In this document: positions 1-32,308 of the stretch, one piece after another
How positions within the stretch are numbered: position 1 is the stretch's first letter
Layout: every line of letters starts with the position of its first letter
Origin: a virus
Virus record (IMG/VR): IMGVR_UViG_3300045988_159943
Span: 1-32,308 of that record
Length of the DNA: 32,308 nt
Reading direction: 5' to 3' (one strand)
The notes under the pieces: model-generated
Databases searched by the model: none
Seen by the model: only the letters and a program-made list of their open reading frames with translations
Told to the model about the DNA's origin: nothing
Made by a program: the position numbers and the translations under genes

Positions 1-16
1 CTGTAGTTCAGTAATT

Positions 17-1495
17 ATGTGGCAGTATATCAAAGCTATGCGAAAGGACTATCCAGTATTTTTGGTGCTTCATGAGAACAACAAGGCACACGGCCTAAGT
101 TCTTGGGATTTTGACCTTCCAAGCAGTACAAAATTATTGATTATCCCTGATGCAGCAACGAATGATATTGATGAATGTCAAGAACTAATTGATAAAGGGA
201 TTTCAGTGATTGCTCTCGACCATCATCAAAAAAGTGATACTCGACAAAATCCAGCTATTGTAGTAAACAATCAAATTTCTGAGTGTTACTATAATAAAGA
301 CGCTTGTGGAGCTCATATAACATATGATTTCTTGAGGGCACTTGATGATTATTATTGGCAGGAATACGCAGATCAATTTGTAGATTTGGTTGCATTAGCT
401 GATCTTTCAGATGTAATGAGTATTAAATCAGAAAGCACTAGAGCTGTGATAAACTATGGGATACAGAATATTCATAATAAAATGTTTCAAGAGATAATTA
501 AGGCACAGGATTTTTCCATGAAAGGTATTATTAATCCACATACGGTTACATTCTATGTAACTCCTTTAATTAATAGCTTCTTACGTTTGGCTACTCTTGA
601 AGAACGTGAGTTGCTCATTAGAGCTTTTTGTGAAGTAGACTTTGAAACTTTTGAATATACAAAACGTGGAGAAGCTTTTCCAATTGAGGAAAGTATTTAT
701 GAACATGTTGTTCGATTGATGAAGAGCTATAAAGCAAAGCAGGATCGCTCTAGAGATAAGGCAGTCAAGCTACTTCTCGATAGAGTCTCGGATTTTGAAG
801 ACAATAAGGTTGCAATCATTAATGCAACAGGGGATGTTGATGGGGCTCTGACGGGGCTTGTGGCTATTAGAATCAGTGAGGCTATTAATAGACCTGTGTT
901 GCTTGTAAGAGAGCGTGATGGAGCGCTAATGGGTTCTGGACGTACCTTTAATAATTGTCCGATTGAAGACTTTAGAGAGTTGGCAGAGAGCTGCCCATAT
1001 ACTACTTTAGCGCAAGGGCACCCTGGAGCATTTGGTTATGGAGTACAGAAAGATAAAGTCAATGAAGCAACTCAGTGGTTTAATGAACAACTCAAAGATA
1101 TCAGCATGGAAAAAGTATATCATGTTGATTTTCTATTGGATATTGATGACTTGACTATTGGTTTGATTCAAGAAATTGACAGGAATCAAGGACTTTGGGG
1201 GCACGGAATTGAAGAGCCTCTTGTAGCAGTTGAAAATATTACAATAAAGCATAGTGGTATCAAAATTCAGGGCAAGAATTATGATTCGATTGCTTTTATT
1301 ATAAATGATATTAAATTTGTTCAGTTTAAACTTTCAGCAGACAATGAACTGCTTGAGTGGGCTTCTAATTGGGATATTTCAGAAGACGATGAAATTACTT
1401 TAAATGTCGTTGGTGAAATGAGTATTTCGACATACAAAGGGGTTTGTACGCCGCAAGTAATAATTGTTAGCTCTATGATCACAGAAAATAGGTGA
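17..1495 (+). CDS. DHH-family phosphoesterase (RecJ/NrnA-like nuclease); N-terminus may lie upstream of window
   Basis: DHH motif III (VIALDHHQ) and a DHHA1-like GH motif (AQGHPGAFGYG) near the C-terminus. Motifs I and II look degenerate (LHENNKAHG, IIPDAATND). No in-frame stop between window start and the ATG at 17, and no obvious RBS. Confidence 0.55.
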   Translation: MWQYIKAMRKDYPVFLVLHENNKAHGLSSWDFDLPSSTKLLIIPDAATNDIDECQELIDKGISVIALDHHQKSDTRQNPAIVVNNQISECYYNKDACGAHITYDFLRALDDYYWQEYADQFVDLVALADLSDVMSIKSESTRAVINYGIQNIHNKMFQEIIKAQDFSMKGIINPHTVTFYVTPLINSFLRLATLEERELLIRAFCEVDFETFEYTKRGEAFPIEESIYEHVVRLMKSYKAKQDRSRDKAVKLLLDRVSDFEDNKVAIINATGDVDGALTGLVAIRISEAINRPVLLVRERDGALMGSGRTFNNCPIEDFRELAESCPYTTLAQGHPGAFGYGVQKDKVNEATQWFNEQLKDISMEKVYHVDFLLDIDDLTIGLIQEIDRNQGLWGHGIEEPLVAVENITIKHSGIKIQGKNYDSIAFIINDIKFVQFKLSADNELLEWASNWDISEDDEITLNVVGEMSISTYKGVCTPQVIIVSSMITENR

Positions 1496-2619
1496 TATGT
1501 ATAAAAAGAAAAACTCATGAAGAATATGTTACAGAATTACTTCAGTGCACCCCTGATATCAAGGTAATTGAAAATTATATTGATGCAAGAACACCCATTT
1601 TTCATATATGTAATATATGCAATAATAAATGGAAAATTAGGCCGAGTGCTTTACTGTATAGAAAAACTTGTCCAGTTTGTTCTGGAAGAACAATTGGTCC
1701 ACCTCCCGAATATCGCAATAGCATTTGGGCGTCTAAATACAAGGAATATTTTTTGCAGTTTTTGAGTGAAAAACAAATGAAGGAACTAATGCCACATTCT
1801 AAAAATAAAGTAAATGTAACATGCCCATATTGTGGACAGCAAAAGTATATCACTATTGATAACTTATCAAACCAAGGGTTATCTTGTCCATGTAATGATG
1901 GAAGGTCGTTTCCAAATAAGTTTATTTATAATGTGTTAGTTCAACTGCAACAACAATTTGAACCAGAATATTCCCCAAGATGGGCAGAAGGTAAAAGGTA
2001 TGATATATACATACCAAAACATAATGTCATCATAGAAAATCATGGATTACAACACTATAAAGAGTGGCCCAATACAGCAAGGTCTTTAGTGGAAGAACAA
2101 AAAAATGATACATATAAAGAAGCGCTTGCAAAAGAAAATGGAATATCTAAATATATTGTATTAGATTGTAGAAGATCATCAAGAGATTGGATAAAAAAAT
2201 CAATTATGCAATCTAATCTCCCACAGATATTAAATTTTTCCGAAGAAGATATTGATTGGAATAAATGTTTAGAATATGCAACAAAAAATAATTTTAAAGA
2301 TATTGTGGATTTATTTTTGCAAGGGAACTCTGTACGAATGATTGCAAACAAAATGAATATCAGTGAACCTGTAATTAGAACACAACTACGTTTTGCTAAT
2401 CAAATGGAGCTATGTTCTTACTTCCATGAAAATAACGAAACAAGAAAAAAACCAGTAGTATGTATAGAAACAGGTGAGTATTACGAGTCTATTAGAATGG
2501 CAGCGAGGTTAACTGGCATTGACAATACTGGGATAAGCAGAAGTTGTCGTACTGGATGTGCTGCGGGGCGTGGATTGAATGGACAAAAACTACATTGGAA
2601 AATAGCTGATAAAAATTAA
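1492..2619 (+). CDS. Free-standing homing-endonuclease-like protein: N-terminal zinc ribbons, Vsr/PD-(D/E)xK-like core, C-terminal NUMOD1-like HTH
   Basis: Several CxxC pairs (CNICNNKW, CPVCSG, CPYCGQ, CPCNDG). Core RYDIYIPKHNVIIENHGLQHY resembles the Vsr-like/DUF559 nuclease motif (D-x-P...IExxGxxH). C-terminal IETGEYYESIRMAARLTGIDNTGISRSCR resembles the NUMOD1 DNA-binding motif of GIY-YIG/HNH homing endonucleases. Confidence 0.4.
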   Translation: MICIKRKTHEEYVTELLQCTPDIKVIENYIDARTPIFHICNICNNKWKIRPSALLYRKTCPVCSGRTIGPPPEYRNSIWASKYKEYFLQFLSEKQMKELMPHSKNKVNVTCPYCGQQKYITIDNLSNQGLSCPCNDGRSFPNKFIYNVLVQLQQQFEPEYSPRWAEGKRYDIYIPKHNVIIENHGLQHYKEWPNTARSLVEEQKNDTYKEALAKENGISKYIVLDCRRSSRDWIKKSIMQSNLPQILNFSEEDIDWNKCLEYATKNNFKDIVDLFLQGNSVRMIANKMNISEPVIRTQLRFANQMELCSYFHENNETRKKPVVCIETGEYYESIRMAARLTGIDNTGISRSCRTGCAAGRGLNGQKLHWKIADKN

Positions 2620-2625
2620 TATTTA

Positions 2626-2640
2626 CAATACAAAATTATT
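2626..2640 (+). promoter_or_regulatory. conserved motif copy 1: CAATACAAAATTATT
   Basis: Exact 15-mer. 36 nt upstream of the 2677 start. Confidence 0.5.
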
Positions 2641-2676
2641 TTGAGAATAGATGGCTAGATTGATGGAGGTATAAAC

Positions 2677-3045
2677 ATGGAACATAAGCATAAATATTTG
2701 CTCGAAGTGTTTGATGAAAACGAGATGCCATTTCCAGTTAATCAATCAGGTTATGCTGATTTTGATGAAAGAGATACTTTCAATCTCAAATATACTTTAG
2801 TATGTTGGCTTTACGAAAGACTTAGATTTTTTCAAGAAGGAACATGTATTGATTTAAATTTTCATAAATTTGACATTGATGGAGAAGAATTAACTCAAGC
2901 TCAGTGCATTCAGAGAATGATTGATGACTGTAAGATTATTATGGTTGGCAATGACTGGGATGATGGTGAATTTAAGAAAATGGATGCAGCTAAAGATGAT
3001 TTGCTTAAGGTATTAGGTAAAGTTTATTGGGCTATGTGGTGGTAA
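2677..3045 (+). CDS. hypothetical protein
   Basis: 122-aa ORF with GGAGG RBS (2664-2668) 8 nt upstream. Conserved CAATACAAAATTATT motif lies 36 nt upstream. No recognisable domain. Confidence 0.5.
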   Translation: MEHKHKYLLEVFDENEMPFPVNQSGYADFDERDTFNLKYTLVCWLYERLRFFQEGTCIDLNFHKFDIDGEELTQAQCIQRMIDDCKIIMVGNDWDDGEFKKMDAAKDDLLKVLGKVYWAMWW

Positions 3046-3066
3046 ATAAGAAAGGATTGATTAAAC

Positions 3067-3516
3067 ATGACCTTAGAAGTTTTACAAAATGAAATGATTG
3101 CAGCTCTCAAAAGTGGAAATAAGTTTCGTAAGCAAGTAATTTCTACTTTGGTTGATTCTGTTAAGAGCGCAGCAATTAATAAGAATTGTAGAGATAATAT
3201 CACAGAGGACTTAGTTGATGAAGTTCTATTAAAGTGTAAGAAGACATGTCAAGAAATGATTGATACTTGCCCTGCGGGTCGAGTTGATCTTCTAATTCAG
3301 TATCGGAATCAGCTTGATATTGTCAATGAGTTTGCTCCTGTATTGATTGCTGACGAACGAGAGATTAGTATGCTTGTTTCATCTTATGCGAGTGAGGCTG
3401 ATGTAGCACTTGTTAAGGCTAATCGTGGCAAGATTATGAAGATTGCCGCGGAGAAGTTGAAGGGCAAGGCCGATATGGGAATTGTAAGTAAGGTTGTTGG
3501 AGGAATGTTGGCATGA
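3067..3516 (+). CDS. GatB/YqeY-domain protein
   Basis: N-terminus LEVLQNEMIAALKSGNKFRKQVISTLVDSVKSAAINK and C-terminal GKIMKIAAEKLKGKADMGIVSKVVGGML match the YqeY/GatB C-terminal domain pattern. Confidence 0.55.
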   Translation: MTLEVLQNEMIAALKSGNKFRKQVISTLVDSVKSAAINKNCRDNITEDLVDEVLLKCKKTCQEMIDTCPAGRVDLLIQYRNQLDIVNEFAPVLIADEREISMLVSSYASEADVALVKANRGKIMKIAAEKLKGKADMGIVSKVVGGMLA

Positions 3517-3731
3517 AAAGACCTGTAGATAATTTTTGCAAATATGTATTACCCTGTGGATATTGCGAAAATACCGGTGCCCTATGTAAATTATTTAAGG
3601 ATGATAATAATCTAAATAAACATGAACACGATTGGGAACTTACAGGAGCTAATTGTTCAGATGAAGGCACCGAATTAGAATATACTTGTAAGAAATGTAG
3701 AGCTGTAATGAAGGAGAGTTATCCGAGATGA
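3513..3731 (+). CDS. small Cys-rich (zinc-ribbon-like) protein
   Basis: 72 aa with C-x2-C ... C-x2-C spacing (CGYC...CKKC). Overlaps upstream stop (ATGA). Confidence 0.4.
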   Translation: MKRPVDNFCKYVLPCGYCENTGALCKLFKDDNNLNKHEHDWELTGANCSDEGTELEYTCKKCRAVMKESYPR

Positions 3732-3915
3732 CTGAACAAGAATTCTGGGACTTAGAATCTCAATGGGAAGATACTTCTGAGTATCAAGAATATGAAGCAT
3801 ATTGTGACAAATACAAATCTTCTCAAAATGAAGAAGAGATTCAAGAATGTTGGCGGCTGTTTTGGAGAGCTCTTGATAATGGGATTGGAAAACAGTTGAG
3901 ATCCGAAAGACAGTT

Positions 3916-3937
<22 letters not shown>
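3728..3937 (+). CDS. hypothetical acidic protein
   Basis: 69-aa ORF, translationally coupled to neighbours. Confidence 0.35.
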
Positions 3938-6299
<2,362 letters not shown>

Positions 6300-6308
6300 T
6301 AACCAAAA

Positions 6309-6346
6309 ATGGCTATGAGTTTTTGTGCAACTTATAGCCATTTTTT
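6309..6346 (+). terminator. rho-independent terminator after ligA
   Basis: 13-bp stem ATGGCTATGAGTT/AACTTATAGCCAT (1 mismatch), 7-nt loop, followed by TTTTTT. Confidence 0.7.
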
Positions 6347-6349
6347 CTA

Positions 6350-6378
6350 TTGATTTTTGTGCAAAAATATGGTAGTAT
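6350..6378 (+). promoter_or_regulatory. sigma-A-like promoter (TTGATT-17-TAGTAT, with TGg extension)
   Basis: -35 TTGATT at 6350-6355, 17-nt spacer, TGgTAGTAT at 6370-6378. Conserved CAATACAAAATTATT motif follows at about +1. Confidence 0.45.
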
Positions 6379-6380
6379 AA

Positions 6381-6395
6381 CAATACAAAATTATT
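6381..6395 (+). promoter_or_regulatory. conserved motif copy 2: CAATACAAAATTATT
   Basis: Exact 15-mer immediately 5' of RBS GGAAGGAG. Confidence 0.5.
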
Positions 6396-6411
6396 GGAAG
6401 GAGTATCATAT

Positions 6412-7302
6412 ATGCGAGTATACAAACATAGTAAATACGACTATGCTACAATTGTAGAAATTCAAAAGGCAGAATTAAAAAAAATTGATATGGTTTTATG
6501 CAAACAACCTAGAGAAACTTTAAAAGCATTTTACGATAGACAAGCGATAAAGCCTAATTTTATTATTAATGGCGGTTTTTTTAATATGAATGATGGCACA
6601 ACTTGCTTTAATCTTGTTGACGAGAATAAAACAATTACAGCCTTAAATTACTACACTCTTGGGATGGGCGTTGTAGATGAAACAAAGTTAATTTATGGAG
6701 ATATAAAAGATAGAACTGATTGGAGAGACTTTGTTTCTGGATATCCGCCTCTTGTTGTTGATGGTAAAGCGTGTAAGATCACATATGCTACAGAATTGGA
6801 TTATAAAGCAAGAAGAAGTATTCTCGGATATAATAACAGTTTTATCTTTTTAATTGCTGTTGAGCTCCCTGGTATGACATTTGAAGAAATGCAATTTTTA
6901 GCACTCACTGTTGGTTGTAAATATGCTATCAATATTGATGGCGGTGGTAGCACTAAGATTCTACAGAATGGTCAGTCGATTACCTCTTCACTTTACAACA
7001 GAGCAGTAGATAATGTAATTGCTATTTATTTAAAGGATAAAGAGGAAGACACTTCTGTAACACAAAAGGTTATCTATCGTGTACAACTTGGAGCATTTGG
7101 AAATAAGGCTAATGCAGAGAATTTACTTGCAAAGATTAAAGTACTTCCTGACACGATTGGTGCTGGCTATAGCAGCGCATATATTCGATTGGTCAATGGG
7201 CTTTATAAAGTTCAAGTAGGGGCATTTAGTGTGAAGGCTAATGCTGACAAGGTTTTATTGGACCTTAAAAGCCAAGGTTATAGTGCATTTATTACTACAT
7301 AA
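6412..7302 (+). CDS. phosphodiester glycosidase (DUF2233/NAGPA-like) with two C-terminal SPOR peptidoglycan-binding domains
   Basis: INIDGGGSTKIL motif typical of the phosphodiester glycosidase family. Two ~70-aa SPOR-like repeats (YRVQLGAFGNKANAENLLAKIK... and YKVQVGAFSVKANADKVLLDLKSQGYSAFI). ATG at 6412 has RBS GGAAGGAG; the ORF track's TTG at 6394 is a less likely start. No signal peptide seen. Confidence 0.6.
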   Translation: MRVYKHSKYDYATIVEIQKAELKKIDMVLCKQPRETLKAFYDRQAIKPNFIINGGFFNMNDGTTCFNLVDENKTITALNYYTLGMGVVDETKLIYGDIKDRTDWRDFVSGYPPLVVDGKACKITYATELDYKARRSILGYNNSFIFLIAVELPGMTFEEMQFLALTVGCKYAINIDGGGSTKILQNGQSITSSLYNRAVDNVIAIYLKDKEEDTSVTQKVIYRVQLGAFGNKANAENLLAKIKVLPDTIGAGYSSAYIRLVNGLYKVQVGAFSVKANADKVLLDLKSQGYSAFITT

Positions 7303-7319
7303 ATTGGAGACAAAATATA

Positions 7320-8087
7320 ATGAACATTGAAACAATTGCTAACTCTGGACAGTGTTTCAGATTAAATCAAATTGATCCGATACACTACGAACTGGTTGCT
7401 CACGGGGAAGTCCTTGAAATATATGCACCAAAACCAGACCGTTGGTCATGGGTGTCTTATAATGATTGGTCGAAATATTTTAGACTTAATGAAGATTTTA
7501 ATATCAAAAACCCAGATCCCTTTCTCGCAGAAGCTATTAAGCACTCTCCTGGGCTCGTTATTTTGCGACAAGATCCTTGGGAAGTTTTAATTAGTTTTAT
7601 CATCTCTCAGCGCAAGAGTATTCCAGCTATTAAGAATAGCATTGAGCGACTCTGTAAAGCTTATGGAACTCCTATTGATGAAACTCATTATGCTTTTCCC
7701 ACAGCAGAACAATTAATGTTTATGAATCTTGACCGAGATGATTGTGGATTAGGATATAGAAAAGATTATATTTTAAGATTAGCTAGAGATGTAGTTAGTG
7801 GAAATTTCAGCATGAAAGAACTGGTTGCTGCTGATTATGATACTGCGAAAAAGATGCTTTTAAGTATTAAAGGTGTAGGTGAAAAGATTGCAAATTGCGT
7901 ATTACTTTTTGGACTAAGTTTTAACAATGCATTTCCTATTGATGTTCATATGCAAAGAGTTTTAGAAGAACATTATCCCGACGGCTTCCCATATGAAAGA
8001 TATAACGGGCAGCTTGGATTAGTTCAACAATATTTATTTGAATACCAAAGATATTTAACTAAAAATGGAGGCAAAAATCATGAATGA
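7320..8087 (+). CDS. ogg: OGG1-type 8-oxoguanine DNA glycosylase/AP lyase (HhH-GPD superfamily)
   Basis: IKGVGEKIANCVLLFGLSFNNAFPIDVHMQRV aligns with the human OGG1 HhH-GPD active-site segment [27 protein letters not shown], including the catalytic Lys and Asp positions. Confidence 0.7.
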   Translation: MNIETIANSGQCFRLNQIDPIHYELVAHGEVLEIYAPKPDRWSWVSYNDWSKYFRLNEDFNIKNPDPFLAEAIKHSPGLVILRQDPWEVLISFIISQRKSIPAIKNSIERLCKAYGTPIDETHYAFPTAEQLMFMNLDRDDCGLGYRKDYILRLARDVVSGNFSMKELVAADYDTAKKMLLSIKGVGEKIANCVLLFGLSFNNAFPIDVHMQRVLEEHYPDGFPYERYNGQLGLVQQYLFEYQRYLTKNGGKNHE

Positions 8088-8316
8088 AAATGCACAGAAT
8101 GCTTGTTTGACAACAACAATATTAGATGAAGAAACTGGCAAGATGATGTTAACTTATGTGCCCTTGCGCATCACCCAGAGCCTTTTAAATGAGCTCTTGG
8201 ATAACAGTACTTGTGATAACAAAAGAGGTTTCCAGTTTGAATTGCTTATTAGCCCTGAAAAGTATTGGGGAGATATGTGGAAGGGTCTAGAGGATATGTG
8301 TGATGATGACGAGTGA
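8065..8316 (+). CDS. hypothetical protein
   Basis: 83-aa ORF overlapping neighbours by a few codons. Acidic C-terminus. Confidence 0.35.
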   Translation: MEAKIMNENAQNACLTTTILDEETGKMMLTYVPLRITQSLLNELLDNSTCDNKRGFQFELLISPEKYWGDMWKGLEDMCDDDE

Positions 8317-8509
8317 AATAATTACCTGCTTAATGAAAGGCGAAGAGGTAGACCTAGAAGAAGTTGCTTATAGGTTGGGGGAGTTAACTCAAGTTATTAA
8401 TGATATGATGAACGACCATTATACTGACTATCTTGAATATTACGCTGAAAGATGTTGGCAATTGGAAGAAGAGATTACAAAGTTAAAGAAAGGAGGAAGT
8501 AAATCTTGA
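8300..8509 (+). CDS. hypothetical protein
   Basis: 69-aa ORF. Its stop TGA overlaps a TTG (8506) preceded by AGGAGG (8491-8496). Confidence 0.35.
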   Translation: MMMTSEIITCLMKGEEVDLEEVAYRLGELTQVINDMMNDHYTDYLEYYAERCWQLEEEITKLKKGGSKS

Positions 8510-8566
8510 TTTTAACCAAAGGACAGGAAAAAGGATTGAAAATTGCAGTAGCCAGATATAAGTCAC

Positions 8567-9652
8567 ATGAAGCATATACTTGTATTGCTGGCTATGCTTA
8601 AAGCTGGTACTGGTAAAAGTACACTTGCAAAATATATAGTTGAAGCACTCAATATTCCAGACAGCCAAGTCGCTAATATTGCTTATACTGGCAAAGCAAG
8701 TTTGGTTTTAAAAAATAAAGGATTGCCAAATTGTATGACGGCACACAAATTGTTATATTTTGCAAAAGAACTTCCTGATGGAAATTATGAGTTTAAGCCA
8801 AGAAAATCTCTTGAAAATAATTTTAAACTAATTGTTGTTGATGAGGTTTCAATGCTTCCAGAAGATATGTGGTGGTTATTACTTTCCCATGGAGTTCACG
8901 TTATTGCACTTGGAGATCCTGGGCAACTTCCACCAGTTGATGGCACTTCAACAATATTAGATCATCCACATGTTTTTTTAGATGAAATTGTGCGCCAAGC
9001 TTTAGACAATCCCATTATTAAATTGAGCATGGATATTCGAGAAGGCAAGCCGCTCGTTTATGGTGGCCCAAGAGAGGCGAGGATAATGCCATATCATAAA
9101 GTATCAAAAGGTTTACTACTCGGTGCTGATATAGTAATTTGTGGATTAAATGCGACACGACATGCGCTCAATCAAAGAATGAGAAAAATGAAGTGGGAAG
9201 ACGCATATCAAGATACTCCAATAAACGGAGATAAATGTATTTGCTTAAAAAATCGTTGGTCTACATTAAGTAACACAGGAGATAGTTTAATCAATGGGGC
9301 TCTTGGAACTCTAGAAAATATTAAACTTTCAAGTACTAAGAAAATAGAGACAAAAATGACAGCAAATTTTATCTCAGAAACCAATGGTATATTCGATAAG
9401 CTTGATATGGATTATAAGCTTATTACTACCGGGGAACCATTAATCAACAAAGAGAATTTTATGCAGTTCACTAAAAAAGAACGACCTATAGAATTTTCAT
9501 ATGGTTATGCTATAACTTGCCATAAAAGTCAAGGTTCAGAGTTTGACAGAGTTCTCATTTATGATGAACCTTTTGGCGATTGGGAACAAAGAAAGCGTTG
9601 GAGATATACAGCTGTAACTAGGGCAGCAAAACAATTAGTTATAATTATGTAA
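8567..9652 (+). CDS. SF1B DNA helicase (Dda/RecD-like); N-terminal 31 codons are in another frame (8506-8601), giving an apparent +1 frameshift
   Basis: Walker A AGTGKST near the N-terminus and C-terminal CHKSQGSEFDRVLIYD (UvrD_C_2-like). The upstream frame (TTG 8506, RBS AGGAGG) encodes LTKGQEKGLKIAVARYKSHEAYTCIAGYA-stop. This aligns with T4 Dda LTEGQKNAFNIVMKAIKEKKHHVTINGPAGTGKTT up to the P-loop. Confidence 0.7.
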   Translation: MKHILVLLAMLKAGTGKSTLAKYIVEALNIPDSQVANIAYTGKASLVLKNKGLPNCMTAHKLLYFAKELPDGNYEFKPRKSLENNFKLIVVDEVSMLPEDMWWLLLSHGVHVIALGDPGQLPPVDGTSTILDHPHVFLDEIVRQALDNPIIKLSMDIREGKPLVYGGPREARIMPYHKVSKGLLLGADIVICGLNATRHALNQRMRKMKWEDAYQDTPINGDKCICLKNRWSTLSNTGDSLINGALGTLENIKLSSTKKIETKMTANFISETNGIFDKLDMDYKLITTGEPLINKENFMQFTKKERPIEFSYGYAITCHKSQGSEFDRVLIYDEPFGDWEQRKRWRYTAVTRAAKQLVIIM

Positions 9653-9653
9653 G

Positions 9654-9668
9654 CAATACAAAATTATT
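9654..9668 (+). promoter_or_regulatory. conserved motif copy 3: CAATACAAAATTATT
   Basis: Exact 15-mer starting 2 nt after the helicase stop and abutting RBS AGGAGG. Confidence 0.5.
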
Positions 9669-9681
9669 AGGAGGATATATT

Positions 9682-10257
9682 GTGGAAGAAATCATTTGGG
9701 GCAAAGAAACCGGAGATTTAGAAAACGATCAATATATTTCTATCAGTATTGATGATGATTCTGAACATATTTGTATTAATTTTTTTAGTTTAGGTCATGT
9801 ATGTGAATATCATTTTACTATCAAAGATGTAAATTCATATAATGATTTTAAAACTAATCTTACTTGTATGTTTGATGACTGTGAAAGTGTCTATGACGCT
9901 GAAGAGATGTTTAATGAATCTGATTCTTTTGTTTATGAGTATCTTGATGACTATGAAGAATTAGATCAAGAAATGCGTACAGAAGAAGAAATTCATGAAT
10001 TTATGAACCAAGCCAGTGATATGATTTGGTTGGCTAGAAAGCAAAATATGTTTTATAATATGTTGCTTGGCATCGAAGGTGTTGATGCTAGTACTCTTGA
10101 TGGATGCAATAAAGCGATTGACGAAATTTGCCAGAGATATGATATTGATTTTAAAGAGCCCATTAGCGATTGGGAAAATGGATATTGGAATGGTATCTTG
10201 GTTGCATTAAGTTGGATAATGGGCGGAGAAATAGAATATGTAGATGATGATGATTAA
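9682..10257 (+). CDS. highly acidic hypothetical protein
   Basis: GTG start with AGGAGG RBS. About 26% Asp+Glu, few basic residues, ends in DDDD. Immediately upstream of the polymerase gene. Confidence 0.5.
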   Translation: MEEIIWGKETGDLENDQYISISIDDDSEHICINFFSLGHVCEYHFTIKDVNSYNDFKTNLTCMFDDCESVYDAEEMFNESDSFVYEYLDDYEELDQEMRTEEEIHEFMNQASDMIWLARKQNMFYNMLLGIEGVDASTLDGCNKAIDEICQRYDIDFKEPISDWENGYWNGILVALSWIMGGEIEYVDDDD

Positions 10258-10271
10258 GAGTACAAAATTAT
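10258..10271 (+). promoter_or_regulatory. conserved motif copy 4 (variant GAGTACAAAATTAT)
   Basis: TAAGAGTACAAAATTAT 17-mer, identical to the copy at 14015. 15 nt upstream of the dnaE start. Confidence 0.5.
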
Positions 10272-10286
10272 AGAAGGGGGGATGAG

Positions 10287-13200
10287 ATGATGGGCTTTGT
10301 AAATCTTCATGTTCACAGTGCAAAAGGCTCTCTACTTGACTCAATTCTAACAACAGAGCAAATTGTAGATTATGCAAAACGTAATAATCAAACTGCTATA
10401 GCTTTATCAGACCATGGTGCCATGTATGCAAGTTTAAATCTTGTTAATGATTGTTACAGAGCTGGAATTAAGCCTATTACTGCCTGTGAAATATATGAAT
10501 GTAATAACCATTTAGAGCAAGACCCAGAAGATAAATATAACCATTTGCTTTTAATCGCAAAAACAACTGAAGGACTCCACAACCTCTATAAAATTGTTTC
10601 AGAAGGGTATGTCCACGGTTTTTATCGGAAGCCTAGAGTGAGTGTGCAATGGATTAAAGAAAATGATTTGGGGCATGGGATTATTTGTCTTACGGCTTGC
10701 CAAGCCGGTCGCTTAAGCCGTTGTCTTGAGGAAGGAAATTATCAAGAGGCAGAAGATTTTGTTAATCTGTTAAAATGTACTTTTGACTATGTGTCTTTAG
10801 AAATTCAATCTCATCCAACTGAACAGCAACTTAAATGCAATACTTTAATTCTCAATTTTGCAGCGTATATGAAGATGAATTATTGTATTACAAGTGATGC
10901 TCATATGGAAACTGCAGAGCAACTTGACACTCATAGCATTTTTGTTAGCATTTCTCAAGATAGAGAAGTCGGTGAAAGCTATGTTGGTTGTCACTTGCAA
11001 AATGAAAAAGATATTTTTAAGTATCTTGGGCAATGGAATATAGAGACAGTCATTCAGAGAGGTATTGACGAAACTGCAAAAATTGCAAGCATGGTCGATG
11101 ATAATATTGATTATGAATTGAACAAAGGTACCGTTATGCCACAGGCTCACATTCCAGAAGGTTATGATGTTGAGTCTTATTTCAGATATTTGGTTTATAG
11201 CACATTTGATGAAAAGTTTGGCCATATGTCAAAGGAAGAGCAACAAAAACGTAGAGATAGAATTGAATCTGAGATTCCTGTGCTAAAAGAATTAGATTTT
11301 TTAAACTATCTTTTAATTCAGTATGAGTTCTGCAATGAGTGTGATAGACGTGGTATTCCAAGAGGATATAGCCGTGGTAGCGCGGCAAATTGCCTCTGTG
11401 TTTTTATGTTGAACGTTACCCAGGTAGATTCTGTTCGTTTCAAGTTAGACTTTGCTCGTTTTGCAAATCTTGGACGAAAAGGATCTGTTGCAGATATTGA
11501 CCTTGATCTATCTAAAGCCAGACGGCAAGAAGCTATTCAGGTTTTGTGTGATATTTTTGGAGAAGACCATGTTGCACCTATGGCAACTTTCAATACCTTG
11601 AGCACAAAGGTTGCAATTAAAGATATCGCCAAAGTATTGAATGAAAAAGAGGATAGCCCTTACTTCGGGCAACTGCCTTATTCTGTTCGAGATGAAATTA
11701 CTAAAATGATTCCTACGGTCAAAACGCTTAATGACCTTGGTGAAGAAGAAGAAAAAGATGTGCTGTTGAAAGAGCTTGTTGGTAAAAATCAAAAATTGGA
11801 TGCTTATCACAAACAGTTTCCCTTGCTTTTTAAATATGTTATGGAACTTGAAGGGCTTCCTAAGTCAAGAGGTCGGCATGCATCTGGTACTTTGTTAACT
11901 CCAAAGCCAGTTGTTTTCTATTCTCCTTTGTGTTTTGACAATGACAAAAATGTAATGTCTATGTTTGACATGCATATCTGTCAGGATACAGATGGTGGGC
12001 TAGGGCTCTGCAAAGAAGACTTGTTGGGCTTGGAGACGTTGGATATTGTTGATATGGCACTTAAAAATGCTAAATTGACATGGAAAGATGTTGATATTAA
12101 TCACCTAGACCTAGAAGACCAAAGAGTATATGACGAAGTTTATAACACTGGTAATACAGTAGGTGTGTTTCAATTTGAAAGTTATGAAGCAAGATCTATG
12201 AGTATAGCCGCTCATGTTGATGACATAGAAGCTGTAATTGCTGTAAATGCAAGTAACCGCCCTGGTACAAAAGATAGTTTTCCTGATTATTGTAAGAATA
12301 AATTACATCCAGATCAGATTCAAAGCATTCATCCAGACTTGGACGAACTGTTTAAAACAACACATTCAATTTTGTTATATCAAGAAGATGCGTTGCATTT
12401 ATTTGCTTATGCTGGATTCCCAGAAGAGCGTCAGGATGTGGCGAGACGCGCTATTGGCAAAAAAAAGAAAGATGTTATGGCTTCATTATATGAAGATTTT
12501 TCACTTGGATTAAAAAATAAAAATTGGACAGAACAACAGATTAAAGAAGTATGGGCATTACTTGCTAAACAAGCAGAGTACAGCTTCAATCGAGGGCATG
12601 CCGTTGCTTACAGCTTATTGTCTTACCTAACTGCATGGCTTAAAGTACATTACTCAACTGAGTATATGGCTGCTGTGCTAACATCTAAGTCTGATAAAAC
12701 AGAAAAGTTAAGCTCTGTTATTAACGACTGCAACCGAATGGGCATTAAGGTTCTTCCACCACAAATTAACGAATCAAAATTAACATTCACTGCAATTCCT
12801 GAACGCAATGAAATTCTTTTTGGATTCAGTGCAGTCAAGGGCATTGGCGAATCAGTTATTGTAAAAATTTTAGATGGGCAACCTTACTCTAGTTTTAATG
12901 ATTATCTTGAAAAGATTCAAGATAAAACTGCTACTATTGCTTTAATTAAAGCTGGAGCATTTCCGACAAATAATAAAATGAAACTTATGCAAAAATATGC
13001 TAAAAGTTTGTTTCCCGCCAAAGAATACAAGCCAGTTACTTCATTGCCAACAAAAGCAAAGCTTATGCTTGATTGGGATATTGATGTTGAAGACTACAAA
13101 GTTGAAAAAAAGACAGACAAAGAAGCGGTTCTTACCATCTATAATCAAAAGCGTAAACAAAAATTTGACGAAGAGCAAAAGGCCAAGTATCAAATTTTTA

Positions 13201-13616
13201 TGAATGATTTCCGTGACAAATATGCAACAAATGAATTTATGTGGGAGTTTGATAGTTTATCTATGTTCGTCACAGAGAATCCATTGCAAGAAGCATATGA
13301 CATTCTTGGTTCTGAGTGGGATGATATACCCAATGGCAGTAAAACAGTTGTGCCATGTGTCATTGTTGACATTAAGCGCAAAAAAGACAAAAACAACAAC
13401 CAATTTGCCTATATTGATCTATGCACCAACAATAAAATTGTTGAAGGAACAATTTGGAGTAAACAACTTAAAGAATATCATGAACTAATGACAAAAGGAA
13501 GCTGTGTTTGTATTCTAGGGAGAAAAGAAGATAATCATTTATTTGTTGAAAAAGTTAAGGAATATACTCAATGGTTTTCAGATATTCAACGCAAAATCAA
13601 TAAGGGCAAGCAATAA
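10287..13616 (+). CDS. dnaE: DNA polymerase III alpha subunit (DnaE-type, with N-terminal PHP domain)
   Basis: PHP motif NLHVHSAKGSLLDS. Catalytic aspartate motif VADIDLDLS. FNRGHAVAYS-type motif. 1109 aa. Confidence 0.85.
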   Translation: MMGFVNLHVHSAKGSLLDSILTTEQIVDYAKRNNQTAIALSDHGAMYASLNLVNDCYRAGIKPITACEIYECNNHLEQDPEDKYNHLLLIAKTTEGLHNLYKIVSEGYVHGFYRKPRVSVQWIKENDLGHGIICLTACQAGRLSRCLEEGNYQEAEDFVNLLKCTFDYVSLEIQSHPTEQQLKCNTLILNFAAYMKMNYCITSDAHMETAEQLDTHSIFVSISQDREVGESYVGCHLQNEKDIFKYLGQWNIETVIQRGIDETAKIASMVDDNIDYELNKGTVMPQAHIPEGYDVESYFRYLVYSTFDEKFGHMSKEEQQKRRDRIESEIPVLKELDFLNYLLIQYEFCNECDRRGIPRGYSRGSAANCLCVFMLNVTQVDSVRFKLDFARFANLGRKGSVADIDLDLSKARRQEAIQVLCDIFGEDHVAPMATFNTLSTKVAIKDIAKVLNEKEDSPYFGQLPYSVRDEITKMIPTVKTLNDLGEEEEKDVLLKELVGKNQKLDAYHKQFPLLFKYVMELEGLPKSRGRHASGTLLTPKPVVFYSPLCFDNDKNVMSMFDMHICQDTDGGLGLCKEDLLGLETLDIVDMALKNAKLTWKDVDINHLDLEDQRVYDEVYNTGNTVGVFQFESYEARSMSIAAHVDDIEAVIAVNASNRPGTKDSFPDYCKNKLHPDQIQSIHPDLDELFKTTHSILLYQEDALHLFAYAGFPEERQDVARRAIGKKKKDVMASLYEDFSLGLKNKNWTEQQIKEVWALLAKQAEYSFNRGHAVAYSLLSYLTAWLKVHYSTEYMAAVLTSKSDKTEKLSSVINDCNRMGIKVLPPQINESKLTFTAIPERNEILFGFSAVKGIGESVIVKILDGQPYSSFNDYLEKIQDKTATIALIKAGAFPTNNKMKLMQKYAKSLFPAKEYKPVTSLPTKAKLMLDWDIDVEDYKVEKKTDKEAVLTIYNQKRKQKFDEEQKAKYQIFMNDFRDKYATNEFMWEFDSLSMFVTENPLQEAYDILGSEWDDIPNGSKTVVPCVIVDIKRKKDKNNNQFAYIDLCTNNKIVEGTIWSKQLKEYHELMTKGSCVCILGRKEDNHLFVEKVKEYTQWFSDIQRKINKGKQ

Positions 13617-13635
13617 AATATTTATCCCTATTCCG

Positions 13636-13664
13636 TTGACAATACAAAATTATTGTGGTATAAT
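13636..13664 (+). promoter_or_regulatory. strong sigma-A promoter with extended -10
   Basis: TTGACA (13636-13641), 17-nt spacer, TGgTATAAT (13656-13664). Conserved CAATACAAAATTATT motif occupies the spacer. Confidence 0.65.
13640..13654 (+). promoter_or_regulatory. conserved motif copy 5: CAATACAAAATTATT
   Basis: Exact 15-mer inside the spacer of the TTGACA/TATAAT promoter. Confidence 0.5.
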
Positions 13665-13696
13665 ACCCAAAGAACACCTGAAAGGAAGTGACATTA

Positions 13697-14017
13697 ATGG
13701 AAGACATTAATCACAACGTAGAAGAAGAGAGTTTAGAACTAGTTGACAAACCTGCTTCCGAAATGAGTAATGATCAACTTAAAGAGGCTATCTCTCAACA
13801 GATGGACAAGTTGCGCAGGCAAGGCTTATTACTGGGCGCTCAGTCGATGTGTCGTGTAATTTTGAATAAGATTTATGAGCATCAGGCTAAGCCAGGGAAA
13901 AAGAGTTATAGGGATTATGAAAGATTAGTTTCTGATATCAAACAATTCTGCGAAACTGGATTGTCTAGGAAAGTTGATCTAGATGGAGAAACGTCACCTG
14001 TTGATGAACAGGAATAA
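13697..14017 (+). CDS. hypothetical protein
   Basis: ORF with RBS AAAGGAAG. ATG at 13697 is preferred over the GTG at 13688 used in the ORF track. No recognisable domain. Confidence 0.45.
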   Translation: MEDINHNVEEESLELVDKPASEMSNDQLKEAISQQMDKLRRQGLLLGAQSMCRVILNKIYEHQAKPGKKSYRDYERLVSDIKQFCETGLSRKVDLDGETSPVDEQE

Positions 14018-14032
14018 GAGTACAAAATTATT
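14018..14032 (+). promoter_or_regulatory. conserved motif copy 6 (variant GAGTACAAAATTATT)
   Basis: Immediately 5' of the nrdD RBS GGGAG. Confidence 0.5.
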
Positions 14033-14050
14033 GGGAGTGTGATTTAACTT

Positions 14051-14701
14051 ATGATTGTAACTAAACGTGATGGACGACAAGTTGAGTTTGATAAGCAAAA
14101 AATCAAACTTGCGATTTTAAAGGCCTTTCTTGAAGTAGATGGTGAAGAAACCCCATACGCCAAAGATAAGGCTAGAGATATTGCTAATTATATTGAGGCA
14201 CTTGAACGAGATATGAACGTTGAGGAAATTCAAGATGAAATTGTCAATAAGCTTATGGCAAGTGCGAGAAAAGATGTCGCATCAAGATATGTAGAGTATA
14301 GACATCTGCATAAAATGGCAAGAGAACAGTATAAAGAACTAATGGATGCAGTTAATGAAAAACTATCTGCTTCTAATGTTCAGAATCAAAATGCAAATGT
14401 TGATGAACATAGCTTTGGTGGTCGTATTGGCGAAGCAGCAGATGTCGTCATGAAAAAGATTGCATTAGATTATTGTGTGTCTGAAATGGCAAAGAATAAT
14501 CATTTAAATAATGAAATTTATATTCATGACCTTTCTCATTATGCAGTAGGAGACCACAATTGTCTATCAGTCCCATTTGATGATCTACTTGCAAATGGAT
14601 TTAATACAAGACAGACGGATGTAAGACCTGCTCAGTCTATTAATACAGCATTTCAGCTTGTAGCTGTAATTTTCCAGATTCAATCGTTGCAACAGTTTGG
14701 T
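14051..14701 (+). CDS. nrdD: anaerobic ribonucleoside-triphosphate reductase NrdD, exon 1
   Basis: N-terminal ATP-cone (MIVTKRDGRQVEFDKQKIKLAILKAF). The reading frame ends in a stop two codons after the proposed 5' splice site. Confidence 0.8.
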
Positions 14702-15727
14702 AGATAATACTGCCTGTTAAACCTTTTCGCACTCATCATGCGGGTACAATTTATTGTGCTAACGGGGAAGCCTAAACTTTTATAAGCATGGTAATCCCGT
14801 GGGAAAATAATTGCTTAAAATCAATAATCTCCTTGCAGGAGATGAGTTAATTGATAGTTTATAAAATTACAAATAATATAAATTGCAAAGTATATATTGG
14901 AATTACAACATGCTCATTAGAATATCGGTGGTCAAAGCATATCACAGAGAGCCGTAATGAAAATAATGCAAAACATTTATATAAAGCCATAAGAAAATAT
15001 GGATTAGATAATTTCTCTATTGAGCAAATTGATTCATCGGATGATTTTAAAGAGCTTGGTAGGTTAGAAAGACAATATATTAAACAGTATGATTCTCAAA
15101 ACCCAAACAAAGGATATAATCTCACGGCTGGCGGAGAATCAAATCAATGGGATGCAAATCCTGCATCAAAATTGTCCTATGATGATGTTGTTCAAATTAG
15201 AGAAATATATGCCATGTGTGAATTAAAACTAGAAGAATGTTGGCGACTTTTTAAAGATAAAATATCTTATTCTGGATTTCAAAAAGTATGGAACGGCACA
15301 ACATGGCAAGGAATTATGGATGAGGTATATACCAAAGAGAATATACAAATTCATAGTTCACAAAAATCTAATCCCGGGAGCAAAAACGGTAATGCAAGAA
15401 TGACCGATAATGGTGTTATTGAAGTTCGAAAATATTATGTCGATCATACATTACAAGAAACATATGAAAAATATGGTAAGGCTTATACTAAAGATGGTTT
15501 CAGAGAGACACTCAATAGGACGTATTCTTATTTACCAATTTATCATAAAATGAAAAAATATTGGACTTTAAATGGCGAGATTATTGATATAAACAATTAT
15601 AATCCTGTATCGACTATCCCTGTATCGAGGGAGTAGAATTACTATTGATACGTAATTCGAAATGGGTTTTGCGAGCTTAATGCTCGTTAAGATATAGTCA
15701 GTCCCCATAGAAATATGGGATGAGACG
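14702..15727 (+). mobile_element. group I (IA2-like) self-splicing intron in nrdD carrying a homing endonuclease gene
   Basis: Splits NrdD. Core elements are similar to the T4 td/nrdD introns: CTAACGGGGAAGCCT ... AATCCCGTG (14758-14801) and the S element AAGATATAGTC (15689-15699). P9-like hairpin CCCATAG-AAA-TATGGG (15704-15719). U precedes the proposed 5' splice site (14701) and G precedes the 3' splice site (15727). Boundaries are inferred, not experimentally known. Confidence 0.7.
14851..15636 (+). CDS. GIY-YIG homing endonuclease (intron-encoded)
   Basis: N-terminal IVYKITNNINCKVYIGIT (GIY...YIG), then R and E of the catalytic motif (RWSKHITESRN). TTG start. Its SD AGGAG (14837-14841) lies within a 6-bp hairpin ATCTCC/GGAGAT (14827-14843). 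Confidence 0.8.
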   Translation: MIVYKITNNINCKVYIGITTCSLEYRWSKHITESRNENNAKHLYKAIRKYGLDNFSIEQIDSSDDFKELGRLERQYIKQYDSQNPNKGYNLTAGGESNQWDANPASKLSYDDVVQIREIYAMCELKLEECWRLFKDKISYSGFQKVWNGTTWQGIMDEVYTKENIQIHSSQKSNPGSKNGNARMTDNGVIEVRKYYVDHTLQETYEKYGKAYTKDGFRETLNRTYSYLPIYHKMKKYWTLNGEIIDINNYNPVSTIPVSRE

Positions 15728-17311
15728 GGTGTTTCAGCAACACACTTAGATTGGACGATGGTTCCTTATGTAAGAAAGAGCTTTTATAAGCATTTTAAAG
15801 ATGCAATTAAATATATGGCTGGAATTAGTTTTGAAAAATATGAAGGATCTTTTGAACCTGAAAAACAATCAATTGATGACTTTTTCTATAAGTCCTTTGG
15901 CGACAAAGTATATCAATATGCTCTTGATATGACAGAACGTGAAGCAAAACAAGCAGTTGAAGGAATGTATCATAATCTTAATACACTACAAAGCCGATCT
16001 GGTAATCAGCTTCCATTTAGCTCTGTGAACTACGGTACTTGCACTTTGGCAGAAGGCCGTATGATTATTAAAGCATTACTGAACGCTTCTATCGAAGGCA
16101 CAGGTAGACTACATAAAACCTCTATCTTCCCCTGCGGTATCTTCCAGTGTATGAAGGGAGTTAATAGAATTCCAGGTGACCCTAACTACGACCTTTATCA
16201 ACTTGCTCTGAAGTCTACAGCACAAAGATTGTATCCTAATTATGCAAATGTAGATTGGTCTGGTAATGTTGGATATGATATAAGTGACCCAAGAACATAC
16301 TTCAGCACCATGGGCTGCAGAACCGCAAATGGTTGGGATATTAATGGATTCGGACAACTAAAAGATGGTAGAGGAAATATTTGCCCAACTACAATTATCA
16401 TGCCAACTCTTGCGATGGAAGCCAAAGAATTTGTAGCGAAAAATTCTGAACCTTTCTGTGAGAACTTAGAAGGACTAACAGTAGATAAGTTCTTAGAAAT
16501 TCTTGATATCAAAATTCACGAAGCAAAAGATATGCTTATTGAACGCTTTGATTGGATTTGCTCTCAGAGTCCAGAGTCTGCAAAGTTCATGTATGAGAAT
16601 GGAACAATGAAGGGGTATGACGGCAAAGATATCCGCTCTGCACTAAAGCATGGAACCCTAGCCCTAGGTCAACTCGGCCTTGCTGAAACATTACAGATTC
16701 TAATTGGGTGCGACCATACTACAGAAAAAGGCATGGAGTTAGCAAAGCGCATTGAACAGTTATTCAAAAATAGATGCGCTGAGTTTAAGGAAAAATATAA
16801 ACTCAACTTTGGTGTGTATTATACTCCTGCTGAAAATCTTTGTTATACTGCAATGCAAAAATTTAAAGATAAATATGGTGAGATTCCAAACGTATCTGAC
16901 AAAGATTTCTTTACTAACAGCATCCATGTTCCTGTGTGGAAAGACATTGACCCATTTGAGAAAATTGATATTGAGTCGCAACTAACTGGATACTCTAGCG
17001 CAGGATGCATCACTTATGTTGAACTTGAATCAACTGCTAAACATAACATTGAAGCCCTAGAGACAATTGTTAATTATGCCATGGATCATGATATTCCATA
17101 CTTTGCAATTAATGTACCAAATGATACTTGTATGGATTGTGGTTACTGCGATGAAATCAATGATACATGTCCTATGTGTGGTAGTACTAACATTCAAAGA
17201 TTACGTCGTGTAACGGGATATCTTACCGGAGATTACAAAACTGCATTCAATAAAGGTAAACAACAAGAAACAGAATTGAGAACAAAGCATTCTAAATCTA
17301 CTTGGAGGTGA
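15728..17311 (+). CDS. nrdD: anaerobic ribonucleoside-triphosphate reductase NrdD, exon 2
   Basis: In-frame continuation GVSATHLDWTMVPYV... C-terminal Zn site CMDCGYC...CPMCG and glycyl-radical motif RVTGYLTG. Confidence 0.8.
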   Translation, partial: GVSATHLDWTMVPYVRKSFYKHFKDAIKYMAGISFEKYEGSFEPEKQSIDDFFYKSFGDKVYQYALDMTEREAKQAVEGMYHNLNTLQSRSGNQLPFSSVNYGTCTLAEGRMIIKALLNASIEGTGRLHKTSIFPCGIFQCMKGVNRIPGDPNYDLYQLALKSTAQRLYPNYANVDWSGNVGYDISDPRTYFSTMGCRTANGWDINGFGQLKDGRGNICPTTIIMPTLAMEAKEFVAKNSEPFCENLEGLTVDKFLEILDIKIHEAKDMLIERFDWICSQSPESAKFMYENGTMKGYDGKDIRSALKHGTLALGQLGLAETLQILIGCDHTTEKGMELAKRIEQLFKNRCAEFKEKYKLNFGVYYTPAENLCYTAMQKFKDKYGEIPNVSDKDFFTNSIHVPVWKDIDPFEKIDIESQLTGYSSAGCITYVELESTAKHNIEALETIVNYAMDHDIPYFAINVPNDTCMDCGYCDEINDTCPMCGSTNIQRLRRVTGYLTGDYKTAFNKGKQQETELRTKHSKSTWR

Positions 17312-17315
17312 TACA

Positions 17316-17837
17316 ATGCGCTATATGCAAATTGATAAATCTTCAATTAGCAATGGACTTGGAGTACGTGTTGTTTTATGGTGTGTTGGATGTTCCCAGG
17401 AATGTAAAGGATGCTTTAATCCTGAAACATGGAGTTTTGAAACAGGCAAAGAGTTTAATGAGGCTGCAAAAAAATATTTGTTTGAACAACTAAGTAAACC
17501 ATATATTAAAGGACTTACATTAAGTGGTGGGCATCCTCTTGAAAAACAAAATAGAAGTGATATTTATTTTTTGTTAAAAGAAATTAAAAAACAGTTTTCA
17601 TCAAAAGATATATGGCTATACACTGGTTATGTGTGGGAAGATATTGCAAACATCAGAGAAATTCAACATATTTTATGTTATGTAGATGTTCTTGTTGATG
17701 GTCCTTATATTGAATCTCAACGGGACATTACACTTCCATTCCGGGGGAGTACAAATCAGCGCATCATTGATGTTGGACAATCGTTAGAACAAAATCAAGT
17801 TGTTCTATACAATACAAAATTACTAAAAGGAGAATGA
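17316..17837 (+). CDS. nrdG: anaerobic RNR activating protein NrdG (radical SAM)
   Basis: CxxxCxxC radical-SAM cluster motif (CSQECKGC) near the N-terminus. ~173 aa. Immediately downstream of nrdD. Confidence 0.8.
   Translation: MRYMQIDKSSISNGLGVRVVLWCVGCSQECKGCFNPETWSFETGKEFNEAAKKYLFEQLSKPYIKGLTLSGGHPLEKQNRSDIYFLLKEIKKQFSSKDIWLYTGYVWEDIANIREIQHILCYVDVLVDGPYIESQRDITLPFRGSTNQRIIDVGQSLEQNQVVLYNTKLLKGE
17810..17824 (+). promoter_or_regulatory. conserved motif copy 7: CAATACAAAATTACT
   Basis: Within the 3' end of nrdG coding sequence. 17 nt upstream of the 17842 start. Confidence 0.45.
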
Positions 17838-17841
17838 TATT

Positions 17842-18120
17842 ATGTACCAATGTGCTATTTGTGGAAAGACACATCATACTATCGAAGAGCGTCACGCTTG
17901 TGAAACTGAGTGTCTAAAGAAGCGTAAAGAAGATGAAGTAAAAGTTGCTCAAGAAAAGAAGCGTAAGGAAAAGTTGAGTAGTGAGAAAACAATCAATGAA
18001 GAGCTTGACAAGCTTGATAAGATGGTAAAAGAGCATTTAAGAAAGTATGAGTATTTTTCTGTTTGCAACAATTATCCCTACCTAAGCACAATCTTTAAGA
18101 AGTCTGCATTTTGGTTTTAA
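17842..18120 (+). CDS. small zinc-ribbon/coiled-coil protein
   Basis: CAICGK...CETEC then a Lys/Glu-rich helical segment. Preceded by conserved CAATACAAAATTACT motif and GGAGA RBS. Confidence 0.4.
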   Translation: MYQCAICGKTHHTIEERHACETECLKKRKEDEVKVAQEKKRKEKLSSEKTINEELDKLDKMVKEHLRKYEYFSVCNNYPYLSTIFKKSAFWF

Positions 18121-18133
18121 TAGGAGGTATTAA

Positions 18134-18580
18134 ATGAGTTTTGAAGTGAAATTTGTACGGCTAAGAGATGGGGCGCAACCCCCATCTCGTGGAAGTGATT
18201 TTGCGGCAGGATATGATTTATATGCTTGCATGGACAATTCAAATGAAGTAACTCTTTGGCCAGGAAAGACTGTAAAAATTGGCACAGGACTTTCTATTCA
18301 ACCTCCTCCTGGATATTTTGGAGCTATTTTCGCAAGAAGTGGATTAGCAACTAAGCAAGGATTAAGACCTGCTAACTGTGTAGGCGTGTGTGACGAAGAT
18401 TACACTGGAGAATACATTGTTCCAGTCCATAATGACAGTGATCATTATCATATTGTTCATAATGGAGATCGCATTGCCCAATTAGTTTTTTTGCCTTATC
18501 TTAATATTAAATTTGAAGAAGTTGATACTTTAAATAAAACTTCTAGAGGCTCAGACGGGTTTGGAAGCACTGGACAGTGA
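18134..18580 (+). CDS. dut: dUTP diphosphatase
   Basis: dUTPase motifs AAGYDL, RSGLA, DEDYTGE (for DSDYRGE), GDRIAQL. 148 aa. Confidence 0.8.
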   Translation: MSFEVKFVRLRDGAQPPSRGSDFAAGYDLYACMDNSNEVTLWPGKTVKIGTGLSIQPPPGYFGAIFARSGLATKQGLRPANCVGVCDEDYTGEYIVPVHNDSDHYHIVHNGDRIAQLVFLPYLNIKFEEVDTLNKTSRGSDGFGSTGQ

Positions 18581-18589
18581 GGTGACACT

Positions 18590-19312
18590 ATGCAAGTAAC
18601 ATTAACAAGAGTGACAGAAAATCCAATTTTAGCGATTGAAGAGGCGGCAAGCAATTGCTACGACAGTACACCAACAACAAATGGCACTATAATGAATTCT
18701 TGTTATAAATCAGGGCATCATTCTGTTCTTGAATTTGCAGATTTTACTTTTCATGTCGAAGGAATTTCTCGTGCATGCTCTCATCAACTCGTTCGGCATC
18801 GTCATGCCAGTTATGCACAAAGATCACAACGATATATTAAAGAAGATGCTTTTCAGTATGTATTTCCAAATACCATCAAAGACAGTAAAGATGCAGATGC
18901 TATATATCAGCATTTTATGAATAGGTGCCAACTAACTTATGATCATCTTATTCAATTAGGAATTCCAGCAGAAGATGCTCGTATGGTTTTGCCAAATGCA
19001 TGTAAGACAATCATTGAGATAAAAATGAATGGCAGAGAATTAATTCACTTCATGAACGAAAGACTTTGCACTAGGGCTCAATGGGAGATTAGAGAATTAG
19101 CGAAGCAAATGAAGAAATGCATCCAAGAATATAATGATGAATGTGCAAAGTTTGCACAATTTTTAAAACCAAAATGTTGTGCTCAATGGCCTATTCGTTT
19201 TTGTACTGAACAAAATAGTTGTGGGATGGCTCCGAAGCTACAAGATGTATTTGACGCTTATATTGAATCCAAAGGATTAAAGTTGCATGCGCACAGTGAT
19301 GACAATGAGTAA
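18590..19312 (+). CDS. thyX: flavin-dependent thymidylate synthase ThyX
   Basis: ThyX signature RHRHASYAQRSQRY (RHR-x7-S...QR). 240 aa. Confidence 0.8.
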   Translation: MQVTLTRVTENPILAIEEAASNCYDSTPTTNGTIMNSCYKSGHHSVLEFADFTFHVEGISRACSHQLVRHRHASYAQRSQRYIKEDAFQYVFPNTIKDSKDADAIYQHFMNRCQLTYDHLIQLGIPAEDARMVLPNACKTIIEIKMNGRELIHFMNERLCTRAQWEIRELAKQMKKCIQEYNDECAKFAQFLKPKCCAQWPIRFCTEQNSCGMAPKLQDVFDAYIESKGLKLHAHSDDNE

Positions 19313-19862
19313 ACCTTTATTTTTATTTGTTGGAAAATCAGCATCTGGGAAAACAACTATTGCAAACATGTTAACCGAAAATGGCTACTCACAAATTGCT
19401 TCATATACAACACGTCCTCCACGTTACAAAGGTGAAAAAGAGCATACGTTTATTTCAGAAGAAGAGTATGACAAACTTGAAAATATTATGGCAGAAACTC
19501 ATTATAATGGCTATCGTTATTGCACGACTTTAGAACAAATTAAAAATGCAGACATTTATGTAGTTGACCCTCCTGGAGTTTCTACTTTGATGGATAACTA
19601 CGATAAAATTGGTCGTTTCGTCTATGCCATTTATTTTGATGCGAATGTTTATAATCGAGTACAACGCATGCTTACTAGAGGAGACAGTGATACTCAAGTT
19701 GTTGGTAGGTTGTTACAAGATGAGCAATATGACTGGCTAGAAACTTTACTAAACATTGATAAAAACAATCGTGGAAAAATGATTATGTATGTAGTTGATG
19801 CCAATCAAGATTTAGAAAATGTATATTATGATGTAAAAAATACTATTAAAAGATACATTTAA
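19287..19862 (+). CDS. P-loop nucleoside/nucleotide kinase (putative dNMP kinase)
   Basis: Walker A VGKSASGKTT at the N-terminus. Size about 185 aa. Start could instead be the ATG at ~19305 (MSKPLF...). Confidence 0.5.
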   Translation: MRTVMTMSKPLFLFVGKSASGKTTIANMLTENGYSQIASYTTRPPRYKGEKEHTFISEEEYDKLENIMAETHYNGYRYCTTLEQIKNADIYVVDPPGVSTLMDNYDKIGRFVYAIYFDANVYNRVQRMLTRGDSDTQVVGRLLQDEQYDWLETLLNIDKNNRGKMIMYVVDANQDLENVYYDVKNTIKRYI

Positions 19863-19869
19863 AAATAAA

Positions 19870-19906
19870 AGGGCAGTGACGGATAATCTCTGTTACTGTC
19901 CTTTTT
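19870..19906 (+). terminator. rho-independent terminator ending the early/nucleotide-metabolism operon
   Basis: Stem GGGCAGTGAC / GTTACTGTCC (two G-U pairs), loop GGATAATCTCT, followed by TTTTTT. Confidence 0.7.
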
Positions 19907-19931
19907 TATATACAAATAGGAGTTGACATAA

Positions 19932-20123
19932 ATGCAAAACAATACACAATTTTATACCGTAACCGACATAAAAAACATCTTGACAATTGGAACAAATAAA
20001 GCGTATAATTTAGTTAATTCGGAAGGCTTCCCAAGTCTTCGTATTGGCAGAAAAATACTTGTCCCAAAAGATGAATTCGAAAAGTGGGTCAAAACATATT
20101 TGTACCACGAATATATATTATAA
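19932..20123 (+). CDS. xis: excisionase/AlpA-like HTH DNA-binding protein
   Basis: 63 aa. YTVTDIKNILTIGTNKAYNLVNSEGFPSLRIGRKILVPKDEFEKWV matches the Xis/MerR-type HTH_17 pattern (...I...P....GR...). Coordinates taken from the ORF track. Confidence 0.6.
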   Translation: MQNNTQFYTVTDIKNILTIGTNKAYNLVNSEGFPSLRIGRKILVPKDEFEKWVKTYLYHEYIL

Positions 20124-20130
20124 ATATAGA

Positions 20131-20153
20131 AGTGGGACAAAAATTGGGACAAT
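20131..20153 (+). repeat. pair of direct repeats (G/T)TGGGACAA: putative integrase arm-type/Xis binding sites, left arm
   Basis: GTGGGACAA (20132-20140) and TTGGGACAA (20144-20152), 12 nt centre to centre. Confidence 0.5.
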
Positions 20154-20221
20154 TTTTAAAGTATAACCTATAAAAGCGCATGAAAACAAGGGAGTAGGAG
20201 CCCCAAATGTATGCCTCCAAA

Positions 20222-20257
20222 ACCATCATTGTGGGTTCGATTCCTACATCCCCTGCC
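20222..20257 (+). other. tRNA 3'-end-like sequence (T-arm, acceptor 3' strand, discriminator, CCA): probable attP core
   Basis: GTGGGTTCGATTCCTAC forms a T stem-loop with the canonical GGTTCGATTCC loop, followed by ATCCCCTGCCA. No complete cloverleaf can be folded upstream, so this is a tRNA fragment, as expected for a phage attP that regenerates a host tRNA 3' end. Confidence 0.55.
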
Positions 20258-20270
20258 AAATAAAAATACT

Positions 20271-20305
20271 CGGGAAGCCTGATAAATCAGGGCTTCCTTT
20301 CTTTT
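20271..20305 (+). terminator. terminator-like hairpin following the tRNA-like segment
   Basis: GGGAAGCCTGA-TAAA-TCAGGGCTTCC (one bulge) followed by TTTCTTTTT. Resembles a host tRNA gene terminator carried within attP. Confidence 0.5.
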
Positions 20306-20318
20306 TGCCATAAATTAT

Positions 20319-20330
20319 CAATACAAAATT
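20319..20330 (+). promoter_or_regulatory. conserved motif copy 8 (CAATACAAAATT, truncated)
   Basis: Upstream of the TGcTATAAT element in front of int. Confidence 0.4.
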
Positions 20331-20342
20331 CGACAAATTATA

Positions 20343-20351
20343 TGCTATAAT
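20343..20351 (+). promoter_or_regulatory. extended -10 element (TGcTATAAT), possible int promoter
   Basis: TGCTATAAT about 68 nt upstream of the int ATG. No good -35. Conserved CAATACAAAATT motif sits around the -35 position (20319-20330). Confidence 0.35.
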
Positions 20352-20383
20352 TTATTAGTTATTATTAAGTATTTTTAATTAAA

Positions 20384-20405
20384 GTGGGACAAAAAAGTGG
20401 GACAA
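20384..20405 (+). repeat. pair of direct repeats GTGGGACAA: putative arm-type sites, right arm
   Basis: GTGGGACAA at 20384-20392 and 20397-20405. The second copy abuts the int RBS AAGGAGG. Confidence 0.5.
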
Positions 20406-20418
20406 AGGAGGATGATGA

Positions 20419-21705
20419 ATGGAAAAGAAAGCATTAAAAAAATTACCTAGAGGGGAGGGATCAATGAGTTATGTAAATCGTAATGGAATAGAATATATTT
20501 GTTATAAAAAAATAATTGGTCATGGCACCAATAAAAAACGTCATTCTGTATATGGACATTCACAACAAGAATGCATAAAACTTATGAAAACTGCAGAAAA
20601 AGAATACAGCAAACAAACTGCTTTATTAAATCCTACACAAGATGATAATGGCAAATACTTATTAAAAACTACTATGAAAGCGTGGATAGACGATAGAAAA
20701 GATAAACTAAAAGCAACAAGCCTTGATACAATCGAATCAACATACACACACCATATAAAAGATAAGCCAATAGGAAATTTGCAATTTTCTAGAGTTACTG
20801 CAGAAGATATAAATAAACACCTTCAAGATTCTAAAAAAGAAGGATATTCTTTATCAACTGTGAAAAAGATTTATAGTTTATGCAATCAATACTTTAACGA
20901 TGTTTATTCTAAAGATCGAGCACATAATCCAATGCTTGAAGTCGAGAGTGTAACAAAAAAAGATTATAATGTACAAATCGAACAAAGCATTTACGATGAA
21001 GACGATGATATTTTTATAGAAACACGAGAGGGGATTAACATCAACACAAGTGCAATTATCCTCAATGATGAAGAAATAACTAGATTTATTAATACTGCAA
21101 GCATGGATTATAAATATGGATATTGTGGATGGAAACATGGGTATGGATTAATTTTTCTTATGTATTCTTTTATGAGAATAGGAGAAGCTATTGCCCTTAA
21201 ATGGAAAGACATTGACTTTAAAAATAAAACAGTTAACATTTATAAAACTGCATCACAAGTAAAAAATCGTGATGGGTCAAAGAAAAAAACTAAATGGATT
21301 ATTACAACAACCAAAACTGACTCTGGTCGTAGATTTAATTTATTATCTGATGCTGCTATGGACGCAATACAAAAGCATTTTGATAGGATATCTAATGGGC
21401 GTAGCTATGAAGAAATGAAAAATCATTATGTGTTTGAAACCAAAAATGGCACGTTCGCCTCTCCATCAAATTTATATCAAAATATTAAATCTATATATAA
21501 GAAAGCGGGTATTAATGAAAAAAAGATTGGATTACATAAATTAAGACACACAGGAATAAGTTACTACATTCGGCATGGAGTTCCTATAGAAATTATATCT
21601 AAAATGGCAGGACATTCGTCCATTGCTGTAACTACAAATATTTATTACGACTTGGTTGAAGACCAATTTAAAGACGCTATAAAAATTATGAATAATATAA
21701 AATAA
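20419..21705 (+). CDS. int: tyrosine site-specific integrase
   Basis: C-terminal catalytic box HKLRHTGISYYIRHGVPIEIISKMAGHSSIAVTTNIY (R...HxxR...Y). N-terminal arm-binding-like domain. 428 aa. Confidence 0.9.
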   Translation: MEKKALKKLPRGEGSMSYVNRNGIEYICYKKIIGHGTNKKRHSVYGHSQQECIKLMKTAEKEYSKQTALLNPTQDDNGKYLLKTTMKAWIDDRKDKLKATSLDTIESTYTHHIKDKPIGNLQFSRVTAEDINKHLQDSKKEGYSLSTVKKIYSLCNQYFNDVYSKDRAHNPMLEVESVTKKDYNVQIEQSIYDEDDDIFIETREGININTSAIILNDEEITRFINTASMDYKYGYCGWKHGYGLIFLMYSFMRIGEAIALKWKDIDFKNKTVNIYKTASQVKNRDGSKKKTKWIITTTKTDSGRRFNLLSDAAMDAIQKHFDRISNGRSYEEMKNHYVFETKNGTFASPSNLYQNIKSIYKKAGINEKKIGLHKLRHTGISYYIRHGVPIEIISKMAGHSSIAVTTNIYYDLVEDQFKDAIKIMNNIK

Positions 21706-21722
21706 AAGGAGGTACTTGTCAT

Positions 21723-21944
21723 ATGTCAAGTAGAATAACAAGTTCAAGAAGAAAAAGTGTTTACGAAAGGATAGAGGATACAAGGCGTAAAATCTCTGAG
21801 ACAGAAGAAGCATTGGTGCAGTTAAAAACATTACTAAGCACCCAAACAGCCGAGCGGGACGATTTAGAGATGCATCAACTATTTGATTTTATTAGAAAAA
21901 ATAATATCTCATTAGACCAAGCCAAGAATATGATGTCCAAATAA
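21723..21944 (+). CDS. hypothetical coiled-coil protein
   Basis: 73-aa ORF with RBS AAGGAGG 7 nt upstream. Translationally close to int. Confidence 0.4.
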   Translation: MSSRITSSRRKSVYERIEDTRRKISETEEALVQLKTLLSTQTAERDDLEMHQLFDFIRKNNISLDQAKNMMSK

Positions 21945-21951
21945 CAAATAC

Positions 21952-21983
21952 CTCTCCCCTATTGAGTTTTAAATAGGGGAGAG
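21952..21983 (+). terminator. rho-independent terminator after the int operon
   Basis: 11-bp stem CTCTCCCCTAT/ATAGGGGAGAG, loop TGAGTTTTAA, then a T-rich tract. Confidence 0.6.
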
Positions 21984-22021
21984 TTGCATTTGTGTTCTTT
22001 TTCTATTACAATACAATAGAA
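21984..22021 (+). promoter_or_regulatory. sigma-A promoter TTGCAT-17-TACAAT with overlapping inverted-repeat operator
   Basis: TTGCAT 21984-21989, TACAAT 22007-22012. Inverted repeat TTCTATT (22001-22007) / AATAGAA (22015-22021) with 7-nt spacer, spanning the -10 and +1. Confidence 0.55.
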
Positions 22022-22034
22022 AAAGAGGTGAATT

Positions 22035-22194
22035 AATGAAGAAAGAACCAACCAGTACACTTACACTTAGGCTCCCAATATCGAAGAAATTGAGGTTAGA
22101 AATCATTGCAAATAAAGAAGATAGGACATTAAATTCATTAGTTAACAAGATTATTAGCGATTACTTGGAGGGTAACGAAAAGCAAAAAAAATAG
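22035..22194 (+). CDS. ribbon-helix-helix (CopG/Arc-like) regulator; reading frame appears interrupted near 22140
   Basis: MKKEPTSTLTLRLPISKKLRLEIIANKEDRTLNSL (beta strand + helix A) then a stop (22143-22145). Helix B (VNKIISDYLEGNEKQKK) continues in the +1 frame to TAG at 22192-22194. Confidence 0.45.
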
Positions 22195-22218
22195 GGAAGC
22201 ACAATTAAGTGCTTCCCT
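22194..22218. terminator. bidirectional terminator between convergent RHH gene and tail-fiber gene
   Basis: Perfect 9-bp stem GGGAAGCAC/GTGCTTCCC with AATTA loop. Flanked by an A-run upstream and TTTAATTTTT downstream. Overlaps the last codons of the fiber gene. Confidence 0.65.
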
Positions 22219-24295
22219 TTAATTTTTGAATCTCTGCCCTTAGTTCAGAAATTTCATTTTGTAATTTTTGAATCATATAAGTGTTCAATGCAATGAATTC
22301 AGAATACCTTAGTCCATAATCATAAACCGCATGTTTGTTTTCATCTACAACTGTATTGCCATTATCATCAACTCTAACATCTTTACAGAACCCCGCAAAA
22401 TCTTTACCTGATAAACCAAGCGTATGAAGTGATTCTTCAATATCCTGTGCGACAAAACCATAATGTGTTCTATCACTAGTTCCAGATGTCATTTTATATG
22501 TAACTGGTTTTAATTCATTAAATAGTTGCTCTTGAATATCAGACATATCTTCTATATCTTTTTTTTTATTTTTATCTGATGTATCTATACTTCCATTTTC
22601 CGCATAAAGTTGATTCCACCTACGACCACTTGATCCAAGATTAACAATACCACTATTACTCGAATCTGGAACATATACACTAGTGTTATGTATAGCTAGT
22701 CCAGCCTCTGCCCCAGCGGAAGTATCTTGATTAGTTCTGATGTATGCAATATTTACACCACTTGTATTTTGTTCTGTATAAAATGATGCTTTGATACTTT
22801 CACCAACACTAATTTTACCATCAAATTCAGCAGGCCACGCACATTCAAATTTACTTTGTGTTGCGTCATCTACTGTTATTGTAGATAATTTACCAATAGA
22901 TACCCCGTTGTTGTATCTCGCAATATTGATTGGCCTACCGGTAGCTGGCATTGTATAAATACCACTATTAACAGTTGTTCCCACTGCATCAATTACAGTA
23001 AATCTAAACTGATAACTTGTACTTGTTGCAAATGTCATAGTAGATACTGTATCTGTTCCACTTGTAATATCTCCAACCACAGTCCATGAAGTTGAACCCA
23101 ATTTACGATAATACCATTTTAGTGAGCTAATACTATTCTTTCCACTAACGCTTTGTATAGCTGCAGTAATACGTCCTAAAGCATAAGTTCCAGATGCACT
23201 TACTGTCCCATCAGATTCACATCGAGTAACACGTCCACTTGACAATGTTGGCTTCGAATAGCTATATACAGTAATTGTTTTTGTGTCTGCTCCAGATCTC
23301 CCACGAGAATCTTTTACCGTTGCAGTATATTCCAAGCCCGTACCAGATGTATTTAATGTTACTGTTGTACTTGCAGAAGTAGAAGATACGCCAGAGCCAC
23401 TTAAGCTATAAGATGATATAGATGCACCAGAGCCTGCTTTGCCTGTAATAACAAATTTGGCTTTAGAAATACCTTTAAGATATACATTTAAATTATTATT
23501 GTATGTAGGTGTTATTGCCAAAGAAACTGTTGGATTATATATATCTGTATCAGGAACCTTTATTGAAATTGACGCAGTATCAGTTGAACCAATTTTTGTA
23601 CTATAACCACTATCGCTATAAGTATAAAGATAACATTTTAATGTACCAGAACTACTAGAGGGTACCCACGATGCAGGTAATGTAATACTATATAACTTTT
23701 GACTTGTGCTACCAGCTTTACCTAATTCAACAGTTTTCTTCTTTGAACTATCCACATAAAACGCTAACTTGTGATAATAACTACTTACAGTTGGAGTATA
23801 ATAAACTTTAATGGTACTATCAACATTAGCAGAAGAAATTGTTGTTCCGCTGCTATTAGTAATCTTATCAATTTCTGCATTTCTAGGAATAGTTTTTAAT
23901 TTAATGCTAGTAGCAGAAAGTGTAATACTACCAGGGCCCCATCCAGAACAATTTAACAAAGAAGATGTATTACTACAACTAAATGTAATTGTTTTTTCGC
24001 CATTGCTGTCATGTGTAATTGTCTTTGTACCAGAAGCTAATGTAATAGTATATCCAGTGTTACCCTTATCATCAATATTAATTCTTTGCGTCTTAGAATA
24101 TGTCGAACCTGCCATATTGAAACCAACAGTGACAGAGCTAACTGTATCGAAATCGTAAGAATCAGTTAACTGTTGAAGCTTCAAAGCGGCAGTTACGGTG
24201 CTTGTATTTGCTGCGATATCTTGCGTATATGAATATTCAATATATACTTTATACCAATCAGAATGTTGTCCTATCTTACAATTAATCGTTGCCAC
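22205..24295 (-). CDS. tail fiber / receptor-binding protein with C-terminal intramolecular chaperone (peptidase S74) domain
   Basis: C-terminal DTSDKNKKKDIEDM...LKPVTYKM...HYGFVAQDIEESL matches the endosialidase/tail-spike auto-cleaving chaperone domain. N-terminal and central regions are Ser/Thr/Gly-rich beta repeats. Confidence 0.7.
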   Translation of the reverse strand: MATINCKIGQHSDWYKVYIEYSYTQDIAANTSTVTAALKLQQLTDSYDFDTVSSVTVGFNMAGSTYSKTQRINIDDKGNTGYTITLASGTKTITHDSNGEKTITFSCSNTSSLLNCSGWGPGSITLSATSIKLKTIPRNAEIDKITNSSGTTISSANVDSTIKVYYTPTVSSYYHKLAFYVDSSKKKTVELGKAGSTSQKLYSITLPASWVPSSSSGTLKCYLYTYSDSGYSTKIGSTDTASISIKVPDTDIYNPTVSLAITPTYNNNLNVYLKGISKAKFVITGKAGSGASISSYSLSGSGVSSTSASTTVTLNTSGTGLEYTATVKDSRGRSGADTKTITVYSYSKPTLSSGRVTRCESDGTVSASGTYALGRITAAIQSVSGKNSISSLKWYYRKLGSTSWTVVGDITSGTDTVSTMTFATSTSYQFRFTVIDAVGTTVNSGIYTMPATGRPINIARYNNGVSIGKLSTITVDDATQSKFECAWPAEFDGKISVGESIKASFYTEQNTSGVNIAYIRTNQDTSAGAEAGLAIHNTSVYVPDSSNSGIVNLGSSGRRWNQLYAENGSIDTSDKNKKKDIEDMSDIQEQLFNELKPVTYKMTSGTSDRTHYGFVAQDIEESLHTLGLSGKDFAGFCKDVRVDDNGNTVVDENKHAVYDYGLRYSEFIALNTYMIQKLQNEISELRAEIQKLKGST

Positions 24296-24299
24296 TTAA

Positions 24300-27200
24300 T
24301 CAACTCCCTTGTGTCTGAATTAAAATTGAGAAGCTACCATTATTTTCTGCTTGGATAACTAAACTATTATTTGTAGATGCATTATCAACACGAAGTTCTT
24401 TTACTGTTGCTGGGCCATTAACATCAAGTATGCCATCTTCTCCATCAAGACCAGTAATTTCTGCACTTGAAATATAAAGCTTTTTGTCTGAAATATATGC
24501 AACTTCTGCATCTCCAACCAATGGGTCAGTATCCTGTTGCATAAATGACCACCTATCATTTAATAACCTTGTGTAAATTGTACTATTACCATCTTTAATG
24601 ACCAAACCTTTATCGTTACTAAACTCAAAATGTTGATTTAGGTCGCCTTCAATTGAACCCACTCTAGTATTTAGATTTTCATTTTGTTGATCGTATTTGT
24701 CTAATGCACTAATCCAATCAATAGATTTATAAACACCATTGCCATCATTAATAGAACGCAATACAGAGCCGGGTTCAACTAAATCAATCTCTATAGTTCC
24801 AATAATTTCTGCAGAAATAATATAGTCATTACTCACAAGGCCTACAAGGGCATCTTCGTTAGTAACGACATTTTTATTTATCTCTCCAATTAATGTTCCC
24901 GTGGAATCAACCGCCGTACCATCTTGAATATAACCTACAATAGTAAAAGCTTTATTAAAATCTTCATAGTAAATACCAATAGCAGTACCATTTGAATCAA
25001 GAATAAGTTCATCTTCAATTGTACCGATAATATTTCCGTCAGAATCCAATACACTAGTTTTATCATCACTAATAGTGCCCATACTTGTTGGAGCAATGAT
25101 GTCTCCATTACTGTCAACAATATTACCCTGCTCGTCCGTCTGAATGTAATCTCGTTCTCCAACTATCCATATTTCATCAGTTAAATAGTTGCCATGAATC
25201 GGACAAGAAGTATAAACAATATTATCTTCATTTTCTATGTAATCCTGAATATCTTGCGCAGTTAAATTCCCGATTTTGCTATCGCCACCCATTGTGACGT
25301 TGCCAAATTCATCAACCATAAAAGTTCCATTACCAATATTTATTGTGCCACCAACTATTGTTGAACCTTCAATATAACCAGATAATACAGCTTGCGCTAA
25401 TAATCCATAGAATGTTGTGCCATCTATCTCAAATTCTCCAAGACCGGTTTGCGAAGTTTTAAATCCATCTGTTGAAAAAAGAATATTGTTATTGACAATC
25501 CAAGCTTGATAAGGAGATACTTCGCCAGTTTCTTTATTAACTATTTTTGTTAAACGTATTCCACTCTTATCAATAACAACACCTTGATCAGATGAATAAA
25601 GCCCATTTGTTGCATCTAGTAAACCTTGTTGAATCTTTAAATCAGTTTGAGTTGCTAAATCTGCACCTTTATTCCAGTATGAAGCATTACTTGCTACAGA
25701 TTTACCTGCGCTTAATGCTTGAGATAATAAATCTGCATGAATACTGGATGGAGTTTTTATATTGGTCAATTCCCCAAATGAGCATGAAAAATCAGAAAAA
25801 TCGTCAAAATTAATACTAACTTCTAGTAGTCTGGCACGTTTAATATAATCAGGTCTAATAGCTATATTAATTAAATTACCGAGCTGAAATTGATTAACTA
25901 TTGGCTCAAACTCTGAGAGTGCATAAATGTTCGCCATATCCATAGAGAACTCTAGTTTTGGCTCACATAATTTTGACAACTCAATACGTCCACATTCCAA
26001 TAATTCTTTTTCTAGCTTTATGATGATATCACGACTATCTGTTTCAGTAATTAAAAAATTATCGTCGGTATACTCATCTTCTCGCAAAAAAGCGCTCAAA
26101 CGAATTCTTTGTTGTGGAGTAAAATTATTAACAATCAACAAATCTTCTTGGATTTGGGCGTTTCTTGTACTATATATATCACGTTGGTCTTCATATTCTT
26201 GGATTTTATTTTCTCTATCAGTTTTTTCCTTTGTTAATGCATTAAGCAATAAAGTTACTACATAGTACTTTTGATAATATTCATGGCTGGGCTGGTTTGC
26301 ACCAACATCTACATATTGCTGTTGATCACTTTTATATGTAGAAATATATGTCTTTATCATACTAAGACCAATTTGATCAAACATTTCATCTAAGAATGTT
26401 TTTACTGCTGTGTCTTTTGCTTCTGTGGTATTAGCTTTTGATAACGCACTGACAAGAGTGGAAAAAGTATATTTTTCTACAAATGCAAAATGCTCCGCTA
26501 AAGGTCTAAGTTGGGATACATCTTTTGAACTACCAGACATATAATAAACTTGTAAGGCCGATAATAAATTTGCAACCTTATCTGCATTTAAATCATTGCC
26601 CAAAAGTGAATAATAACGTGAAACATTTGCACTGTACTGATCTGGCAATGTAACTTCTTTATAATAGTAATCTGGATCAACACCGCCACGCACATAATAT
26701 GTTCCTACCGTTTGACTATTAACGTTGCTTGCAATAGAATATTTTAATGAAAGCCTATTTTCTTCATATAATATTCTATCATCTAGTTCTAATATTTTGC
26801 TTGCATTTTCTGCGTATTCATTTTGATACCCATTAGACTTCTGAATATAAAGGGTGTATGCATCATATAGTTCTTGCCCCATCCAATCAACAGTATAATA
26901 GTAAGATAAGTCCGTAATATATGGCAATCCCATATTTACTTCTTCAATTCCAAGGTCTTCGGCTCCTCTAACAGTTAATACAGTTTTGATGTCTTCTGCG
27001 CTATAACTAACATTAACTTCTTGTGCTAAATTATCAAATGATATATATACGTCTGTCATCCATTTTGCTTGAGAACCATCCACTACTTCGATGAGTGCAC
27101 CTTTTGCTGGTGCAGTGTTCAACATCAGTATGCCAGTAGTTTTATTATAATTATATCCCGTCGTCTTATAGCTATCAATTGACACAGTTTCGATAGTTTC

Positions 27201-27950
27201 ATATCTGGAAGGTATAGTAAATTGTTTTGTAACACCATCTCCAATGAATTTTGTTATTAAAGATTCTGCATATATAGATATTTCATTGTTTTCTGTATCA
27301 AAAACAAAAAAACAATTAAATTTATCACTAATATCATTTACAAGAAAATCATATACAGAGGTTCGTTCAATTTCAAATGTCCGTGTCATAGTTTTTAAAG
27401 ACTCATCAATATGTCCGAAAGACCAACCATATATTTTTTGCATACACAAATGCAATAAACTCAGCTCTGGAATCTCTGGATTATATAAACTAACAGGGAC
27501 AAGTTCTGTTTGATGATTCTCTGCATACGCAACCTCAATCGACTCAACCTCGCCTGTGTTTATATATACTTCTTCTATATATTTTTGAGATAGAGTATAT
27601 TCAAGACTATAAGCTGTAATGTTTTTAACTTCTCTGATGCCATCGCTAACAATCTCTGGCTCTTGAATTTCAAAATAGCCGAACCCTTCTACATATAGTA
27701 AACGTAATCCTTCGATTTTATCATAAAATGGATTAATTTTTTGTTCACCAGATAAAAAATCTTCATAGGTTCTTCCTATAGTACATTCTATCTCACTGTA
27801 TGCATTAAATTTAAATGTGCCTGATAAATTAATTGGGTCTAATTGACATAGTTTTGTTTTGTCAGGTTGACATAAAAATACACGGGGTCTTGTATATGTC
27901 CAGGCATCAGTATATGTAGCTGGCAACAAATCCTTTGGTAACTTATACAA
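24300..27950 (-). CDS. tail-associated lysin / tail tip protein (Tal, prophage tail endopeptidase family)
   Basis: 1216 aa. N-terminal MYKLPKDLLPATYTDAWTYTRPRVFLCQP... resembles the Siphoviridae Tal (Prophage_tail) N-terminal domain. Sits between Dit and the fiber. Confidence 0.65.
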   Translation of the reverse strand: MYKLPKDLLPATYTDAWTYTRPRVFLCQPDKTKLCQLDPINLSGTFKFNAYSEIECTIGRTYEDFLSGEQKINPFYDKIEGLRLLYVEGFGYFEIQEPEIVSDGIREVKNITAYSLEYTLSQKYIEEVYINTGEVESIEVAYAENHQTELVPVSLYNPEIPELSLLHLCMQKIYGWSFGHIDESLKTMTRTFEIERTSVYDFLVNDISDKFNCFFVFDTENNEISIYAESLITKFIGDGVTKQFTIPSRYETIETVSIDSYKTTGYNYNKTTGILMLNTAPAKGALIEVVDGSQAKWMTDVYISFDNLAQEVNVSYSAEDIKTVLTVRGAEDLGIEEVNMGLPYITDLSYYYTVDWMGQELYDAYTLYIQKSNGYQNEYAENASKILELDDRILYEENRLSLKYSIASNVNSQTVGTYYVRGGVDPDYYYKEVTLPDQYSANVSRYYSLLGNDLNADKVANLLSALQVYYMSGSSKDVSQLRPLAEHFAFVEKYTFSTLVSALSKANTTEAKDTAVKTFLDEMFDQIGLSMIKTYISTYKSDQQQYVDVGANQPSHEYYQKYYVVTLLLNALTKEKTDRENKIQEYEDQRDIYSTRNAQIQEDLLIVNNFTPQQRIRLSAFLREDEYTDDNFLITETDSRDIIIKLEKELLECGRIELSKLCEPKLEFSMDMANIYALSEFEPIVNQFQLGNLINIAIRPDYIKRARLLEVSINFDDFSDFSCSFGELTNIKTPSSIHADLLSQALSAGKSVASNASYWNKGADLATQTDLKIQQGLLDATNGLYSSDQGVVIDKSGIRLTKIVNKETGEVSPYQAWIVNNNILFSTDGFKTSQTGLGEFEIDGTTFYGLLAQAVLSGYIEGSTIVGGTINIGNGTFMVDEFGNVTMGGDSKIGNLTAQDIQDYIENEDNIVYTSCPIHGNYLTDEIWIVGERDYIQTDEQGNIVDSNGDIIAPTSMGTISDDKTSVLDSDGNIIGTIEDELILDSNGTAIGIYYEDFNKAFTIVGYIQDGTAVDSTGTLIGEINKNVVTNEDALVGLVSNDYIISAEIIGTIEIDLVEPGSVLRSINDGNGVYKSIDWISALDKYDQQNENLNTRVGSIEGDLNQHFEFSNDKGLVIKDGNSTIYTRLLNDRWSFMQQDTDPLVGDAEVAYISDKKLYISSAEITGLDGEDGILDVNGPATVKELRVDNASTNNSLVIQAENNGSFSILIQTQGS

Positions 27951-27984
27951 ATATTATCACTCCTTTCTCAAAATATTAAAGTTG

Positions 27985-29304
27985 TTATAAATATCTCACT
28001 TCTACTATAGACGCTTGTATGGTCTGGTCTACACTTGGCTTATTACCAATTGCATATACTGTTACAGTGCCTGCATTATTTTCTGTAATCAAAGAAGCAT
28101 CATCTTTTTGCAACATAGCTACTTGTACAGTAGTTGGTTGAAGGTCTATTCTACTTCTTTCTGTAACACCATTAACAGTTACAACTTGTGAATAAGGAGA
28201 TTTTGTCCCCGCCCAATTATCTGCAAGTAATGAAATATAAGTTATCTTTTGCACGTCATCATCATCCTCTTCATTAATATAATCACAACACTGTGGGCTA
28301 TTAAGAATATTTTCAATATCAACTGCACAATCACCAATCTTAATTGGATATCTATACTTAAACGTAATTGTACCCTCACCAGCGCCGTTAACTGCTATTT
28401 TGTTTATGCCCGGTTGCAATCTAGGCCAAACAAAATTAAAATTATCTCCAAATATCTTTCCTGGAATACTAGAAGAAATAAATTGTCCAGAGTTAAATGA
28501 AATTACTTCGCCACCAGATACACCCATAACACTGGTTTCTTCGTTTAATTCTAAATTTTTTATAGTTAATGAACCAAGAGCATCACCACTTTGATTATTA
28601 CTATACTCAACGTCTAGATTGATATATGTATATAGGTCATCAGTTTTATTATCAATTTGCACCATGTTGCCTTGAACTTTATATATAACACCATAATCGG
28701 TAATATCAAATGGTTCTGGCATACCATTGTCTATATACAATACTCCACTATCATCAATGCCGAAATATGGTATAGCTTCATTTTGATAAACCACGCCATT
28801 TTCATCAATTCCAAAGCCATCATTCATAAGATCATATTTAATTTCTTGTATTGCAGAATAAGCCCATGGATTTACACTTGTAAATGTAGCTACAAGACCA
28901 ATTATTTTTGCATCAAGTTTACGCTGTTTTACGTTTGTAATACGACCAAAAAATGAGTATTTAACTTCATCGCCCTCATAAAAATCAAGCCATGAATTTG
29001 TCCTTACCCCGGTTAGCCATTTTAATATATCTCTATTTTCTGCTACAGAAAAATCACTACCATCTGGTTTGATTAAAGTTATATTAATCGTAGCTACAGA
29101 ATCATATCGGGCCCCATAATCAAACTTTTTAGTACCATTATAGTAATCATCCGTAGAGGCTGTCATTGACAAAAATGTATCAACTTCACCATCATCTGGA
29201 GTAAATGTAGTTATAATTAAATGTTTGTCTCTTGCGCTATTTTGTTTCAAATAAGTAAAAGATGAATGGTATGAACTCATAAGATTAGGCTCACTTCCTT
29301 TCAT
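27985..29304 (-). CDS. distal tail protein (Dit)
   Basis: 439 aa, located between TMP and Tal, the conserved siphovirus order TMP-Dit-Tal. Confidence 0.6.
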   Translation of the reverse strand: MKGSEPNLMSSYHSSFTYLKQNSARDKHLIITTFTPDDGEVDTFLSMTASTDDYYNGTKKFDYGARYDSVATINITLIKPDGSDFSVAENRDILKWLTGVRTNSWLDFYEGDEVKYSFFGRITNVKQRKLDAKIIGLVATFTSVNPWAYSAIQEIKYDLMNDGFGIDENGVVYQNEAIPYFGIDDSGVLYIDNGMPEPFDITDYGVIYKVQGNMVQIDNKTDDLYTYINLDVEYSNNQSGDALGSLTIKNLELNEETSVMGVSGGEVISFNSGQFISSSIPGKIFGDNFNFVWPRLQPGINKIAVNGAGEGTITFKYRYPIKIGDCAVDIENILNSPQCCDYINEEDDDDVQKITYISLLADNWAGTKSPYSQVVTVNGVTERSRIDLQPTTVQVAMLQKDDASLITENNAGTVTVYAIGNKPSVDQTIQASIVEVRYL

Positions 29305-29327
29305 ATCTTAAATTGTTTGTATAAATA

Positions 29328-29357
29328 AAAGAGAGGTAGCACAAACTACCTCTCTTT
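29328..29357. terminator. perfect 12-bp hairpin in the TMP-Dit intergenic region (partial terminator/attenuator or RNA stability element)
   Basis: AAAGAGAGGTAG-CACAAA-CTACCTCTCTTT, flanked by A/T-rich sequence on both sides. Confidence 0.45.
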
Positions 29358-29366
29358 TATATTGTT

Positions 29367-32308
29367 TTATCTTACATATTTACGAATCTGTGAATTAATA
29401 TTCTTCATATACTTATCCATTTGCTTCTCAACTGTCTTTGCTAAATTTGGTAGTGTGTCATTTGTAACAGTATCAATATGTACAACCTCAGCAATACTAG
29501 CATCAACATGAATTTCATTATTAGTAACATGAGAGATATTAATTTTTGGTCTATTATTTTCTAGTGCTTGCGTTGGGTCAAGCGCCAAATTCATAAGTTT
29601 TTCAGTTAAGTCTGCAGGAATAATACCAGTTCCTTTTTTAATATATTCTAGTCTACCATTTTTCCCTGGAACTAATTGTAGCTCTTCACCTAACTCATCA
29701 ACCCATGCAAGTTGGTTTTCTTTTGCACCAATTGTTCCTTTTGCATATCCTTTAAGGTCAGAAATTTTTACCCATGAATATATTTCTTTTAACAGTACTT
29801 GCTTCCCGCCATATCCAACTTGTTGAACGGTGTACTGATTTCCTTTTACCCAATTTGGAATTTTTATATTAGAAGAATTGCCACCATAATATTGTGCATC
29901 AGAATCAATAACAACTTTATCTCCTTTGACTGGCGCATCTTTGATGTTTTGATTTGTGTTTGTATTTGATGGCTCCTGTGGCGGCTTTTTATTTTGTTCA
30001 ATAAGAGCATTTGATTTATCAATGACCTGTTTGTTTATATCAGCTTGTTCAATTGAAGATAGTTCTTCTTGCGCCTTTTTGTCAGCGATTTCTTGCATTT
30101 TCTTTTCTTCGTCAATAATTGCTTGCAACTGTTCTGCGAAAGAATCTTTTAACCCTTTTAACTTTTCTTGATAAGAAGAAATTGCATTCTCTCCATCTTT
30201 CCACGGTTTTACGATAGAATCAGAAATAGTAATTCCGTACTGTTGCCCAAGAGCATCAATCTCTGCAAGTACTGTATCTGCTTTTGACTTAACAGTTTCA
30301 AGAGAATCTGAAACAAGAGCTTCTGTATCTTTTAAGCTTTCATCAAGAGCATCCATTTTATCATTTTGACTCTTTTCATACTCTTCTCCATTTTTCTCAA
30401 GGGCATTTTTAGTCATTTCTAAAGAGCGTTCATAATAAGTCTCTTCTAAGTCTGCTTCTGCTTTTGCTTTTTCTGCTTCTAACTTTCTCCTTTGAGACAT
30501 AGCGGACAGAGATGTATTTCCGTTAAGTGCGGCGAGTTTTCTGTTGATAGTTGCAATTTCTTTTTGTTGCTCATTAACAGATTTCTCAAAGTCGTACAAG
30601 TCTTTATCTGCGTCAAGGGCCTCTTTCTTTTTATCAATAAGTTCTTTATAGGCATCAATTTCTTTTTCAATACCATCTTTAACTGCATCTATTCTTGTTT
30701 TATTTAAATCGATAATAGCATCTTGAGCATCGTTATAGGCTCCAACAGAATCCATGACACCTTTTTTGAGTTCAGCTTCTTTTTCTATAAATTCATCTGG
30801 ACTATATTGATCTCTAGATTTATATAAATCCTTTAATGCCTTGCTGTATTGTTGAATTTTTGTCTGGGCAACTTCCATCTGTTGCGCCGCAACACCGATG
30901 GCAGCAATACCTTTGTCTGTCCATGCGCCATTGTCATCAACAACATCATCAAGACGAGTGAAATTATCATATAAGAAAGATAGTTCAGAATCTAAGTTAT
31001 CAAATCTATCAATGAGCTTATCAAGATTATCCCATTTTATATTTTGAATCTCATTATTGAACTCTTCTACTGCAGTTTTGCTATCATAAATTTCTGCTTG
31101 AAGTTGTTCAAATTCGGAAATTTTTTTGAGATAATCAGGATCTCCTACTTTGATATCTCCTTTTGCTACATCTTCTGCTAGCTGATTGATTAAAGTTTCT
31201 AATTCTTCCTGCTTCTTTTTGATAATAGCTTCCTCGTTGGCAATAAGCTGTTTGTACCAAGTTTCAGACGCTCTCATGCCCATTTCTTCCATAAGATCTT
31301 TAGCAGAATTAAGTACATCTGACTTAGAACTAATAATATCAATTAGATTATTATACTCTTCAGCAATATCATCCAATTGCTCGATTCTATAAGCTGTCAT
31401 TTGAGCAATGGCTTCCAAATAACCAATTTCTGCATCATCGGCTTTATCTGCCCAATCACGATATTCTTGGATAGCTTCAGCATATTCCTGTTCTGTATCA
31501 CCAACAAAATCGACAATTTCAATAGCTCCGTTTTTAGCCCACTCACGATATTGTTCTGGAACTTTTTCTAAGGCTGCATTTGCTCTTTCATTATATTTTT
31601 CTGCAGCAGCAAGATAAGTTTCTGCTTTGTTTGACTCTGCTTGGACTAGTTTGTCATAGAGATCATCTTTCTCTTTACGCTTAGTACCATCACCAACAAG
31701 AGTTTCAATTTTAGCAGTACTCTTCGAAATAATTTGCTCAATTTCAGTAAGTTTGAATTCAATGAAATCTACTACTTGCTCAGCAGCATCTTCAGTAGCT
31801 TCTGTGTTCTTCTTAGCAGTACTGTTTGATTTAGAAGAAGATTTGCTTGAACTAGAAGAACTACCGCTTCCACCACCACTTCCTGGGGGTATACGAGTCA
31901 AGTGTGCATTTCCTGTTACGAAGGCCTTTCCACGACCTGTTACATAACCATTTTCTAACAAAGCTCTTGTTTGTATATGGTTAAATATAATTGCATCTTT
32001 TGGAAGATTAACAAATTCTGCACCATAATCACCAACGGTATAGTATCTTCCGGTATTTGGATCTACAACTAGCTCCTGGCCAAGTTCTCCAACTAATGCA
32101 TTTTTTTCTGCTCTTGGAATACCCCAATCTCCACTGGCATGTGCAGTTCCACTAGAATGGGCGGTGCCATTAACAACAACATCACCCCAATTAATAGTAC
32201 CGTTGGCTGTAAAGGTTGGGGCCGTGTATGGGGCACTCTTCCATTTAACAGTGCCTGTCTTTACAAGAGTTTTTGCCATCCAATCTTCAACTTTTTTAGC
32301 ATTGTTTT
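29367..32308 (-). CDS. tail tape measure protein (N-terminus probably beyond window edge)
   Basis: Long coiled-coil protein with Ser/Gly-rich linker (GSGGGSGSSSSSSKSSSKS), immediately upstream of Dit on the - strand. The reading frame stays open from the ATG at 32279 to the window edge (...NAKKVEDW-M-AKTLVK). Confidence 0.65.
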   Translation of the reverse strand, partial: NNAKKVEDWMAKTLVKTGTVKWKSAPYTAPTFTANGTINWGDVVVNGTAHSSGTAHASGDWGIPRAEKNALVGELGQELVVDPNTGRYYTVGDYGAEFVNLPKDAIIFNHIQTRALLENGYVTGRGKAFVTGNAHLTRIPPGSGGGSGSSSSSSKSSSKSNSTAKKNTEATEDAAEQVVDFIEFKLTEIEQIISKSTAKIETLVGDGTKRKEKDDLYDKLVQAESNKAETYLAAAEKYNERANAALEKVPEQYREWAKNGAIEIVDFVGDTEQEYAEAIQEYRDWADKADDAEIGYLEAIAQMTAYRIEQLDDIAEEYNNLIDIISSKSDVLNSAKDLMEEMGMRASETWYKQLIANEEAIIKKKQEELETLINQLAEDVAKGDIKVGDPDYLKKISEFEQLQAEIYDSKTAVEEFNNEIQNIKWDNLDKLIDRFDNLDSELSFLYDNFTRLDDVVDDNGAWTDKGIAAIGVAAQQMEVAQTKIQQYSKALKDLYKSRDQYSPDEFIEKEAELKKGVMDSVGAYNDAQDAIIDLNKTRIDAVKDGIEKEIDAYKELIDKKKEALDADKDLYDFEKSVNEQQKEIATINRKLAALNGNTSLSAMSQRRKLEAEKAKAEADLEETYYERSLEMTKNALEKNGEEYEKSQNDKMDALDESLKDTEALVSDSLETVKSKADTVLAEIDALGQQYGITISDSIVKPWKDGENAISSYQEKLKGLKDSFAEQLQAIIDEEKKMQEIADKKAQEELSSIEQADINKQVIDKSNALIEQNKKPPQEPSNTNTNQNIKDAPVKGDKVVIDSDAQYYGGNSSNIKIPNWVKGNQYTVQQVGYGGKQVLLKEIYSWVKISDLKGYAKGTIGAKENQLAWVDELGEELQLVPGKNGRLEYIKKGTGIIPADLTEKLMNLALDPTQALENNRPKINISHVTNNEIHVDASIAEVVHIDTVTNDTLPNLAKTVEKQMDKYMKNINSQIRKYVR

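Follow-up and report, generated by a model that had tools for sequence, protein, structure and literature searches.

A NAGPA-SPOR protein encoded among phage replication genes is a candidate accessory wall hydrolase

Results

The gene and its upstream region

We analyzed a 32,308-nucleotide stretch of viral DNA (IMG/VR record IMGVR_UViG_3300045988_159943), hereafter the 32-kb window, in which the open reading frame at 6412-7302 on the + strand is a real gene according to both the open reading frame call and Pfam. Its ATG lies at position 6412 and its product is a NAGPA-SPOR protein of 296 amino acids (aa). A Shine-Dalgarno sequence, GGAAGGAG, can be read at 6396..6403 (+), with the ATG 8 nt downstream. 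Two opposite-strand open reading frames (6801-6953 and 6279-6425) were rejected as spurious, being short and inside the conserved coding sequence.

Upstream on the same strand, a terminator-like hairpin (6305..6345; stem AAAAATGGCTAT / ATAGCCATTTTT followed by a T-run) is located 3' of a NAD-ligase gene. Next comes a weak sigma-70-like site at 6350..6378 (+), composed of a -35 element TTGATT (6350-6355), a spacer of N17, and an extended -10 element TGgTAGTAT (6370-6378). The site scored 8/12, which is under our scan threshold, and we infer that it may serve as a promoter. Between the -10-like hexamer and the ribosome binding site sits a conserved 15-mer, CAATACAAAATTATT (6381..6395, +), that is also found 5' of several other + strand genes. 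There are four exact copies of the 15-mer and 14 matches at ≤ 3 mismatches, as compared to 7.8 expected, and none of 100 shuffles reached 14 matches. The hairpin, promoter-like site, and 15-mer are all kept in relatives whose proteins are 92% and 70% identical, and the first two are conserved in loci L001 and L167.

Within the window, the gene heads a transcription unit with genes for an OGG-like glycosylase, a helicase, and PolIIIα. This unit belongs to a replication block, and the tail genes are distant in a block on the opposite strand. A sequence-only reading of the same DNA had described an early gene transcribed behind its own promoter and a conserved motif. The replication block and the 15-mer bear out the position and the motif, while the gene's own promoter amounts to the weak putative site described above.

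None of the real genes in the 32-kb window encodes a transmembrane (TM) segment, so the window contains no holin candidate, in keeping with the earlier statement that no holin neighbors the gene. Searches of the other open reading frames of the window found no lysin domain. It had also been noted that no canonical lysis cassette is seen next to the tail-fiber gene. This holds for the window, where a convergent integrase, and not lysis genes, comes after the tail-fiber gene (22205-24295, - strand), but it does not extend to the whole phage, since the window represents only about 1/4 of the genome and the contigs of close relatives measure at least 98-128 kb. In sequence searches, megablast of 25 kb matched nothing in INPHARED, exact look-ups of the first and last proteins of the window returned no record, and an exact 43-nt scan of IMG/VR gave no hit. 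Given that the window is partial and that one related lineage (L022, below) has both, a conventional endolysin and holin may lie elsewhere in the phage. Rfam scans of the window gave no matches at gathering thresholds and none at E ≤ 1 on 14.6-20.4 kb; an nrdD insertion and a tRNA-like fragment in the window likewise had no Rfam match.

A conserved NAGPA catalytic core

Domain searches supported both the NAGPA/DUF2233 and the SPOR assignment made from sequence. Pfam PF09992 (NAGPA) matched aa 49-206 with E=5e-17 and 63 bits (cut-off 25), spanning profile positions 4-169 of 169. Combined with an AF2 model of the 296-aa protein (pLDDT 91.4) and Foldseek, this match defines a NAGPA/DUF2233-fold catalytic domain at aa 1-212 (6412..7047, +). 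Foldseek searches with the AF2 model returned 6PKU, 6PKY, 6U11, 6PKG, and 3OHG at E-values from 1e-8 (3OHG) to 7e-11 and a probability of 1.00. The three-subdomain alpha/beta fold of the NAGPA catalytic core is present in the predicted structure.

Alignments and published work on the human enzyme (PMC13474241) place an NGGFF motif at aa 53-57 (6568..6582, +), and the family shows no variation at N53 or G55. The DGGGS loop at aa 176-180 (6937..6951, +), equivalent to human D286-S290, is invariant as well, and the IDGGGS signature noted in the sequence-only reading occupies aa 175-180. In human NAGPA, the DGGGS loop is the sugar-phosphate-binding and catalytic motif, catalysis requires DGGGS, D286, and R316, and R316 stabilizes the leaving phosphate (PMC13474241). 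N53, D176-G-G-G-S180, and R197 (7000..7002, +) were invariant across 46 family members and 77 more distant proteins of other architectures. R197 stands in an R-x-V-x-x-V context and is the probable equivalent of human R316, whose own context is presumably R-Q-V-S-T-V (checked against the residue numbers in the paper only). When the C-terminal 42 aa were searched against the PDB for the R316 mapping, only a weak alignment to Slr0280 was obtained.

The choice of sugar may differ from that of the vertebrate enzyme. Human E226 and T227, which read the N-acetyl group, sit in an insertion, and the phage family aligns without that loop. Furthermore, the human phosphate contact T260 aligns with V150, with positions counted from the printed alignment. 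These differences suggest that the sugar may not be GlcNAc. Literature searches on phosphodiester glycosidase, DUF2233, or NAGPA together with phage or endolysin, and on yomE, returned no biochemical study. No bacterial or phage member of the NAGPA family has a demonstrated substrate, and sugar-1-phosphodiester chemistry is therefore extrapolated from the vertebrate enzyme.

A lysin-like SPOR domain

The catalytic domain is joined by a flexible linker at aa 213-218 (7048..7065, +; pLDDT < 50), the length of which varies across the family, to a SPOR domain at aa 222-295 (7075..7296, +) identified by Pfam, Foldseek, and alignments. Pfam PF05036 matched aa 222-295 with E=7e-16 and 58.8 bits (cut-off 21). 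The domain has the RNP-like beta-alpha-beta-beta-alpha-beta fold and is built from two beta-alpha-beta repeats of about 35 aa, IYRVQLGAFGNKANAE / LYKVQVGAFSVKANAD, that align to both halves of CwlC. Hence, the 'double SPOR' previously read here is correct as to two internal repeats but not as to two domains, because the repeats together make one SPOR domain. Foldseek matched this part of the protein to CwlC (1X60, 39% identity), 6I09, and 1UTA, with the RlpA SPOR domain among the matches.

Two residues of the SPOR domain, Q225 (the beta1 Gln) and K266, were invariant among the 46 family members. By alignment, Q225 corresponds to RlpA Q270 and K266 to CwlC K47 (PMC6895207). The conserved Gln and a basic patch of SPOR domains contact denuded glycan (PMC6895207), and SPOR is documented as a wall-binding domain of endolysins (PMC11674121). 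The SPOR domain of the phage protein is 45-56% identical to those of phage and prophage Amidase_2/3 endolysins, and it was the only part matched when the whole protein was searched by tblastn against cultured phages.

No signal peptide or TM segment was found in the 296-aa protein, as had been anticipated for the signal peptide: the maximum Kyte-Doolittle 19-residue mean was 1.23, and values at the N-terminus were ≤ 0.25.

Relation to known NAGPA and SPOR proteins

The vertebrate NAGPA or 'uncovering enzyme' (6PKU/6PKY/6U11; human cryo-EM in PMC13474241) resembles the phage protein in its three-subdomain fold (Foldseek E~1e-10, TM~0.6) and shares with it the NGGFF motif, the DGGGS loop, and probably the downstream Arg. 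However, the two are only 18-20% identical, and the phage protein lacks the propeptide, EGF stalk, and membrane anchor of the vertebrate enzyme and has a shortened 296-317 dimer loop. Whereas vertebrate NAGPA acts on the glycan of lysosomal enzymes, the target proposed for the phage protein is the bacterial wall. The bacterial DUF2233 proteins BACOVA_00430 (3OHG) and Slr0280 (5H3K) likewise have the fold and a DGGGS-type loop, although they are secreted or periplasmic proteins of Gram-negative or cyanobacterial origin, lack SPOR, and are 13-16% identical to the phage protein.

For the protein's other end, the closest comparisons are CwlC of B. subtilis (1X60), PlyGspY412 of a Geobacillus prophage, the Lagaffe endolysin of a Faecalibacterium phage, and many prophage lysins of the Amidase_3-SPOR or Amidase_2-SPOR type, all with a C-terminal SPOR domain of 39-56% identity. 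These lysins have the same EAD-linker-CBD plan and, like the phage protein, no signal peptide. Their catalytic domain is an N-acetylmuramoyl-L-alanine amidase, in place of which the phage protein has NAGPA.

NAGPA and recognized lysins also meet within single proteins. CHAP-NAGPA-SH3_3 has been listed among gut-phage endolysins (PMC13284279). This architecture and NAGPA-Amidase_2(-SPOR), NAGPA-M23, and NAGPA-GH25 draw on the same NAGPA subfamily and the same recurring wall-binding partners, with the top hit, P0144, at E=2e-94 against the NAGPA profile. Such multi-domain lysins are bicatalytic, while NAGPA is the sole catalytic domain of the phage protein.

Among cultured Bacillota phages, NAGPA-family domains are present in SPβ YomE (644 aa), Kurthia phage vb_KgiM_P1 MP1_13, Staphylococcus phage vB_SscM-1, and Bacillus phage VMY22. 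SPβ yomE and the Kurthia phage were matched by tblastn only when a more distant NAGPA module (P0179) served as the query. SPβ yomE is situated between tail genes and blyA/holins, and the Kurthia gene is between collar and tail genes. Unlike the protein studied here, these tail-module phosphodiester glycosidases are large, encoded among tail or collar genes, and devoid of SPOR, with 16-30% identity to it. They are presumably virion-borne depolymerases or receptor binders.

Family members and their gene neighborhoods

The phage protein belongs to a large, unnamed family confined to phage contigs, which range from about 30 to 210 kb and in many cases are TAG-recoded. Full-length matches in UniProt/BFVD are unstudied proteins, namely A0A8S5Q173 ('Sporulation related domain', 297 aa) and A0A8S5PPV0 (316 aa). 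An HMM search for NAGPA/DUF2233 recovered 2,904 representatives at E ≤ 1e-3. Taking representatives at 50% identity, we surveyed partner domains in the 149 whose NAGPA modules are nearest. Wall-binding partners were SPOR (41), SH3_3 (32), SLH (18), PG_binding_1 (14), PG_binding_3 (11), SH3_4 (10), and LysM (8), and catalytic partners were Amidase_2 (16), Amidase_3 (8), Peptidase_M15_3 (4), M23 (2), CHAP (2), and GH25 (1). The very closest architectures were NAGPA-Amidase_2, NAGPA-M23, NAGPA-Amidase_2-SPOR, and NAGPA-GH25.

The homolog on contig L022 (IMG/VR, 127.7 kb) lies immediately upstream of an Amidase_2 endolysin gene (Pfam 3e-16; phrog_20388 'endolysin' 4e-76) and a gene for a 124-aa, two-TM, holin-like protein. 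The homolog and its amidase neighbor are the unfused counterpart of NAGPA-Amidase_2-SPOR proteins. To gauge how general this linkage is, the L022 amidase and holin-like protein, along with the Amidase_3 and Amidase_2 domains of SPOR lysins, were compared by phmmer with all open reading frames at 25 family loci. Only L022 was found, which implies that linkage to a holin or amidase is not general. In every other sampled lineage, the gene is among replication, nucleotide-metabolism, or small 'early' genes with no adjoining holin or lysin. Small open reading frames beside the NAGPA-Amidase_2 and NAGPA-GH25 genes (loci L171 and L172, respectively) had no convincing TM segments. These clear fusions also lack flanking holins, and lying among replication genes argues only weakly against a role in lysis.

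T7 gp3.5 amidase and T4 e lysozyme are lysins encoded among DNA-metabolism genes, with early or middle genes around them and away from the holin, and both do no damage in the cytoplasm as long as the membrane is intact. In fold and chemistry they are not related to the phage protein, and the likeness is one of gene position only.

In-frame TAG (=Gln) codons occurred in the gene at 15 of 22 related loci, and these homologs would be translatable only after a code switch. TAG is a weak marker of late genes, however, because the UDG, RNase H, and PhoH genes of L022 also carry it, and we down-weighted this evidence.

Discussion

We propose, with about even confidence, that this gut-phage gene product is a soluble, modular wall hydrolase of the endolysin type, acting as a holin-dependent accessory (helper) and not as a peptidoglycan-cutting enzyme. 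It combines a catalytic and a wall-binding domain in a presumably cytoplasmic protein without a signal peptide, and its catalytic module is common to recognized lysins, in which it is fused with Amidase_2/3, M23, CHAP, GH25, or M15. An unconventional lysin or a wall-glycopolymer-cleaving enzyme was among the suggestions of the sequence-only reading, and the EAD-linker-CBD layout, lysin-like SPOR domain, module fusions, and L022 neighbors argue for it. The distinction between an accessory and a sole lysin was drawn from relatives only, because the window has neither a holin nor a second lysin and is about 1/4 of the genome.

Under this proposal, the weak promoter past the ligase terminator would drive the gene together with the replication genes. 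The protein would build up in the cytoplasm and gain access to the wall once a holin encoded elsewhere permeabilizes the membrane. The SPOR domain would then dock on 'denuded' glycan, either in septal peptidoglycan or on strands whose peptides have been removed by an amidase endolysin. There, the NAGPA domain would cleave a sugar-1-phosphodiester at its C1-O bond. Its target might be the HexNAc-1-P-6-MurNAc linkage unit, by which teichoic acids or secondary wall polysaccharides are anchored, or the backbone of polymers of the poly(sugar-1-phosphate) type. The occurrence of NAGPA in tail or adsorption modules of cultured phages fits a wall-glycopolymer substrate. Loss of these polymers would aid wall breakdown, keep progeny phage from being trapped by eliminating receptors on debris, or both.

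More tentatively, the NAGPA module could be a 'de-anchoring' glycosidase, representing a distinct catalytic class that has so far gone unrecognized among phage lysins. With SPOR as its guide to amidase-stripped strands, it would cut the HexNAc-1-phosphate-MurNAc bond or poly(sugar-1-phosphate) backbones. If so, lysis in these Bacillota phages would take two steps and two enzymes, with peptides removed first and polymers next.

We considered whether the protein might instead be the main or only endolysin, with the NAGPA fold repurposed to cut the glycan strands of peptidoglycan in the manner of a glucosaminidase or muramidase and SPOR as its wall-binding domain. A monocatalytic EAD-CBD layout is typical of Gram-positive endolysins, the 32-kb window holds no other lysin, and binding of SPOR to the glycan backbone would bring the active site next to glycosidic bonds. 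Nevertheless, we regard this explanation as unlikely. Both the phosphate-binding DGGGS loop and the Arg show strict conservation, which favors a phosphodiester-linked substrate. True peptidoglycan hydrolases (Amidase_2, M23, GH25) recur as fusion partners or neighbors of the module, suggesting a complementary rather than redundant activity, and about 3/4 of the genome is outside the window.

Two further explanations appear still less probable, and to a similar degree. In the first, the protein would act early in the cytoplasm to take over the host, hydrolyzing UDP-GlcNAc or the undecaprenyl-PP-GlcNAc of teichoic-acid synthesis and thereby stopping host wall synthesis. Vertebrate NAGPA is able to cleave UDP-GlcNAc in vitro, the phage protein has no export signal, and in phages that differ widely its gene is consistently sited and cotranscribed with genes for replication and nucleotide metabolism. 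Yet SPOR has no cytoplasmic ligand although the residues with which it binds glycan do not vary, the module is partnered exclusively with extracellular domains that bind or hydrolyze the wall, and recoded relatives need TAG suppression, which argues against a very early role.

The second is that the protein works from outside as a receptor-destroying or exclusion factor with no part in lysis. After release at lysis, or export by an unrecognized route, it would remove the phage's glycopolymer receptor from neighboring cells as well as from the lysing one, which would prevent either loss of progeny on debris or superinfection. A soluble, wall-targeted protein would suit such a role, and the adsorption or tail modules that house NAGPA proteins of cultured phages link the fold to receptor polymers. 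This explanation overlaps our proposal and differs from it in purpose only. Against it are the missing export signal, the lack of any tie to exclusion systems, and the fusions to amidases and peptidases, which point to lysis. The ectolysin, superinfection-exclusion, and host-takeover roles floated in the sequence-only reading would require the protein to be exported or to have a target in the cytoplasm, and no evidence points to either.

Finally, a virion-associated depolymerase has precedent in the tail-module NAGPA proteins of SPβ and the Kurthia phage but is very improbable for a protein of only 296 aa that has no structural or attachment domain, carries a SPOR anchor typical of soluble lysins, and is encoded far from the tail genes in the opposite strand block.

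The NAGPA-SPOR protein is a convenient entry point to the bacterial and phage NAGPA/DUF2233 proteins, as it is small, has two domains, and combines an intact catalytic core with a well-understood targeting domain. Its expression is likely to be straightforward, and host sacculi can supply the probable substrate, a glycopolymer anchored to the wall on peptidoglycan. If NAGPA does not detach wall polymers, the protein would be one more unusual lysin architecture. If it does detach teichoic acids or wall polysaccharides, the design of enzybiotics aimed at gut Bacillota could draw on a new catalytic activity, the frequent pairing of the module with amidases would be explained, and SPβ YomE and similar tail proteins would gain a function.

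Results

Pfam bore out both domains proposed by the sequence-only reading for the 296-aa protein encoded at 6412-7302 (+ strand), placing a NAGPA phosphodiester-glycosidase domain (PF09992) at aa 49-206 (E = 5e-17) and a single SPOR peptidoglycan-binding domain (PF05036) at aa 222-295 (E = 7e-16). The two SPOR repeats described in that reading do exist, but they are halves of one SPOR domain and align with the two repeats of CwlC from B. subtilis. No signal peptide or hydrophobic segment was found in the protein. An AlphaFold2 model with 46 homologs as input had a mean pLDDT of 91.4; its linker (aa 213-218) was disordered. The top Foldseek matches in the PDB were vertebrate NAGPA catalytic domains (6PKU, 6PKY, 6U11, and 6PKG; E = 7e-11 to 1e-9, TM about 0.6), followed by the DUF2233 structure 3OHG. 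The C-terminal domain matched the SPOR domains of CwlC (39% identity), RlpA, and FtsN.

In human NAGPA (PMC13474241), the invariant DGGGS loop supplies the catalytic D286 together with glycine amides that hold the phosphate. The leaving phosphate is stabilised by R316, a further phosphate contact comes from T260, the N-acetyl group is recognised by E226/T227, and the base of the pocket contains F140. We counted human/phage residue equivalences along printed profile alignments. The phage protein carries NGGFF at aa 53-57 and DGGGS at aa 176-180, and N53, G55, R134, D176-G-G-G-S180, T181, R197, and D200 are invariant in it and its family. N53, DGGGS, and the arginine are also invariant in 77 more distant proteins with other architectures. 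Human F140 and D286 correspond to phage F56 and D176, and R197 is a putative counterpart of R316, to judge from an R-x-V-x-x-V context like that of the human residue. In contrast, the T260 position is occupied by V150, and E226/T227 fall in an insertion absent from the phage family. This comparison suggests that the catalytic and phosphate-binding core is intact, whereas the sugar-specificity elements differ. The module keeps the phosphate-binding loop typical of enzymes cutting sugar-1-phosphodiesters at C1-O. Two SPOR residues, Q225 and K266, are conserved without exception; they match the conserved glutamine and the basic patch through which SPOR domains contact glycan freed of peptides (PMC6895207).

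When a profile of the NAGPA domain alone was used for an exhaustive HMM search, 2,904 representatives scored E ≤ 1e-3 (131 at E ≤ 1e-30), and the best 149 of the 2,904 were scanned with Pfam for partner domains. Wall-binding partners among these 149 were SPOR (41), SH3_3 (32), SLH (18), PG_binding_1 (14), PG_binding_3 (11), SH3_4 (10), and LysM (8). Peptidoglycan hydrolase partners were Amidase_2 (16), Amidase_3 (8), Peptidase_M15_3 (4), and, more rarely, M23 (2), CHAP (2), GH25 (1), and NlpC/P60 (1). The closest representatives were NAGPA-Amidase_2 (P0144, E = 2e-94), NAGPA-M23, NAGPA-Amidase_2-SPOR, and NAGPA-GH25; CHAP-NAGPA-SH3 also occurred. Such a fusion pattern marks NAGPA as a catalytic module exchanged within the pool from which endolysins and autolysins are shuffled. 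BFVD contains viral entries with the same fold, two matching over the full length, under annotations including 'phosphodiester glycosidase', 'sporulation related domain', 'PlyB-like endolysin', 'cell wall hydrolase', and 'CHAP domain protein'. A 2026 survey includes CHAP-NAGPA-SH3_3 among gut-phage endolysins (PMC13284279), and Curtobacterium prophages encode NAGPA-like predicted depolymerases (PMC9862828). Our literature search found no biochemical work on phage NAGPA/DUF2233 proteins, yomE included.

A word-indexed search gave 743 homologs, the best 120 of which were all 282-304 aa long with both domains, none having an assigned name. Full-length homologs lay on IMG/VR contigs of 31-210 kb and ENA contigs of 43-197 kb. 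The 'genome' collection yielded only three full-length matches, on two phage-like MAG contigs (151-164 kb) and a 1.9-kb fragment. Bacterial genomes had only the SPOR part in common with the phage protein, joined there to Amidase_3 or Amidase_2 lysins.

At 15 of 22 loci the NAGPA-SPOR gene contained one to four in-frame TAG codons; these fall at Gln or Glu positions of the window protein and its family, one of which is the nearly invariant Q161. Hence, these phages read TAG as Gln, which makes recoding common among relatives of the window phage (loci L004-L017, L022, L087, and L089). The window phage uses the standard code, with its 29 genes ending in 17 TAA, 11 TGA, and 1 TAG. Borges et al. 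reportedly described a path in which TAG depletion precedes recoding, and the TAG scarcity here fits it. No tRNA genes were found in the window. By DnaE, the closest cultured relative was Clostridium phage Amboise of [C.] innocuum (46% identity). This match and the SPOR relatives make a host somewhere among gut Bacillota probable.

The ATG at 6412 is preceded by GGAAGGAG. Upstream are a terminator-like hairpin (6305-6345), a weak extended -10 promoter-like site (6350-6378), and the 15-mer CAATACAAAATTATT (6381-6395), an order kept in relatives. Only 18 nt, without a terminator, separate the stop codon from the next gene start, so the gene heads a unit running on into repair and replication genes. 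The 15-mer recurs before other + strand genes, with 14 matches in the window against 7.8 expected. Exact + strand copies lie at 2626-2640, 6381-6395, 9654-9668, and 13640-13654, and + strand copies with one to three mismatches at 124, 10258, 14018, 17810, 20319, and 21365. Copies occur directly 5' of Shine-Dalgarno sequences of replication-block genes, some in 30-nt gaps too short for a promoter and one within the spacer of a perfect TTGACA-N17-TGnTATAAT promoter (13633-13667). The 15-mer resembles a common 5'-UTR, operator, or processing signal more than it does a promoter element.

A replication and nucleotide-metabolism block occupies 17-21944 on the + strand. Its first part encodes a RecJ-like nuclease, a homing-endonuclease-like ORF, YqeY, a bactofilin-like ORF, an NAD-dependent ligase, and the NAGPA-SPOR protein. 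After these come an OGG/HhH-GPD glycosylase, an SF1 helicase, PolIIIα, and a split NrdD with NrdG, and then a dUTPase, ThyX, a kinase, and a tyrosine integrase. Convergent with it, a tail block (22205-32279, - strand) encodes a tail fibre with an S74 chaperone domain, a 1216-aa minor tail protein, a Dit-like protein, and a 970-aa ORF.

Immediately 3' of the NAGPA-SPOR gene, an OGG_N and HhH-GPD gene resembling 8-oxoguanine glycosylase (7320-8087) was present in L001, a 92%-identity relative, missing from L167, a 70%-identity relative, and without a match in a PHROG search; such a base-excision-repair gene is unusual in a phage. An apparent hotspot for gene exchange lies between the RecJ-like gene and a 122-aa ORF, where a 375-aa HNH/homing-endonuclease-like ORF of the window (1492-2619) is replaced in L001 by a LemA gene and a two-TM gene (4840-6107). 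The nrdD gene for anaerobic ribonucleotide reductase (14051-17311) is interrupted by an intron-like insertion of ~1 kb with a GIY-YIG endonuclease ORF (14851-15636), in which Rfam found no group I intron. In L001, nrdD (17031-20891) carries an additional insertion containing an HNH ORF, and in L167 (10603-13890) it is split at another point. The bactofilin match of the 146-aa ORF at 3916-4356 fell below threshold (Pfam 23.3 bits; cut-off 27.9), and the ORF matched phrog_3163 well (1e-23), a family of unknown function.

The integrase (428 aa, 20419-21705) is preceded, within 19862-20419, by a fragment resembling a tRNA 3' end, GGGTTCGATTCCTACATCCCCTGCCA (20233-20258), with repeated GTGGGACAA(A) boxes at 20132 and 20384. 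Neither ARAGORN nor Rfam found a tRNA at this fragment, a candidate attP core for a phage that would integrate at a tRNA gene; together with the integrase, it suggests a large temperate phage. Between the integrase block and the convergent tail-fibre gene, a small + strand ORF (22036-22194, MKKEPTSTLTLRLPISKKLRLEIIANKEDRTLNSLVNKIISDYLEGNEKQKK) resembles, by eye, a ribbon-helix-helix (CopG/Arc) regulator.

L001 and L167 share the order ligase, small ORF, NAGPA-SPOR, (OGG), helicase, PolIIIα. More distant members lie amid small ORFs and metabolism genes (Metallophos, HU, FolD), one (contig ~43 kb) ends the replication module directly 5' of terS and the portal gene, and others are in poorly annotated recoded regions. 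On the 127.7-kb contig of L022, the order is PhoH, NAGPA-SPOR, Amidase_2 (263 aa; phrog 'endolysin' match 4e-76), a two-TM protein (124 aa), UDG, RNase H, GyrB, GyrA, ligase. The NAGPA-SPOR and Amidase_2 neighbours look like the unfused form of the NAGPA-Amidase_2-SPOR proteins, and this locus shows that lysis genes can sit within the DNA-metabolism region in such large phages. The NAGPA-SPOR/Amidase_2/two-TM linkage occurred in no other locus searched, and NAGPA-Amidase_2 and NAGPA-GH25 genes were flanked by small zinc-ribbon-like ORFs, not holins.

Cultured phages encode their NAGPA protein in the tail module. SPβ yomE (NC_001884, 8653-10587) comes after yomI-H-G-F and before yomD, blyA, and the holins, and in a Kurthia Rountreeviridae podophage (ON637248, 7479-9095) the gene lies between collar and tail genes. 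Both proteins are uncharacterised and annotated 'phosphodiester glycosidase family'. B. subtilis makes the minor teichoic acid poly(Glc-GalNAc-1-P), which would be an obvious candidate substrate of YomE.

Discussion

Because the protein is predicted to be cytoplasmic and has a conserved face for binding peptidoglycan glycan, its SPOR ligand would be reached only after the membrane is breached. Sugar-1-phosphodiesters are present in Gram-positive walls: the GlcNAc-1-P-6-MurNAc unit that links teichoic acids and secondary polymers contains such bonds, as do teichoic acids of the poly(sugar-1-phosphate) kind. The repeated pairing of NAGPA with amidases, and the preference of SPOR for amidase-denuded strands, suggest sequential action: an amidase would strip peptides from glycan strands, SPOR would bind the bare strands, and NAGPA would release wall polymers. 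Given the need for a membrane breach, the lysin-toolbox module, the phosphate loop, the available wall bonds, and the amidase pairing, we rank first, at roughly an even chance, an accessory lysin that depends on a holin and removes wall glycopolymers by de-anchoring or depolymerising them. The main weaknesses of this reading are the divergent sugar-recognition elements, the persistent 'early-region' gene position, and the lack of biochemical precedent in bacteria or phages.

The alternatives rank lower. A sole endolysin that itself cuts peptidoglycan is unlikely; NAGPA has peptidoglycan hydrolases as fusion partners, and its loop is typical of phosphodiester cleavage. Somewhat less likely again is a cytoplasmic hydrolase of precursors, which would need no export and leaves the SPOR face to be accommodated. 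We hold a purely receptor-destroying or exclusion role to be equally improbable. A virion enzyme, as the tail-module genes of cultured phages might invite, is very improbable for this replication-block gene.

The NAGPA-SPOR protein type is already present, unstudied, in public databases, and NAGPA is already listed as a component of multi-domain gut-phage lysins. In the searched literature, we found no description of NAGPA as the sole catalytic domain with SPOR, of the restriction of NAGPA-SPOR to large, often TAG-recoded gut phages, or of its placement in a replication block. We place the protein among the modular phage wall hydrolases, and regard it as a practical starting point for finding what NAGPA-family enzymes of bacteria and phages act on.

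Follow-up and report, generated by a model that had tools for sequence, protein, structure and literature searches.

Why is the nrdD gene of this phage interrupted by about 1 kb of sequence that carries another gene, and can one protein still be made from its two parts? We addressed these questions in a viral contig of 32,308 nt (the window). Exon 1 of nrdD (14051-14701; plus strand, as for all features below) encodes the ATP-cone and the N-terminal part of NrdD, and ends in ...CAGUUUGGU, with CAG UUU GGU as its last codons. Its reading frame meets a TAA stop at 14705-14707, two codons into the intervening DNA, and is re-entered at 15728, where exon 2 (15728-17311; 5' end GGUGUUUCAGC) reads GVSATHLDWTMVPYV and encodes the remainder of NrdD. 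An earlier sequence-only reading had noticed this stop and in-frame resumption, both of which are present, and had proposed a T4-td-like group I intron with a GIY-YIG homing endonuclease; it left the precise FG|GVS junction and the P1 pairing open.

We set the intron boundaries by gapless protein alignment to NrdD proteins in the PDB and to three intronless alleles (L099, TR-TP2 and L089). These place the splice junction at G217|G218 (GGU|GGU), between two conserved glycine codons, such that 14701 is joined to 15728. Excision of 14702-15727 yields a 744-aa NrdD with the motif QQFGGVSATH, as in uninterrupted relatives; the intronless alleles read QQFGGVSATH (L099), QEFGGVSATH (TR-TP2) and QQFGGVAASH (L089) at this point. 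The alignment of the spliced protein that the sequence-only reading had called for is gapless at the junction, with QQFG|GVSA opposite HQYGGTTFA (T4, 1H78), EMHGGQAIP (8P23) and SQYGGCTAD (9D3X), and exon 2 was aligned to the same three structures. The Pfam NRDD profile is contiguous over the splice: exon 1 covers its positions 2-104 and also matches the Pfam ATP-cone, and exon 2 covers positions 105-562 (E = 1e-116) and matches Gly_radical. Exon 2 retains the MGCRT active-site region, the Zn-ribbon cysteines and the glycyl-radical motif RVTGYL, and an intact nrdG lies downstream of nrdD. The coverage of the NRDD profile, together with the intron elements at the positions given below, is far beyond chance.

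The intron is 1,026 nt long (14702-15727), is of an IA2/td-like type, and has the boundaries typical of group I: the final U of the 5' exon sits in a U·G wobble, the intron ends in a G, and a P10 pairing is possible. P1 (14699-14714) forms between GGU of the exon plus AG of the intron (14699-14703) and CUGCC (14710-14714), with U14701·G14712 at the 5' splice site and A14702 as the first intron base. The exon contributes just 3 bp to this helix. P1 is identical in orthologues, and elsewhere in the family (G)GGU| is matched by a GCC(C) guide. The overlapping guide segment AAUACU (14706-14711) can pair as P10 with GGUGUU (15728-15733), the first six bases of exon 2, so that the ligated GGU|GGUGUU aligns on the guide AAUACUGCC with nine contiguous pairs. 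An analogous P10-type pairing, AAUAUCU/AGAUGUU, is found in L060. At the other end, orthologues share the 3' boundary ...ACG|GGUGU, which in the window corresponds to the terminal (omega) G15727.

Between these boundaries lies a complete group I core, comprising P3 to P9 with a P3/P7 pseudoknot and a P4-P6 domain, and supported by covariation. The P3 5' strand AAACCU (14719-14724) pairs with GGGUUU (15664-15669) and is followed by two hairpins that we name P3.1 (14728-14742; CGCA/UGCG with an AUCA loop) and P3.2 (14746-14757; variable). J3/4 (UAA), P4 (ACGGGG/UCCCGU) and P5/P5a occupy 14760-14800, with P4/P5/P4' reading CTAACGGGGAAGCCT...AATCCCGTG at 14759-14801; this region aligns to T4 td CUAAACGGGG...AAUCCCGUG. 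P6 pairs GGG (14801-14803) with CCU (15604-15606), and P6a, assigned from its sequence, pairs AUAAUUG (14807-14813) with CAAUUAU (15594-15600). The P7 5' strand GACUAU (15612-15617) is followed by P7.1 (15618-15631) and P7.2 (15636-15658), a part that aligns to T4 td CGACUAUCCC..GGGAGUAG..CGAAA, then by the P3 3' strand and P8 (15671-15687). The P7 3' strand AUAGUC lies inside AAGAUAUAGUC (15689-15699), where the S element reads AAGATATAGTC, and the P9 hairpin CCCAUA-GAAA-UAUGGG (15704-15719) is capped by a GAAA tetraloop. More broadly, the core segments CGACUAUC..GAGUAG..CGAAA..AGAUAUAGUC and CUAACGGGG..AAUCCCGUG align to T4 td and nrdD. The T4-like segments, the S element and the GAAA-loop hairpin are thus where they had first been noticed, or within a few bases of it.

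To evaluate this fold we used 41 members of the intron family. The predicted pairs are formed in 94.5% of cells, against 33-42% when partners are slid, and compensatory changes occur at 31 pairs; none of 500 shuffles reached the observed values. For P3, P5, P7.1, P7.2, P8 and P9, pairing is far stronger between the two strands of one intron than between strands taken from two introns (p from 1e-6 to 2e-31). Mean duplex energies for same-intron and different-intron strands are -6.64 and -2.98 kcal/mol for P3 (p = 7e-22), -6.34 and -0.99 kcal/mol for P3.2 (p = 4e-25), and -7.44 and -2.29 kcal/mol for P8 (p = 9e-29). Compensatory changes affect all four pairs of P3.1 (94.5% paired), all six pairs of P9, three pairs of P7.1 (99.4% paired) and six of P7.2 (99.0% paired). 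The GGG/CCU pairing of P6 is 100% paired and also shows compensatory changes, and in P4 two adjacent G-C pairs change to A-U in 16 and 2 of the 41 sequences, respectively. P7 is invariant across the set. The AUCA loop of P3.1 (14735-14738) is complementary to UGAU in the P7.2 loop (15646-15649), suggesting a loop-loop contact; because both loops served to select sequences, covariation between them is no valid test on this set.

Two features bear on assignment to subgroup IA2. The P7.1 and P7.2 hairpins between P7 and P3', with compensatory changes in both, are those of IA2 introns. The order of the 5' elements departs from the canonical P1-P2-P3-J3/4-P4, with the P3 5' strand upstream of two hairpins. 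A canonical P3 just before J3/4 was tried and rejected: the 9 nt there pair with P3' no better when matched (-1.30 kcal/mol) than when mismatched (-1.57 kcal/mol; p = 0.85). We likewise dropped an extension of P3 through UUUC/GAAA, because GAAA is a joining segment conserved in td-type introns that lack UUUC. Since P3.1 is a recognised optional element (PMC3873408), we regard the unusual order as a variant and not as grounds for exclusion from IA2.

The sequence-only reading had held that a sub-threshold score with the Rfam group I model would count against an intron. A default Rfam scan of the whole window gave no match, and a permissive scan gave a partial 3' match to Intron_gpI (RF00028) over the P3'/P8/P7' part, at 27.3 bits (E = 1.2e-4) against a gathering score of 50. 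Two T4 introns proven by experiment, those of td and nrdB, likewise score less than 50, at 40.3 and 35.7 bits, and that of T4 nrdD passes at 105; an ORF-less relative of the window intron scores only 15.3 bits. Because proven introns fail it, the gathering score does not discriminate where a large ORF lies in P6a, and the low score loses its force as a refutation.

The loop of P6a holds the putative endonuclease gene (14851-15636), which runs from a UUG start (TTG in the DNA) to a UAG stop at 15634-15636 and encodes 261 aa. As had been proposed, the product is of the GIY-YIG type: it passes the Pfam threshold (PF01541; 32.8 bits against 22.6, E = 8e-8) and matches PHROG 7168, 'homing endonuclease' (E = 7e-31). 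It also aligns weakly with the catalytic domain of I-TevI (1MK0, E = 0.02), retaining the tyrosines of (I)VY...YIG, Arg26, His30, the Glu in 'LER' and the Asn in 'GYN'. No known DNA-binding domain was found in Pfam or the PDB for the C-terminal 160 residues, where weak matches to cytokine receptors were dismissed as noise. The last ~14 codons traverse P6a', P6', J6/7, P7 and P7.1. Intact 261-aa orthologues occur in L077, L011 and L094, and the ORF in L101 seems truncated. Candidate cleavage targets are the intronless nrdD junctions of L099, L089 and TR-TP2, for example CAGCAGTTTGGTGGAGTCGCA.

The Shine-Dalgarno (SD) sequence of this gene, GGAG at 14838-14841, is sequestered in a predicted RNA hairpin in the manner of T4, for which precedent and rationale have been described (PMC2988022, PMC3984707). 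The hairpin had been read as 6 bp long; it covers the SD as claimed and has 7 bp, formed by AUCUCCU (14827-14833) and AGGAGAU (14837-14843). Its stability of -8.1 kcal/mol is modest (z = -2.1), with 6 of 200 shuffles folding as well. Equivalent hairpins are present in L077 and L101; the stem is unchanged in orthologues and hence without covariation. The intron of Enterococcus phage EF1 has a different hairpin that also covers the SD. A search for an internal promoter of the endonuclease gene gave 22 sigma-70-like matches against 20.1 in shuffles, with a consensus that may not be the phage's own, and a search upstream of the ORF for an I-TevI-style operator gave a best homing-site similarity no better than shuffles.

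The intron is one of a family. Relatives were found only by sensitive blastn and tblastn, a megablast of the nrdD region against phages having given no match. The same intron occupies the same nrdD site in L077/L094/L011/L045, L101, L059 and L051 (67-89% nucleotide identity), and thus in at least four diverged phage lineages; excision at the same junction restores full-length NrdD in L077, L094 and L059. At least 120 copies of the family occur in viral metagenome contigs (IMG/VR), in nrdD, topoisomerase, DnaE-like and other genes. Related copies lie in deposited phage genomes, among them those of Enterococcus phage EF1, Lactococcus phage LW81 and Enterocloster phage CB457P1, where the intron is unannotated beside CDSs called hypothetical proteins or split genes. 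The closest NrdD proteins are from Thomasclavelia ramosa phages and the closest DnaE is from a [Clostridium] innocuum phage, which makes the earlier label 'Firmicutes phage' plausible and points to a phage of gut Bacillota as the source. A tRNA scan of the window found none.

Of the known systems, the T4 td intron with I-TevI is among the closest. Both are of IA2 type with P7.1 and P7.2, have near-identical core motifs (CUAA(A)CGGGG...AAUCCCGUG, CGACUAUCCC..GGGAGUAG..CGAAA and AGAUAUAGUC), and carry a GIY-YIG gene in the P6a loop whose 3' end reaches the core; in both, the SD is buried in a hairpin and an in-frame stop lies soon past the 5' splice site (PMC2988022). The T4 intron, however, resides in td rather than nrdD, and has a P2 and a P3 5' strand directly before J3/4, whereas the window intron has no P2 and places two hairpins between. 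The P7.2 of the window intron also differs in its 9-nt loop UAUUGAUAC (15643-15651), the late promoter and operator of td are not detectable in it, and its endonuclease is only distantly related to I-TevI. For the layout, the closest precedent is an intron in B. thuringiensis nrdF that encodes I-BthII: its ORF extends from P6a across P7, and its splicing has been shown in vivo (Nord et al. 2007, PMC2248736). That element shares with ours a group IA core with P7.1 and P7.2, a ribonucleotide reductase gene of a Bacillota lineage and a GIY-YIG protein of ~257 aa, but it lies on a bacterial chromosome in nrdF (class Ib), in contrast to nrdD (class III) of a phage.

The likeness to the T4 nrdD (sunY) intron that had been suggested is upheld for the host gene family, the IA2-type core and the GIY-YIG class of the endonuclease (I-TevII), but not for the site or the gene layout. 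The T4 intron interrupts the Tyr180 codon, which in window numbering is ~82 codons downstream, and the T4 equivalent of the window site is G124|G125; the I-TevII gene lies 3' of the catalytic core, whereas the window ORF lies in P6a, as in td; and the Rfam score is 105 bits for sunY against 27 here. The window intron is an independent insertion by a related IA2-type ribozyme. A true sunY-like intron is found in L089 nrdD, 7 nt from the T4 site, and none such in the window. nrdD is the ribonucleotide reductase gene split most often in phages (PMC3653736), and of 104 genomes of gut 'Jug' jumbo phages 95 have a fragmented nrdD, for which metatranscriptomes show splicing (PMC12880540). Group I introns likewise split nrdD in Lactococcus phage 949 and in Thomasclavelia phages TR-TP1/2. 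TR-TP2 has the NrdD closest to ours (70.8% identity), but its intron occupies a third site, at about residues 420/421, with an HNH gene, and it is uninterrupted at the window's site.

Could the two parts of nrdD instead be separate genes, fractured by a free-standing GIY-YIG cassette, with two unspliced polypeptides that assemble? Such an event is known from Aeromonas phage Aeh1, where insertion of mobE split nrdA into nrdA-a and nrdA-b (PMC3653736), and here exon 1 runs into a stop of its own and an ATG lies in exon 2 at 15758. A protein begun at that ATG would, however, lose ten conserved residues (GVSATHLDWT), and no clear SD lies upstream of it. Moreover, the non-coding ~240 nt that flank the endonuclease gene fold into a covarying group I core whose structure is maintained by compensatory changes in at least four lineages, the boundaries follow the U and terminal-G rule, and a single guide pairs both exons. 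We therefore consider a fractured nrdD very improbable. Phage ribonucleotide reductase genes often contain inteins (PMC3653736), but an intein or another insertion at the protein level is refuted here by the reading frames: TAA follows two codons past the junction, and the endonuclease ORF has its own start in another frame. Nor was any intein or Hint domain found.

A further alternative accepts the intron and supposes that it has decayed or depends on a helper, such that it self-splices poorly and nrdD is a pseudogene or needs a host or phage protein. The short exon part of P1 and the low Rfam score would fit such a state, and the seemingly truncated endonuclease ORF of L101 implies that parts of the element can decay. 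Low Rfam scores are, however, common to the proven T4 td and nrdB introns, and every core helix is intact in the window copy. The exons are open, with 66-75% protein identity to relatives with the same intron, and the active-site, Zn-site and glycyl-radical motifs are intact, as is nrdG; we judge decay or helper dependence very improbable. We return to a nrdD split by a mobile T4-td-type (IA2-like) group I intron that carries a predicted GIY-YIG endonuclease, a reading borne out by the junction, the core covariation and the Pfam matches, to which we assign a probability of roughly 90%. The nrdD fragments and the region between them should accordingly be recorded as one putatively spliced gene with a predicted intron-encoded endonuclease.

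The observed anatomy, exact junction, base-pair covariation, orthologous copies and intronless alleles frame a proposed course of events in which catalysis, endonuclease activity and hairpin function are predicted from sequence. The nrdD pre-mRNA would fold with the terminal GGU of exon 1 paired to the guide GCC and the U·G at the splice site, and a free guanosine would attack 3' of U14701. GGUGUU of the 3' exon would then dock on AAUACU, with exchange of the terminal G15727, and ligation of GGU|GGU would restore codons G217-G218 and the 744-aa NrdD. The stop two codons into the intron would keep ribosomes of the exon 1 frame off the ribozyme. Translation of the 3' end of the endonuclease gene would unfold the core, because that end overlaps P6', P7 and P7.1; the 7-bp SD hairpin and the weak UUG start probably limit such translation on unspliced nrdD transcripts, mirroring the control shown for I-TevI. 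The endonuclease, once made, would be expected to cleave nrdD alleles that lack the intron, close to the GG junction, and thereby to drive homing.

More tentatively, the intron may stand for a structural subclass of IA2-like phage introns that is abundant and under-annotated, a possibility we regard as rather less than even. Such a subclass would lack P2 and have two hairpins between P3 and J3/4, the first with a (U)AUCA loop that would kiss UGAU in the conserved 9-nt P7.2 loop. The general Rfam group I model may largely miss this subclass (15-27 bits), and the G|G of Q-x-x-G-G in nrdD may be a previously unrecorded homing site, beside at least two others in the clade. Overall, the intron is real, yet an ordinary representative of a familiar class of mobile element, and leaves the understanding of group I introns unchanged. 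Its family is large and is not called by the standard Rfam scan, and related copies in deposited phage genomes go unannotated, so that gene calling in gut Bacillota phages would gain from a covariance model built for this family. Within one phage clade, the window site is the third at which an intron is found in nrdD, in keeping with the known preference of homing elements for conserved ribonucleotide reductase motifs.

The nrdD frame that opens at 14051 encodes an ATP-cone and the NrdD N-terminus and ends at a TAA stop (14705-14707), and NrdD-like sequence picks up again at 15728. The two pieces match positions 2-104 and 105-562 of the Pfam NRDD profile with nothing skipped or doubled, and joining 14701 to 15728 in silico gives a 744-residue protein, bearing out the sequence-only reading that nrdD is interrupted and resumes in frame at about 15728. 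The last codons of exon 1 are ...CAG UUU GGU, up to 14701; the intron closes with ...GAGACG at 15727, G being its last base, and exon 2 starts GGU GUU UCA. The junction (QQFG/GVSA, with a slash marking the splice point) aligns without gaps to all three solved NrdD structures compared (HQYGGTTFA in T4 1H78, EMHGGQAIP in 8P23 and SQYGGCTAD in 9D3X). Three relatives with no insert at the G/G site carry the matching peptide: IMG/VR locus L099 (CAATTTGGC GGCGTGAGT, QQFGGVSATH), Thomasclavelia phage TR-TP2 (QEFGGVSATH) and IMG/VR locus L089 (TTTGGT GGAGTC, QQFGGVAASH). Together, the structure alignments and intronless relatives place the predicted splice point between two conserved glycine codons. 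The Gly217 codon (14699-14701) is GGU in all intron-containing alleles, in line with what the U·G splice-site pair requires; intronless alleles use GGC (L099, ~8410-8412), GGA (TR-TP2, codon 220) or GGU (L089). The gene for the radical-SAM activase, nrdG, follows at 17316-17837. A perfect extended sigma-70 promoter (13636-13664, TTGACA-17-(TG)TATAAT) lies just upstream of a small ORF (13688-14017) and nrdD, and is likely the start of the nrdD-nrdG transcript.

Both the junction (GGU/GGU) and P1 (GGUAG with CUGCC), which the sequence-only reading had left open, could be fixed. In P1, exon GGU and intron AG pair with CUGCC at 14710-14714, so that U14701 faces G14712. Immediately 5' of this guide, AAUACU pairs as P10 with GGUGUU, the first six bases of exon 2; a single guide thus holds the ligated exons through 9 contiguous pairs. 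Downstream lie the P3 5' strand (14719-14724, AAACCU), two hairpins (14728-14742 and 14746-14757), J3/4 (UAA), P4 (ACGGGG with UCCCGU), P5, which follows P4 in the 5' core, and P6 (GGG with CCU). P6a (AUAAUUG, 14807-14813, with CAAUUAU, 15594-15600) encloses the endonuclease gene. P7 (GACUAU with AUAGUC), P7.1 (15618-15631) and P7.2 (15636-15658) are followed by the conserved joining segment CGAAAU, the P3 3' strand (15664-15669, GGGUUU), P8 (15671-15687) and P9, a GAAA-tetraloop hairpin (15704-15719). The T4-td-like core segments first noticed by eye held up on alignment: the 3' half matches the T4 td and nrdD introns base for base at CGACUAUC..GAGUAG..CGAAA..AGAUAUAGUC, and the 5' half matches them at CUAA(A)CGGGG..AAUCCCGUG.

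A default Rfam scan returned no match. With permissive settings Intron_gpI scored 27.3 bits (E = 1.2e-4), short of the gathering score of 50, and the match was confined to the 3' part. The sequence-only reading had named a sub-threshold score as grounds for rejecting a group I intron, but this fails as a test: in identical runs two T4 introns established by experiment, td and nrdB, also miss the threshold, at 40.3 and 35.7 bits, so the low score does not count against the group I assignment. The T4 nrdD intron has its ORF outside the core and reaches 105 bits. An ORF-less member of the present family, from Lactococcus phage LW81, reaches 15.3 bits, and the general model thus recognises this family poorly.

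That family is large. Sensitive blastn found core pieces in unannotated gaps of three phages: Enterococcus phage EF1 (L002:~1205-2150), whose intron also has a GIY-YIG ORF; LW81 (L003:2833-3120), in which a 289-nt ORF-less intron splits topoisomerase B; and Enterocloster phage CB457P1 (L001:~2895-3330 and ~4400-4830), with two inserts in a DnaE-like gene. These group I introns belong to this family or to one related to it; the deposited genomes leave them unannotated and list the neighbouring CDSs as hypothetical or duplicated. A pattern of P7, P7.2 loop and P7' (GACTATC..CTATTGATACG..ATAGTC) matched at least 120 IMG/VR loci (L007-L126); among the matches listed, about half have the P4 motif within 3 kb upstream, and the P6 inserts measure 19 nt (ORF-less) at the shortest and about 1.1 kb at the longest.

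We aligned 41 non-redundant members with MAFFT after removing P6a inserts. Standard pairs fill 94.5% of the cells of the proposed structure; sliding the 3' partners by 1-3 columns lowers this to 33-42%. Both bases change in 31 of 49 pairs, and none of 500 column shuffles equalled the observed values. For helices that MAFFT aligned poorly, we compared duplex energies between strands of the same intron and of different introns: P3, -6.6 versus -3.0 kcal/mol (p = 7e-22); P8, -7.4 versus -2.3 (p = 9e-29); P7.2, -7.6 versus -1.5 (p = 2e-31); P9, -6.5 versus -2.4 (p = 1e-20); and P5, -6.8 versus -4.7 (p = 1e-6). Selecting or parsing the set relied on the P7.2 loop and on the first hairpin's AUCA loop, so their invariance is partly by construction.

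The P3 strand supported here lies upstream of the two hairpins and not adjoining J3/4, which sets the intron apart from T4 td. The canonical position next to J3/4 showed no complementarity to P3' (-1.30 versus -1.57 kcal/mol, p = 0.85). The second hairpin (14746-14757) is strongly supported (p = 4e-25). Since P3.1 is recognised as an optional pairing (PMC3873408), we treat the intron as a variant lacking P2 and carrying P3.1/P3.2-like hairpins. The first-hairpin loop, (U)AUCA, is complementary to UGAU of the 9-nt P7.2 loop, suggesting a possible contact between the two.

The ORF between the nrdD pieces (14851-15636, UUG start, 261 aa) scores above the Pfam GIY-YIG threshold and hits a PHROG whose annotation is homing endonuclease (E = 7e-31), in agreement with its initial assignment. 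A weak alignment to the I-TevI catalytic domain retains the catalytic positions (Tyr, Tyr, Arg, His, Glu and Asn). The ORF opens within the P6a loop, its final ~14 codons cross P6a', P6', J6/7, P7 and P7.1, and its UAG stop lies within GGGAGUAG. The C-terminus encoded by P7.1 (15618-15636; IPVSRE* in the window) varies among the window and its orthologues (IPVSRE, ILESGE, ISESGE) alongside compensatory P7.1 pairs, which argues that the constrained element at this overlap is the RNA and not the protein. The Shine-Dalgarno GGAG (14838-14841) is buried in the 3' arm of a hairpin, as initially described, although the stem has 7 bp, not 6 (-8.1 kcal/mol, z = -2.1). Loci L077 and L101 have equivalent hairpins, and the EF1 intron places this region under a different one. 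A search for an internal promoter of the endonuclease gene gave nothing above background, and no operator similar to the homing site was found; of the T4 control scheme, therefore, the hairpin alone is supported here.

Several IMG/VR contigs carry the same intron and endonuclease gene at the same nrdD site: L077, L094, L011 and L045 (nucleotide identity about 77% across the nrdD-intron alignment), L101 (about 72%), L059 (about 68%) and L051. All share the boundaries UUUGGU/AGA... and ...ACG/GGUGU, with compensatory differences in P7.1, P7.2, P8 and P9, and splicing L077, L094 and L059 in silico at the same position yields full-length NrdD with 70-75% amino acid identity to the window. Divergence of the intron and endonuclease gene (67-89% identity) is similar to that of the exons (70-76%), suggesting long co-residence with nrdD rather than recent invasion. 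The longest ORF within the L101 intron (minus strand, ~4283-3126) has 171 aa, so its endonuclease has probably decayed. Exon 2 of L101 holds a second, ~1.2-kb insertion (minus strand, ~2232-1015) near window-equivalent 16656-16670.

The T4 nrdD junction, mapped from the T4 record, falls in the Tyr180 codon (...AUGAGU/UAACG...CAUUG/AUGAAG), which aligns to window His299, about 82 codons downstream of the window site; the window intron is therefore an independent insertion. Of the initial proposal that the intron is convergent with or related to T4 nrdD (sunY), the relatedness of the core stands, but site and layout differ: sunY has I-TevII 3' of the core, whereas the window intron shares with td an ORF in P6a whose 3' end runs into the core. 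Other nrdD sites are also occupied. L089 has an ORF-less group I intron (13612-13905), its core nearly identical to T4 sunY/td, at ...HNL/NTLQ (CU/U), 7 nt 3' of where the T4 nrdD intron sits. In TR-TP2 (L004:2766-3713), the interruption of nrdD lies at a third site, around ...YFST/MGCRT; the insert encodes an HNH endonuclease, and the record annotates two separate nrdD CDSs.

The window holds a replication and nucleotide-metabolism module (RecJ-like, NAD-ligase, SF1 helicase, DnaE, NrdD and NrdG), after which come a tyrosine integrase (20419-21705) and, on the opposite strand, four very large ORFs of 439-1,216 aa (22205-32279). NrdD finds its best match in phages of Thomasclavelia ramosa, with TR-TP2 the closest cultured relative, and DnaE in a [Clostridium] innocuum phage; both hosts are Erysipelotrichia-type Bacillota, consistent with the earlier label of a Firmicutes phage.

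Phage ribonucleotide reductase genes with group I introns and homing endonucleases are classic. In a phage-genome survey, nrdD was the reductase gene most often split, including in Lactococcus phage 949 (PMC3653736); group I introns fragment nrdD in most of the gut 'Jug' phages, for which metatranscriptomes show splicing (PMC12880540); and the layout seen here recurs in the Bacillus thuringiensis nrdF intron, whose GIY-YIG ORF extends from P6a across P7 (PMC2248736). An nrdD intron with a homing endonuclease is therefore a correct call of a kind already known; what it modestly adds is a new nrdD site and a large family missed by standard scans.

Follow-up and report, generated by a model that had tools for sequence, protein, structure and literature searches.

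The cassette at positions 19867-22218 of the window (the whole 32,308-nt stretch of viral DNA that was analysed) is an ordinary but intact lysogeny integration module, and its reading as a xis-attP-int unit is supported. With a probability of roughly 80%, it is the integration/excision module of a ~160-kb circular siphovirus-type phage of a low-GC gut Bacillota host, organized like the Int/attP/Xis system of lambda and directed to a tRNA gene. The genome, which comes from animal gut bacteria, is a circle of 160,189 bp in the assembly with its attP intact. In the cassette, an HTH_17 xis-like gene, attP and the gene for a tyrosine integrase of 428 aa are followed by a coiled-coil ORF of 73 aa and an Arc-like ribbon-helix-helix (RHH) gene of 52 aa. 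Every element that the first-pass annotation had listed for a terminator-bounded xis-attP-int-orf-RHH cassette was found, and the bounding hairpins are now placed at 19867-19905 and 22193-22218. The features are, in order:

19867..19908, plus strand: left boundary hairpin terminator, with a 17-bp stem and a 5-nt loop (MFE fold) followed by a T-run
19932..20123, plus strand: xis candidate, 63 aa, HTH_17 / excisionase-family DNA-binding protein (Pfam, PHROG)
19987..20108: four further arm-like 9-mers within the xis coding region, at 19987(+), 20059(-), 20084(+) and 20100(-), fitting the relaxed pattern [AGT]TGGNNCAA
20132..20152, plus strand: P-arm pair, GTGGGACAA at 20132-20140 and TTGGGACAA at 20144-20152, direct repeats 12 nt apart
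20215..20258, plus strand: attP core (identity block), 44 nt identical to positions 32-76 of a host tRNA-Trp(CCA)
20272..20306, plus strand: hairpin and T-rich tail directly 3' of the tRNA piece (-14.9 kcal/mol for 20272-20298; also in the terminator scan)
20343..20351, plus strand: putative extended -10 element of an int promoter, TGCTATAAT, as read from the sequence
20384..20405, plus strand: P'-arm pair, GTGGGACAA twice (20384-20392 and 20397-20405), 13 nt apart
20419..21705, plus strand: tyrosine integrase, 428 aa (PF00589, E=7e-25, 88.3 bits, cut-off 27.1)
21723..21944, plus strand: orf73, small coiled-coil protein, distant DUF4315 relative, starting 18 nt after the int stop codon
21952..21983, no strand assigned: terminator-like hairpin between orf73 and the RHH gene, with a 12-bp stem and a weak T tail
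21984..22024, plus strand: promoter-like TTGCAT-17-TACAAT and candidate RHH operator
22036..22194, plus strand: Arc/CopG-like RHH protein, 52 aa, intact (PHROG 582)
22193..22218, both strands: right boundary hairpin terminator, bidirectional, folding with -19 kcal/mol per strand

The left hairpin (19867-19905; dG -23.5 kcal/mol, z -8.9 by RNA folding) lies 3' of a guanylate-kinase-like gene and 24 nt 5' of xis. Its stem and loop are kept in eight of nine relatives, and the sequence 5' of the hairpin is not alignable. The right hairpin is common to the cassette and to a convergent tail-fibre gene on the reverse strand (22205-24295), and the one preceding the RHH gene (-21.3 kcal/mol, z -5.5) was found both by folding and by the terminator scan.

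The target is defined by the attP core, which comprises the anticodon loop CTCCAAA, the 3' strand of the anticodon stem, the variable loop, the T arm, the 3' acceptor strand, the discriminator G and CCA. When the GTDB species genomes were searched, the 44 nt were found exactly in 3 of 185,579 (L001, L002 and L003), in each case inside a tRNA-Trp gene called by ARAGORN, and 44/44 identity was also seen at two metagenome attB sites (L018 and L019). The three target-bearing genomes belong to Bacillota, and the GC content of the host loci is 33.5-37%, that of the phage being 34.4%. Identity with the host gene sets in with the first anticodon-loop base and does not extend beyond this 5' edge, and the tRNA fragment has the same orientation as int with a terminator 3' of it, so placed as to regenerate the target gene. 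In that terminator GGGAAGCCTGAT...AGGCTTCC is kept in the aligned relatives. The first-pass annotation had described the core as about 36 nt of a tRNA 3' end plus its terminator: the tRNA end and the terminator stand, the length is 44 nt, and the search of host genomes with this segment returned exact tRNA-Trp genes. At this position the relatives differ: five distinct 3' halves of tRNA-Trp occur there, besides one that resembles tRNA-Arg(CCG), and in every tRNA-type relative the piece begins exactly at the anticodon loop. The sequence CTCCAAAACC is invariant across all tRNA-Trp core types, two of which (A and B) are identical with the two tRNA-Trp genes present in both L001 and L002.

Arm repeats whose sequence is unlike that of the core lie on either side of it. 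GTGGGACAA occurs exactly at 20132, 20384 and 20397, and with one mismatch at 20144. The P-arm sites precede the core by 83 and 71 nt, and the P'-arm pair of the window lies at +169/+182, ending 14 nt 5' of the int start codon. The upstream site at -83 (-84 in L023) is present in nine of the ten genomes with a tRNA-type core, missing only from L022; the one at -71 fits the strict pattern in five of them, and L004 has CTGGGACAA there according to the alignment. All 11 genomes scanned, the window included, contain the downstream tandem pair, whose first site lies at +158-181 and second at +171-194 from the core start, 22-65 nt before the int start. With the relaxed pattern [AGT]TGGNNCAA, 8 matches are obtained in 488 nt where 0.34 are expected (Poisson P = 3e-9). 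The enrichment and the fixed offsets in relatives bear out the earlier proposal that the two pairs of direct repeats are arm-type sites. Where present, the four further 9-mers within xis keep constant offsets from the xis stop codon (-136, -64, -39 and -23); three or four are kept in most relatives, two in L016 and one in L023. They may be extra Int-binding sites, or a by-product of the conserved coding sequence.

The integrase matches PHROG 1 integrase (E=2e-52), and R253, K299, H373, R376 and Y409 are invariant among 60 homologues, H399 being present in at least 90% of them. Eleven orthologue clusters, of 428-444 aa, have an intact C-terminus, and the truncated or inactive enzyme that the first-pass annotation had named as a possibility was not borne out. 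The AF2 model (pLDDT 84.6) shows three domains, and the predicted layout is an N-terminal beta-beta-beta-helix domain at about 15-70, a core-binding domain at 82-174, a disordered acidic insert at 185-210 and a catalytic domain at 217-425. Residues 1-94 had no Pfam match; in the model, this region has strands at 15-21, 24-33 and 40-46 and a helix at 49-70 (pLDDT 84-92). The putative extended -10 element TGCTATAAT upstream of int is present in L004 and L012 and not in L010 or L013.

The product of the upstream gene matches Pfam HTH_17 (E=6e-10, 39.6 bits, cut-off 27), TIGR01764 'excise' just below its cut-off (28.6 bits against 28.8) and PHROG 66 'excisionase and transcriptional regulator' (E=1.3e-4). 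The gene is found upstream of attP in every relative read, as a constant companion of this int, and its dN/dS is 0.03-0.18. These matches suggest that the HTH_17 protein is probably the recombination directionality factor.

We propose that the integrase is heterobivalent, so that its N-terminal domain would bind the arm repeats (consensus GTGGnACAA) at -83/-71 and about +170/+183 while its core-binding and catalytic domains would act at the core. Strand exchange would most likely occur at the anticodon-loop end of the 44-nt block, at 20215-20224, attB being the host tRNA-Trp(CCA) gene. Integration would split this gene, and, as the 3' part of the tRNA comes with the phage, it would also regenerate it: phage positions 32-76 and the phage terminator hairpin would restore tRNA-Trp directly upstream of int, at attL, and the hairpin at 20272..20306 would terminate the regenerated gene in the lysogen. 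As xis and int flank attP, they should come to lie at opposite ends of the prophage, with xis at the far end beside attR. Synthesis of Xis would probably depend only on read-through from the upstream early/DNA-metabolism operon after induction, because no promoter-like site was found between the strong left terminator and the xis start.

Two further genes follow int. The product of orf73 has 59 homologue clusters, and PF14193 (DUF4315) is matched by 2 of 23 members at E=2e-6 and not by the window protein. The gene lies 3' of int in most relatives, is missing in L012 and L021, and remains where the xis-attP-int unit is exchanged. The last gene encodes a protein matching PHROG 582 'Arc-like repressor' (E=1.3e-6), and RHH_5 of Pfam is matched by it and by two orthologues at 15-22 bits, below the cut-off of 26. 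It also matches a PHROG labelled 'partition protein ATPase'. It had been suspected of a frameshift; the ORF is intact, and we regard the gene as not frameshifted because its orthologues are 48-52 aa long (L010, L014, L017, L022 and L028-L037; dN/dS 0.05-0.23). Its promoter-like element, as read from the sequence, is overlapped by a perfect 10-bp palindrome (TTTTTCTATT at 21998-22007 and AATAGAAAAA at 22015-22024); in the region upstream of the gene CATTTGTGTTC is invariant in six relatives, the -10 is kept in most and the palindrome is partly conserved. The Arc-like protein could be a small repressor that controls its own synthesis through this palindrome. Among the scanned ORFs of the 32-kb window there was neither a CI/Cro nor an HTH_3 protein, in agreement with the earlier remark that it shows no CI/Cro-like repressor pair.

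This organization resembles that of lambda-type Int systems in the catalytic R-K-H-R-H-Y set, in the extra N-terminal domain of beta-sheet plus helix (in the predicted model), in the direct-repeat arm sites flanking a core of different sequence, and in the gene for a small DNA-binding protein adjoining an attP that spans ~275 bp. Full-length lambda Int aligns with the integrase over 418 columns in Foldseek. However, identity to lambda Int is only 13-14% in the structural alignment, the phage xis is of the HTH_17 type, outside the lambda Xis family by family assignment, xis and int flank attP rather than adjoining each other, and the target is a tRNA gene. Structurally, the core-binding and catalytic domains agree best with the Int of Tn1549, of the Tn916 family (6emy, E=2e-13, target-normalised TM 0.78), although it shares only 17% identity with the phage integrase. 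Tn1549/Tn916-family integrases act on transposon ends and have little target specificity, and the phage clade differs from them by its 25-residue disordered acidic insert (185-210) and by the long exact tRNA identity block. Among solved structures, the closest in sequence is the integrase of a Staphylococcus aureus MRSA strain (3nkh).

An anticodon-loop sublocation class of tRNA-targeting integrases was reportedly described by Williams in 2002. The Islander catalogue covers tRNA-gene-targeting integrases of phages and genomic islands, and defines an integrated island by the pair formed by a displaced fragment and a regenerated gene (PMC4383910). Like such elements, the phage carries the 3' part of its target, as an identity block that starts at the anticodon loop, extends to the 3' end and adjoins int; unlike them, it has not been seen with the displaced-fragment/regenerated-gene pair, and it targets tRNA-Trp(CCA) with a phage-supplied terminator after it.

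The replication genes had been taken as a virulent-style backbone, a view that the closest cultured relative by DnaE (46% identity), Clostridium phage Amboise (ON453899), does not support. Once Amboise is circularised, its integrase also ends a forward-strand replication module facing a reverse-strand tail/lysis module, and Amboise is a prophage of [Clostridium] innocuum I46 whose induction has been demonstrated (PMC10197239). Amboise differs in its size (77 kb against 160 kb), in having no DNA similarity to the phage of the window and in its 460-aa integrase, which is not among the best 25 tblastn matches to the phage integrase. SPbeta of Bacillus is also a large temperate Bacillota phage, with its own DnaE-type polymerase and intron-bearing ribonucleotide reductase genes. 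It resembles the phage of the window in having a large genome that encodes a replisome and nucleotide-metabolism enzymes, and in the temperate lifestyle presumed for the latter; SPbeta integrates by the serine recombinase SprA and a separate directionality factor, not by a tyrosine integrase at a tRNA gene.

Comparison with relatives showed that the xis-attP-int unit is exchangeable, and what it tracks is most probably the target in the host and not the backbone of the phage. In each of the 17 other contigs that were read, the cassette is found at the same junction, and in every relative read this junction holds an integration module, sometimes a different one, and is never empty. For most relatives, homology at the DNA level sets in at the left hairpin (19857-19872), and at 19942-19947 in L004, L014 and L022. 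In the closest relatives it reaches to the right hairpin or close to it, ending at 22221-22223 in L004, L010 and L017 and at 22142-22155 in L013/L014, L028 and L030; in the remaining ones it stops near the int stop codon or soon after (21706-21963). Xis and Int can be 86-92% identical where DnaE is only 32% identical, L016 showing the reverse, and xis-attP-int has been cleanly replaced by an unrelated integrase module in backbones that are 93-98.5% identical. The suggestion of a recently acquired moron or integrative element thus stands in so far as the cassette is a discrete, exchangeable unit whose similarity is decoupled from that of its flanks. Recent acquisition as a moron is not supported: the junction is constant and never empty in the relatives read, dS to the nearest cassette copy is 0.74, and composition, which had been thought worth comparing with the flanks, is unremarkable, with a cassette GC of 31.4% against 34.4% (4th percentile of same-size windows, minimum 30.6%) and an integrase GC3 of 0.205, within the 0.175-0.286 of other large genes.

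The same exchange could be produced by a minimal integrative element moving on its own between phage genomes, as the homology block is sharply bounded by hairpins, its similarity is decoupled from the flanks and an unrelated int module can replace it cleanly in near-identical backbones. We consider this very improbable: the cassette is always at one junction and was not seen elsewhere, no phage genome was encountered with the site empty, the cargo of the cassette consists only of integration functions, the phage contains no second att-like copy beside it, and homologous recombination in conserved flanks accounts for the pattern without self-mobility. Even less credit can be given to the idea that the tRNA-like piece is a decayed phage tRNA gene and not an att site, the recombinase having another role such as dimer resolution of a plasmid-prophage. 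It would fit with the failure of ARAGORN and Rfam to find a tRNA in the window, with assemblies that are all circular or in the attP form and with the 'partition protein ATPase' match of the RHH protein, but in all relatives of the tRNA type the piece opens exactly with the anticodon loop, it has 100% identity to host genes over 44 nt and lacks a 5' half, it lies between xis and int with arm repeats on its flanks, and no ParA/ParB or replication-initiator gene adjoins it.

More weight, though still little, is due to the view that the phage is virulent or an extrachromosomal circle and that xis-attP-int is an inherited, unused leftover. No integrated copy with attL/attR, which the first-pass annotation had proposed to look for in lysogens, was found in the GTDB species genomes, the JGI metagenomes, IMG/VR or 17 ENA/Logan contigs, only three genomes carrying the target; because of this, actual lysogeny is something that we infer. 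The attP configuration is present in 17 of 17 related contigs with a readable junction, attB is empty in all three target-bearing genomes and both metagenome contigs, and no repressor was found in the window. Against a leftover, the integrase is under purifying selection, with a dN/dS of 0.05-0.06 at dS 0.74-0.76, and keeps every catalytic residue, the arm sites are kept at fixed offsets, and the cores of different relatives copy different host tRNA-Trp genes exactly, where unused copies would decay. Unlikely as it is, this is the strongest competitor of the reading of the cassette as a lysogeny integration/excision module.

Tentatively, and at somewhat less than even odds, the phage of the window could belong to a large family of uncultured gut phages, with 968 tail-protein clusters, genomes of roughly 150-176 kb and a 4068-aa tape-measure gene, that are temperate despite a full DnaE replisome. 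They would retarget themselves by swapping the hairpin-bounded xis-attP-int unit, moving from one tRNA-Trp gene to another, between the tRNA-Trp variants that different hosts have, and in some cases to a site that is no tRNA gene, with the conserved left hairpin serving as the recombination boundary.

The integration cassette (19867-22218) sits where the forward-strand DNA-metabolism operon meets the reverse-strand tail operon, and all the elements described in the first-pass annotation (xis, attP, int, a small ORF and an RHH gene bounded by terminators) were found there.

Features of the cassette and its flanks (window positions)
Forward operon, + strand: RecJ-like, NAD-ligase, SF1 helicase, DnaE, split NrdD, NrdG, Dut, ThyX and guanylate-kinase-like genes
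19867-19905: left hairpin terminator (fold -23.5 kcal/mol, z -8.9)
19932-20123: xis candidate, a 63-aa HTH_17/excisionase-family ORF
Between the xis candidate and int: non-coding stretch of 295 nt
20132, 20144, 20384 and 20397: arm sites, GTGGGACAA or a one-mismatch variant, all direct repeats
20215-20258: core, made up in order of anticodon loop CTCCAAA; ACCAT; variable CATT; T arm GTGGG-TTCGATT-CCTAC; acceptor strand ATCCCCT; discriminator G; CCA
20419-21705: tyrosine integrase, 428 aa
21723-21944: orf73, a 73-aa coiled-coil ORF
21952-21983: second hairpin, after orf73
Between the second hairpin and the RHH ORF: promoter-like region with a 10-bp palindrome (21998-22024)
22036-22194: RHH ORF, 52 aa, Arc-like
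22193-22218: right terminator, bidirectional
Reverse operon, - strand: DUF859/Peptidase_S74 fibre, 1216-aa tail protein, DUF6558 protein and tape-measure gene

The core corresponds to positions 32-76 of a tRNA-Trp(CCA), and only this 3' part is present, as ARAGORN and Rfam found no tRNA and no other RNA family in the window. A host match for this tRNA-like segment had been anticipated and was found: a search of 185,579 species, one genome each, gave three exact matches to the 44-mer, each within a tRNA-Trp gene according to ARAGORN (NZ_CP188040 'Alloiococcus sp. CFN-8' and two Bacillota MAGs), and the same gene lies on two JGI metagenome contigs. Phage-host identity starts with base 1 of the anticodon loop (just before it the phage has the five bases TATGC, against GTGGT in the host, whose tRNA 5' half is AGGGGATTAGTTAAACGGTATAACAGTGGT) and stops at the CCA or two bases past it. 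Because their own terminators and host genes come after each of the five host copies, all five represent unoccupied attB sites. The phage has a hairpin with a T-rich tail after its tRNA piece (20272-20306, RNA fold), and this would terminate the tRNA gene regenerated by integration, the general mechanism of integration into tRNA genes being that stated in PMC4383910. As CTCCAAAACC is common to all the tRNA-Trp core types of the relatives and CTCCGACACC stands there in an Arg-like core, we infer that strand exchange and core recognition probably take place at the anticodon-loop end of the identity block. The phage core fits the class of integration sites at tRNA anticodon loops reportedly described by Williams in 2002.

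The repeats flanking the core had been proposed to be arm-type sites, and both their enrichment and their fixed positions in relatives support this. A relaxed pattern, [AGT]TGGNNCAA, adds four more copies within the xis coding region, which makes 8 matches in 488 nt when 0.34 were expected (P = 3e-9). We scanned the window and 10 related genomes, 10 of these 11 having a tRNA-type core. An arm site lies 83-84 nt upstream of the core in nine of the 10 genomes with such a core (L022 lacks it), and the pattern was matched 71 nt upstream in five of them; a tandem pair is found downstream in all 11, its first site being, wherever a core can be recognised, 158-181 nt from the core's start.

The possibility that the integrase is truncated or inactive in orthologues was not borne out. 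It is full length in all of eleven orthologue clusters (60-91% identity). Across 60 homologues, the most distant at 29% identity, R253, K299, H373, R376 and Y409 never vary and H399 hardly does. Compared with the closest copies, dN/dS is 0.05-0.06 for the integrase (dS 0.74-0.76) and 0.03-0.18 for xis. The best tblastn match of the integrase was 27%, and its N-terminal domain has no Pfam match. In the AlphaFold model (pLDDT 84.6), residues 15-70 form a sheet of three strands and a helix at the N terminus; a core-binding domain made of helices follows, separated from the catalytic domain by an acidic, disordered insert (185-210). The top structural hit of the model is Tn1549 Int (E = 2e-13), and full-length lambda Int aligns with it over ~418 columns. 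Together with the arm sites, this predicted structure fits a heterobivalent, lambda-type mechanism. The acidic insert (YDEDDDIFIETREGININ..., window 20971-21048), predicted to be disordered between the core-binding and catalytic domains, marks this integrase clade and is missing from homologues that share no more than 40% identity.

Over the parts compared, the window shows 100% identity to a 160,308-nt ENA contig (ena:ERZ27229646:k119_311009), whose ends overlap by 119 nt, the value of the assembly k; this indicates a 160,189-bp circle with attP intact. We also considered an assembly break at attP, as this contig begins 128 nt before int, and rejected it since a circular assembly with a k-mer overlap of 119 nt accounts for that start, which therefore does not speak for integration. 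Two short contigs from different samples (L040 and L041) both end at about window position 20196-20197, 73-74 nt past the xis stop and ~18 nt short of the core; these ends, which may be due to chance or low coverage, are not accounted for by simple attP/attR branching of the de Bruijn graph. An xis-attP-int unit occupies the same junction, with the last nucleotide-metabolism genes on one side and the convergent tail genes on the other, in all 17 other contigs that span it, which come largely from pig, other gut and (from sample codes) livestock metagenomes. Their cores differ as follows.

Core types in the window and related phage contigs
Type A: window's core after CTCCAAAACC; window, L004, L010, L017, and L022 without CCA
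Type B: GTTCTTACGAGTTCGACTCTTGTATCCCCTG after CTCCAAAACC; L012
Type C: AAGTGCCGAGGGTTCGAGCCCTTCTGCCCCTGCCA after CTCCAAAACC; L013/L014
Type D: TTTGGTGGGGGTTCGATTCCCTCATCCCCTG after CTCCAAAACC; L021
Type E: ATCGTTGGGGATTCAATTTCCTCATCCCCTGCCA after CTCCAAAACC; L028, L030, L031, L035; int 92.5% identical to the window's
Arg-like: tRNA-Arg(CCG)-like half, CTCCGACACC in place of CTCCAAAACC; L023; int 60%
None: no recognisable tRNA piece; L016; int 64%

In two of the three Bacillota genomes that carry the type A target (L001 and L002), the second tRNA-Trp gene corresponds to core type B.

The comparison of these relatives indicates that these phages exchange the integration unit, whose similarity tracks the target and not the backbone. 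Thus, L004, L010, L017 and L030 have xis and int 86-92% identical to those of the window but a DnaE only 32% identical and a ribonucleotide reductase of a different class, whereas in L016 it is the replication genes that resemble those of the window (DnaE 65%, NrdD 81-84%), while the integrase is less similar (64%) and the core is not the same. Moreover, the backbones of L029 and L030 are 93-98.5% identical on either side of the unit, yet where L030 has xis-attP-int (8199-9951), L029 has a different segment of 2.2 kb (7698-9946). This segment carries a complete tRNA-Trp gene and a 381-aa integrase of only 26% identity, along with other repeats, an HNH_3 ORF and an excisionase-like ORF that was not called as a gene. 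This tRNA-Trp (8285-8360, complete according to ARAGORN) has an unusual T loop, ATCGTAG; the repeats are of the GGTGTGGAA type, and the same kind of unit is present in L032, L033, L036 and L037. DNA similarity between the window and most relatives begins at the left hairpin (19857-19872; at 19942-19947 in L004, L014 and L022), and ends at the right hairpin in L004, L010 and L017 (22221-22223), at 22142-22155 in L013/L014, L028 and L030, and near the int stop or soon after in the remaining ones (21706-21963).

The cassette had also been suggested to be possibly a recently acquired moron or integrative element. A real exchangeable unit it is, but its GC content (31.4% versus 34.4% for the window) lies at the 4th percentile of same-size windows and the integrase GC3 (0.205) is within the range of the other genes, so we rejected a foreign composition. 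A very recent transfer is argued against by the dS of 0.74 to the nearest copy, and high identity cannot simply be read as recent transfer, as much of the conservation is due to strong purifying selection. The moron label does not fit either, because the junction is never empty in the relatives read. The cassette had no megablast match among 50,697 phage records.

We estimate a probability of about 0.82 that this is a functional integration module; that lysogeny is common in nature is somewhat less probable. The earlier interpretation was largely right. In favour of a temperate lifestyle, besides the features described above, the closest cultured phage by DnaE (46%), Clostridium phage Amboise, is an inducible prophage of C. 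innocuum (PMC10197239) and, as here, carries its integrase where the replication and tail modules meet. Against it, the expected attL/attR were not detected: the core scan found three sites in GTDB genomes and two in JGI metagenomes, all empty attB, and in IMG/VR just the attP of one relative, with no match for core types E and C; the related contigs examined were in attP form throughout. Also against it, no repressor was found in the 32-kb window, in which the absence of a visible CI/Cro-like pair had been noted previously from the sequence. The tail protein has 968 homologue clusters, whose longest contigs are concentrated at 150-176 kb; two contigs of 207 and 230 kb (207,283 and 230,312 nt) could be integrated copies.

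With respect to the other genes of the cassette, orf73 (59 homologue clusters) keeps its place when xis-attP-int is swapped, and judged by the two of 23 orf73 family members that match DUF4315 (E = 2e-6) it may be a remote relative of that family, although the window protein itself gives no match. The suspected frameshift in the RHH gene was discarded, as its orthologues have the same length (48-52 aa); the ORF has a good ribosome-binding site. Upstream of it, six relatives all share CATTTGTGTTC and most of them retain the -10 element, and the palindrome TTTTTCTATT-N7-AATAGAAAAA overlaps this element, an arrangement that fits putative autoregulation. In the left hairpin, the apical GGAnAATCTCT is conserved as well as the paired stem while the adjoining sequence of relatives is only 68-78% identical, which suggests a possible sequence-specific role besides termination.

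Several features of the flanking operons were also observed. The split nrdD (14051-17311) consists of 14051-14707 (ATP-cone and NRDD profile positions 2-104) and 15758-17311 (115-562), interrupted by ~1 kb with a GIY-YIG endonuclease ORF (14851-15636) in which Rfam found no intron family at gathering score; the gene is intact in L013 (721 aa) and broken at a different point in L016. A free-standing HNH/homing-endonuclease-like ORF (1492-2619; PHROG 559, PHROG 9084, DUF4379 zinc finger) adjoins the RecJ-like gene, ahead of the next genes, and a NAGPA (phosphodiester glycosidase) plus SPOR-domain protein (6394-7302), a cell-wall-binding protein, lies unexpectedly within the DNA-metabolism operon. 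The right-end ORF (29367-32308 and beyond, L024 9077-11654) is the C-terminal part of a 4068-aa gene with a PhageMin_Tail match, implying a very long predicted tape-measure protein and probably a very long tail.

Overall, the cassette is a lysogeny module of an ordinary type, well preserved, with a tyrosine integrase and a tRNA-Trp target in an unusually large phage, nothing new in kind. A 160-kb genome that itself encodes DnaE, ligase, NrdDG, ThyX and Dut ought to be classed as temperate-capable, which bears on lifestyle calls in gut viromes, and the attP match to the tRNA-Trp(CCA) of a few low-GC Bacillota provides a host prediction for this uncultured phage. Finally, the relatives, with one integrase lineage, six different cores and constant arm sites, form a natural series for studying target change.
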